Below are positions 1-64,000 of a stretch of 64,000 nucleotides of DNA, in pieces (the stretch's first letter is position 1; the number at the start of each line of letters is the position of its first letter). The notes beneath the pieces are model-generated. The model was not told the origin of the DNA and did no database searches. It saw only the letters and a program-made list of their open reading frames with translations. A program made the translations under genes and the position numbers. Source of the DNA: Octopus bimaculoides (taxonomy: Eukaryota); NCBI RefSeq assembly GCF_001194135.2, contig NC_068991.1:43297062-43361061 (forward strand), in the 5' to 3' direction.

Positions 1-73
1 TTTTTTTTTTTTTTTTTTTTATTACATTTATTGAACCTAAATGATTAGGTGATTATTAACTTCTAATTCTCAG

Positions 74-186
74 GTGAAGTGCCACTTTCCCACGGATATG
101 GAGGAACTGGTAAAGCTTCAACAGATTGCAAATTCAAAGATTATGGTGAAAAGTTTGGCAGTGGTGATGTTATAACTTCTTATTTG
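74..186 (+). CDS. HNRNPUL1: hnRNPUL1 exon (SPRY: [37 protein letters not shown])
   Basis: ttctcag acceptor, gtaagt donor; matches the family GYGGTGK motif. Confidence 0.92.
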
Positions 187-307
187 GTAAGTCTGAATTG
201 TCTAAATTTTATTTTAGACTTAGCTACTATTAAATGATCAATGGTTAAATATTTTAACATTGATATACTAAGGGATCTTCCATGCATCAATAAATATATA
301 CATATAG

Positions 308-352
<45 letters not shown>

Positions 353-2164
353 AGCTATATTTTATAGATATTTTCATGTTTTGAAAGATTTTTTGTTATG
401 CTATAAGCTTAGTAATTATTTATTTGATGGTTTTAGGACTGGGAAAGTGATCCCCCAACCATTTCCTTCAGTAAAAATGGAGAAGACCTTGGTGTTTGTT
501 TTGAAATTGACCGTGAGGAAATTGGAGAAGCTGCTCTCTTTCCCCACATTTTGACTAAGAACACTGAATTTGAATGCAATTTTGGACAAAAAGTAAGTTT
601 TGTTTGGTTTTGGTATTATATATATATACAGGAAAGTATATTAGGGTGCGAGACATTTTTACACTTTATCTTAAGTAAAATACAATATATTGATCCTTTT
701 TAAATCGTAAAAAATTGCAGTTAAGCATGATTTTTGTATGTCTGTTCTCTCTTTTCTTCTGTGAGTTGTGTGTTATTTGCAGCGTAATTTCTAAGCCACT
801 TGTTCATCTAGTTAAGCCTCTAGAGATTTGCCTTTGACACTTATCTGGGTTTTTTTTTTTCGTATTCTTTCCACATGACCATGCCAGCTTGGTCTTCTCT
901 TCAGCACGCTACATCGGTTCCCCTTGTGTAATTCAGTTTTACTAACAGCTCAGTTGTGTTCCATTCAGACACAGGTAGCATATTGTGCAACAGTTCTTAC
1001 CATTTAAGAACACTAATGAAATTAAAATGCAGTCCAAAATAGTTTGCTCATTTCTAGGGTTTGCTTTTCTTTGGAATATTTTTTAGATATTTGATATTAA
1101 CCTGTCTGAGACTACTACTGATTTCAAAGAGTCTAAACCAAGGCTGGCCAACTTGAGGCCTGGACCTGCAAACTTTTGTCTTGTGGTCTGCTTGATACTT
1201 TCTTGAAATATTGTTTAATTTTAAAATAAAATGTTTGTGTAAAACATTTTTGTTTCAAAATAGATTTAAAATTCATGTGGCAATAAAGCAAAAGCATACA
1301 ATTTTATAATTTTAAACAAACAAAAAGTATGAAAAATTCTTGATTCTGAAATTTGATTATTTGACTATTAGTGCATAAAGAATACAAATGGCCCTCAAAA
1401 AACTTTGATCAAAGTGGCCTGCAATGTAATTTGAGTAGGACAGACCTGGTCTAAACTAAAACCTGTGCAACATCTTGGGCAACTGATCTACTTGTCTCGA
1501 GATGTGTCACACTTTCTATTTATTCTTTATGTAAAGGTGTCTTCTTTCTCCAGATGTTTTGTCTCTTTACTTGGTATGATGAGTCACTACCATGTGTGAA
1601 ATGGTATTCACCTTGGATGTATTCAAACCAATTATTCTGTTCCCAGGTTAATACAGTGTTGTAGTTGCTTGATTTGAGGAGACTATCTTGTTTTCACTGA
1701 ATTCTCTTTCTGAAAATGAGTTTTCATTTTGAGTGTTGTTATCTGATTTATTTATTGCCATTTTATATCAAGTTTTCTTTGCTGTCGCATGTAGCTGTGG
1801 TGCATTTTATTGTGCCACAGATATTAGTAATCCTTTGCAAAGAGGCTAAGGAGGTCTCTACTCTGTATCAGTTCAGTTTACACATTGGCAATTCAAAGTA
1901 CACTACGTAATACTTGTAGAATTTTTGATTAGTAATCAGTAATTCAAAAACTCTTTCTAATTTCATTGTTGTGAGTGAAAGTGGTTCTTTCTAGCATATT
2001 ATAAGGATGTAACTACATTAATCATACTGAAAAATAAAAAAAAAATGCTAGTTGTAATTTAAGGGTGTTGAAACATGTTTATTGGCAAAAAGTCATCCTT
2101 GAGGCTTTCTATTTATATANNNNNNNNNNNNNNNNNNNNNNNNNNNNNNNNNNNNNNNNNNNNN

Positions 2165-2195
<31 letters not shown>

Positions 2196-5100
2196 CATAC
2201 ACACACATGCACGTTTTAATTTAAAAAATTTTTTTTCATTTGTAGGAAGAGCCATGGTTCCCATTAAAAGATGATTTCATATTTTTATCAACAGTACTTT
2301 TAGAAGAGCGTGTGAGAGGCTCGTTGCCACCTGCTAAAAAAGAGGAATGTGAAGTATGTGAAATTATTCACATTGATATAATTTTAAATTTTCCCTGTTT
2401 AAACATTAACTGCTGTAAAAGTGTAATAATTGTTAGAAACTTAAAAACATTGACTGTTAATTTGTTATACAGATATGATTTTTGTATTGTATTCCATTCA
2501 ATTTATCCAGTTAGATTAATTGGTGTCTGACTTTTTTTGTTTTCTTTTCATTCATTTTACTTTTAATAAAGATGTTTACTGACAATTGTTTTAAATTGAT
2601 ATTATCTTTTGTTAGATTATGATGATGGTTGGCTTGCCTGGTGCTGGTAAAACTTTCTGGGCTGATAAACATTCAAAAGCTAACCCAGAGAAGAAATTCA
2701 ATGTTTTGGGTACCAATAACATCATTGAAAAAATGAAGGTGGGTTTCCCTTGAAATATATATTGTTTAGCATATCCTAATATTATTGCAAAAATGTTGCA
2801 TTAAATTTGGCTTTGTAAATTTTATTGAAATAATCATTACACTACATACTTTTGTATGTATTCTATTTCGGTAACATAAAATTTGGAATCTTAGAAATAA
2901 GTTTGAAGGCATTTTGAGTTACTGTTTAGTTAAGAACATCTTGCAGGAAATCAGCAAGATGTTTGAGGAAAGCTGATAATTTTGCAGCACTGTTCTGTTT
3001 CTGTAGATTTTGTTGAGATATGTTTGAAGATGTTAAGAATTACACCTTTTCAATTAACCACCTCTGGATGTAGATGCTTGGGACAATTGGTGCATTTTGT
3101 TGATTTCCCCACAGTATTCTCTTGCAATGGTTTCACTAAGATTTTTAGAAATAGTGGATGACCCTATAAGCCAACCTTCAGTTGCTGTTCATATATTCTT
3201 CATATGACTTTATTTAGATCGTTTTGGTTCTCTGCCTTGGCGAATTCATTGTTGCCATGTGATTGAGGAACAGATTATGGGATTCTCTTTTTTTAGCAAA
3301 AGAGAAACACTTAGATTTTCCAATGTGGTGCAGGTATTTACTTCTGCAACTTCTGGCTGGATTCACTTTAACTGTCCTACCAATTGGTCATTCTTTATCA
3401 TTTGCAGGTCCTTTGATTTACATTTTTTAAGGCTCTTGTCTCTCTAACAAAATCCTTTGAATCAGTGTTGAGCTGTACATGTTTTCACTGTCCTGTCATC
3501 CATTTCAAACTCTACAATAATGCTGCTCAATTTTGCCTTTTCCCTCATCTTTAATTTGAGTCAAAAATAAGACAGCAGTGGAAACAAATTATTACCATTA
3601 ATCATTAAGAGAAATACGTATTTCAAAATGGTAAATTTGTACCATTGACTAAGTTGGGAGAAAATGTTAACTGGCTTTCCATCATAATAAAAAGTTTTTT
3701 CCAGCAATGTTACTGTAGATGAATTACATGTTGAATTTCAATGTGGGAAAAAAGAAAAATCGTATTCCATTTACATTCTATGGATTACTTGACAATTTTC
3801 TTCAGTTCCCCATTTTGTATCACTTGTTTTTTCAACCTTCAGACTGACTTATTTCTTTGTAACACTGTAGCCCAAACATACCTTCTGCTTTTTTTCTACA
3901 AGTTAGAGATTGTGAAACCATTTTCACTTGGTTATGGAAAAGCATCTTTTCCTAGAATCCTAAAATAGGTTTTATAGGATTTGTAGGTGCAGCTTTTTTG
4001 GGTGGGGGTTGTCTTGAAGTTATTTTTCTATATTTGCTACTTGCCCTCTGCTTTTCTTGTAAATTCTTTATACTTTAATAATTTTACTAATTTTTCTTCC
4101 TGCACAATTTTTGCAGTTCTCAATTAGATACTGTTAGTGAGAAATCTGTTTTATGTATTGAGGTGATCAAACCATTCACTGATTGCAGTTAGTAATAACA
4201 GCTAGAAGCTATGCATAGGTTTTTGGTCTTTTGTCAAACATATTTGTTTTGAACTATCTGGCCATATTTTTAGCTTACTAGAGTATAAAGAAAGATGTAA
4301 TGTTATTAGGTTTATGTATATTTCTCTCTCAAATAGTTTAATTTTTGAATTATCTGTATCAAAAATAATTCTAAGATGCATTTGTAGTTTTATCTGAACT
4401 AAAAATGAAGCAAATTTGTATTTATAGATACTACATACTTATTCCCTTAAACTTACATTAATGATATGTTATAAAGACAAAACATCTTTCATGAGAGAAC
4501 TTATTGCTCTGGATTTGCTGCTAGAAATTCTTGTACTAGCTTTGGGTATAAAAACAGAAATATGAATTTTGACATTTATTTTAATGAAACGCGAAAACCT
4601 TTCCAGATTGTTTCACTTAAATTCTAAATTAACCATGAAATAATTTTGTAAACAACTAAATTTTATGTAATTAATAAAGTGACATTTTGAATATGACTAC
4701 ACAAAGGAAATTTTGTCTCAAAACTGCTCTGATTACAGGTATATTTGTGAAATGTTCTAAATCTAACATTATTCAATATTATTAGCTTTCTAAATGCTCA
4801 TATTTATGGCAATAACCTAATTTTGCCAATTGTGTTCTACTTTGTTCACATTTTATATAGTCTCTGTGCTATATGGAACAACTGAATTGGAATAAACCAA
4901 TTGGTCAATTGGTTTCAAGCTATAAGGATGTCTTTTGAAAAGAAATCTTACACGTTCTGAAAATCATTACTTAAACTACCAGTCTGCCATTTTATGTAAT
5001 TGGAACATTTGGTTCAAAATACACTAAGTATTGCTTGGTGCATTTAATTTTAATTCATTGTATTTGAAAATTGAATGCTTATTAAATTTGACGCTTATAC

Positions 5101-8100
5101 ACTCTGCCAATGGAAAGATACTTCTCCATAGACTCTTAGTTGCCCAAATCTGTATTATAAATACAGGAAAGTATATTAAGATGTGAAGAATGTGTTCACT
5201 TATTTAAAAAAAAAAAAAAGGTCAATTGGTTTTTGCTTTTCAGTTTTATTTACTTTTAAAAAATATTTTCCTCCAAGGTAATGGGTCTACCTCGTAAAAA
5301 GAACTACTCTGGTCGTTGGGATGTCCTCATCGACAAATCTACAAAGTGCCTGAATCGCATGATAGAGACAGCTGCTCGCAAGAAAAGAAATTACATCTTG
5401 GATCAGGTATTGTAAAATTGCTATCTATCTCTTTCCAGTGTAGATTTTTTTACTCAGTAGGATACTGACATTTTAAGTGTGGAAAATTCTGCTATTTAGG
5501 ATGTGGCAACTAAATGTATAAGCATTACTTGATATTTTTCATGCACATCTCATTACCTCAGTTGGAAGTTTAGCTTCACAAGAATGGTAGCAAGCCATTG
5601 ATGCATTGTACATTATTAATCTAAGCAAACAAAAGGAAAAAGGGTTAACATTCAAATTAACTGATATCATTGGTGCATATACAATGTAGCAAATGTTTTT
5701 GAAGAAAGCAGTGATTTTTAACATTTCCTTAACAAATAACAGGAAGAAAGGAAAACACTTGACATTTCAGGATCATTAATTTAAAAAATTCTTGAAGCTT
5801 TTTACATTTTAGCTTAAAGGCGCACTCTAAATTCAGTTGAAAACTCAATCTTGTGTAATAAGATGTGCATTGGCTTCTTTCTCCTTTTGTAATTGGAAAA
5901 ACTTTTGACGATTGGCATATTTCTACCGCAATAAAGAATTGTCCACTTCATTTCTGTAATGGGAAATTTTAGATTATGAAAGAATATATAGCAAATATTA
6001 ATGCAATGTTATTTTAACTATTAGTATATTGATGCTGGATATTTGTGGGTTGTTGCAACCTTTTAAGTCTTGAAATCAAGCAATTTTTGTTAAATAATTG
6101 GCTGCTTCAATGGTTTTTCACTTTTCAGTTGAAAATTAGCTGTTATTTATATAAAAATGTTTCTTTTTTTTTAAACATGCCTCTACGTTTTGCACTGAAT
6201 TTTCATGAAGCACAGAAACCTTTATAATCAACCAGTTGCATGTATGAAATCATCAGCCGTATTTCTGGAAATTCTGTCCCCATCCCTTCCCTAATACATA
6301 TTGCATGTTGGTAACAGTAAAATGAGTTTTCTTGTAGCTAATGGCCATCACTTCCGGTGAACATGATGGATTAAACATTGCGGTTTCATGAATAGAGATA
6401 ACTGCTTTAATACATTGATGTATTTGAATGCATCTAAAACTGATTTCTTTATTTTAACTAATGTGTGAACCACATTTTTCTCTCTAATATACCCATGATG
6501 CCTCAATCCAATATAACAACATTTGGCTTGCAGAATGAGGTCCTTTCTCCTGAGTTACATTCTACGATTTAACATAGGAAGTTTCAGGGGGACATGTGAA
6601 TGAATTTTTTTTCTGCTTTCTGGCTGATATTTTTATGAAAGCATTTAAATGATTCTTGAACCCACATTTATTGGACCTGGAGGTGTGAAGAGCAATCTAA
6701 AAGTTTTAATTCTTTTTCTTTAAAAATATATGAAAACAACTGTATTGGTCTTTTTATTTTACTTTACCACAGTTTTTGTGGTTTTTAAGATATTTAGAAT
6801 TTGGAAAAAAAAATTTTTAATCATAAATTATTTTATTTTATGCTGAACTAAATTTTTTTGTAATTTTAATATTACTGAATTATTTTGATAAAAAAAAAAA
6901 TATTTTTTTTGTTCCTTTCCAATCTTTTTTTAAATTTCATGACTTGCTCCCACAGCTCATAAAATTTCTTTCACCTTCCTAAGAATGACACTTACAAAAT
7001 CCTTTTTTTTTTCTCTCTGTCTCTCACTCTCTTTTTAATAACCTTAAAATACTGAAAATTTTCTCATTCAATCACCTGGGCTTCCTGAACATCCTTGCTG
7101 CTGATGTTTTCAACTGTTTTGTACTGAAGTGCTGCTGCTATAGACATCCCCTGTCCCCAACAAACTCTTCCTTGTAATACTGCTCTTGACTCTTTCTCAA
7201 TAGGTGGACTTCTCTTTCTTTTAAAATAGTCTCTATGAAGCTGGCATTGGTAAGTTCTTGAGTAATTGATTGGGATATTCAGTACAGAAAGTTGATGGCT
7301 TCTGCTGCCTGCTGCGGTCTGATCATTGTTACCACATCGTGATGGAAAAAGGAACAATATTGATATCTTTTCATTTTAAGAATATATTGCAGATGCAAGA
7401 GGCTGATGTTTTTAATATATGCGACCATATATGCCATGAGACAACGCCAATCGTCTACGATTGACTGAGAGAAGTGCCATCTGAAGCTACATTGATTATA
7501 TTGTTCTTTATTACCATGCTAGACAAACGTGTATGCATCAGCCCGGAGACGTAAAATGACGCCTTTTGAAGGCTTTCAACGCAAGGCAGTTGTGGTAGTA
7601 CCTACTGATGAAGAGTTCAAAAGACGCATATCGCAAAGGGAGAAGGAAGAGGGCAAAGAGATACCTGAAAAGGCGGTGCTTGAGATGAAAGGTAGGGCCT
7701 GCTGCCTGTAACTGGCACAATATGGAATCATTACCTACTCATTTCCTGTGTTAATTTTGCCTCGAAAATATTACCTGACACTTGCTGTCACTCCAGTAGA
7801 AAAACTCTTCCGCAGCTGTTAAAAACATATTGCTACTATTAACAGAAAAATCTATCCTGTGCATCGCTTTAAAGCTATCACCGATTTGTTATCCTCCCAG
7901 GAGAGCATATATACATACATACATATATATATATGAAGTTTAGGGTACAGGCTTAGTATTAGGGCATTTTTTTTCTCCCTCCTCTTTTGAAATTTTTTTT
8001 TCCTCCATGATTTCCATTCCTCCTGAAGAATATTTATATACTTTCCCCCCACCCCCTATTTTAATCTTACATATTTGCTTGTTTTGTGTATATAATCTTA

Positions 8101-10059
8101 AACCAGTTCTACCCTTTTAGCCAACTTTAGCACTCCTGAAGAAGGCACATTGTTTGATGCTGTAACATATGCTGAATTGGACAAGGAAGATGCTAAACCT
8201 TTGGTTGAAAAATATAGGAAGGAAGGAGCAGCTGCTCTTCCTCCTCCTTCCAAAAGATTCAGGGGAGATCGATTTGGTAAGTTTTTAAAATTTAGGTTTC
8301 CTTAAGTAACTTTGTCAGGAACTTGATTTGACATTATTTTGAACATGGCTGTTCTGATTTAAAGGACTAAAAGTTTTTCTAATTTATCAAGCTATTACTT
8401 AATTCTAGTGTATTTAGTATTATTATTCCATAATTTGGATGTGGCTCCCTGTTTGTGTTAGAAATTTTGTAAATCTTGTGATTTTTTTTTACCAGTGCTA
8501 TTAGAAATAGGGGACAATCATTTGATATTGCTTTATACTGAGATATCTAGTTTTTGAATACTGTGAATATGCATTTTCTATGTATGCTGAGTTATGGCAT
8601 TGATAGCATGTAACTTAATTGCTTTATCAAAAAAAAATTTTTTTATTAAATAGGACGTGGTCGCTTTGATCGAAGGGATTATCGCCGAGGTGGAGGTTAT
8701 GGTGACAGAGACCGCTTCGGTAGGGGTGGATCTCGTGGTTTCCGTGACAGACCAATGGCTCGTTACAATGACAGACGAAGCAGTGCTTATGGTACTGGTG
8801 GTAGTGGTGGTGGTAGAGGTAAGTCAACCTAGGATTCATTTAATGAGGTTTTCTCTTGATGATTTACTGGCTGAAAAGCTTATTTCAAAAAATTACCTTG
8901 CAGTTCACTTACCTGCTTGAGGTTTTTTCTATTTTTTCAAAGGTGGCTATCCTTCTCGTGGACCACGTCCCCACAGTAGATATGAACGAAGGTCACCTGA
9001 AAGGAGATCAGCTGGATACAGACAGGGACAAGTATGTCTAGTTACCTTAATGTTTGACAAGTCTTTTTTATTACTTATAAAACCCCATGGTACGTTTTCT
9101 CCTTCTTACCCCATAAAGCTGTCATAATTTTAATATCCACTTTTCCATGTGCATGGGTCAGATGGCAGTTATAGCAGATTTTCTATGACCAGATACCCTT
9201 CCTCTCTCTATAGCACTTACATAAGCTGATATGTTCCAGAACTGGACATTCATGAAAGTTTGGTAATGACATACATGATGGGCTTTTTCAGTTTTCGTTT
9301 ATCAAATTTACTTTTAAATGTCTACAAAAAGACTGCTGTAGGTGATATAAGTAATTTTTATAAGTTTACGTATCCATTTTCTAATAGAAAATTTGAGACA
9401 GATGTTGCTTTTGTGGGGAGTGTATAATTTCTGGCCTAACCTTCATTAGGGTGCAATGATATTTTGAGATCTTTTGATGGTGATAGGGTTAGTACTGATG
9501 GCTTGCTTTTGATTATCAATTAGTGAATTATTTTTTTAAACTACAGCTATTAAATCTGAATCTCATTTATGTAATCTTAACTTCAGCGATACCAAGGATC
9601 TGGTGGACAACGCAGTGGTGGTGGTGGTGGTGGCGGCGGCGGCGGTGGTGGTGGTTATGGAGGTGGTTCTTGGGCCTCCAACAGACCATATGGTGGTGGT
9701 GGTGGTGGTGGTGGCAGTCAAGGTTCATGGAGCCATCAAGGCAACTATAGTGGACAATGGGGCTCTTCATCTCAATCTGGTGGTTATGGAAATGTAAGTT
9801 ATCAACTTTTAGTGTTCAGTTTCTTTTTAAACTAATATCAATGTCCAACATTGCTTTTAAATTGGCTGAATATGTTTTCTTTTCTCTTTTGCAGTGGGGT
9901 TATGGCAGCAGCTCTAATAATCAAGGTGGTGGCTATGGCAGCGGCAGTCATTCTCAGTGGGGACAGAACTACAACCAGAGTTATTATCAGGGTTATGGCA
10001 GTGGCAACAACCAGAGCCAGTACGGTGGTCAATGGTACGGCAGTAGCTATCGAAGATAG
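74..10059 (+). CDS. HNRNPUL1: hnRNP U-like protein (HNRNPU/HNRNPUL1 family), 3' part of gene, 11 coding exons; 5' end lies outside the window
   Basis: Exons joined by hand at GT-AG sites with consistent phases give SPRY C-terminal half, GLPGAGKT Walker [27 protein letters not shown], then an RGG and G/S/Y/Q low-complexity tail. These are motifs of the hnRNP U/UL1 family. Confidence 0.95.
437..592 (+). CDS. HNRNPUL1: hnRNPUL1 exon (SPRY: [19 protein letters not shown]...[19 protein letters not shown])
   Basis: ttttag/gtaagt, 52 codons, phase 0-0. Confidence 0.93.
1139..1448. mobile_element. hAT-Charlie-like MITE
   Basis: Imperfect TIRs CAAGGCTGGCCAAC / GTAGGACAGACCTG (10/14); perfect 8-bp TSD GTCTAAAC at 1131-1138 and 1449-1456. 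Confidence 0.75.
2246..2353 (+). CDS. HNRNPUL1: hnRNPUL1 exon ([11 protein letters not shown]...[15 protein letters not shown])
   Basis: ttgtag/gtatgt, 36 codons, phase 0-0. Confidence 0.9.
2616..2738 (+). CDS. HNRNPUL1: hnRNPUL1 exon (P-loop: [16 protein letters not shown]...[11 protein letters not shown])
   Basis: gttag/gtgggt, 41 codons, Walker A GxxxxGKT. Confidence 0.95.
2930..3600 (-). pseudogene. Highly degenerate mariner transposase relic
   Basis: Minus-strand fragments [20 protein letters not shown] and PEVVN*KGVIL resemble mariner motifs; boundaries approximate. Confidence 0.5.
5278..5406 (+). CDS. HNRNPUL1: hnRNPUL1 exon ([18 protein letters not shown]...[12 protein letters not shown])
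   Basis: ctccaag/gtattg, 43 codons, family motif. Confidence 0.95.
7230..7249 (+). other. Candidate poison (PTC-containing) cassette exon in an hnRNPUL1 intron
   Basis: tctctttcttttaaaatag acceptor, TCT CTA TGA in frame, perfect G|GTAAGT donor at 7250; alternative acceptor at 7203. Confidence 0.4.
7523..7691 (+). CDS. HNRNPUL1: hnRNPUL1 exon ([31 protein letters not shown]...AVLEMK)
   Basis: catgctag/gtaggg, phase 0-1. Confidence 0.95.
8121..8276 (+). CDS. HNRNPUL1: hnRNPUL1 exon (ANFSTPEEG...[13 protein letters not shown])
   Basis: cttttag/gtaagt, phase 1-1. Confidence 0.93.
8654..8818 (+). CDS. HNRNPUL1: hnRNPUL1 exon, RGG/RG-rich ([16 protein letters not shown]...GGSGGGR)
   Basis: aaatag/gtaagt, phase 1-1, open frame. 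Confidence 0.88.
8943..9031 (+). CDS. HNRNPUL1: hnRNPUL1 exon ([30 protein letters not shown])
   Basis: ttttcaaag/gtatgt, phase 1-0. Confidence 0.82.
9587..9793 (+). CDS. HNRNPUL1: hnRNPUL1 exon, poly-Gly low-complexity
   Basis: cttcag/gtaagt, 69 codons, GGN codon runs. Confidence 0.88.
9895..10059 (+). CDS. HNRNPUL1: hnRNPUL1 last coding exon ([15 protein letters not shown]...QWYGSSYRR*)
   Basis: tctcttttgcag acceptor, G/S/Y/Q/N prion-like composition, TAG at 10057-10059. Confidence 0.82.
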   Translation, partial: WGYGSSSNNQGGGYGSGSHSQWGQNYNQSYYQGYGSGNNQSQYGGQWYGSSYRR

Positions 10060-12600
10060 ATATTCTCCCATATTCTTTCACCACTCACCCGCTTTCCTAA
10101 AAGTAGGGGTTATCTTCTAGAAGCAGGTGGTAGTAGCAGCAGCAGCACCAACAGCAGCAGTGTTACCCAATGACATATAGGCTTGTCTGGAATTTTTTAT
10201 TTTCCCCACTCCCATCACTTCTGAAATAAGTAATTTTGGATCACCCTGTATGTTATTCAGTTTGGGGGTGGGTGCAAGATGACATAAATCATTTGATCAT
10301 TTAAGCTGTTGCTGATAATTTCCTAGTTGCTGTTACATTGGTGTGATTTTTTTTTTTAAGAAACCTTAAAAGTTACAGGAGGGTGGGGTATGGGGTTTTT
10401 TTTTTAACATTTAAAGAAATTCATTTGTACTTCATTTTCATTTCATACTTATCCTCAATATTCAAAACTTTGAATTCATTGCAACAGTAGTTTTGTTTAT
10501 AATTTTCCAGTTTAATTTGTACTATTGTTGCATCACCTTTATTACATGGTTAACACCCACTCCCTTAATTTCAATCAAGTAATTTTTATAGCTTTTTAAA
10601 TCTTATTTTGTACAATTTTAAAATTACTGTCCTTAAGCTTATTTTCTAACTTCTCTTGCTCTTCATTCTATCACTATCCATCCATGGCACTTAGCAGATG
10701 GGTTCTTGTTACAAAATGAGATCTGTTTGATCTGAACGATTTTAAAAACAATCCCCTCCCCTTCAAATTCTGCATGTTCCTTTAATAAGTGCCTTTTTTT
10801 CTAAGGGAGCAACGTGGCATAATACCCTCCCCCAACCTATTGCAGTTATTGTAGTGAAGTACTTTTCTCTAAATTGCACATGTTGGATTCTGGAGCTATT
10901 GATTCAATAAGAGTTGCCTGGTTGATTTGAAAATGAAATTTTGGTTGGCTGAAAGAACATATTAGGCAAGTGTTTGAAGTTATGATAGCAAAAACGGCAT
11001 GGATTAGCCCTCCATAACATTAGCTTTTGTCACATTTCAGGGGCCCCGGCTCTGGCTACAAAAGTAAAGCATACTCGATGTCCAGAGGGAGAAAGTATTA
11101 ACATAGATAAATGGCAACGAAGACTGCCTCCACCTACTCCTTCTGCCCAGCATCTGCCCCTGCAATATACAGCATTGGTGATGGGCAAGTGATAGCACTT
11201 ATGGAATCAGCATCATGCAAACAGCGGAGTTAATGAAAAAAAAAAAAAGATACAAAAAAACATAAACACTACTCTGGGTCCACGTAAGCGAAAAAGAAAA
11301 GAGAAACTTAAAACCCTGGAAACATCTGCCAGAACACTAAAACATCTTCCATTCACATGGAGCTGCTATTTTCCTTCATAAGTTTGTATCATAACTTCAA
11401 TTATTTCAGCAAAATCTGAGCATGACACTCACCTGGACTTGCTTCTCGCCCATTGCTCATCTTACCTGTATTACCAGAACTTACCCAATCCCCACTTTTT
11501 TAAAAAAGTTTCACTTTCCTTCATATGAAAAGTTTTAACATTTGTCTTGCTAGATACTGTTTGAATGTTTTAGTGCTTTTTGCTATGTACCTTGCCTGCA
11601 GATGTAGTAGTATTAGTTATTGTTTTTTTTTCTACTCTGGCCATGCTCGTTGCTCCACAATATTAAAAAAAACAAAAAACAAACTTGAAATGAGAAGAAA
11701 AAGCAACCAAACCATTATTTTAAAGTATGTACTATGTGTCCCTCATTACAAGGAACTTTGTATTATCCATAGGTGGTAGTTTCCTGTATGAAACCTTTGG
11801 GTGAAGTCAGGTCATTGTAACTACCATATTACTGTTTTATATTGTCTGAGAGGACGAGGAAGCATGCTGACTGTATGCAGGATGGTTGAATAAAAATGAA
11901 TGATGCCTTTATTGCTTTGTTTTCTTTTCCCCTTTGTGTAGTATTTGTGTTGTACCTGTTCAACTATGCACATTTCTTTGCCAATATCTGGCTATAATGT
12001 TGCATATATTAGTAATGGTTTTAGGGAAAATGGACTTTAAAAAAATCTTAATGAAGCAAGAAATATAAAAGGAAATAGATTTATATATATTGTTCAATCA
12101 ATTTCTTTTTAAAAAATTCATCTTGATGCTTATGTGGAGGTTTATTAGCCAAGGGGTGTTGAAATGTACAGCAGTTTGTCCACACAACCATCATTGTTGT
12201 ATAATTCTGGAAATAGTGATTTGGGGGATTTTCCCGTGGTTGTTTATCTTGAAAGAAATTCAAGAAACTTTTTTTTATTTTTAGTAAAAGTGTTATATTA
12301 AGATTTCTAAGAAAATGAGCTGTTTCATTCTCATCTTAAGCCATTAATTTTTTTTTTTTATCACAGCATTGTGATTCTTAGAAATATAGCAATTAAAAAT
12401 GCTGTTGGTCTAGCTTGCAAGTTATGAATTTCTTCAATGCAATAAATGAATTCTAGTTGGCACTTTTGGTCAGAAGTTTTTAAAAAAAATCCAACAGCTG
12501 TTTATCAAGTTGCTATGTATAAATTTTTCTTGTTGGGGAAAAAAATCCAAAGCTTGCACAAATTAGAAATAAAACTCAGTTACTGAATGCAATGGTTAAA
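10060..12600 (+). other. Probable hnRNPUL1 3' UTR with candidate poly(A) signals (AATAAA at 11889, 12441, 12568)
   Basis: Non-coding U-rich stretch after the stop with no transposons recognised; the end point cannot be determined from sequence. Confidence 0.4.
11041..11101 (+). CDS. HNRNPUL1: Candidate alternative terminal exon of hnRNPUL1 ((W)GPGSGYKSKAYSMSRGRKY*)
   Basis: cttttgtcacatttcag acceptor; phase 2 matches the internal donor TG|gtacgg at 10034/10035; composition continues the G/S/Y tail. Confidence 0.5.
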
Positions 12601-13029
12601 TACTGCTTCATTCCACTACTTCAATTGTATTTGCCTTGAGTATTTTCCAGTGATTTGTTTAAACTTTTCTACAATTGCAAAGAAAGGTCTTATGTTTAGA
12701 GCAGTTATGTTGGATTACACTTAGATATACTTGGTATGATTGAAATTTGTGCATACACACTATTGTTATTAGTCATTAAGAGTTCTCAAGACTGGGGGTA
12801 GGGAACAATAACATTGATTCTGTTTCACGAGTGAGATGTTAATGAGACTAACACTATTTATAAAAGAAAAAAGTTATTGTATCAAGTTCTGTAAAATGGA
12901 GCTTGCAGAATTAGAATTAAGAAGTAGAACCCCCTTTTCTTAAGTGGGTGTAGGCAAAAAAATATTTGGTTCGATTATGTTAATACCTATGCTATTAGTA
13001 TCTGATGTTACTTTCCTTTTTCTATTCAG

Positions 13030-13099
13030 TGTCTCAACTACAGCAGCAACTTCCAAGCCGAGCAATACAGTGGCCTATGACTACAAGAGAGGTTACTAG
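13030..13099 (+). CDS. HNRNPUL1: Candidate distal alternative terminal exon of hnRNPUL1 (VSTTAATSKPSNTVAYDYKRGY*)
   Basis: Strong polypyrimidine acceptor ttactttcctttttctattcag; phase-2 frame is open to TAG at 13097-13099. Confidence 0.4.
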
Positions 13100-16000
13100 G
13101 ATTTGTACCATTAATTACATTTAATCTTTCAATAGTCTTAATATACATCAGATTTCTCTTATATAACTTTGGACTGTATTTGTAAATCTGGATTCCATAG
13201 AGGGGGGGGGGACCTGTTAATTTTGTATCAAGTTTCACCGAGCTCTGCTTAATGTACATTGCTTTTTATTGTGGGGGGGGGACTAAAAGTAGCTACTTTT
13301 TCCCCCCTCCACACATTAATCTTGCCCTTTTAAATAAGGCAGTTCTTTACCAGAATTCTTCAAACATTTAGCCTTTATAGCTATATATTTTTGGGTCACC
13401 AGACCACCACCTCTTGATAGGGTCTGTTGAAGGGTCAGCCTGATAGAATATGCTCTTATCAAGCATGTAAGGACAGTATTTTCTACCTAGGTGGGAGGAA
13501 TTTAAATTGACCCCCAGTACTTGACTGGTACTTTATTTGGTGCTCACGTATATTGCTATTTCTTTTGCAAAAACTAAACTGAAACTGATTAAAATATTTT
13601 TGAAGTTATACAGCTTCTCATGCATTTAATTTTTAATTCATCCAAATCATTGAAATAAATAAACTATTTTGAATCATTTTTCAATTCCATACTTTATTTT
13701 AGCCTAAAGTGTTTGACAGTGAACAGGGTCCATGAAAGCAACTGCTTCTAATAGCTTAGTTTGAATGAATGACTTGAGAAAAATGCTTTCCATTCCAACT
13801 TGGCCAAATTGAATTGAGGAATAAAACACCAGTCCAATGTTGCGGTCTGGTCTGGTGTGGTGACTTGCTTATTAAGAACTGAGGTCTTGTATCAGTTGCA
13901 TTCATACAGATTATTGGAATTTCCTGCAGAGGAGAAAAAAGTGTATCAGTTATTGAAAGTTGCATTATGAATATGGCTTAATGAATTGAGATAGCATTTA
14001 TTACATACTGAAAGCCATTGATTGTAATCTTTAACCCTTTAGTACTCAAATTACTTTGTCCAGTGTAATACTTATTCTGTTTTGAATTAATCATGTGCTG
14101 CCATATAGCTTTAAGATTGTTTGTCGAAGATGTAGCATAAGTGTAAGTTCAGATATGACCAGTTTAAATGCTAAAGGATGTCTATTCAGTTAAAAATTTG
14201 GGTTTTGAAGACTGATGTATATCAAATTTCTTTATTTTTAATGAAATTTATTGACAAATGAATTATTATTGAATGGTTTGACTGTTTTAAAATGAATTTG
14301 TAAACAAGACAAAGGCAACATACCTGCTATTTGGTAAAATGTTTTATCCTGAGTTTTTTTTTTTTTATCAGCCATTTAATATATCTAGTTATGACACATT
14401 TTCCCAGCATATTTACTCATGTACTTAATAAATGTATAAAAAAATTTTAGTGGGAAATTTAAGAAGCTCAGCCTAGAAAAGTTGATTTTGAAATTTAACT
14501 TATTTTACTGAACTTGTTGGAGCTGGTATTATTTCCTCGTATATTTTTTGTGTTTAGACTCAGCTTTTAAGGAAAATGTAGTTGAATGGTGCAGATGTGG
14601 ATCTCTGACAGACAAAGAGGCTTTTTAGGAACCAAATTACTTGCTCATTAGCATGTAAGTGGTTGAGTGTTCTGCATATGTGTACTTCTAATTCCTAAGT
14701 AGAATTAGTGTGGCTGGCTTCTAGACTGTTTCTGTGCCCATCTTTAACAAGTATGGGTTGACTTGAAAAGCAAGCTTTTCTATTTTCACCTTAATTTTCT
14801 CTTCAAAATAACAGCAACTTAATGAATGATACAGGATAATAGCAATATTTTCTGCACTATAGTAACATTTATGCAGCCTAGCTCTGATGTAAATGCTGAG
14901 TTTACAAGGTAGCTTCTAAAGAATATGCTTAAATACTGCCACTAAAGTTACCAGGTTTAGATTTGGAAGCGCGACAACCGAGTTGCACTTCAAGATTTCA
15001 TTGGTTTTTACATTATAAGGTTGCTAATGCTATTGGAAAACACGATGACTGACTGAAGCTGGAAGTAAACAAAATGTCTGATCAGATTTTAGGTATCAAA
15101 TGACAGGTCTTCATTAGGCTTGAAGTTGAATAGTATAATAAAAAGTCAATGAGAAAGCAACTTTAGCCACTTCAGTACCAATGTTAATGTGATACTGAAT
15201 AGTATTTATTTCATGGTAATGTGACATTTTTTGTACAAATTATCAGATGTGTACAATTATGTCTTGTCAAGATTATTCCACATTTTGAAAAAATTTGCAA
15301 AGAGAAATGAAATGGTTTGTCCACAAAAGGCAGGAGCAAAGTTTTCTAGTTAAGCAATTAGAAAATTGCCACCAATCTACTTTTTAATACTGTTAAAATT
15401 TAAAAACCTATCAAGTAAACAATTAAAATTTTTTTAATGTTTTTATTTGTAAATGGTATTTAAAATGTTTTTATTTGTAAATGATTTTTTTTTTTCACAA
15501 ATGTAAAATACTTTTTGTGTTTTTTTTTTTTGTATGGTATTGGATGATAGCACTTCCATTGATTCTCACATGGAAAGATTATAAACAAAGAGGGCAATTA
15601 ATGGAATTGGGAATATCACAAAGCAAGCTTTAGTATGGAGCAACAGAAAACAATAAAAACTAACAAAATTGGGTGTTATTTGTTAAAATAGTTTAAACTC
15701 ACTTTCCTCAAAGAATTGAAATAAAGAAAGGTGTGGTGAAATCACAGACAATTTTGAATAACTATTAAATATTGCACCAATGAGATAAATAGCACTGAGG
15801 ATGAGCTTTGATACTTATATAGAATAGCAAGAAAGAGCAAATGTGTGATGTTTCATGAATGGTAACAATGGATGCACACTTGAGGATCAAGTAACAGTTG
15901 ATAAAACCAACTTGTAATTTATTTTACTATTAATTAACCTTGAGATGACAAATGATTCCATCTCTGGCAGGATTTCAACTGAGAAAATCAAAACAATGTG

Positions 16001-17349
16001 ATTCATTTAGTCCATTGCCTTAACCATTTTCACCTCAGATTTTCTTTTTCTTTTACAGAAACAACTTCCAAATATGACATGTTTGAGGGGAAAACATTAA
16101 AATATAGAAGTGAAGGTCTAGTTTACAAAATTTAGTTTAGCCTTGAGATGAAGTGTTACCTGCCTTGGGAGGGGGATAAAATTAAAAATTCTTGGGAAAA
16201 CTCATGGACACCAAGCCTATTTTTACATAGAAAAATTTTTGAACTCCAGAAATGCTTGATACTGAAGAAGCAATATTGGATTTTCATTTTGGCATAAGGC
16301 CACAAACTTGAGGGAAAGAGTGTAGTCATTTAAACTGAAACAAGGATACATTGAATGTGCAGTAGCTTGCATTTAGTCTAATGCTATCATTTCTGCAGCA
16401 TTATTATGAATGAATAATTCTTACATTAGAAAAACAAACAGGTATATGTTGTTGACATCCCCACTATTTTATTGGAAAATGTGAATGGATTTAAGACTCA
16501 GTGTGAAGGAAAGACAGTCAATCCTAATGGGATTTGAACTCACAATGTAGTGATGTAAATATATACCACAAGACTGATCATTTCTGCTTCTACACAGACA
16601 TTCCTAATAGAATTATTTTCTCTAAGTATGGGGTGGAGCAAGCTTTGTCGGGACAAAAAGAAAAGTCAGTGGAATCGACTCATTGGTACTGGTTTTAATG
16701 ACTGATCATGTAGGGACAAAAGGCAAAGTTGGCAATGACAGACAAGATTTAAAACGGTTTTTAACAGGACACAAAAGCCACAATTTAGGTGTCATCAGTT
16801 GAAACCACCCCAGTGCATGACTGGTACTCAAGGCCAATGATAATAAGCAAAGTTACGAAACATAACATTTTTGTTTGGTGCTAAGATGGTTGCATTTTTT
16901 TGAACAAAATAAATAGAACAAGCAACACTGATAACAAAAATGCAGAGCACCTCATTAATCAAAATTCTCAGAAAATAAAAAAACAATTTTGAAACAACCA
17001 ATAAATACAGAATCAGTTTTAGTCTCTGTCCCACTTCCCTTGATTTCACATACCGTTTTCCTTTCGAATGAACTTCTAATGTTCTCAAATCAAAATGGAA
17101 CAGATCCTAATTTAAATATGTTGGAGAATTAAATCTTTCCAGAGCAGAACATTGACAAAATGAAATATAGTTGCTGTTACAGTTATTATGAAACTGAACA
17201 ATTTAGATGGAAAAAAAAACCGGAATGTTTCATCAATGGTATTAACTTTACATACTCTTTGTTAAGAAATTTAAAACTTGTCAGAAATAAAGAAATCTGA
17301 AGCAGGGGTGAAATTGTATACATTTCTAACGAAAATTAAATGTATTCTT

Positions 17350-17575
17350 TTCTACTCTAGACACAAGGCTCGAAATTTTGGGGGTAGGAGGCAATCAATC
17401 AGATTGATCTCAGTATGCAACTGGGATCAATCTGATTGACTGCCTAATTTATCGACCCTGAAAGGATGAAAGGCAAAGTTGACTTCGGCAGAATTTGAAC
17501 TCAGAATGTAAAGACAGACGAAATACCACTAAGCATTTCACCTAGTGTGCTAATATTTCTGCCAGCTTGCCACCT
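17350..17575 (-). mobile_element. tRNA-derived SINE (family A) with internal fold-back duplication
   Basis: Homologous to 46965-47175; minus-strand B-box-like GAGTTCAAATT followed by a ...TTTGCCTTTCATCCTTT... core. Confidence 0.75.
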
Positions 17576-18069
17576 TTATTTAAATAAATATTATGAAAGT
17601 TAATTTACGGATTAGTTAAAAAAAAAAAATTCTGCTGTGTATCCCAACTTCAAAATGAATGTATGAATGCTCTATCCCATCTTGCATAGCAAACACCTAA
17701 GATAGGTTTTTAATGAAGCCCTTAGAAGATTTTCAAGAGACCATTAGAATTGTGAGCATAAATGGATGGGAGTGATGGTGCTCTAATGATTACCCTTCAA
17801 GAAATGGAACGAAAATTGTAAATATTGATTTAAGGATAGAAAAAAGTGTTAGTGATTTTAAATTATTTTTAAAATGCAAACAAAGCTGAAAAAACCAACA
17901 CTTGAAAACAACAATTTTGAATCTACAAAGGTGAGGTTATTTAATCTGCAGATTAAATTATGGTTTGGAATGTAGAAATGGAAGCAGATGGCAGAAAGTG
18001 GTCAGCAAAAACAACCACATGTTAACAGATTATAAAGAGCAGCAATGAAAGTGGGGGAAGACTATGTTT

Positions 18070-19503
18070 TTATACACAACCATATTCATACCACACAGAA
18101 TTGGTTTTGGGGTCCTTTGATTCGTCAGATGACTTGCTGTTGCTGTTAGTGGTTGTAGTTGTAGTGGTGGGGGTAGTGGTAGTGGCATTGCTTAGACTGA
18201 GGTGCTGCTGGGTATTTAGTTGTTTTGTTTGTGGGGAGATTCTTGCCATTGGAGCATTTTTCACATTGCCTCCTGTATAACTTGGTTGTGCACTGGAATT
18301 TCGAGAATATCCAGCCTGTGATTGTAACAATGAAGATGAAGATGATGATGTAGGCAGCATCTGGTGTGTGTCTTGGTGATTAGAATTGTTAGTAACAGTG
18401 TGTGTGTAATTATTGGGGTCTCTGTTTATTGGTTTTGGAGGGGTACCCCGCGAGCGAGACCGATATGGATAAGACTCATCTGCTTCGCAGATCTCCAAAA
18501 TGTTATTTGAAGATGTAGGTTTGTCAACAGACATGCCTAATGAGTGATAGTCATTAAATGTTTGGCTGTTAGATGCTGCATTGTCGTAAGCATACTCAGG
18601 AGATCGTGATGTTCTTTTATTTAAAGACAGTTCACTTTTGGAAAGAGTGGGATCCGTTTTGTAGAGGTTAGGAGAGTCTCTTGGTCTTTTGGGGAAAGGG
18701 GAAGCAGATCCTGTAGGGCGTGAAGATGGCCCTTGATTTGGTTGATTGTTGAAGTGCATAGAAGTAGGCCTTTCAGCTGGCTTCATAAAGTTACTCTGTC
18801 GGTTATCACTCATGGGAGACTGTTCACGAGATAAGTAATGTGGCTCTGGGTATGGCATTGACTGACTGACATGTGCAGGGGCATACATCTGGTCAACAGT
18901 ACCAGGAGTGACTGACCGATTCGATAAATCATGAGATTGTGGTGCTTGTTGAGTAGCAATGTGATTGTAAGATTTTGCAGACCTCAATACAATGTATGGC
19001 TCTTGTGAGACAGAATTCTGAGACTGTAAGTGATCAGCTTGTTGACTGTCTGTCTGATAGCGGTGATTCTGGAAATAATTACTCTCTGGATAGCGTCGTC
19101 TAACTTTAGGAGTAGGAGTTTTTACACCATCTTTATTAGTTACTGGCTGGACATAGGTGGAGTGCAGATCTGTTTTACTATCTCCTGTACTCTCACCATT
19201 GTTAGAAGAACTACGAGACACTTTGGACAGTTCTTGGTGAGAATTATTTATGACTTTTGATGATGGATCTAGGTTATTTGAATATGGTTCTGATAAGTGT
19301 CTGGAAGAGTTGGAATGGTTAAAGGTAGAGTTTTGGTTAGACTGCTCATAAACGTGCCGTTGATAATGGTCTTGCTCAGTTCTCACTGGATATTTTCCAC
19401 CAGGATTCAAATTAGAAGAACCTTCAGATATTTTATTTCTCTTCAGCTGTTCACTTTGGGAAAAACTGACACCTTCGTTCAGTTTCCTTTCTTGACCTTT
19501 GGT
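18070..19503 (-). CDS. CCDC88A/CCDC88C: CCDC88 terminal exon, 477 aa disordered S/N/P/T-rich tail ending VWYEYGCV*
   Basis: ttatttgtag acceptor at 19504-19505, phase 0; frame extends 31 codons upstream of the ORF-track start. Confidence 0.95.
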   Translation of the reverse strand, partial: TKGQERKLNEGVSFSQSEQLKRNKISEGSSNLNPGGKYPVRTEQDHYQRHVYEQSNQNSTFNHSNSSRHLSEPYSNNLDPSSKVINNSHQELSKVSRSSSNNGESTGDSKTDLHSTYVQPVTNKDGVKTPTPKVRRRYPESNYFQNHRYQTDSQQADHLQSQNSVSQEPYIVLRSAKSYNHIATQQAPQSHDLSNRSVTPGTVDQMYAPAHVSQSMPYPEPHYLSREQSPMSDNRQSNFMKPAERPTSMHFNNQPNQGPSSRPTGSASPFPKRPRDSPNLYKTDPTLSKSELSLNKRTSRSPEYAYDNAASNSQTFNDYHSLGMSVDKPTSSNNILEICEADESYPYRSRSRGTPPKPINRDPNNYTHTVTNNSNHQDTHQMLPTSSSSSSLLQSQAGYSRNSSAQPSYTGGNVKNAPMARISPQTKQLNTQQHLSLSNATTTTPTTTTTTTNSNSKSSDESKDPKTNSVWYEYGCV

Positions 19504-22500
19504 CTACAAATAAAATGGCAAAAGTGTTTCAACATTAAATTTAACAGATACAGATAAACACACACACACATTTTAAATGGAAAAGTTTAAAATTATGAAA
19601 AAGATCTTGAATGAGTGAAAAAGTTCAAAGCTGGAAAGAATGGTTTAAGAGGTGGGAAAGGATGTTTAAAAGGAGGTAAAATGTGAAAGACAAAGGTAGG
19701 AGCAGTGAAGCAAAAGCTACATGTATAACAATGAAAAATTAATTTTCTACAACATATAAGAAAGAAACCAAATTTTAAAGATAAATATTTTCAATAAATG
19801 AAAACTCTTCTTAAAGAATGAGTCACTTGATTTCATCACCCAGGAGTTTGTGTATCCAAACCAAGTTTGTTTTTACAAAAAGTTTTCTCTAATAATTGCT
19901 TTATGTCAGTTTCTCTGTGTATAGTACTTAATATGTGTAAGCAAGGTTATTAAAAAGAAATTATTTAGATGAAATGCAATGCTTTAAAATAATTATAAAT
20001 TCATCGCATTTAGTTTTCCTCAACAGAACTGGTATTTTTCCCATAGTAAAAGTTAACAAAAAAGTGCAGATAAAGCAGTCAGAGTGTAGAAGAAAATTGC
20101 CATGTCGAAATTTTGTAAATATACCAAAAGGTTCACTTAGAAGTAGGATTAAACTAGCCATCTTGTTTATGAAGATGGAAAGATTAGTTTAAAATATTTT
20201 AGGTTATGTGCTGATCCTCATTAGAACACTTTAAGGAAGTGAGAATGTTAGGTAGGTAGATGTGAGGCAAGGTGAGATATATTTCAGAAATAACTTACTC
20301 TCAATGTAGGAGAATCAGGATTTGATTCTTTAAGAAATTGTTCTAGTGTGAGAAGTTCGCTGCCTGGAGATTGTCTACCATGAATTGTTGAAGGGGATCG
20401 ATGATAGTCATCATCTACATCAGCCATTTTGCCTTTTGAAAGGAAAGAATGGAGTTAAGCTTAAGAAGTGATACATTTTTATATTTTAAATTTCGTGAAG
20501 CAAACGCTTCTTTAAGATGTCTTCTATAAAAAAGCAGCCAGCTGGAAAACATTTTACTGCTTCAAAGTCCTTTTGCCATTTGGTAGATAGATATAAAGAT
20601 TAAACTACTTCAACAGTAGTTACAAAACCAAAAAATAAAAAAAAGAAAACTCATTAAAAAAAAGTCAAAACAAAAGAAAAATTCTAACATTTCAGTGGAT
20701 GAAAACTATTAAAAAAATAAAATATAAATTTCTTATATCTATTCATGTTTTACATTAAAAAATAAAAAATAAATAAAACTGAAAGTCATAAATGTTTTAA
20801 TGAGAAGAATGTTATAATTATGATTAGCATTATTCAATCATTTATAATAATAGAAATATTTTATTTGATAGCCTGGTGCTACATAACTAATTTTCAGTTT
20901 TACTTTTCTGTTATCTTTTACATGGTCAGCAGCCATACAGGGGCACTGCCTTGAAAGGCTTAGTTGAACACAGTACTTATTATGTTTTTTTAATGTCTGG
21001 TACTTATTTTTGGTGTCTTCTGTTGAACCACTAAGTAACAAGGACTTCTGTAAACCAACACTAGTTGTCATGTAATGAGAAGTACAAACAAGTGTGTGTG
21101 TGTGTATATAAATATACATACATACACACACACACACATGATGGACTTCTACACAGTTTCTGTCAACCAAATTCACTCACAAGCCATTGGATGACGTGGG
21201 GCTTTACCAGAAGACAGTTGCTTAAGGTGCAGCAGAGTGGGACTGAACCTGAAACCATGTGGTTGCAAAGCAAGCTTCTTATTCACACAGCCACGACTGT
21301 GTATAGTTTGAGAATTTGTTTTCTGTCTAAATTACAATTCCACATTAAAGTATGTAACTTATATCACAAATTCATTCGATTCGGACTCAAAAGAGCAAGA
21401 TTAATATTTGTTTCAGAAAAATCCCTGTCTAGTGTCTTTAAAAACATTCTAAATAAGAGCTATTTAATTCCAAACTGTTCTTCAAAAAATATAAACTGCT
21501 TCATGCACCCATTTCATATGTATTAAATAATGTAGCAGATGATACGTGTACCTATTTAGTAATGTATCAAATAAGAGATTTGTTATAAATACAGAATCAC
21601 ATCTTCACCTACATGATATCGTTACTTAAATTTCTGTGAAGTTATTTTGTCATTCAGATAAGTAATTAAATTACTATGGTGTAATATTGGTCTTTTGTCT
21701 CTATCATCTACCATCATCACCCAGGGTTGTGTCATCTCAGTAATGTTGAATACAAAGGAGAGAATATAGAAGCCAAACCTGTAGGTTTATTTCTTGAACT
21801 CCAGAATTCTGTAATGAACTTTTATTTAATATTGCATGAGCTTCAAATTCATTGTTATATCTAAAAGTTTTAAAGCTTAGGTCTGGTTAGAGTATGGAAG
21901 AACTTTTTCAACTTCATAGTTCATATACAATAAAGCTTAAAGCTGTGGACAGTATTTGAATCAGGAAACCAATCATGCTCTTGTTTTGTTTTGACTGCAA
22001 TGTTATACTAAATCAACCATTTAGTCTCACAGAAACTAAAGAAAAATCTCTCTCTCTCTCACACACACACACAAAAGCAAAAACATTATTATTACAGTGC
22101 ATAACTTGCCAGAGGTATTATGCAATGCTTATGATGAGAGAAAGTAGGCAGTAGAGAATAATTGGGTATTACTGTAAGATAATCTTACTGTGAGCCTAAG
22201 ATATGAGTGGAGGAAGGTCCCATGTGGAAGTGACATGGGGTAGGATAGTACAGAGTCAGAAAAGCAAAGAAACAAGTAAGGAAAGAGGAGGACAGGAACT
22301 TACCAAGAAGCTAAGCTAGGTGTCAGGGACATGTAGCAAGAGAGAAAGCTGAAAGTAAGTGGTTTGCTACAGTTCTATGACATGGAAACCAGAAATGAGG
22401 TGTATTGGATTTCAAGAAAATCTGGGTAATCAGGATGTCAACAGCAATAGGTGTGAATGATAGTGGCACACCTACCTTCACATGTTAAGAAGAATGTAGC

Positions 22501-25500
22501 ATGGAAATGGTAACACAGGTGATGTCTAAATAAGGAGAATGTATGAGAAAAAGTGGGTTTACCCAAAGTGGAGCCAGGAGAGGGACCAGCTATTGAGGTT
22601 AACTCCTATGTGGTAGATAGAGCTATTAAGGATATGAAGACAGGAAAAGCAGCAGGCCTATCAAGGATAGCTGTTGGGATGCTACTAGTTATTCACATGG
22701 CCAATCAGGCAGTAAAAGTGTTGCCTGCCAATAACCAGCATAGCGTCATTATCAATTGTTATAAAGGCAAAGAAGATGCAATAGATAGAGACATGGACCA
22801 AGTAACATAAATGGTATAGAGAGTTAAAGATAATCATGGAGAGAATTAGCTTAGATGTGATGCCATTTAGGCTTGTGCCAGGACATGGGATCATTGATGA
22901 TGTCTTCTTAGTGAGGTAACTACAGTAAAGTTCTTAATCAAGAAAAAAACACAACACATTTGTCAATCTGGAGAAGGCTTTTGGTGGGACACTATTCTCA
23001 TTGTCAGGTGGGGATACCATGCTCATGGCTTGGTAATCAATAAAAAAACTGGAGGTAGATTTACAATTATGTACTTTTACATTTTTTTTTAAAATTTGAC
23101 ATCCATGGAAAGGTGAAATTAATTAATGGGTGTAAAAACCAATGACTGTGAATAAACATTAAATGTGTTTTATCTGTTTGTTTTGTTACTAAAATTATCC
23201 AACAATGACCCAAATGTTCACCTCCAACAATTTTATCATTTTTCAAGAGCAGGTAAATTAAATGCAGATATAATCAGTATAAGATTTTATTCTTTCTCTA
23301 CATTTCATTCAAACATTTTCATTGAAAAGTAAGTATAAAACTATTTTACCAGTTAATACAGTATTGGCAAGCTACTCTTACACGATTTAACAGAATTTTG
23401 TTTTTAATGAACAAAGCTCTTTAACTGGTGAATACAGGTGTGTACAAATTGAAAATTAATATATATTTCCTATTTTTGCACATTGTTTGTGTTCAAATGC
23501 AAGGAATATATAATTGCATCTCTGCCCAACTACAGAGTTAATGAAATATTTTTATCCTATATTCCTGTCATGAAATTGTCAACTACTATTTACAAAATAG
23601 CACTTTACAAATGAACACATAAAAGAGGTTTCAACTTGATACACTTTAGTAGATTTTTTCTTTTGCAATGAGTGCTTTCTACATATATTTTTTCCTACCA
23701 TTTGTTTTTTCAATCTTATGGAAGTCAATGTTTTCTTTGTTCTATCCAGTTAATTTTGCTTTTCTTCCAGTTCTGTGCGTTTGAGAAAAGTAGTCTCCAC
23801 ATAATTGGGATACGTTCAATTAGGTAGTTACTAGTTGTCTGTCCTTCCATGAGGTGCACAGTTCATTTATTTTTTTCAGCTGGAGGATGTATCCTTTTTT
23901 TTATTAGAAGAAAAAACACTCCCAAAACAATCAAAATACAGATGTCTGTGTTGATGGTGAAAGGCTCAGCTATAGACCACGCATCATATCTCAATCCAGT
24001 TTAACTCTCTACATTATGCTTCTTTGCTGTAGCTCACAGTAGCCTATGTTTGATTCACAGACCTCTCATACATTGATGCCCTATTTGTTGGTGTGCTTAG
24101 CTGGTAGATGTTGCTGGAAACATACCCTAATCTTATAACTTCTCATTACTTCACTGAAATTTTTTTACTGATACATATATGATTTTATACTTCTCAGATA
24201 GCAAGTCAAGCACTGTGCACACTTTGTACAATGGATCACAATACAGTTCATTCCTGCCAGAAGGTATTAAAAGTATCGCTTAGTTGTAAATATTGATTTA
24301 ATTTCAACCTCCTGGTTTGGATATAATAACTGATATATAAGGGCCACTATACCTTCTATCTGGGTTTTAGTGGTTCTTCAGTCTTGGAAATAACTTTATA
24401 CAAAACATAATATTGGGNNNNNNNNNNNNNNNNNNNGGGGGGGGGCCTCACATTTCTGCAATGTCTGTTGGTTACCAAAATGGATTGGGACTTCCGTGAA
24501 TAGTAATAACTTGTTGAGCATACCAATTTGTTAATTCTGTTACAGTTTCAAAGAGAGTTTGTGGGGAAAACAACAATATATAGTCTAAAAGGTTGAGTTT
24601 TGGGAAGTAGGCTGAGTTGAGGACGAGTATATTCAATGAAATTGGGAGTATGTAGTACTGTTGTATTTCTCAGCCATGTTGGCATAATATTTTGAATGTG
24701 TCCTGAAGGTCTTTATAATTTTTGATATCCAAATACTCTTCCTTGTTGAACGAAAATTCAAAAACAGCTATATCTCAGTCACTTGAAAACTAATTAGTTA
24801 TTTTCTTTTTTTCTTTCTTGTATATTTTACAAGTGTTCAAGTGTAAATGCTCTGAAGTTAGAATTACTACCTGCTGAAGCCATATTGATAATAGCAAAAA
24901 AAAAAAAAAAATCAATCTGCACTTTGAACATTGAAAGAACTGTGTTACTGAAAATTTTACAGATTTACATTTAAACTTAGACAGAAATGGCTTAACCTCA
25001 CATTATCTTGAAACAATGTGATTTTGAAATGATGTGATTGTTTTTAGAATGATATCACAGGGTATGTGTGAGATACCAGTTTGGACATGAAATAAGTAGG
25101 ATATTTGGACCAGATATAGCTGGTTTAAATGTTAAAGGATTAAGACTAAACTTTTTATCAAGGAGCATAAAGGTCAATTTAGTAAGACAGAAATCTTAAT
25201 CAGCTGGAAAGAAAAGAGAACACTGCTTCCAAATGGAAGCAGCAATGGAAATAGATAAATAAATAATAACCAGACAATGGTTATATAAAAGGTGCAATGG
25301 GTTATCAGGCAGGAGTTCAAATGTAATAGATATCCATAAATAGTCAGAAGCAGAAGCACCTATGAAATAAAGCCTATTAGCTTCTCAGGACATTCAGTAA
25401 AAGTAGTTGATGGCTTCTGCTACATAGGTGACCCAATCAGCAGTGGAGGTGAGTGTTGTGAAAGCATAGTGTTCAGAGTAAGGCTGAAGTAGAAAAAGTT

Positions 25501-26921
25501 CAGGAGGAAATTACCTCTGTTGGCAAGAAAGATTTTCTGCCTACAAATTAAAGGCAAATTTTATGATGCAGGTGTATGAAGTGCACTCAGTACTATAAAG
25601 TGGTTGAAACACATATCAAAACCAAGACATCTGAGTGAGATATGGCCCTCTGGCTCTGTTTAACAATTGAGCCAGACTGGAACAACCTGATCAACCAATG
25701 CTAGCATGGAAAATGCATGTAAAGCAATCATGATAATGATGAATAACAAAGCTAAATAGTATATTTCACAATGCTACTTAATTGCATTTACAATAAGTTA
25801 TTTAGTTTACCCATCACAACAGATCTTAGTTATGATATAATCAATTATATGCCAATAGTTTATCCAAGAAAATAATAATATTGAATCTGGATGTGTAATG
25901 TAAGTGTACATGTTCGACAGAGTGCTAGTGTATTGAGAGAGAAGTTAGGTACAAGAGAAATTAGACGCAGTGTGCAAAAGAGAAGACTGTGCTGTTTTGG
26001 TCATGTGATGCGGATAGATGCTGACAGCTCCATAAAGAAGTGCCGATCTCTCAAAGTGGATGTAACTTGTGGAAGAGGGAAACCCATGAAGACATGGGAT
26101 GAAGTACAGAAGGATGATCTCAGGATGCTGAACTTTTCAAACAAGATGACAAAGGACTGAGATACCTGGCATCTCATCGTACTCAAGAAGACCTGTCCTC
26201 CACAACAGACGACACACTGTAAAGTGGTTGGCATTAGGAAGGGCATCCAGCCATAGAAACCAAGCTAAACCAGACTGGAACCTGGTGCAGCTCTCCTGCT
26301 TGCCAGATCTGGTCAAATTGTTCAACCTATGTCAGCATGAAAAAAAGACATTAAAGGATGATGATGATGGCAGTGATGATGAAGTACTTTTTTTAAAAAA
26401 ATGTTCCTAAATTAGGTGAGGCTCATTTTAACTGCTTTTAATAGTACTGTCAATAACTGTTATTCCAATCAACATTTTGTGTTTAAATTTATACCATTTA
26501 AAAGAGTAAAAAAAAATCAAACTTACACCATTGTGTGCATTTGTGTGTGTGTGTGCGTGCGCGCATGAACACACATGCACGTGTGTCTTATAAAACTAAT
26601 GGTACATTGGGCTATATTTCAAAAGTAGAAGAAATCGCAAGAAGGTTGGATGCAGCAGTAGGGGGAGGGAGAAAAGGAGTTAAAGTCAATAGAGGAACAT
26701 TGAAATTGACAAGCAATAATTGGAGTAATGTAAAGATGTCAAAAGTTAAATAATGATGGTTGCTAAAATACATGTAATCTTATGTCCATGCTATACAAAA
26801 GTAGTGATGAAATTATGTCTGCAGTAATTATTTTCTAATTCCAAAGAAACAGAACTACAGCAGTGAGTTTCGGACAAGACTCCCTGTAATACGTGTGTGT
26901 GTGTGTGTGTGTGTATATATG

Positions 26922-26961
<40 letters not shown>

Positions 26962-29900
26962 CGTGTGTGTGTTTGTTTAAAAAATATTTTTGGTATTTCA
27001 AGAGTTTAAACATTGGAGATAATGAAAATTTTGAAAATAAAAAGCATTTCCCAAATTGTTTTAAATACATGAGATAATGATCTTAAAAAAAAAAAAATCA
27101 ATAAATAGAAATTAAGTTAGAGTTTAAGATCAGAGATTACAGATTAGTATTTTAGCATGAGTTTAGAGTTTCAAATTAGTATTTTAGTTTAGGGTTACCC
27201 AGAGAAACAGGATTCAAAACAATCCATTTGCAAATATTTACTTTTAATCTTTTTTTCTTCTTTATTTTTAAACTGTAATCTGCTGTTTATAACAGAAACC
27301 TCACTGTAATCTAAGCAAATTATGTTGTAATATTAAGGTCAATTTCCTGTGTCTCCAGCCTGAGTGACATTGGGTATTTCAGCAAGTGGATATATGTATG
27401 TATTTACATAAATACATCAGGAAAAATGAAACTTCATCTCACATATCTTAACAAGAGAAAACAAACTACCATTTCTGGTATTTTGTATGGTATTCATATA
27501 TTTGACAGTCACCATTTCAGAGTAAGTTATTTACAGATGACTGAAGAGGGATGCTAGTTTATCTACTGCTCAAAAGGCTAGCAGTTTTTATACCTTTAAG
27601 TAGCATTGCACTTAACTCTCAACAACTCATTTGACTCTGCTACAAAATAAAACATTTACAGGTCACTTTTGTATAACTGACCAATACTTTCTTAGTTTGC
27701 TATTTTTAAACTAAACAATGTCTTGAAACACAAGAGGCCATTACTCCAGGGTAGTCTATCTGAAATCCCTACATGAAAGTGTAAATCTTCAGTGGTGGTC
27801 CAATGACCCAATATATTTTTCAGCTGGAGGATGTCCCCTCATTAATACATACTAAGTATTTCAGGATAATTAATGATTTCCAGTTTTGTGAATGACAACT
27901 GCTATAATTCAAAGTTCTGTCATGACTATTGATGAAATGTAAGAAGGAATACAATTTAGAATGCTATTTTGGAGTATATAGTAATTTTAGTCAGTTTTAA
28001 TTTGCCAGACTTGTATCCTTTGGAAGAGTTTTCATTAGTAGATTAACATCAGATGTAAGGATTATGCCAAAGAAAAAAAAAATCCTGAGATAATGGCCAA
28101 CATTTAAACAGACAGACATAACAACACAAAACAACATTTAGTCATGCATGTTATAACCAGACATAACAGTTATTCTAAAAATCATCACTCATAGTTAGAA
28201 ATCTTAATATAATAAACAAAAGAATTAAATTTTGAAAACTTTCTTTTGATTTATTTTTAATGGTATCATTAGACATTATTAAGCTCCTTAATTAGAAGGT
28301 TACCAATGAAATGCATGTTTTCTAAACATTCATATATACAAAATTGTAATATCCATTTTTTGCATGAGTTGGACAGGTACATTACAAGATCTTTCTGAGC
28401 AGCTCAGTCTCATTATATCTTGTCTGCACACCTAATCTTTATAAGAATACACCAACCATGTTTCTTTTATATTAGTTACTAAATCTAGCTTTACATCTTA
28501 TTTGTACAACTGTCCATGCCATCAAACTGAGCTCCTTTTGCATAGGATTGGTTGATATTTTTTGATGCCTGGTCACTTTCCTATACAAACACACACTTTA
28601 TAATCATTTAATTAAAGAGAATACTCAATACATGATGAAGAGTTTATATTTATTAGAAGGCTGCTAATGATTCACTCTATTGCTACTCAGTTTCACTTAT
28701 CAGGCAACATTGAAGTGAAGTGTGTGTGTGTGTATTGACAAAAATCAATACAACTAAAATTTTTGGTAAAAATTAATTAAATGAAACAAAATTTTAAAAT
28801 AGGTCTACAATTTCTGAAATATTTGGCAATGCCCCAAATTCCAAGTAAAATAAACATTTCTTAAATTTAATATGTAGTTTTAAGAGTTATAAAGAAGAAT
28901 AGGAAACTAGTAGTCNNNNNNNNNNAAAGCATTATCATAAACATTTTTCATTAAGAAATTACTATATCCTGATAACCCTTATAGTTTGATGAAGAACGAT
29001 TGTGAGTCTTAGAAAAAAATGTATTTGAGCTTGAGTGGCATTTGGACAAAAGTGGAACATTTTTTTCAATAAGAGTTAAAGCGAAGTTATTTCATTACAA
29101 GAGAACTTAATACTGCAAACCCATATCTCATGTCTTAAAATCTCAGTCTAAAAAATATTAGAGTTATTATGTTAGCTTTATTTTGTAAATAAATACGAAT
29201 CAATTTAATTTCCTACTTTTGAGGGATATGAAATTATTCATTTAGACTAGAAATATATGAAATTTCCAAATTTCTTTTTAAATGGTAAAACTATTGATGA
29301 AGGCAAACTATTTAAAAATACAGTTATAGAATTTTTTGGTATAATATGAATTGCTGACAGAAGTTGAGGATAAAAACGGTTTACTATAGAAATTTTAATG
29401 ATAGTATGGTGCACCACTAAGTTCATAAAGAAATGAGTTTGTGACCTGATTTGATTACCAAGTAGAACAACTTTCCATTTAATAAGGCAAAGATGTTAAG
29501 ACTTCCTATTACCTTACTGCCTACTCTTTTATAAATCTGTGACTATGTAAAGTAACATGTATCATAGAAAAGTTTGAAAATCTTTTAAACTGTTTTTTAA
29601 AACAATGTGGTTGTCATGCAGTAATAAAATTTGTTATAAGGGAAAAATAATGCACACACACACATTTGAATGAATAAAGAATCAAAATTGGATTAAATAG
29701 AGATCAAAAATAAATCAAAGCAGTGAACAGAAGAAAGAACTAAGAAACAAACAAGAGAACACTTGAGAGATTTTAAAAGACACAAATGGGATGCTATAAA
29801 TATTCTAATACAAATCTAAAACTGAACATAAAACAAATGTAAATAAAACAAAATACCTTTTCTAGTAACCAAAAAGAAAACTCCTAAAGAGAAAATATGG

Positions 29901-32900
29901 AAAAATATAATAAAATAAAAAGAGAACCAAAGAGAAGAGCTAAATTCTAGGTAATATAGCTGAGTCCTACCTCCTAGAGAGTATGTGCCATCTCTACTAG
30001 CAGAATCAAAGTTCACAAGGTCTTCACTAGATCTGGAACCTGAGAACACAAAATATAAAAAAATTTAAATTACTGAAAACTTTTTGGCAGGCAGTCTCCA
30101 AAGCAGAAATTATACCAGTTGAAGAAACTAAGGTTGCAAATACAATTACAGAACATATTCACATGCACATACAGTGAGAGAGATATGCTAAACTGGTAGA
30201 GTAGAAGGATAAGATTAATTGATAATTTATCATGCATTTACAGTATATTAATCTCATTATGTTAACATCAAGTAAACCATGACAGTTCTAAAAATAAACA
30301 TCTCAATAAATATAAACAAACAAAACCAAAACAGAAAACAAAAAAGTTAACGTTTAATTTTTTATGTAGCAAGACAGTAAAAAAAACCTGTTCTGAGGCC
30401 ACAAATAGTTTTAAAGTTTTATGAAGAATTTTGTAATTTCATTATAGTCAGCAGCATATTTTAAAAGTGAAACATAATTCATGAAGAAGTTATATAACTA
30501 TTAATTAGGTGTGGTTGGTTACCAAATAATTTTAGGAGATGAAGTTGTAAATTGTTAGCAATGAGAACTTAAATTATTGTCAAGAAACCAAAACATCCTG
30601 GAGTAAATTAAATTTATTTTATCAAAATAAACTATACAAAATACATGAAGGTTTCAGAAATGTAAAACCCACAGATTTTATCATATTTTGATAATATGTG
30701 TTTTAATATATCTCCTCAAATTAAAATGTTGATCGTGTTGTGTATATATATAAATGTAAAATAACTTTGTTACTTAAAAGCTTCTTAATAAATGGTAGTA
30801 AAATATATAGTTTACTATAACAGGAAAAACTGAGAATGTTACCTCTAACATTGTTGGAGTCCAGTTTGTAAAACAACAGAGTTGTTGACATCATAAAGCT
30901 TTTGTTTTGCTTGACAAATGAAACCTCATGAGCTTTTTCATTTGTTTTCTGTACTTTGGCTGGAGGGAAGAGTACTTCAGAATAAACATACTAGGATGTT
31001 TATTATATCTAACACTAAATGTGCAACTAAAGATTAATGCAACAGAAAGAGGAAAACAATGCTACATTTGAAATTTTGTGGATGAAAGGAAATTAAGTAA
31101 ATATCAGAAGAAAAAAAAATGTCATAATCATTCAACTGATCCAAATATAACTGAAAAGTAATATTTAATGACATGCACTGTAATACTAACAACAGATGCT
31201 ACATCTACTTTACTGTTAAGCAGCCAGTGATAAGAAAGGCAACCACAGTGTAAAGATAGTTGCTTGAACAATATACAAATATCCACATTTATACTACCTC
31301 ACTAATGCTATCACAAAAGCAATGGATACACACTAGTACCTCGGTTTTCGAACATTTCTGATCATGAATAAATCATGCTTCATCTCCTGTGTATCTCATA
31401 TTCATTTAATACAGTAGTACCTCGGTTTACAATCACCTCTGATCACAAATAAATTATGCTTTATATGTAACTATATATANNNNNNNNNNTGTATTACATA
31501 CAAATGTTATGCAATGTTATAAAATAAATTTAAAGCCAATTCACTTCAGACATTTTCATTTCAACACAAATTAGTAGACAAGGAAGAAATGCTTTTCTGC
31601 CCATCAAAATTCTCTGAAGCTAAGCCAGGCACGTAGCCATGGGGAGGGGGGAACTATGGGGTGCTCAGCACCCCCAGTTAGAATCTCAGACCACCCCCTC
31701 CAGTATGAGAATTTGCTTTATCCACTTTTGAAATAATACATTGTTGTCGCCTTCTTTTTTCTCATAAGCAATATCTGAAGTTGCTAAAGATGCAATAAAT
31801 TGAATTTTGATTTAGTAGTTAGTGATATGAAAATGTGGGTAAATTAGAGCTTGTTTGTATTAGTGTTTGTTGTAGCTGTAATTGTTGTTGCAGAATTGGC
31901 TGCTGATCTGGTCATCAACTGTGGGTTGAATTAAGAAGTGGCTGACACTGGGTCAATTGTTGTTGTTATTGTTGAAAGTATGTGAAGAATTGTTGCTGTA
32001 AGAAATTTATGGTAGTAAACGCATCACTACACATGTTTATATAAGAACAGAGATGGGCATCAAAAAGCCATTTTATTTCTACTAGTCAGAGGGGATTATT
32101 ATTTGTGAAAAAGGAAAGAAATTTTTGAAATTTCCCAAAATATACATTCAGAAAGGATTTTTCAGGTGAGAACTTTCACTGAATAATTTTTCTTATTCTT
32201 TGAACAAAGTTTATACTGAAATCATTTTGTGTTAAACTAAAAAAGCATAGAAATATTAATAATTCTAAATCTCTCTTAAGGAGACTACGGCAGCAGTACT
32301 GGATATTAATAGTTATTAATAAAATAACAATTAATAAAAAAGCATAACTTTGATGAAATTGAAAAAAAAAATTGCTTGAACTGAAATCTCTTACGAGTTT
32401 AATTTAAAAGTACATAAATTTTAAGAAATTGTTACTCTTACTACGATATTCTACCTTAGAATTAATTATTGCGAATATTAGTGCCCAAAAGTAATGAATC
32501 ACTACCGAAAAAAAGAGAACTGAAGCAATCATTGCTGAATTTCCAATTTGATTCATCTAATAATGCTAAACAGAAGAGGATTGCAAACGAAGTTTCACAG
32601 CTCAAGGGAGGTCTTGCAAAGTCTTTGACACCCTCATTGGATGATCTAGGACAGGTCGACAGTGCAGCCAGTTCTAGCAAAGTTTGATCCAAAAATTTAT
32701 GGAAATCAGAGATGTGACTTCTTGTCAAGCTGGTATACTGGTTGTCCATGGTTAGAGTATTCTCTTTCAAAGAAAGCCTTATTTTGTCTTGCTTGTCGGC
32801 ACTTTAATACTTCTGCTCAAGCTGATAATTGTTTTATTACAAATGGATATTCTAATTGGCCTCATGCAAAAGAAAAAAAACAAAGGTTTAAATAAACATG

Positions 32901-35900
32901 CAAACTCTGCATCCCATATCCAAGCTATGGTAACATGGAAGGAATGCCAACAACGTTTATCCACAACAACATCCATGTCTTCAATTTTGCAAAATGATCA
33001 GTTGAGCAAAAACCGTTATTATATCAGTTCCATTGTTGATATTGTTCATTTTTTTTGTGCAAATGAATTGCCTTTTCGAGGAAACAAAAATGAAGCTTTT
33101 CAGGATCTTTATTCGGAAGATGACACGCAGCCTTGTGGTCTTTTTATGAAATTATTTCAGTATACATTAGAGAAGGACTCAAAGCTAATGGAATGTTACA
33201 GCATGATTCCAAAAAATGTGACCTAAACCTCAGCAGCAATGTAAAATGAAATCATCAAATTGTTGAGAAGACACAGTCAGCCTCGTGATCGATGAAATAA
33301 AATGTTCTGATGTTCCTTATTTTATGCTGAAATGTGACGGAACACGTGATTTGAGTAATACTGAAAATCTTGCAATTGTTATTGAAAAATGGCAGGGTTC
33401 TGGAAAAGTTAGTTGTGATGCCAACTACTCAACATTACGATGCTGAAACATTGGCTGACTTGATAATTAAGGAATTAACCAACCTTTGCACTGACCCAAA
33501 GCGTATGTTGTCACAATGCTATGATGGTGCTTCTGTAATGTCTGGCAAAATAGGTGGCGTTCAAAGAAAGATTCAGAATCGACTTGAGAAATATATACCC
33601 TATGTTCATTGTCTTAATCATTAGTTGCATCTTGTCATGATTAACACAATAAAGCAGATTCCGGAGTTAGCTACGTTCTTCAACACCGTTAATATTCTTC
33701 ATAATTTTATTAAATGGCCAAAGATAGCTAGTCTCTGCAAAGGATTGAAGTTGCCACATTTTATGGAGCATAGGTGGTTGGGTCATTTCACTGCCATTGC
33801 TTCTGTAATAGAAAATCACTCCAAAATTGTTGGTTTGCTAACCGAATGCACAGATTCGTCCGATTCAAAAACGTGTAAAGAGGCAAGAGGAATTTTACAT
33901 CAAGTTCATTCCCCAAGGTTTGTTTTTCTAGCCCTTGTTCTTAGCAAATTTCTGCATATCATTAGACCAGTAGACAAACAGCTTTAGAGTCACAAATGTG
34001 ATATATACCATGGCCTTGGGCTTCTTAAGATTGCCAAGAGTGAAATAACCAAACTGAGAAACTCTTTAATATTTGATGAGATTCTAAAACAAAAGAGTCA
34101 ATTTAATATAATTGAGGAACACATGCATCGAAAAGATTGCAGATCCTGACGTTTTTCAGATTATGTTGTTGAAGTGCTGGTACCATCACAAGATGACNNN
34201 NNNNNNNNNNNNNNNNNNNNNNNNNNNNNNNNNNNNNNNNNNNNNNNNNNNNNNNNNNNNNNNNNNNNNNNNNNNNNNNNNNNNNNNNNNNNNAAAACAA
34301 TAGTATATATTCTTCCTTGGCAAGTCTACAACCAATGTTCGAAACATTTTTGGATTTTGATGCTTTAAAACCTTTGAGCAATTTAGTTAATTGCGATAAA
34401 TCGGCCTTACTTTCTGAACTTACTGTGGCTAAAGCATACACTTCCAAACAAAATATGATGACACTGCTTGATATTTTTGGATCTTTACGTATTGTACAGG
34501 TTGCCTTTCCAAATGTTTATCTTTTGTATGGTGCAGCATTAACATTTGGATCTAGCACAGCTACATGTGAATCATCGTTTTTGACGCTAACTCGAATTAT
34601 GACACCCTTTCGACGAAATATGAAGCACCAGCAAAAATCAAACCTCGTGATACTTGCTTCCCTTAATAAATACAAATCAAGTATAAAGAAGGACGATTTT
34701 CTTAAATTTTTTGCCTTGCGTTGCCGTAGATTGCAGTTGTATTAAATAAATGTAACCTAATTTTATTTTGTGTTCTGAATTTTTTTGAGATACTTGTTCC
34801 GTACAGTTCTCGTACGACATAATAAAATAATACATTAAATCCATTTGATGGTACTAGATGCTTGTCTGCTCACCAGTACTACTTCAACTCCTGAGTCGAC
34901 ACATTGCTCATGAGCTGTCGGGTCACGACCGACCTGCCTTAGGGGTGTTCTATTTCCACACAACAGAGACATAATCAAATTTTATAAACAGTATGGTTTT
35001 TAGAGTTCTGTTCAGCAGGTGTAATACAAAAGACCCTTAGGAAAAATGCCCCCTAAGACAAAAGCCCCTCAATCAAACCACCCCATAGTTAAAGTATGAA
35101 AGTGCTTTTTTTGTTTTTTTTACAACTGCAGTTTCCGTTTTTGTTTATTTGAAATTATATGAAAATAATGTTTAAAGATTTGGCTGTTATCTCTGGCATG
35201 TGGAAAGACCTTTTCTGCTTAACTATGTGCTTGTTGAAAACATTAAAAAAAATATTAGAGTCGATACATTCGACTAAAAATTCTTTGAGGTGATACCCCA
35301 GCATGGCCTCAGTTTAATGATTGCAACAAGTAAAATGAAAATAAAAATGAAATATATCAGAAGTTTTGACCAGGCTAAGCATCAAGAAATGTGGAAAAAC
35401 CCCAAAAAATATAAGCATGGGGCTTTTGTCCACTTTCACACTTTAAGTAGGGGCTTTTGTCCGTACCCCTGTTCAGCACCACCAGCTATCAAGATAGCAC
35501 CCCTAGTTGCAATCGGCTGGCTACGTGGCTGAAGCTACGCAGAATTCTATGATCTTAAAATAAGAAAAACAAAAATATACTCCAGTTCTATATTTAAGAG
35601 ATGAGGAATTATGTACATTATTTACATTCAATGGATATTTGTCCTCATCTTGTTTGTTGTTAACACAACGTTTTGGCTGATATACCCTCCAGCCTTCTTC
35701 AGGTGTCTTGGGGAAATTTCGAACTACTTGGAATTGAAATCAGAATCTTGCAATTTCGATTCCAAGTAGTGACCTGAACAATAACAATAATAATAATAAT
35801 AATAACATTGAAAAATACCTTAGGAATGAGAACCCAGGTTCGAAATTTCCCCAAAACACCTGAAGAAGGTTGGAGGGTCTGAAACGTTGTGTTAACAACA

Positions 35901-36183
35901 AACAAGATGAGGACAAATATCCGTTGAATGTAAATAATGTAAATAAAAACACTCATATTAAAATATTCTTCTATTCATTAAAGTTTTGTTTCAATCTTAT
36001 TTAAAAATTCTATTGAGGAAAGAGGTTTGAGCATATTTAGATAAAGTTTATTGTGGATAAAATCCTAGAAGTGATAATATTTTCCTCTCCAAGTTACTTC
36101 TATTCAAAAGTCAACTGCTTTAACATCTAAGCTATCGAATACCCCTGACAACAAGCATGCTCTTTAATGTTTTAATTCAAAGT

Positions 36184-36221
<38 letters not shown>

Positions 36222-36839
36222 AGCTTCACAGTTGATATAGTATAAAGGGATCTGGATAAGTTTACTTACCTCTGTTACCTAAAAGAATAACAAGAGCACA
36301 GAATGGCAGTGAATTTATTGAAAGACAACCAATAAAAGAGTTGCCATTGGAAAATGATATCAAACAGAAATATATGTTTAAAAGGAAAGGTAAAAAACTA
36401 GAATTGGCTTTTGGCTTTTTTTCTCAAAATAAATATGGCAAGAAGTATTCACAGTATTATACTATATTTATAAAGACTATATTTATAAAGAAAATTGGAC
36501 AGATCTTTTGTAACTGGAAGGGATCATATCAATCTTGTCTCCAACAGTATAAAGACACAATCACTGCACTTATCAGGAAAACACTAACTTCATCACTTGG
36601 ATGAATAAATACACAACAAAACCCTTCAAAGTTGCTACCAATGCTACTCCTTACAATCACCAACCTTTTCAGGCAATCCAAACACTCTGTACAAAGTGAG
36701 ACCCACAATGAAATACTGTTCTCACATTTTAGACTGTGGAGATAGAACACATGGATGTTAGATCACATCCAAAAGAAGTTCAAACTGATTGGTGTTACTC
36801 ATCAACATACTCCACTATAGGCCTTCAGATGTGCTCACT

Positions 36840-36894
<55 letters not shown>

Positions 36895-39800
36895 AGTAGT
36901 AAATAACACTTTTAGTTGTTGTATTCTTCTTCAAAAATTCTGGAGCAAGAGTGTTGACTTGATAGTAGATTTAACAAAATACTGTTGAGAAGTAAGTCCT
37001 TGAATCATAGCTGGTTAATCATGTGTACCCACCACACCTAGGTCCACCTGACTCACTTATTTTATGTTTACCCTCCTCAGTCCCACACTAACCATTATTC
37101 TCTCACCTATGTGCTATCCCTCTTAAATTACCTCTTTGCCCTATGACATTGAAATGTAAGAATTACCCTAACATTTTCCCTTTCTCCTAGACTAAATTAT
37201 TAAAAGCTCATGAATATCCAAGGTCTACATTCAAATAAATTAGGAAAAAAGAGTTTGCAATATGGTTTTAATAAGTAGTTACTGAATTAAGATTTTTTAA
37301 AATATTGATTCAGTTATAATCTTAGCAAAGTCATATATGTTAAAACAATCATCTTGCCTCAATTATTATTAATGAATGCCTCAGATTTCAAAATGTCATG
37401 CAATGAGTATGTGAGCAACAGATATTCATTAAATGATATAAAATTATGATATTACACATCCTTTTTTTTTCTTTGCATAAAATCTTTTTAGCAATTACTA
37501 TAGACAAACATAAATCAAATTCCATTATTCTACTTTTAAAAATAATGCAAACTATTTTTAAAGAATTATGAAAATTATATATTTTTTTGCCCTATGTATT
37601 GATCAATGTTTATAATGGGAAGAGTTTATTGAATTGATTTGAGTGAATTATAAGTATTTATTGCAACAATGCTATATAAATAAAAGGTACAGTTACTCCA
37701 GTTAGGATTTGAATTCAGAATATTGAAGTATTTAGATAGGAATAAAAACTTATTGTGTGTGTGTGTTATGCTATTAATTACTGGTTATTTGTTCCTATGA
37801 ATATTGATCATGATATAAGGAGAAGAGAACAGGTTGTGTATTACAGATGCTAATTTCATCATTTATCTTAGTGAGAAAGAAAATAAAAAAGTCACTGCCA
37901 GATAGATTTGAATAACAATGAAATAAGATATATTGATGCCTGCTGCAAACATATTGGTAATTTATATAAAGTTTCCACAATAATAATAACAAAAATATTA
38001 ACAAGGTGGATTAGAGTACAAACAAAAAGTTTTTAAAAAATAAAAATAAATAAAACAAACATACATGCTTTTAATTAAAGTTATTAGTAATATGTTAAAA
38101 ATAAGGGAATGTTGTTAATATTAGAAAATGAGAAAAGAAAAGTATCAAAATAAAGACTAAATCTGAAGAATGTAGAAAACCAGAGGCAGAAAATTATCAC
38201 TATCTAAGTATAGACTTACATAAAATTCGACAAATTTAATTTTGAAAAATATTGAAAATTAAACTAGCATACATACAAGATACAGACCATCAAAAAATGA
38301 ATGAGACCTTCTCAAACAAATACAGGAATACAAACGTACATGAGATTCTAAAGGTGGAAATTTTGAATATGACAGTAGTTAATGAATTTGTTTCAATGTA
38401 AAAATTGAAGTAATTCAAGTATAATTCTACAAGAATAGTATCACATGATACTTTGCTACACTAGAGTAAAAATCCACACAGTTTGTGAATGGGTGCTAAA
38501 TTAATTATTCTTATTTTTTATCTGTTATAATCCTTGCAGGTTCTCCTATACCAGTGAAGTTTATGGTGTTTGATACTTAAGTGACATTTGAAGAGAAACA
38601 GAACGAAACTTTGTTTAAAAAATTATCAGAACCGAAACCATCAGAAATTTTTTAACTTAAAAGACACAAGGAATTCAACATTAGTGAAATATATATGGTT
38701 GAAAAAAAAAAAAATGATGGGCCAAAACTTCCATTATAATAAATTACCATGAAAGGAACTTGAAAGAGATGATAGGGAGCTGAAAAGTTCCTGGCTTTGG
38801 GTAAAAGAAAATACAAGAGGATCAGTTAATTATGATTTTATTCAAGATATTCCCCTCTAAGATTCACATACTTATTGCAGTGGTCCTTCAGTTTTTCTAA
38901 GCCCTGTAAAAAAAAAAAACACTCAGAAGGTTGGGCCTCCAACCAGGCCTCTTTTCATGATACCCTTAAAGCCAGGAACTTTTCAGCACCCCTTCATAAT
39001 AGTAAAATGGAATTTGATCTTTGAAATTAACCCACTTAATACAAAGCTGCCTGACACTGCCTCTGGTTCTATAGTACTAACTTCCTGTTGTAAAGTTATC
39101 TAAAAGCCTCCTATCAAAATTTCATGTTAATTTATATTCCATACACCAGAAATATGGTAACAAAAAGGTTGATGCACAGTTTAGTCTAACAGTTACTGAG
39201 AGAAATTTTATTATCATTGAAATTAACTTAGCCCAAGAGGATGTTGTGGAGTGGATAAGAGTGGTCAATAGCTAAAAAGAATCTTATTGATAAAACTATG
39301 GTATCTGATAACCAAGTGAAATAAAATACACATATCACAAATGACAGTTCTAGGAATAACTTGCTTCAAAATTATTTATATATATAAGATGCTTCCTTGA
39401 AATGAATACTGCAGTTTTCTGGCTTTCTATAGTATATCCATGTTTATATATATATATATATATATATNNNNNNNNNNNNNNNNNNNNNNNNNNNNNNNNN
39501 NNATATATATGTTACATACATACACCTCCTACTGATCATTCTCGCCCAACATGGACATACGTATTTCGTACCATTCTCTAAAATAATTTCTTTCCTGTCT
39601 GTATCTCTTGTACCTAGTTGCAATGGCTACTCACTGCTATCTCTCTTACTCCCTTAGGGTAAAGTCTGCCATCTGTGTCCATTTCCAGCCGTCGCCTCCA
39701 CACCTGTTCCCCCTCCCCCTCTCAGACTTTCGTTAGTTTATTCCATGTGTTTGGCTGTTTGATGACTCGAAAATATGCACAGCTAAGTTAAAAATTTTTC

Positions 39801-42800
39801 TTGTTTTTAATCACCTCATTCATTCATTCATTTTCTCTTAACTAATTCTTTCTTGTTTGCTCTGCTCCCTAAAATGACAAACGTTGTTTGTGGTTGCACC
39901 CACCTTTTCCTACCCCCACCACCAATACCAGAAGTCTCATTTCTTTTACTGGACATCCAGTTGCCTTTCCCCTCTCTCCTCTTATATTGGTTATCTTGCC
40001 ACTCTTTCTTTTCTCTCACCCTCATCTCTGGACTAACTAAACCAGATAGCAGCCCACTTAACCTCTCTTTTTTTTTTCTTTTTACACATTTATATCAGTA
40101 ATGTTTACATCCACAATGCTCATAATGCTTATATTTACAAATGCTCCAAACACTTTATATACACTGCTTCCTTAATCCCACCTCCCTGTAGAGGCAACAA
40201 CCTTAGCAATTCTAACATGTTTGAATGACAGTAGGTTAAAAGCAAGAATAGCTATTATGATGTCAGTTACCAAACAATCACGGGAACCTTCTTTTCAGGT
40301 GCTGAATAACATTTCTCCTTCCTGTGTTACCTTCCATATTTCTTTCCCAGTTTTCAGAGTTGGCACTGTAAATGTAGGCATATTGAAAGGTAGGTCTAGA
40401 GAGATTGTAGAGATGCTTGAACGGAGACGTGTTGATGTATGTTGCATACAAGAGGTAAGGTGGAGAGGAGCTTCAGCTAGAGTTCTCACAGACAAAGAAC
40501 ACAGGTATAAACTTTTCTGGGAATAGGGGTCTGGGCATACTTTTCACAGAGAAATGGGTGGATAAGGTCATAGAGGTAGAAAGGGTGTGCAATAGAGTAC
40601 TATAATCAGGCTAGTCTTGCAAAATGGTATAGCTACAACTATCTCAGCCTATACCCCACAAGTGGGCCTACCAAATGAACAGAAGGATCACTTTTATGAT
40701 ATTCTTCTGCAGGCTACCTCAAAGACAAGTGACAATGATCTCATGTTTGTGGCTGGAGATTTTAATGGGCATATCGGACAGTAACCTGGTATCTTCCATG
40801 GTGTACATGGGGGCCATGGAGTTGGTACCAGAAATGAAGAGGGAACTAGGCTCCTGGAGTTCTGCAATGCAAATAAGCTATTGATCTGCAACACCAACTT
40901 CAGGAAGCCAGTTAGCCACCTGATAATCTATCAATCAGGTGACTCTGCTAGCCAGATTGATTTCATTCTCACCAGACAGTAGGATGCATGGTTGCTCCTA
41001 AATACAAAGACCATCCCTGGTGAAGAATGTGCCCCCCAGCAAAGACTAGTTATTAGTGACTTTAGACTCAAGGCCAGAAGGATGCCGAAAAGCAGACAAA
41101 TCTGGAAAAGAAGAACATGGAAGCTTAAGAACCCTTCACATGATCAGAGATTTAGGGATATCCTTACCGAAAAATTTGATGATAGGGAGGAGGAGCTACA
41201 GTCCTATGACATAGAAGGCAGTTGGGAATTCCTGCGAGACAGCTTGCTGAGTGCCACAGACCAAATCTGTGGCTGGTACAAAGTACCTTCCAGGCCTAGG
41301 GTAACATGGTCTGAAGGGGTTTGTGATTTGTCAGCCTTCCTACTTGTTTTTGCTACGTTAACCCTAAGGCCCTTCGATTCTAGACCTTGCTTCCACACCC
41401 TAAACTTCGTCTCCAGTTCTGGCAGTGACTCTATGCTGATGACCTTGCTCTAATAGCTGAGTCACTGCCAGAACTAGAGATGAAGTTTAGGGTGTGAAGC
41501 AAGGTCTAGAATCGAAGGGCCTTAGGGTTAACGTAGCAAAAACAAGTAGGAAGGCTGACAAATCACGAACCCCTTCAAGTAGATGGCCCTGCTCGATCTG
41601 TAGAAAAGGCGTGGGTAGAAACTCCATAGAATGTACCCAGTGTAAGCTCTGGACATATAAAAGGTGCAGCAATATCAAAGAAAAGTTAACTGGGAAGATA
41701 GTTTTTATGTATGGCAGATGCACATGGGCAATAAACACTGAAGATGTACAGAAAACAGATTCTATCACATGCCAGGGGGAAAAACTAGAAGTAGTTATTA
41801 GCTTTCTCTAACTAGGTAAGCAAGTCTGTAGTGGGGGTGGTTGCTCTGAGAGTGTAGCAGCAAGAATAAGAATAGCCTGGGCAAAGTTTGGGGTGCTCCT
41901 ACCTCTGCTGGCGACTAAGGGCTTCTCGCTCTGGATGAAAGGTAGACTGTATGACGCATGTGTGCGAACTGCCATGTTACACAGCAGTGAAACATGGGCC
42001 ATGACTGCTGAGGACATGCATAGGCTTAAAAGAAATGAAGCTAGTATGATTCACTGGATGTGTAATGTCAGTGTGCATACATGACAGAGTGTAAGTGCCC
42101 TGAGAGAAAAGTTGGGAATAAGAAGCATTAAATGCGGTGTGCAAGAGAGACAACTGCACTGGTATGGTCATGTTTTATGTATGGATGAGGACAGCTGTGT
42201 AAGGAAGTGCCACTCTCTAACTGTGGAATGAACCTGTGGAAGAGGTAGACCCAGGAAGACATGGAATTAGATGGTGAAGCATGACCTTTGAATATTGGGC
42301 CTCACAGAAGCAATGACAGGATACCGAGACCTTTGGAAATATGCTGTGATTGAGAAGATCCGATCACTAAAGTGAAATCGCAGCTATGGCTGATGCTAGT
42401 GTTGCATGTCTGGCCCATTTAAGTGTACCCTTGATGCATTGGGTGATATGATATGCTTGAGAAGACCTGTTGAGTCAAATAAGACCAAAATCACAGCTGT
42501 GGCCAGTGCCCCCTGACCGGCCCCATGCTGGTGGTACATAATAGGCATCATCCAAACATGGTCAATGTCAGTGTCCCCTGACTGGCACCCTGTGCCGGTG
42601 GCATGTAAAAAGAACCATCCAAATGTGGTCGATGCCAAAACTCCCTGACTGGCTCCTGTACTGGTAGCACGTAAAAAGCACTATCCAAACGTGATTGATG
42701 TCAGTACTACCTGACTGGCCCTAATGCTAGTGGCATGTAAAAAGCACCATTCAAAGTGGGCGATGCCAGTAGCCCCTGACTGGCTCCCATACCAGTGGCA

Positions 42801-45800
42801 CGTAAAAAGCACTATCTGAATGTGATTGATGCCAGGCCTGCCTGACTGGTTCCTGTGCTGGTGGCACATAAAAAGCACCCACTACACTCTCAGAGTGGTT
42901 GGCAATAGGAAGGGCATCCAGCTGTAGAAACATTGCCAGATCAGATTGGAGCCTGGTGCAGCCACTGGCTCTCCAGACTTCAGTCAAACAGGCCAACCCA
43001 TGCTAGCATGGAAAACAGATGTTAAACGACGACAACAATGATGATATATATATCATCAAATTACTAAAGATCAATCATCAATTAGCTGTTTTACAGATAA
43101 ATGACATTGTACTACATAACAATATTGTTATAGAATAACAAAACCATTGCTCATATATGCTAAAATATTTGAAGATCTGACTCAGCATCCAGTTTTCTAG
43201 CCTTTTTCCCCACTCAGTTGTGTGATGATTAGAACATGACAGTGATTTGATATATTTTGCTCATTCTGAATCAAATATAAATAAACGAGTTTTACTTAAA
43301 TATGTCTGAAATTATTTTGTTGCTGTAAGATTAACATTAAGATAATTACTGAACTTTGTATGAAATATTTTAATGAATGCAGTTAAATCAATAAGCACTT
43401 TCTTAGATTGGCACGACGCCTATTGTTGATAAGTGATTAAGTAAAGTAAGTCAAAAGGCTCCAAGAAAAAAATTGAAATTGGTTATGGCAAAACTTGTTT
43501 GACTATTCTAATTAAAATGTATTTGTTATTCTTAAATTGCAATTGTTTGGCAACCAATTTGACCTGAGACTGTCTGTTAGGACTAAAACAAACTGCATCG
43601 ACAAGAATGAATGAATCATGAGAATAGTGGATAATTGATTCAGAATTCAGTAATTTTATTTTTGGTCTCATTCACAAATAAAAAATGAAAACAAAGAAAA
43701 TCTAGCAATAAATAGATAAATAAAAATAACAAAAACATATGGAACATAAGAAAGAAATAGTCTGCACAAATTATAGCTGGAAACACTGTAAAGTAACAAT
43801 AATATAGCTGCAATTTATTATATGTAACAAAAGATATCTTTTTCTCTTAAAGATTTGATAGAGATATAATATGCTGAGATAAGCCAATATGTGAGTTCAA
43901 CAATATAAAGTAATAATGATATTAGTTAAGATTTTTTTTTCTGAAATATACTGATTATATTATAGCTTTCTCTCTTTAAAGGTGTCCTAAATGAAGGTAT
44001 CCCTGAAAAATAAAGAAATTAATTTTAAAATAAATGAAAAGTTCCTGATATCTCTCTCTCTATATAAATAGTATAAATATATATTAACAGTATAAGTATA
44101 TATATATNNNNNNNNNNNNNNNNNNNNNNNNNNNNNNNNNNNNNNNNNNNNNNNNNNNNNNNNNNNNNNNNNNNNNNNNNNNNNNNNNNNNNNNNNNNNN
44201 NNNNNNNAGGTAGATGTAAGTATGTACATACATGTATGTATATATGCATATACTCATGTATTATTTGTATTACATGATCGAACCCACGTGTCATCCCTGC
44301 AAGTAAGTTTTGAACTTTTTATTTTCTGATGCGACTCTATCTTAGTATCTTTTTCTCCCTCTCGTTCTTCCTTCTGTTACTACTATATCTCTCTCTTCCT
44401 CCCTGTCTCTCGTTGCTCACCTATCTTCTACTTCCTCCCCTTTTTTCTCCCTCTACCACTCTTTCTCCTTACCCCTTGCTGGTCACACGTGTCCAGCTTT
44501 ACTTCGTTTCTTCCTTGGCTATCGCCAAGCACGCTACAAACTATTCTTCATCTCTCTTCATTCCAGTCGTTGCTTCACAGTGTTCAATATACACATATTT
44601 TTCCATGTCTGGCCGTATAGCCTTTTCTGTTTATTCTACTGTTTCGTTTTCCTGTCTTGTTTTCTGTCCGCCACTAGATTCCTCCATGGTACAAATTTAA
44701 TTTGTGGTCCGTGGGAAGAGCCATTTTAACGATGGAAATGTATCACCAGTATCAAAGCATAAAAACCATTCTAAACACTCTGAAATCATCAGAATACCTG
44801 AATTTATCTTGTAAGTTCAACAGACCATTGATTACAATCCCAGAAAGTCCAGGAGGTCAATTGTAAAAGATCTTCATATGTCAGAAGGAACAGTCAGAAA
44901 TGTTGTCCACGAAGACATCAGATATAAGTCTTATATGATGAGGAAAGGTCAATTTGTCAGAAAAAGCAAAAGAAAATCACTACATCAGCTCTAAAAGGCT
45001 CTTAAACAAACTGAAAAATCCAGCAGAAAAAGATTTGATTTGTTTTTTCCCGAACGAGAAAAACTTTAACCAAGATCAAAAAGTTAACAGAAGAAATGAC
45101 AGATGGTTATGTGCAGACCCTTCTAAAGTTCCAAGCGTTATGCATACAAAATTTTCTGCAACTGTCATGGTTTTAGGGGTTGTCAGCAATGAAGGACATG
45201 TGATTCCTCCTTACTTCTTTCCACAAGGCCTTACAGTTAACTCTGCTGCCTACATTGAGGTTCTGGAAATAGTTGTTAAGCCCTGGATAGACAGTGTATG
45301 CAATGGAAGGCCATATGTGATTCAGTAAGACTCTGCACTATCACACATGGCTCTAGTAATACAGGAATGGATGGCTGAAAACTTTCATGATCACATAACC
45401 CCTAACATTTAGCCTCCTAGTACCCTAGATCTCAATCCATTGGACTATTATATGTGGAGTGTTGTTCAGAGAGAGGTCAATGAACATGCCCATAGTACCA
45501 AAGATTTTATGAAAGCTGCCATAGTCAGAGTAATGTCCAAAATGAACCAGGACAACTTGATTCGAGCATGTAGATGATTTAGATCTCATATAGAAGCAGT
45601 TGTTGAAGCTGAAGGTGGCTTTATTGAATAATATTACAGAAAAGAAGGTTTATTTTTATCCTCATAGCATTTTTTGATAAATAAAGTTATTATCCGTTAT
45701 CATATATCTCTTTTTGTATAAACATAAATCTGTCCTCAAGTATTTTACACACCCTGTATACAGTATGTGTATATATGCATGTATATATGTGTGAATTTTT

Positions 45801-45992
45801 ATGTGTGAATATACATATGTGTGTGTTGTTGAGGTAGGCTTGGAAGTGTGGTTAAAAAATTTTCTTGACAAAACTTGGTTTTCAGTTCATTTCCACTGTA
45901 TGGTAACCAGGCAAGTATCTTTTACTATATTCACAGGTTGACCAATACTTTGTGAGTGAAATTTAGAAAGATGGAAAATGTTCAGGAGTTTG

Positions 45993-46024
<32 letters not shown>

Positions 46025-49000
46025 ACACGCACGCGCGTTTGTTTGTGTGACACAACACTGCTAGCTAAATCATGACTGGTGTTGCGTCAAAATGATAACT
46101 CAATCAGTAGAATATAAAAAAATAGCAGACTGAAATAAGTAATATAGGTGATGCCCCAAAAGTGTAGCAGTCCAATGACTGAAACCAGGAAACATGGATG
46201 TACATATATGAAGATAAAATGAAGTCAATGGATCTCTAGTGGTTGTAATGATGAATATTTTAGTTGAACCACTTGGTCGAGTATACTACAGACACTTGTA
46301 CACTGAGGTAAACCCTCAGGCAGAATCAACATAACACAGAGTATCAACAATGCTGACCCTTTGGATCATATGTACAGTCTATCCAGCAATAAAAATTTTT
46401 GAAGTTAAATTAATATAAAACCACAGCCTTTTTTATCTTTAATCACATAATAAATTGAAGATACATAAAAGCATAAATTATGAAAATATAATTAAATATT
46501 CAAATATATTTCAGCATTTGAGTAATTTCAGTTACATTTAGATTAGGAAAAATATTGTAACATAAGAAATTTAACAAAACTGTAAATATGAGTGTGTTTA
46601 ATTAGGTGACTGTTTACTGTTACTAGTTTCTTCACTTCATCTTTCTTTGGCTACATTACTTTAAAAATTTGTTGTAGAGCAAGTCTAATTTTATACGACA
46701 TATTTCTATCCTATCACAATTAATAGTAGATTACACATGCAAACAGGTCCTTATAAAAAGAATGTGTCTGAAATATATAGAAAGGCAAGTGGAGAAGTGA
46801 TGCATAGCAAGCAAGTGTAGCTGACAAGTAAAGAAGCAATGCAAACACTATTTTCAACCTAAAACAAATGATAATGCAACAATTAATGCATGCAATAATA
46901 TGAATTTAACAATTAGAAAATATATAATAAAAACAACAAATTTAAATTTCAGCAAAATTCTTTTCTACTCTAAGCACAAGGCCCAAAATTTTGGGGGAGG
47001 GAACTAGTCGAATAGATTGACCCCAGTACGCAACTGGTACTTAATTTATTGACCCCCAAAAGGATGAAAGGCAAAGTCAACCTTGGCGGAATTTGAACTC
47101 GGGACGTAAAGACGGATGAAATACTGCTAAGCATTTCACCCGGCATGCTAATGTTTCTGCCAGCTCACCACCTTAAATTTCAACAAAATTACAAGAAAAT
47201 GGTAAGAGTGGACATAGAAACAAATGATCTATAAAGTAGCAATGGCCAACCTTTATCTAACAACAATTTACACAAAATGTATTTTTAGCTTTGTCTCTGA
47301 CTTAGCATTAATAACTAAGTAACATTGACAAATTAATATAAGATATAAATGTTACAGGAGTTCCACTCCATATTAAAGGGCTCTTAGGGTCAGATGATGA
47401 TGGTCCTGAGGTTGAAGGGGCTAAAGTTGTTCATTCTTTTAATGGTTTTAAAGTAACATTTCTATATTCTTAGAGTAACTTTACGAAACCTACAGAATTA
47501 TTTCTTTAAGAGCATAATATAGCAAGATATTGAAACAGTTGAAAATAGAAAATAAATACGCTTTACTCTTTTACTTGTTTCAGTCATTTGACTGTGGCCA
47601 TGCTGGAGCACCGCCTTTAGTCGAGCAAATCAACCCCAGGACTTATTCTTTGTAAGCCTAATACTTATTCTATCGGTCTCTTTTGCCGAACTGCTAAGTT
47701 ACGGGGACGTAAACACACCAGCATCGGTTGTCAAGCGATGTTGGGGGGACAAACACAGACATACAAACATACACACACACACACACACACATATATATAC
47801 GACGGGCTTCTTTCAGTTTCTGTCTACCAGATCCACTCACAAGGCTTTGGTTGGCCTGAGGCTATAGTAGAATACACTTGCCCAAGGTGCCACGCAGTGG
47901 GACCAAACCCGGAACCATGTGGCTGGTAAGCAAGCTACTTACCACACAGCCACTCCTACGCCTAAATCTATCAAAATATTTCATTTCTTAAAAGAATTTT
48001 TGCTTTGGTTATTGTAAAATATTGATTAGCCAGTAATGTTTTCAAACAATATCAGTTCTGAAATAAATAATTAAAAATTTTTTAAATACTTAAATTTTAA
48101 AACAAGAACATAGAACAACTAAAATAAAATGAAAGAATTTAGATAAATCTATAATTTTTAGCAAAATTTCCAAGATCATTTTTTAAATTCACAAATTATC
48201 TGAGTGTTCAATTATTATTTTTCTTTTCATACTCAAGTGATTGAGCAACTCAGGTGACTCCACTAATTTATTAGAAATATCCAGGATTTTAAGTAACAAC
48301 TTTTGACTAGCATATTAGCTATCTAATTTCCTTGGCACTAAAATTTTGGAAAGTGATATTTTTTACTGAATTAAATCTAATATAATTACTATCCCTTATT
48401 TTACCAATAGTAGTTTATGTAGATTTGAACATAGATACATAAGGCATAGAATTAGACATTGAAGTATTTATTAACTCTTTGCCTTCTGTACAAAGTTCAC
48501 ATTTGCCGTGAGATTGGTTGGATGTGTTCAGTATCAAAATGATGTAAATTGACAAGAGGTTTGTGGAAAAAAAAAAATGTAAAAAGATAAAAATGCTTTC
48601 TCAGTTAAGACAAATAATGTCACTTACTAATTCTTCGCCCACTATTACTATCAGCATCAGCTGCTTCTCCACAGGATCCTGAACCAACAGATGAGTTATC
48701 AGGACTTTCAGAATTGGTTAAATTTGTCTTGCTTTTTGTTCGATGGACCTAAGTAAAGAACAATTGAAATATTTAAGATGATTAAAGATAAATAAAATTT
48801 AAAATAAAACATAAGTAAACTTAACTTCCCACCAAACTTTAAAATTTACTTTAATGAAGTGATTTCTTCATATTAAGAATTTCAGTAATATATATCTCAT
48901 TTATTGATCTCTTGGAAACTCAGTGCACTCAATGCATCTAAAATTACATCAAAACAAGTTTTCTCTTGAGTTACAAAATATCCTACAAAATGTCCCTACT

Positions 49001-50144
49001 GCTTAAGCTAATGTCTCAGAGATAAAATGCTATCTAGTAATCAAACCCACATTTAAAATCTGACCAAGGACACTTTTACTAACACTAATCTCCAGATTTA
49101 TACATTATTCTATCTCTATATCAACACAACAGAAACACTTGTTTTTTCTTTTCTCACATGTATTGTATTACAGGTTTTCTTATGATTCTATATTAAGTAG
49201 AATTCTTTCATTAGGACTTCATAACTGCATCTTTCAGAAATAGGTATCTGAGTATGAATTTAATAGTTTAGAAATACACACAATTGAAATACAATATTAA
49301 CAAGCATTTATCCCTGTCCCCCAGAAGAAGGTAAAAAGATTTTTGATATTGAACTTCAGCATCAAATTTCTTTTTACTCACTGTGTCTGAGGAAGAGGCA
49401 GTTCTGCTGGCTTTTGCAGGCCTTTCTAGACCAGTGAGATAGATTCCATTGATGTTTGATATTAATGATTCCACTTTTTACCATAATTCTTCACTTTTCT
49501 CAAAAAAGTTAATTTAATAGTAAAACTTTGAGATTAATGATTACACTACTCTTCAAAATCTTTTATTCCCTTTGAGGTACAAAATGCTACTTACCCGTGT
49601 TATAATACCTCTTGCTTTCCGTACTAGAGTGGCTCCAAGGCTGCGTCTTCAATGAAAGATATAAGCAATAAGATACTAACAAAATTAATTTACTATTGAA
49701 CACACACACAAACACGCAAATATCAATATTTTATCCATTCAAGAAACAATTTACTGAGAAATTAAATGATACAAAAAACAATGTTATTTATCTTAACATT
49801 TGCATTTGCGTTTCCTTTTGTCTATAAAACACTAAATGATAATATTTAACAAGTTACCTCCACTGGCACCACCACCAATATTAATCATGTAGAGAGAAAT
49901 TGTACATTAACCTGTAATTATCATTAATACTACAAATTCCTGAAAATATCAAAATGGTTCCTAACCAGTAGCACTATATCATCACCATCATTTAACATGT
50001 CTTCCATGCTGGCATGGGTTGGACAGTTTGACAGGAGCTGGCCAAGTATAAGACTATACCAGACTACTGTCTGTTTTGGCATGGTTTTTTATGGCTGGAT
50101 GCCCTTCCTAACACCAACCACCCTGTAGAGTGGACTGAGTGCTT

Positions 50145-50202
<58 letters not shown>

Positions 50203-53200
50203 AAGGATTTTCACCCAAAATTCTAACAACTTTTTTTCTCAATATATATATATATATAAACAATATATGAGTATATGCATGTATATGTACATGTATGTAC
50301 ATACCTTCATCTACATGTACATATAGATACAAAACTGGGTACATGACGTGGCAAAAGAACATGGACAAAATGATAAACAAGGTACAACAAACAAGCAAGC
50401 CACATAGAAACATCTCCTTCATCAGCTGCCACCATTAAAACACCGGCGTTTCGAAGAATTAAGGCAGTATGCATCGTTGAAATGATTCTTCCCATGAACA
50501 CAAATTAAATTATTTTCGTGGAGAGTAGTGGCGGACGGAAAACAAGACAGGAAAACGAAACAGTGAATAAACAAACAAGCAAAAAGGCTGTACAGCCAGA
50601 TGTGAAGTGTGTATGTATTGAACGCTGTGAAGCACGAACAGGAGGAGCAAAGAAGTACATGTGAGCTTGGGGAATCCAAGAACGAAAAGAAATAGCAGCC
50701 GGACACACGTGACCAGTGCTGTGTAAAGAGAAAGAGTAGCAGAGGGAAAAGAAGGGGAGGAAGTAGAATAAAAGTGAGCAACGAGAAGTAGAGAGGGAGA
50801 GAGATAGTAGTAGTAACGGTGAGAGGCGAAGGACGAGCAACAAGAGAGAGAGAGAGATAGTAGTGACAGGGAGAGGCGAAGAACAGTAGAGGGAAGAATG
50901 AGAGGGGGAGATAGATATAGAGATAGAGAGAGTCGCGTTAGAAANNNNNNNNNNNNNNNNNNNNNNNNNNNNNNNNNNNNNNNNNNNNNNNNNNNNNNNN
51001 NNNNNNNNNNNNNNNNNNNNNNNNNNNNNNNNNNNNNNNNNNNNNNNNNNNNNNNNNNNNNNNNNNNNNNNNNNNNNNNNNNNNNNNNNNNNNNNNNNNN
51101 NNNNNNNNNNNNNNNNNNNNNNNNNNNNNNNNNNNNNNNNNNNNNNNNNNNNNNNNNNNNNNNNNNNNNNNNNNNNNNNNNNNNNNNNNNNNNNNNNNNN
51201 NNNNNNNNNNNNNNNNNNNNNNNNNNNNNNNNNNNNNNNNNNNNNNNNNNNNNNNNNNNNNNNNNNNNNNNNNNNNNNNNNNNNNNNNNNNNNNNNNNNN
51301 NNNNNNNNNNNNNNNNNNNNNNNNNNNNNNNNNNNNNNNNNNNNNNNNNNNNNNNNNNNNNNNNNNNNNNAGATGGATAGATGGATATGTTTCTTTATTA
51401 GCCACACAGGGCTGAACACAGAGGGGACAAATTACAAAGTAAAGCTTTTCTTTTTGGGGAGGAGAGGGAAGGGAGAAAGAGAGAGAGAAAGCGTATCCAC
51501 CTTCCTATTCATCACTCATTCATTTATTTAATTTTTTCCTTTACCATTGTATTGGAATGGGTTTAAGGTGACTACTTGAAAAAAAAAATGTGTGGTTTGG
51601 TCATCACTGACAGTCTTTTTGCTTTCTTGTTTTTGTTTTCCTTTTTCCCTTTCTTCTTTTCTTCTTTCCTTTTTCCCTTCCTTTTTTCCTTCTTTTTTTT
51701 TCTCCTGAGTTACATTTGGAATATACCCCTTCCAAACATTCATTTGATAAGGTGTAGTTCTGCATGAAAATACATTAGTATAATATATGATGTATAATAT
51801 TATACATTAGTATAATAGTTTTGATGTCACCAATCCCTACACCTCACACTTTAGGCCTAAAAGCAATCAAACACTGGGTAGAGAAACAGAGAGAACGGAT
51901 AAATGAATGCTTCAAGACTGACTTCATCTCCAAGGCCACACACCTAGTACTAGAGGAAAATACCTTTAGATTCGACAATAAAACATATCGACAGTTAAAG
52001 GGTATGGCTATGGGTACGCGGTTTGTGCCCTCATATGCAAACTTAGTTATGAGATACTTGGAAGAAAAACTTCATGAGGAAGTAGAAAAAGCTTTTGATC
52101 AGGAATACAAGAAATATATCATTAAAAAGTGGGAATGCTTCCTAGATGATTGCTTCATCTTCTGGGACAAATCAAATGAAGATCAGAATATATTTAACAA
52201 TATACTGAACACACTTCACCCATCCATCTAATTCACGACAGAATCCAGTTGCAATGAACTACTATTCCTGGATATCTACATAAAAATACATCTGTGCTAT
52301 AGTAACTGACCCCAAAATATGTGAAATCCGACTCAACGAACTCAAAAGCTTAACTGTCTCAAGCCACCCTGTTTTCACAGTACTTCAGCATCCCTTTGTT
52401 GTCCCCTAGTGGACCACAGACCCCAGTTTGAGAACCACTGTATTAAAGCATTCGTGGAAATCTAAATATTATTCAGTAATTCATTATTCAGAACATTATT
52501 ATAACAATTTTAATACACAGAACAATTTATTCAATAACTGCTAGTCCAAGGCCTTTACATTCAAACATGTCATCCAGTGATTCAACAAAGAAACCTCTAC
52601 ATAATCATTTGACTTGAAATAGCAGTTAACTCCCCCTCAAATCACATCCTATCATCTTGAAAAAGGAAGGTCATATTGGAAAATGATGATCACTCCTAAC
52701 CTGGCAGTAAAGCATAATAATAGCATCACATGTAAATATGTGTATATGTTTTACATCAAACAGGTGCCTGTGTATATACAGGGTGTTTAAAAAAATTTGA
52801 TATCATTTCACAATCTAATAACTATGCCAGTTCTTGTTCAAATGACTTCAAATTTTAACAGCATGTGTAGAAACAGGTCAAAATTTTATGTTTAATATGT
52901 TTAACTTTTCAGGTATAGAAATGGCATTTACTGGAAGAGAAAAGGCATTTTGTGTGTTGGAGCATGTTCAAACAAGACTGTCTATAAAAAGTCACCAATG
53001 GCAATGCAGATTTCGACATGGCACAAAAAATTCAAATAGGAAGGCTGTCTGTGCAGGGCAAAAGGATCTGGACAACCACCAAAATTGGAAGAGACGGGTG
53101 AGCAGGTTCACCAAAAACTCTTGCGAAGCCCCAAGAAGTCCATAAGAAGAATAAGTCTGGAAACCCAGATTCCTCCAACGATAGTTTAGTGCATCCTGAG

Positions 53201-55348
53201 GAAACACTTGCTAATGAAACCCTACAAGCTGCAGTTTGTTCAGGCCATAACAGCTGATGACAACCAAAAACGCAAACAATTTTGTGTTGATATGCAAGAG
53301 AAACTTGAAGAAGCTGAGTTCAATGAGGCCACATTTCATTCGAATGGCAAAATCAATAAGCATAATGTTCGCATTTGGGGCAAAGAAAATCCCCATACTA
53401 CAGTTGAGCATGAGAGGGACTCACCAAAAGTGAATGTGTTCTGTGCTATCTCCAAGAAGCGTGTTCATGGCCCAATTTTCTTTGAGGGAAATGTGACTGT
53501 GCAAATGCTTAAGAACTAACTAACAGATGAACTCATTGCAAATGAAAATGAAGACTTTGTTTTTCAACAGGACAGGGCTCCATCTCACTGGAACCTCACT
53601 GTGCAGGCTTATCTCAATGACAATCTGCGAGGAAGATGGATCAGGTGTACAGGTGATGAAGACAACGTGCTGTTGAAATGGCTGCCACATTCACCTGACC
53701 TGACACCTTGCGATTTTTTTCTCTGGGGCTATGTGAAGGGCTTAGTCTATGTTCCCCCTCTTCCTACAAACCTAGAGGAATTGATCAGAGAAATACTGCC
53801 ACACTGGAGACTGTTACCCAAGACATGCTGCAGTGTGTTTGGGTGGAGCTGGACTACCGACTTGACATGTGCTGTGTCTCAGGCGGTGCACATATTGAAC
53901 ATTTGTGAAATCTTTCATGGGATCCACATACTTTTGAATTTCTCATTCAAATTTGGAAGAATAAATCTTATGTTGCTCAACATTAAACCTGTTTAGTTTC
54001 ATTCACTTTGACTATGTAGTTTCTGTGAAAGTTACATCTCAAATGAGATCAAATTTTTTGAATGTAAAGAAGTATATATANNNNNNNNNNNNNNNNNNNN
54101 NNNNNNNNNNNNNNNNNNNNNNNNNNNNNNNNNNNNNNNNNNNNNNNNNNNNNNNNNNNNNNNNNNNNNNNNNNNNNNNNNNNNNNNNNNNNNNNNNNNN
54201 NNNNATATATATATACATACATAAGGCGCAGAAGTGACTGTGGTAAGTAGCTTGCTTACCAAAGTTATTTCATGCTACTGCTATACATTTATCAGCCACA
54301 ATTTGCTCTCAGAAAGGTAAATAGTAGTTTGTAAGTATGTGGACTAAAGTAGTATGTTGATGGTAACAATTACAAGTATTGTATGTACTGTGCCATTGTG
54401 TGGCACCTTGGACAAGTGTCTTCTACTATAGCCTCAGGCTGACCAAAGCCTTGTGAGTGGATTTGGTAGATGGAAACTGAAAGAAGTCCATTGTATATAT
54501 ATATATATGTGGATATGTTTGTGTGTCTGTGATTATTCCCCAACCATCGCTTGACAACCAATGTTGGTGTGTTTACGTCCCTCATAACTTAATGGTTTGG
54601 CAAAAGTGACCAACAGAATAAGTACTAGGCTTACAAAGATTAAGTCCTGGGGTCGATTTGTTCGACTAAAGGCGGTGCTCCAGCATGGCTGCAATCAAAT
54701 GACCAAATTGAATATAAGAATAAAATGTTAAAAGGTTTACTTTTTGGGAGATTCTAGGCGCATCTTATAATGTTCCATTATTTTCTCTTCTAGTCTCTCT
54801 TTCTGCCGGCGCAATTCAGCAAATTTCTCTCTGTAATTAGAAACATTAATTAGCAAGTATTACTAGGATTAGAAAGAGTGGTGATGTTGTGTGAGCTAAA
54901 CTAGATATCTAATAATATTAAAGTTTACTGCTTTACTGTTATGAGTACAAATTCTTCCAGAGTCAGTATTACTTTTAATCTACTGGATCTAATAAAATAT
55001 TATACAGTTTTCATTACTTTTAATTAAAATTTCTTGGATTAACACTTCAAGTGTGCTAACATCCATTTTAATATTATATAATAGCTTATTTGATAAAGAG
55101 TTCATTTTACTTCTCGTTCACATGAAATTTGGAAAATAAGTACTAGTAAAACATTGAATGCTATGATTACTTTTGGATTCTAGAAATTAAATCTTAAGAG
55201 ACTAATTTTTCTTAGGGCAACGGAAGTAGCAAAGAGAGTAAAGAGCTAAATGAATGCTTTATTACAACTACATCAGTGCCCCATGTTAAAAACTTGCAAA
55301 ATTTGACCTTTGGCCTTTTAAATCTTCAGTTTATGTGTTCATCATCAT

Positions 55349-55383
<35 letters not shown>

Positions 55384-58300
55384 CGCCCTCCCCCACCAAA
55401 AAACCCCCCAACATATACATACTATTATGGTCTGTGCTAAAGCACAGACCATTGCATGGAACAGATACTGCATTTCACCTTCATCTTAAGTCACTCAGTT
55501 ACACACCCTTTCCTTCATCCTCCTACTGTCTATACAAAACACCATCTGATCTCATTATATAGCTGTAGATTTTTGAAATTTTTAAAGCTGTATTAAATCT
55601 GTTGCCTTTATTTTTTATTGTAATAGTTAATTGCATTGCTGGTTACATGCTTCCAATGCACCAATTACTGGTTAAGTGCTACCCAAACTGGGGTACTCTC
55701 CCTAGAATGTTGGCACTCTAAATTTACTTGCAACTGTCAACTTACAACTGTTTAAAAATAGACAATAACCCCATTTCTCACCAGTCTAGAATGAGTTGTA
55801 CTTTGTCAATGACATATAAGAGAAAACAGCCCATGTCATGGGCACAGCCCCTGTTATAGGCACAGCCCCTGTTATAGGCACAGCTCTTTCCTCCAGACCC
55901 AGACAATAAAACACAAAACAGAATTTCTGATGGGCTTTTGCTCAGTTTATGACTACCAAATTTCATTCACAAGAAACTGGTTGACCTGAAGTTATGGTAG
56001 AAGATCTGTCAGAATACCATGCAGTGAAGCCAACCTTGAACTACAGGGGTGCCAAGTGAAATTAACCAAACAACCATGCCTGTACTTATTTTCCAGTTAA
56101 GAAATATTTTAGTCCCAGGTGTAATTGTTAACTAACAACCTTCCTAACTCCACTCTTCATTACAGAGATTACAGAGTGCAGCTTCCATCTCCAGCTCCCT
56201 ACATTGGATTCATCATCTAACCAGCTGACTTGTTCACTGTATGTATCAGCCCTTGATCCATATCCATTCAAATTATTTCTTATCTGTATTGTTTTTATAT
56301 AATTAAGCTTCAAACCCGATATTTCATGTTACTGCTATAGACTTATCAGCCACTATTTCCTCTCAGAAAGGTAAATAGTGGTTTGTAAGTATGTGGACTA
56401 AAGTAGTATGTTGATGGCAACAATTACATGTATTGTATGTACTGTGCCTCAAGGAAACTTCTAAGCCTCTATTTGCAGAGCATAATGGAGTAAGTTAAAA
56501 AAAATAGAGAACAACTTAGAACTGGATTATTGAGTGAAATAAATAATGATGTGTAGTTAGGTGATTTGAAATGCACAAGTACAAAAATAGATACTTACTG
56601 ATAAGCTTTTGCAGTCTCTGCATGCTGGTCTTTACTGTTGAGAGCTTCACTGAGAAGCTCTTGATTTTGGTTTATCAAAGTCTTCATCTGATACAGCAAT
56701 TGGTTATTTTCTTCTTCCATCTTTTGATTCATTTGATCAATTGCCTGAACAAAAATAGTTTAAAAAATGTTAATATCTGGTTAGATTATCACTTAGCATT
56801 CAGAAAAGTCATAGCACACTACACAGTTCAAAGGTGTTTGAAAAAGAAAATTGTTCATGTTAAACATTGTTCTGCTATTTTCATAAACATTTGAAGTAAC
56901 TATTCCACAGCTTTGTGTTCTTCAAAATGCTTATCATTCAGCAGTGGAATAGTGGTGGTGGTGGTGGTGGTTTATTTTTCTTTTAGATTTGATAGAAAGT
57001 AGCAGTGAGCAATGTTTAGCCAAGGTAATCTAATCCTTTTGATACCAAACCATCTAATATATATGATACAAATTTTCTGTTTTAGAGACTCTGAATTAAA
57101 ATCTTCCATCATAACTTCATGTTGATCTATGTTTCAAACACTAACTAAATAATGGTAAATATATTTTACTAAATTCTTCATGATTTTCAAAATTAACTGA
57201 AACAAAGGCAGTTTATTTCAGTAGAAATATGGTAACAAAAGGGCAAAAGAACCACATCAATCCTCAAGTCAGAGATTTCAAGAAAAGAAAAAAAAAAGAA
57301 AAAAAGAAAAACATCCCATGGTGTACAAAATAAATACATTGGACCTTTTATTTTAATTCCAGCATTTGAGCCAATATGGAATGGAAAACTCAGTTGATAA
57401 CCCAGTTTTTAGTGCTGGTATTCTAATAGAACAACTCAGCAGTTTCCGTCAAATTGGTTGTTAATAGGAAAGACATCCAGCTGTAAAAATTCTAGCCATA
57501 AATCATGATAAAGTACGTAGGATTGAGGAAAGAATACAGTCTTTAAGACAGACAATCCATGTTAGCATAAAAAAATAATGTACAAGGGAATACTGATAAG
57601 GAAACAATTTGACTTTTGTTGATTAAAACTAAGAATATTCAGGAAGATGACTTTTATAAACTTGCATTTCTTGTTGAAACAGTTGTTAGGGTATAAAATT
57701 TGCTTTCAAATATTGATGTAAAAAAAAAAAAATAAAGGTAGGAGAAAAAAAAGCTGCTTCAGACCCATATATTTTTTTTGCAATGAAATCACTTGAAATA
57801 GCTGGATCAACATTCTTTTATATACTGTGTATATTCTTTAGATATACTTTTCTTTTACATTTATATAATATGTATATATACTTTTATACATTTGTTTTCA
57901 ATTCATCTATGTTGATATATATAATGACCATATAACAGTATAATGGTACTGCTATCAACTGTAGACTGCATAATGTTGGTTTATTCTTAACATAATTTAC
58001 AGTTAGAATAGTTTTATATCTAATAGTTTAAAAGTGTAATAAATGGGAGTGATATTTTCCGATGGTACTGAGTAGATAAATTAGGAGTAGCAGGGGAAAG
58101 AGAAAGGCAAATAATTCAGTTCAAGGATGAATTCAGCTAAGCAGAGGAATGTAGTGGTGATGGCAGTGCTACTGCAAGGTTAGGAGATGTTGTAGCCCTC
58201 ACAAAGTGCTTCAAACAGTTATGTCTGGAAGTGGTTAACCTATTGATCACAAGAATTATAGTTAGAAGAAAAGACAGCAAGTAATAGCATAGTTAATGGC

Positions 58301-60445
58301 CATGGAATTGAATTGATTATAAAGTTGCAAACTCGATTTGAAGAACAGGAAGGAAATTGGGAAAAGTTTATGCAAACTATAATATAAACTGCTTCAAATA
58401 TGAAACAAATGTAGCTTTTACTTACTTCACAACGAGTGGCTAGTTTTGTCATCTCAAGATCGGTATTGCTGAGCTGCTCCCTGCTTTCTGCAGCATCTCC
58501 TTGAAGTTCAGTGTAACGGAGTTGCAAATCATTATATTCAGTTTTTATTCTCTTGTACTCCACTCCAAGATCTTGATGCTCCTTTTCCAAACGCTCATAT
58601 GCTGTGTGCAAATTATCATATTTGTTCCTCATATGATTATAATCCATTTGCAGGTTACTCAGTGACTTGGACTCTACTTTCAACTGTTCCCTCTCTTTCT
58701 CAAGCATTTCTCGCAGCTTAGTGATATCATTCTTGCCTCGAAGTAAAATAGATAGTTGATCTTGTAGGTCTTTCATTTCACCACAACTTGACTTATGTGT
58801 GGTTTTCAGAGACCCATGCTCAGAAATAAGGGACTCATATTCAGTGGTAAGATCATCATGGAGCTTTTGCAAAGTTTCATGTGCAGAAACTAAAGAGTCA
58901 TATTTGTTTTGTAGTTCTTCAATACGCTGCAAATTTCTCTCATTCTCTAGATCTGCATTGTTCAACTGAGATTGCAATGTGGAGTTCTGTGCTTGCAGTG
59001 ATGTGCATTGCGTCTGTAAGGTTTTGTTCTCTACTTCAATCTTTGCATGCTGTGAATGGCTGGTGTTATTTTGTTCATGAAGTGTACTTAACTGATATTG
59101 AAGCTTGTGGTAATCATTATCCTTTTTAGCTATTTGTTGATCTATTATTTCTAGTTGGCGCTTAAGGTTTTTATTTTCAGCCAGCAATGTAGCATTCTGC
59201 AACAAAATAGTATGAGAAAGGTCTTTAAAAAAATGATATAATTTCATGGAAGATATCTTTTTCTTAATCAGTTAAGTTTGAACTGAATACAAAATTAAAT
59301 GTTCATAGTGTTTTGGAGAGAATACTAATTTCAAGAATGCAGTAAAAGATTAAGAAACTTAAAGGTATTTAAGTTTACATTTTAAATTCACAAATATTTT
59401 ATACAACAATGGTATAGAAACATGTTTACAAAGCAGATAGATACAATAGCATATTCTTTCACACAACTTCACTAACAATTATGAAGTAAAATTTATTAAC
59501 ACACTACACATATATGCATTTATGTATGCATATGTGTTGTGTTGTGTGTGTGTGTATTACTACTATATATATTTTAGAAGCCATAGCTTAGTGGTGCAAC
59601 TATTGTACTTCATTTAATGGGATTGTGGGTTCAAATCCAGCTATATGCACTTTTCTCTATGAAAATAAGGAAGCATAAAAATAGTGGAATATTATTATCA
59701 ATAGTTTCTGTGTGATTTCTGACCACAGTTACGATGGCTTACTTTTTAACAAAAATAAAAATAGTAGAAAACAACTCTCAGAAATACAGTACTATCTATG
59801 TGAACTTAAAGTATCAAAAACTTCACAAAAAATATAATTTCAAAAGAAGTTCTCTATTTTATGGTTCTCTATGAAATTCCAACTGCCTTATAGTTATCAA
59901 AAGGATCTTGGAAATTATTTTTGATCATATTTAAACATCTATATTAAATTGAAATAAAAAAAGTCTTTAGATGAAATTATTTTTACATGAAAGAAATGAA
60001 AAAGATATAGATTGTTATTTAAGTACTTACATCTCTTTCAACCTCAACCACTCTGTCTTTTATTTCCAAAATCTGTCTTGTAGGATTACTGATATTTACA
60101 ACAGATGATGTGTTCCTTCAAAAATAAAACCATTCATTTTTTAAATACATATCTGGACATATATGCATGTATACATTCATATACTCACACATAGCACACA
60201 CACACTCATTTATATACATATATTCGTATATGCAAATTATATTTGTGTATAATATGTGTGACTGTACATTCATGTGTATGTATCTTGAAAAGTTCCACCT
60301 AAATTTTATTGAAAATTTATTATTACTCTCAGTTTAACAGCTTAAAATCTCATGCGTGAAATATAGCTAACAACATAAATACACAAATTTTTATATAAAA
60401 GTATGAGAGAGAAAGGAAATTAAAGAGACAGTCTTAGGTTGATAC

Positions 60446-60485
<40 letters not shown>

Positions 60486-60974
60486 NNNNNNNNNNNNNNN
60501 NNNNNNNNNNNNNNNNNNNNNNNNNNNNNNNNNNNNNNNNNNNNNNNNNNNNNNNNNNNNNNNNNNNNNNNNNNNNNNNNNNNNNNNNNNNNNNNNNNNN
60601 NNNNNNNNNNNNNNNNNNNNNNNNNNNNNNNNNNNNNNNNNNNNNNNNNNNNNNNNNNNNNNNNNNNNNNNNNNNNNNNNNNNNNNNNNNNNNNNNNNNN
60701 NNNNNNNNNNNNNNNNNNNNNNNNNNNNNNNNNNNNNNNNNNNNNNNNNNNNNNNNNNNNNNNNNNNNNNNNNNNNNNNNNNNNNNNNNNNNNNNNNNNN
60801 NNNNNNNNNNNNNNNNNNNNNNNNNNNNNNNNNNNNNNNNNNNNNNNNNNNNNNNNNNNNNNNNNNNNNNNNNNNNNNNNNNNNNNNNNNNNNNNNNNNN
60901 NNNNNNNNNNNNNNNNNNNNNNNNNNNNNNNNNNNNNNNNNNNNNNNNNNNNNNNNNNNNNNNNNNNNNNNNNN

Positions 60975-61019
<45 letters not shown>

Positions 61020-63760
61020 TGGTAACAAGAAGATAATACAAAGAAAAAATGTGTAAAATGATAATGCATGAAAGAAAGTCTATTAACAATATTTAGGGAT
61101 GTACAGTGGAAAGAATTACATGTGGAAGATATATGTAACCAGTATATCTGTGTATATGTAAATATGCCAGTATGTAAATGTGTGTGTATGTGTTTGTGTA
61201 TACATATGTATATGTATATACATGTGTAGACACACACATATATTGAAGAAGTACAGTGAGAGGAAGCAGATGCAGAAAAAATATATAACAAGTAGTACCC
61301 ATCTTGGAACTCTTCTTCAAGTCGTTGTTTGAGTGATTCACAATCCCTCTTAACTGAGCGAAGTTCTTCTTGTAATTTCATGTTTCTGTTCTTGGACTCC
61401 TCTAGTCTAGATATACAAATGATTAAAAAAAAGTTATGAATAGTCAACTACTGATTGGTTCATAACCCAAGAAATAGAAATAAAAAATGTTCAAAAGAAA
61501 ACAATAGTGTGAAGTTGGGCTGGTTTGACTAATGAAAATGGAAAGATAATCAACACAAGTCAGCAGCAAAACTGTAATTGATTTTAATTTAGAAAGCTGC
61601 AATACAAATGATAAATATAGAGTAGTGCATCAACAACTGACAGCAGGTGTGGTAGTGGTGGTTAATATGTCTATCTATGTGAAAAAAAAAGGTAAACAAA
61701 CAATCTATTAGTATTGTGATGGTGACATAGTATATACTAGCTATATTGAGACAAGGGAATTGTAAATACTAGGTGACAACAAAAAGAAAAACATGTAATG
61801 ATAATAATGAACAAAATATATGAATTTTTTTATTAAATAAAGAAGAAAATGGGGAAATGATGGGAAACTAGGGTGAAATAACAATGGCAATGAGGAAGCA
61901 ATGTGAAGTGAATGTAGAATGAGCGGGTTAAGTTTTGGGAGGGAATGTTAGTCAATTAGTGTCTAATACATCCTGGAATCTTCATATAGGTGACACGCAT
62001 TCTGTTTATATCTTGAATAAATGAAACTATTGACATGTCATTTTGACAATGGATATTTATTTTCCACGAAAACAAAATCACACACACACATTCAGGCCTA
62101 CAAGGACATCCACACATGCATAAATTGCTTTCACTCACACACAAATGGATGCCAATAATGAAATGTACATGCATAAATTGTTTTCACTTACAAATGCACA
62201 CAAAAGATTTTCCAGGGATAAGAAGAGACAGAGCAGAAACGTGATAAATGAATACAAAACAGTTTTTAATAATTTACATAAATAAATTAGAGCAAAGCTG
62301 TGTGTGGGGGTATCAAATGTTTAATGATAAAGCATAACTTCTAAAAAAACAAACAAACAAAAAGACAACACTACATTTGAATAATAATAGTTTAGTTTAT
62401 AAAGTAAAGCAGATCTTCTGTGTGTGTGTGTGTGTGTGTGTGCATGCGTGCACATGCAAAAGTGTTTTATTGTTTGGGATACATTTGATATGTAATAAAA
62501 CTTAGTACAACCAAACTCTAGACAGCAGAAGAATGAGGTGAGGAATTTTAACCTAATTAAATAAATTTGAGAACAGCTTGCGATGAAATATTTCAAACTA
62601 AAAATATTAAACTTGCAATTGATGTTAAGTTATAATATAAGATTGATATGAATCTTTTCTCATAGCTAAAAGCCAGAATTCAACTTTCAAAATATTTAAG
62701 CAGAATGTTAATAGCTTCACCAGCCTTGGCGGGGCTGCAAAGAGCATGGCCTTTCCCTCCAAATCTGGATAATTAAAAAATCCAGGAAACTAATAGTGGT
62801 CTGCATCAGCAAAATTTGTATTTATTGCTTAAGTTTAAAGTTAAAAAAAAACAAAAAACATTTGAGCTGCATTTTCTTTCTTGATGTGAAAGAAAAGAAG
62901 ATATATATGTATATTTCTAATAGTTGTATTTAGTTGTATAAGGATATCACAATTTCTAGTAAAGTTTCTTGCTTTTCTTTTCCTTTTTCTAACACAGACT
63001 AAACTAATCAGCCTATTCATAGCAGTTGTAACACCAACAGCACACACTTGGAAGGTAACATTATGTATATAGGCATGTAAAACCAAAAATGGCAACTAAA
63101 CTTATTGCAAAGATATTGATTAATATATGCCATACAGGGGTCGGGGGATAATGTCAAACATTTAAGGCTTAATGAGATACTTTAAAAATACCAAATTAAA
63201 TTCATCTTCCTACCTGGTTAATGTTTAACTTTAATCTTTAAGGTTAAAGTGAGTTTAACTGTTACAGGATACAGTATATGCTTTTTCTTAAATTTGCAAT
63301 TAGTATATCTTTTACTTGTTTCAGTCATTAGACTGTAGCCATGCTGGAGCTACACCATAATCGTTAAATTTCTCAAGGGATTTGATCCAGATCAGATATT
63401 TTTTAAGTTGTTGAAATAGAGCATATTGATACATTGTATATATAAATATATATATGTCTGTGTGTGTGTGAGCACATATATTATTATTAAGACTATCATA
63501 GTGTATAAGGAGCAAATATGTCAATTCAGAAATGTTTTAATGAGACCATGAAGTACACAACTATATCAGACATAATTTTTATAAAATTATATTTCATTTC
63601 TAGAAAAGATTAACAAAAAAATCTTACTTAAAATATCACTGAGTAAAATATTATTTGTCTTGTGCCTTACCTACTCTCCAATGAAAGAATCTTGTCCTCT
63701 TTTATTTCTGTATTTTTCTTTATAGCATCTTGCATCATATTTTCAAAGATCTGGAACCGA
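18070..63760 (-). CDS. CCDC88A/CCDC88C: CCDC88 family protein (Girdin/Daple co-orthologue), 3' part of gene, 11 coding exons; 5' end lies beyond the window
   Basis: Phase-consistent exons encode a Girdin-like coiled coil (LRRQKERLEEKIMEHYK, EYESLISEHGSLK), a GBA motif SPGSELLTLEQFLKESN and a C-terminal VWYEYGCV as in Daple. Confidence 0.95.
20299..20432 (-). CDS. CCDC88A/CCDC88C: CCDC88 exon carrying the GBA motif (KMADVDDDYHRSPSTIHGRQSPGSELLTLEQFLKESNPDSPTLR)
   Basis: ctttcaaaag/gtaagt, phase 1-0; absent from the ORF track. Confidence 0.92.
21085..21300 (-). mobile_element. tRNA-derived SINE (family B), 5' half
   Basis: Homologous to 47780-47962 (ggctgtgtg...ccacatggtt...cagtcccact head). 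Confidence 0.7.
22190..23010 (+). mobile_element. Degenerate RTE-clade LINE fragment (RT N-terminal region)
   Basis: VDRAIKDMKTGKAAG, IINCYKGK.DA.DR and FVNLEKAF motifs with stops and frameshifts. Confidence 0.75.
25890..26380 (+). mobile_element. RTE LINE 3' end
   Basis: MCNVSVHVRQSASVLREKLG...RRLCCFGHVMR...RGKPMKTW, plus the tail ggcattaggaagggcatccagc...(gat)n shared with 42890-43045. Confidence 0.85.
29971..30039 (-). CDS. CCDC88A/CCDC88C: CCDC88 exon (SRSSEDLVNFDSASRDGTYSLG)
   Basis: gttctcag/gtagga, phase 1-1, bridges the flanking exons in frame. Confidence 0.75.
30843..30959 (-). CDS. Candidate in-frame cassette exon of CCDC88 (KVQKTNEKAHEVSFVKQNKSFMMSTTLLFYKLDSNNVR)
   Basis: ctcttccctccag acceptor, AG|GTAAC donor, 117 nt, phase 1-1, open only in the required frame of those checked; no homology recognised. 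Confidence 0.45.
31326..31465 (+). repeat. Two tandem truncated pogo/Tigger-like left ends (TACAGTAGTACCTCGGTTT...)
   Basis: Two similar ~55-bp units starting near 31326 and at 31410. Confidence 0.45.
32469..34745 (+). pseudogene. hAT transposase pseudogene (ZnF_TTF, DUF4371-like core, hATC dimerisation)
   Basis: WLEYSLSKKALFCLACRHF, ELPFRG, CDGTRD, SQCYDGASVMSG, YVHCLNH and FPNVY...SSTATCESSF; several stops and frameshifts, N-gap at 34198-34293. Confidence 0.9.
35018..35469. mobile_element. MULE/Mutator-like MITE nested in the hAT 3' end
   Basis: Perfect 9-bp TSD TGTTCAGCA (35009-35017, 35470-35478); imperfect TIRs with repeated GACAAAAGCCCC motifs; contains a SINE family B 3' tail at about 35260-35350. 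Confidence 0.7.
35662..35707 (-). ncRNA. Minimal type I hammerhead motif with GAAA mutated to AAAA (probably inactive)
   Basis: GACAC-CTGAAGA-a-GGCTG-gagggtatat-CAGCC-AAAA-CG-TT-GTGTT on the minus strand. Confidence 0.5.
35855..35893 (+). ncRNA. Minimal type I hammerhead ribozyme motif (stem II partly deleted)
   Basis: AACAC-CTGAAGA-aggttggagggtct-GAAA-CG-TT-GTGTT: stem I AACAC/GTGTT, both core boxes, palindromic ACGT stem III. Confidence 0.55.
36839..36896. repeat. (TAC)n microsatellite
   Basis: Direct reading. Confidence 0.95.
38772..38998. mobile_element. Mariner-derived MITE
   Basis: ~25-bp TIRs AGGGAGCTGAAAAGTTCCTGGCTTT (38774-38798) and AAAGCCAGGAACTTTTCAGCACCCCT (38968-38993). Confidence 0.8.
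41312..41577. repeat. Fold-back inverted duplication: arms 41312-41431 and 41459-41577, 27-nt loop
   Basis: Arms are reverse complements with about 4 differences; loop is TATGCTGATGACCTTGCTCTAATAGCT. Confidence 0.95.
42502..42880 (+). repeat. Six ~66-bp tandem units in the RTE 3' UTR
   Basis: Recurring CCTGACTGG...TGGCAYGTAAAAAGCAC motif. Confidence 0.9.
44207..44760 (+). repeat. Interspersed repeat (possible Penelope-like terminal repeat), homologous to 50250-50943 in the opposite orientation
   Basis: Shared segment actgtttcgttttcctgtcttgttttc.gtccgccacta...aatttaatttgtg...gggaaga..cattt.aacgatg. Confidence 0.7.
44760..45756 (+). mobile_element. Tc1/mariner DD37D (maT-type) element, 5'-truncated, with stops
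   Basis: ...Q*DSA...DLNPLDY with 37 residues between the 2nd and 3rd Asp; right TIR ...ACACACCCTG followed by TA. Confidence 0.85.
45835..46190 (+). mobile_element. Degenerate SINE family B copy
   Basis: Weak similarity to 54225-54722 with a central (TG)n; boundaries approximate. Confidence 0.5.
46965..47175 (-). mobile_element. tRNA-derived SINE (family A)
   Basis: Head aaggtggtgagctggcagaa...GAGTTCAAATTCC on the minus strand, CCTTTCATCCTTT core. Confidence 0.8.
47560..47962 (-). mobile_element. tRNA-derived SINE (family B), full length
   Basis: Head ggcgtaggagtggctgtgtggtaag...ggttccggg, central (TG)n, tail ...ccagcatggccacagtcaaatgactgaaacaagtaaaagagtaaa. Confidence 0.85.
48628..48748 (-). 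CDS. CCDC88A/CCDC88C: CCDC88 exon (VHRTKSKTNLTNSESPDNSSVGSGSCG...SGRRI)
   Basis: ttacttag/gtaagt, phase 0-1; DNSSVGS resembles Girdin DSSSVGS. Confidence 0.9.
49595..49646 (-). CDS. CCDC88A/CCDC88C: CCDC88 small exon (RSLGATLVRKARGIITR); alternative acceptor 6 nt inside at 49640
   Basis: ttcattgaag or acgcag acceptor, gtaagt donor, phase 2-0; basic segment like Girdin WITLKMRKLIK. Confidence 0.85.
49980..50130 (-). mobile_element. RTE/SINE shared 3' tail fragment
   Basis: Reverse complement of ttggtgttaggaagggcatccagc...aacccatgccagcatgga...gatgat. Confidence 0.75.
50250..50943 (-). repeat. Second copy of the 44.2-44.8 kb repeat family, inverted
   Basis: Reverse-complement similarity to 44207-44760; ends at an N-gap. 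Confidence 0.7.
51830..52290 (+). mobile_element. Penelope-like element reverse transcriptase fragment
   Basis: FRFDNKTYRQLKGMAMG...YANL, FLDDCF and FTTE.....LLFLDI are PLE-type RT motifs. Confidence 0.85.
52340..52440. mobile_element. hAT-Charlie-like terminal fragment
   Basis: Ends ...gaccccagtttGAGAACCACTG (reverse complement CAGTGGTTCTC, a Charlie-type TIR); partner end not found. Confidence 0.5.
52779..53991 (+). mobile_element. Tc1/mariner element of the rosa (DD41D-related) group, degenerate
   Basis: TA|CAGGGTG left end; MAFTGREKAFCVL..., QQDRAPSH...SPDLTPCDFFLWGYVK; degenerate right TIR. Confidence 0.85.
54225..54722 (+). mobile_element. SINE family B copy whose head is interrupted by a 129-bp foreign segment
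   Basis: Homologous to 47560-47962 except at 54266-54394. Confidence 0.8.
54741..54830 (-). CDS. CCDC88A/CCDC88C: CCDC88 exon (EKFAELRRQKERLEEKIMEHYKMRLESPK)
   Basis: attacag/gtaaac, phase 2-2, highly conserved family segment. Confidence 0.95.
55841..55884. repeat. 18-bp tandem repeat (GGCACAGCCCCTGTTATA x2.4)
   Basis: Direct reading. Confidence 0.9.
56320..56448 (+). repeat. 129-bp segment duplicated at 54266-54394
   Basis: Ungapped match with about 8 mismatches. Confidence 0.9.
56599..56744 (-). CDS. CCDC88A/CCDC88C: CCDC88 exon (AIDQMNQKMEEENNQLLYQM...SKDQHAETAKAY)
   Basis: ttgttcag/gtaagt, phase 0-2. Confidence 0.92.
58426..59196 (-). CDS. CCDC88A/CCDC88C: CCDC88 large coiled-coil exon (NATLLAENKNLK...TKLATRCE), 257 codons
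   Basis: ttgttgcag/gtaagt, phase 0-0, heptad composition. Confidence 0.95.
60031..60115 (-). CDS. CCDC88A/CCDC88C: CCDC88 exon (NTSSVVNISNPTRQILEIKDRVVEVERD)
   Basis: tttttgaag/gtaagt, phase 2-0; resembles Girdin TRELLKVKDRLIEVERN; absent from the ORF track. Confidence 0.9.
61299..61406 (-). CDS. CCDC88A/CCDC88C: CCDC88 exon (LEESKNRNMKLQEELRSVKRDCESLKQRLEEEFQD)
   Basis: tatctag/gtacta, phase 2-2, coiled coil. Confidence 0.88.
63310..63395 (-). mobile_element. SINE family B 3' fragment
   Basis: tttacttgtttcagtcattagactgtagccatgctggagc matches 47570-47610. Confidence 0.7.
63671..63760 (-). CDS. CCDC88A/CCDC88C: CCDC88 exon (RFQIFENMMQDAIKKNTEIKEDKILSLES)
   Basis: cactgcag/gtaagg, phase 2-2; resembles Girdin ...EIKEEKIAALEAR. 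Confidence 0.9.
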
Positions 63761-64000
63761 CTGCAGTGAAATTTAAAAAAGAGAAAAAAGAATGAGTTTA
63801 ATAAAATTAACTCAAATATAAATTTATTAAACAAATTAACTCAATCTTATTGATATTTGTTATGTTCCTGCATTCTTAAACCAATTCATTGATGACAGGA
63901 TTTATAGCTAACATAATATGTATTAGTAACCAATTGCATAGTACTTAATTTAGATATGAACATGATTTATAATTAGAACTGTGATGAGTGGCTGTGTGGT

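Follow-up and report, generated by a model that had tools for sequence, protein, structure and literature searches.

The closest described relatives of the gene analysed here are the CCDC88 proteins of vertebrates. Human GIV/Girdin (CCDC88A) carries, in the disordered region past its coiled coil, a Galpha-binding-and-activating (GBA) motif (residues ~1674-1690, PDB 6MHF) in which L1682, F1685 and L1686 are required for binding to Galpha-i3 (PMC7515630, PMC4484057) and in which functional roles have been described for S1674, F1685 and S1689 (PMC8376251, PMC7515630). Canonical GIV has no PDZ-binding motif (PBM). In vertebrate DAPLE (CCDC88C), the GBA motif is followed by the C-terminal sequence VWYEYGCV, and the long form of CCDC88A, GIV-L/Girdin-L, also combines the two, alternative 3′ processing deciding whether the PBM is present (Ear et al., 2021; PMC8042451). 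The family also includes Drosophila Girdin and C. elegans GRDN-1, which have the ...EYGCV PBM in common with these proteins but possess no GBA motif and are much shorter (~1250-1460 residues, versus 1891 in the orthologue of the cephalopod Argonauta). The only validated invertebrate GBA protein, GBAS-1 of C. elegans, is unrelated to CCDC88 and found in nematodes only; apart from the motif, Coleman et al. (2015) report no relation between it and other GBA proteins. It exemplifies an independent origin and not orthology.

The GBA module of CCDC88 (also called GEM) has been termed an "evolutionary innovation of vertebrates" (Marivin, 2019, JCB), and several papers present it as a vertebrate invention, "exclusively" found in this group. 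These statements underpin the argument that a cytoplasmic activator took over from morphogenetic GPCRs in vertebrates. Previously, Coleman et al. (2015; PMC4760084) had already scored 5 of 43 invertebrate species as having the GBA pattern and considered it lost in most invertebrates.

Here, we analysed a stretch of 64,000 nucleotides of Octopus bimaculoides (hereafter, the window). The octopus gene resembles DAPLE in having a GBA motif (12-13 of 17 positions identical) and then a C-terminal VWYEYGCV, in the same order, whereas the tail sequences between the two cannot be aligned. It shares with GIV the Leu-Phe-Leu triad, the serine of the SP dipeptide, that of the ES dipeptide and the location of the motif in a disordered region past the coiled coil; it differs in being a single, pre-duplication gene with a PBM. 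With GBAS-1 it has in common the core pattern and presumably the mode of Galpha binding. The reading that we favour, with a probability of about 0.7, is that the GBA motif of octopus CCDC88 is homologous to that of Girdin and Daple, and that GBA motif and PBM were already combined in the bilaterian ancestor and later lost or eroded.

The CCDC88 gene of the window

The 3′ half of a single CCDC88 (Girdin/Daple) gene lies on the minus strand of the window, codons ~1-920, which would include the HOOK domain, being located beyond its end. The gene model comprises 11 exons (Table 1), with GT-AG at every junction and a single open frame of 1033 codons. Identity to the girdin-like model of Argonauta hians (P0004) reaches 74-97% over the window exons, with a divergent terminal exon (49%). 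This Argonauta protein contains a Pfam HOOK_N domain at residues 12-153 (E 5.5e-21), and HOOK_N is also present in the scallop protein P0007. The coiled coil encoded by the window exons spans ~450 residues and ends in ELRRQKERLEEKIMEHYK, matching the segment L[RK][RK]QKE[KR]LEEKIM that is conserved in the CCDC88 family. An exhaustive phmmer search yielded 196 matches at E<=0.001, whose functional names, where given, are girdin, Daple or CCDC88A/B, and the anchor LRRQKE[KR]LEEKI, located in the exon that encodes the end of the coiled coil, recurs in most of the full-length matches. The octopus gene is the single, pre-duplication orthologue of Girdin and Daple.

Several of the phmmer matches are unnamed or hypothetical products, some of them described merely as HOOK N-terminal domain-containing. 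When the 257-residue coiled-coil exon served as query in a word-indexed homologue search, no match came up, not even octopus itself.

Table 1. Features of the octopus CCDC88 gene, numbered along the 64,000-nt window.
Feature	Position	Strand	Remarks
Most upstream exon of the window, (S)RFQIFENMMQDAIKKNTEIKEDKILSLESR	63671..63760	-	Argonauta P0004 comparison, splice search and reading frame
Coiled-coil exon, LEESKNRNMKLQEELRSVKRDCESLKQRLEEEFQD(G)	61299..61406	-	
Coiled-coil exon, (G)NTSSVVNISNPTRQILEIKDRVVEVERD	60031..60115	-	In-phase alternative acceptor at 60088
Large coiled-coil exon, 257 codons	58426..59196	-	90% identity to Argonauta P0004
Coiled-coil exon, AIDQMNQKMEEENNQLLYQMKTLINQNQELLSEALNSKDQHAETAKAY(Q)	56599..56744	-	
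Exon in which the CCDC88 coiled coil has its conserved end, EKFAELRRQKERLEEKIMEHYKMRLESPK	54741..54830	-	
Exon with a basic stretch, RSLGATLVRKARGIITR	49595..49646	-	Equivalents in scallop and Owenia
Exon, HRTKSKTNLTNSESPDNSSVGSGSCGEAADADSNSGRRIS	48628..48748	-	Located by tblastn (query Argonauta P0004) and a splice search
Exon, (G)SRSSEDLVNFDSASRDGTYSLG(G)	29971..30039	-	Last base is the first of a Gly codon completed by the GBA exon
GBA exon, penultimate coding exon, (G)KMADVDDDYHRSPSTIHGRQSPGSELLTLEQFLKESNPDSPTLR	20299..20432	-	134 nt; intron phases 1 and 0
GBA motif core, SPGSELLTLEQFLKESN	20320..20370	-	Read and translated from codons
Terminal coding exon	18070..19503	-	Ser/Asn/Thr-rich low-complexity C-terminal region with the PBM at its end; stop TAA 18072-18070
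Extended PDZ-binding motif VWYEYGCV, carboxy terminus	18073..18096	-	
Start of alternative 3′ exon, G AAA TTC CAA TAA	13911..13923	-	Predicted, annotation only; acceptor ttttttctcctctgcag|

The public model UniProt A0A0L8FJ54_OCTBM (P0001) is 100% identical to our reading and already includes the GBA exon, as does the Argonauta model. The sequence-only reading of this DNA had noticed that the exon was missing from the list of open reading frames; this is explained by its size (a 47-aa ORF, below the default cut-off), but the exon is not unannotated. An additional exon at ~30.9 kb, which opens P0001 (MMSTTLLFYKLDSNNVR), was rejected for the main transcript: in the Argonauta model, and likewise according to the reading frame, the exon that ends at 48628 continues straight into the one that starts at 30039. 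An exon resembling the latter is present in the annelid Owenia (AAKSSEDLTFDS...).

The GBA motif and its predicted activity

The codons from 20370 to 20320 read SPGSELLTLEQFLKESN, within an exon bounded by consensus splice sites (acceptor ...ttcctttcaaaag|, with AG at 20434-20433; donor |GTAAGT at 20298-20293), which bears out the spliced exon and the motif proposed from the sequence alone. When the PDB was searched with the GBA exon, the best match was the Girdin peptide crystallised on Galpha-i3 (6MHF chain C), SPGSELLTLEQFLKESN being aligned to SPGSEVVTLQQFLEESN with 13 of 17 positions identical; the GIV peptide and the alignment given in the sequence-only reading were thus correct. Residues 4, 15 and 19 of this chain correspond to S1674, F1685 and S1689, and all three have their equivalents in octopus, as had been claimed. 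The equivalents of L1682, F1685 and L1686 are likewise all identical. The differences from GIV consist of LL in place of VV, E in place of Q1683 and K in place of E1687.

The segment LTLEQFL is the sole match to the strict GBA pattern, written as [LIMV][TS][LIMV]x[DEQ]F[LIMV] (PMC4760084), among the 1033 residues encoded by the window, and this pattern occurs in 0.3% of shuffles of the same protein (a chance of ~0.3% per 1000 residues). The best ungapped BLOSUM62 score of a 17-mer against the human GIV peptide (6MHF) is 70 in octopus, whereas 20,000 shuffles of the window-encoded protein gave a mean of 19.6 (SD 3.6) and a maximum of 46.

Orthologues of the GBA exon were identified at loci L001 and L002, in scallop (L003) and in Owenia (L005). 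L002 has an identical exon, and Argonauta an identical motif core. At L001, the codons of the motif core show 9 synonymous-only changes versus 2 replacement changes, while its terminal exon is just 45% identical. The GBA motif is under purifying selection in cephalopods.

Vertebrate work suggests how such a motif could operate. It would fold into a short helix whose Leu-Phe-Leu triad docks in the cleft between switch II and alpha3 of GDP-bound Galpha-i/o; in Daple, F1675 docks on W211 and F215 of Galpha-i3. A cognate Galpha, whose gene lies outside the window, would need W211, F215 and other docking residues of switch II/alpha3; metazoan Galpha-i/o proteins are presumably highly conserved. Docking would accelerate nucleotide exchange and release Gbeta-gamma independently of any receptor, with positive phospho-control at the SP serine (S1674 in GIV) and negative phospho-control at the ES serine (S1689). 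Through its PBM tail, the protein would be brought to Dishevelled and to PDZ proteins of junctions.

The octopus motif could be homologous to that of vertebrates and nevertheless have no exchange activity on Galpha-i, either binding another partner or binding Galpha as an anchor or in a GDI-like manner. Functional tests of invertebrate GBA motifs have been confined to nematodes, the literature treats invertebrate CCDC88 as lacking this function, and conservation reveals constraint without identifying the partner. Even zebrafish GIV, whose motif is recognisable, is reported to bind G proteins weakly (PMC8042451). The Lys that octopus has at the position of GIV Glu1687 also points in this direction, but functional motifs, whether from vertebrates or invertebrates, differ freely at this position. 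Moreover, all three residues named for Galpha-i3 binding are kept, the full published pattern is present, and GBA motifs function across distant species, GBAS-1 being able to activate mammalian Galpha. We therefore regard a motif devoid of exchange activity as unlikely.

Distribution among animals and origin of the motif

The phyletic survey combined the exhaustive phmmer search with a regular-expression and HMM scan of the matches, followed by a look-up of names. A GBA motif together with a WYEYGCV tail was found in the bivalves Mytilus and Ylistrum, in Branchiostoma (amphioxus) and in the tunicate Ciona. The motif of Branchiostoma is identical at 13 of 17 positions to octopus, to GIV and to Daple alike. 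In all carriers the motif is collinear: 130-330 residues separate it from the preceding LRRQKE.LEEKI anchor, and 216-513 residues from the C-terminus. The scan found no GBA motif in the representatives of fly, wasp, butterfly, stick-insect, spider, mite, crayfish and nematode, in agreement with the published descriptions of the fly and nematode orthologues, to which the sequence-only reading had pointed. The tail occurs without the motif in arthropods, nematodes, sea urchin (all isoforms) and crinoid; the fly-type and nematode representatives end in WYEYGCV. The motif is present in molluscs and in some deuterostomes, but absent from the ecdysozoan representatives and from those of echinoderms (scored on annotated isoforms only) and eroded in Owenia, in a sample in which no cnidarians or sponges were identified. 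A profile built from the GBA exon and tail of seven invertebrates recovered no more than eight short fragments of exon ORFs, all from genomic contigs (five bivalve-like GLGRP...SPSNEMLTLEQFLMES exons, two ...VSPGSEMLTLKQFLKEAE exons and one ending in the PBM), with no gain in taxonomic coverage.

Since the octopus, bivalve, amphioxus and Ciona orthologues have both elements, GBA motif and PBM coexisted before vertebrates. The ancestral coupling put forward in the sequence-only reading gains support from these motif-plus-tail proteins and from the orthologous exon in scallop and annelid. The scallop GBA exon agrees with that of octopus in its penultimate place, its intron phases and the split G|GC codon for Gly. 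In Owenia, SPGSEVIDLLTFLNE stands at the end of the orthologous exon; SPGSE and FL are kept while the pattern fails, and this version looks like the decay of an inherited motif more than a gain.

Alternatively, molluscs on the one hand and cephalochordates and tunicates on the other could have gained GBA-like motifs separately in the disordered CCDC88 tail, in which case the coupling would not be ancestral. The core is only ~7 residues long and has arisen in the unrelated GBAS-1, NUCB1/2 and PLCdelta4b and in synthetic peptides; the motif is absent from most of the surveyed invertebrates; and the motifs of bivalves, Mya and Ciona share with the vertebrate ones the core alone (6-10 of 17 positions). 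Gene structure adds no support for homology with vertebrates, because in a fish Daple-type gene (L004, the sole vertebrate gene structure read) the motif falls within the terminal exon and is followed by no intron, whereas in octopus, scallop and Owenia it occupies a penultimate exon of its own. However, convergence would have to account for an identity that extends past the binding core in octopus, amphioxus, GIV and Daple (12-13 of 17, with SPGSE upstream and ESN downstream in common), for the constant placement between coiled-coil anchor and PBM, for the apparently decayed exon of Owenia and for a pattern rarely produced by chance. Taken together, these data make separate gains improbable.

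These data support an origin of the motif before vertebrates, probably in bilaterians, with later losses. In this scenario, loss or erosion would have affected Ecdysozoa, echinoderms and, in part, annelids, and there would have been no vertebrate invention. The fly and the worm, the model organisms from which a vertebrate origin was deduced, would then represent a derived state. Going one step further, CCDC88 may have served ancestral bilaterians as a signalling device that activates Gi/o independently of GPCRs and couples this activity to PDZ-directed localisation. Such a device would still work in molluscs and invertebrate chordates and would have been lost in Ecdysozoa and echinoderms, a proposal to which we give slightly better than even odds. 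If it is true, fly and worm sampling would have given rise, as artefacts, to the models of a "vertebrate innovation" and of a "sequential evolution of PBM then GEM", and the role of the pathway before the Girdin/Daple duplication could be studied in cephalopods and bivalves.

The octopus, bivalve, amphioxus and Ciona sequences contradict the statement that the motif is "exclusively" vertebrate. The novelty is smaller than the sequence-only reading assumed: the exon is annotated, the sequences are all public, and rare invertebrate occurrences were already counted in 2015. Among the papers listed by a full-text literature search, none tied "GBA motif" to amphioxus, Ciona, mollusc or oyster.

Exon inclusion and the carboxy terminus

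The GBA exon measures 134 nt in octopus, 128 nt at L001 and 125 nt in scallop, all lengths being 2 mod 3, and it is joined to the terminal exon (19503..18070) in phase 0. Its skipping produces a frameshift with a stop 17 codons later and loss of the PBM; the exon is therefore needed for an in-frame PBM. On the basis of two annotations, conservation and this frame argument, the penultimate GBA exon appears to be constitutive. That it is a prediction artefact or a rare cassette, the main octopus CCDC88 lacking the motif, is highly improbable: the sole octopus model with the exon (P0001) is fragmentary, opens with a doubtful exon and does not end in the PBM, but the splice sites are consensus, the independent Argonauta model has the exon, substitutions across cephalopods are of the coding type, and the length modulo 3 that is kept preserves a strictly conserved PBM.

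The terminal exon ends with AAT TCT GTG TGG TAT GAA TAT GGT TGT GTA TAA (N S V W Y E Y G C V stop). The free C-terminal EYGCV, extended to VWYEYGCV and located right before the stop (18096-18070), corresponds to a tail of the Daple/Girdin-L type and is the same as the end of vertebrate Daple-type proteins, as the sequence-only reading had proposed. The identity of the terminal exon amounts to 82% with P0002 and 45% with P0003, and the last 12 residues, KTNSVWYEYGCV, are the same in all three. Binding to the PDZ domains of Dishevelled or PARD3 would be expected of such a tail. When it was used to search the PDB by sequence, nothing but chance TPR matches came up, in a library without peptides of <20 residues.

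The annotation also predicts an alternative 3′ exon, joined from a donor TG|GTATGA inside the terminal exon (last exon base 18092), which may remove the PBM from a predicted octopus isoform. The resulting product, corresponding to the annotated end of P0001, terminates in ...SVWKFQ* without the PBM, and the Argonauta model ends in SVWRYQ. The two cephalopod models thus suggest a PBM-less alternative end comparable to that of the CCDC88A isoforms, although intron retention gives rise to the long form in vertebrates, whereas the predicted octopus variant would be spliced from a donor within the terminal exon to a downstream exon.

The CCDC88 gene model and its GBA motif

Exons of the octopus CCDC88 gene were placed using the full-length girdin-like protein of Argonauta hians (P0004, GAB1601376.1) as a guide, together with a splice-site search. 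The 11 exons present in the window, all on the minus strand, join into a single open frame, 1033 codons long and closed by a stop, and correspond approximately to residues 920-1890 of the Argonauta protein. All junctions located in the window are GT-AG; for the most upstream exon, the 5' boundary was placed by eye. The N-terminal half of octopus CCDC88 lies outside the window; in Argonauta, the N-terminus contains a Pfam HOOK_N domain.

Features of the CCDC88 locus (positions in the window)
Feature	Position	Strand	Remarks
CCDC88 exon	63760-63671	minus	most upstream; 5' boundary by eye
CCDC88 exon	61406-61299	minus	P0004 guide, splice search
CCDC88 exon	60115-60031	minus	P0004 guide, splice search
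CCDC88 exon	59196-58426	minus	P0004 guide, splice search
CCDC88 exon	56744-56599	minus	P0004 guide, splice search
CCDC88 exon	54830-54741	minus	P0004 guide, splice search
CCDC88 exon	49646-49595	minus	P0004 guide, splice search
CCDC88 exon	48748-48628	minus	P0004 guide, splice search
CCDC88 exon	30039-29971	minus	P0004 guide, splice search
GBA exon (134 nt)	20432-20299	minus	pyrimidine-rich acceptor AG 20434-20433; consensus donor GTAAGT 20298-20293
Terminal exon	19503-18070	minus	begins after ...tttatttgtag; PBM and stop at its end
Putative alternative 3' exon	13923-13911	minus	strong acceptor ttttttctcctctgcag/G AAA TTC CAA TAA
Transposon remnants	32400-34750	plus	intronic
Transposon remnants	40200-41800	plus	intronic
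Transposon remnants	44950-45330		intronic
Transposon remnants	51800-52250	plus	intronic
Transposon remnants	53200-54000	plus	intronic

Codons 20370-20320 (minus strand) of the GBA exon read SPGSELLTLEQFLKESN, exactly where the sequence-only reading had located a Girdin-like motif. A PDB sequence search with this exon and its flanks returned as top match the Girdin peptide of 6MHF, co-crystallised with Galpha-i3 (SPGSEVVTLQQFLEESN; 13 of 17 residues identical). The best 17-mer BLOSUM62 score between the window-encoded protein and this peptide is 70, against a mean of 19.6 (SD 3.6) and a maximum of 46 in 20,000 shuffles of that protein. The GBA pattern used in the field, [LIMV][TS][LIMV]x[DEQ]F[LIMV] (PMC4760084), has a single match in the window-encoded protein, LTLEQFL; of the shuffles, 0.3% contain it. 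Binding to Galpha-i3 requires L1682, F1685 and L1686 of GIV (PMC7515630), all identical in octopus; F1675 of Daple plays the role of the required Phe, against W211 and F215 of Galpha-i3. Octopus also has serines equivalent to the activating S1674, with its following Pro, and to the inhibitory S1689, so that the match to GIV and the key residues proposed from the sequence alone are borne out by the 6MHF alignment. The same reading described the exon as missed by the ORF track: it is indeed absent from the default ORF list, because its open frame covers only 47 codons, but it is already included in the public fragment model A0A0L8FJ54_OCTBM of Octopus bimaculoides, to which the spliced C-terminus is 100% identical.

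For the exon encoding NTSSVVNISNPTRQ..., in-phase AG acceptors occur at both 60088 and 60115 (minus strand), a distance of 27 nt; their alternative use may add or remove nine residues. The long introns harbour transposon remnants and several N-run assembly gaps (near 34.2, 44.1, 51.0, 54.1 and 60.4-61.0 kb). One ORF encodes a hAT C-terminal dimerisation domain (PF05699, 34317-34745), others gave weak endonuclease and reverse-transcriptase matches (40221-40526, 51821-52231), and the remaining ORFs of these intronic regions had no Pfam match. Downstream of CCDC88 on the opposite strand, ORF 9750-10060 (plus), ending in a Gly/Tyr/Ser/Asn/Gln-rich low-complexity tail and lacking a convincing Pfam match, could represent the final exon of an adjacent gene.

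Selection on the motif and the C-terminal ends

The GBA exon is identical in a second Octopus contig (88% nucleotide identity, introns included), and the 17-residue core is identical in Argonauta. A more distant cephalopod contig (L001), whose terminal exon protein is 45% identical to that of octopus, retains the exon and shares with octopus its acceptor type, its phase and the GTAAGT donor. Between L001 and octopus, the 17 core codons show nine synonymous-only differences and two replacements (K to R, N to S), and 27 codons show 12 synonymous versus five replacement changes, at 30% nucleotide divergence. This pattern is the signature of peptide-level selection. The exon ends in phase 0 at its junction with the terminal exon, and its length is 2 modulo 3 in octopus (134), L001 (128) and scallop (125). 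Skipping it causes a frameshift with a stop 17 codons later; the strictly conserved KTNSVWYEYGCV end therefore requires its inclusion.

The terminal exon ends AAT TCT GTG TGG TAT GAA TAT GGT TGT GTA TAA (NSVWYEYGCV and stop), which verifies the VWYEYGCV end noted by the sequence-only reading. The public octopus model ends instead in SVWKFQ: a donor at 18092 (TG/GTATGA), inside the Trp codon of the last exon, is joined to an exon lying some 4.2 kb further downstream. The Argonauta model likewise ends in SVWRYQ, and Mya isoforms diverge exactly at that Trp. These annotated ends suggest a conserved PBM-less CCDC88 isoform, and the two octopus ends are reminiscent of the pair Girdin and Girdin-L. 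The full-length Argonauta model does not use the first exon of the public model (MMSTTLLFYKLDSNNVR, about 30840-30894, minus), and the frame stays open without it. This exon is an artefact of annotation or else an alternative start inside the gene, which would yield a short protein restricted to the GBA motif and tail.

By extension from work on vertebrate Girdin and Daple, the motif would form a short helix and place its Leu-Phe-Leu face in the switch II/alpha3 cleft of Galpha-i/o in the GDP-bound state, promoting nucleotide exchange and Gbeta-gamma release with no GPCR. The flanking serines would permit kinase control, and the eight-residue tail would bind Dishevelled and junctional PDZ domains, setting where the activity is delivered. 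We put the probability that the octopus motif binds and activates Galpha-i/o at about two in three.

Distribution of the motif and tail among animals

A composite query of window exons (coiled-coil end, the two exons before the tail, tail end) was run with phmmer exhaustively against 1.84 billion representatives and gave 196 matches at E<=0.001. The best 150 of these were scanned with the published pattern and a small HMM, and names were looked up for 30. Motif and WYEYGCV tail occur together in Mytilus edulis "Daple-like" (EMLTLEQFLSES), Ylistrum balloti (DMLTLEEFLGE), Ciona intestinalis girdin (KISLKQFLKE) and Branchiostoma lanceolatum CCDC88A (SPGSEMVSLEQFLDESN, 13/17 identical to octopus, GIV and Daple alike); Mya arenaria (QEMTLAEFLAE) and Argonauta carry the motif with other ends in their listed isoforms. 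The motif lies 216-513 residues from the C-terminus in all motif-bearing proteins; wherever the coiled-coil anchor LRRQKE.LEEKI is recognisable, the motif follows it by 130-330 residues. The scanned arthropods (crayfish, spider, mite, wasp, stick insect, butterfly, flies), nematodes (Caenorhabditis, Trichinella, Panagrolaimus) and echinoderms (sea urchin, 4/4 isoforms; crinoid, 7/7 isoforms) have the tail and no motif, in agreement with the described absence of GBA from fly and nematode orthologues; the scanned trematodes have neither motif nor canonical tail.

The scallop gene has the motif in its penultimate exon, directly before the large terminal exon; this exon shares with octopus its intron phases (1 and 0) and a Gly codon split G/GC at the acceptor. 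An acidic DDD run lies upstream. The penultimate exon of the annelid Owenia, also followed by the terminal exon, ends in SPGSEVIDLLTFLNETDREPDER, which keeps SPGSE and the Leu..Phe-Leu positions and departs from the pattern at two residues, Thr to Asp and Gln to Thr; it looks like an eroded inherited motif. Orthology of the exon is thus shown within Lophotrochozoa. In the one vertebrate gene compared, a fish Daple-type gene, the terminal exon itself contains the motif, and no intron follows it. Exon structure is neutral as to homology with vertebrates.

The octopus observation is confirmed and its interpretation supported: flank identity, selection and exon orthology (Lophotrochozoa) indicate that GBA plus PBM predate vertebrates, as the sequence-only reading had proposed, and herein lies the value of this gene. 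One ancient gain followed by losses is the probable reading of this distribution, and repeated gains are a less probable one. The novelty is partial: the octopus gene is a new, well-supported case, and Coleman et al. (2015; PMC4760084) had already applied the same pattern to 201 CCDC88 orthologues, counting it in 5 of 43 invertebrate species and describing it as lost from most of them. Later papers contradict that survey: PMC6504902 says that CCDC88 of invertebrates "lacks the GBA motif" and calls the motif "an evolutionary innovation of vertebrates". Among the papers listed by our full-text literature search, none connects the motif with molluscs, with amphioxus or with Ciona.

Several other matches deserve mention. 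A Petromyzon marinus girdin-like X2 isoform, which lacks the WYEYGCV end, has SPGNKRRSLHEFLLEQ at the expected place (around residue 1723); it keeps SPG and the S-L-x-E-F-L core and narrowly fails the pattern through an Arg at the first hydrophobic position. CCDC88B/Gipie is the family member described as lacking a GBA motif; the Myotis lucifugus CCDC88B model (UniRef G1Q6U0) ends in WMITLEEFLEERDRAPPS (residues 1479-1495), which matches the strict pattern. A vertebrate Daple-type protein (P0015) has two pattern matches 27 residues apart, at 1638 (SPGSEMVTLEEFLEESN) and 1665 (DDSELLTLDQFLLESE); we know of no description of such a tandem second motif. Finally, two Logan contigs (P0173, P0175) contain exon-sized ORFs with VSPGSEMLTLKQFLKEAEKEAIKSP, 13/17 identical to the octopus core; if their source runs were identified, they could add to the phyla in which the motif occurs.
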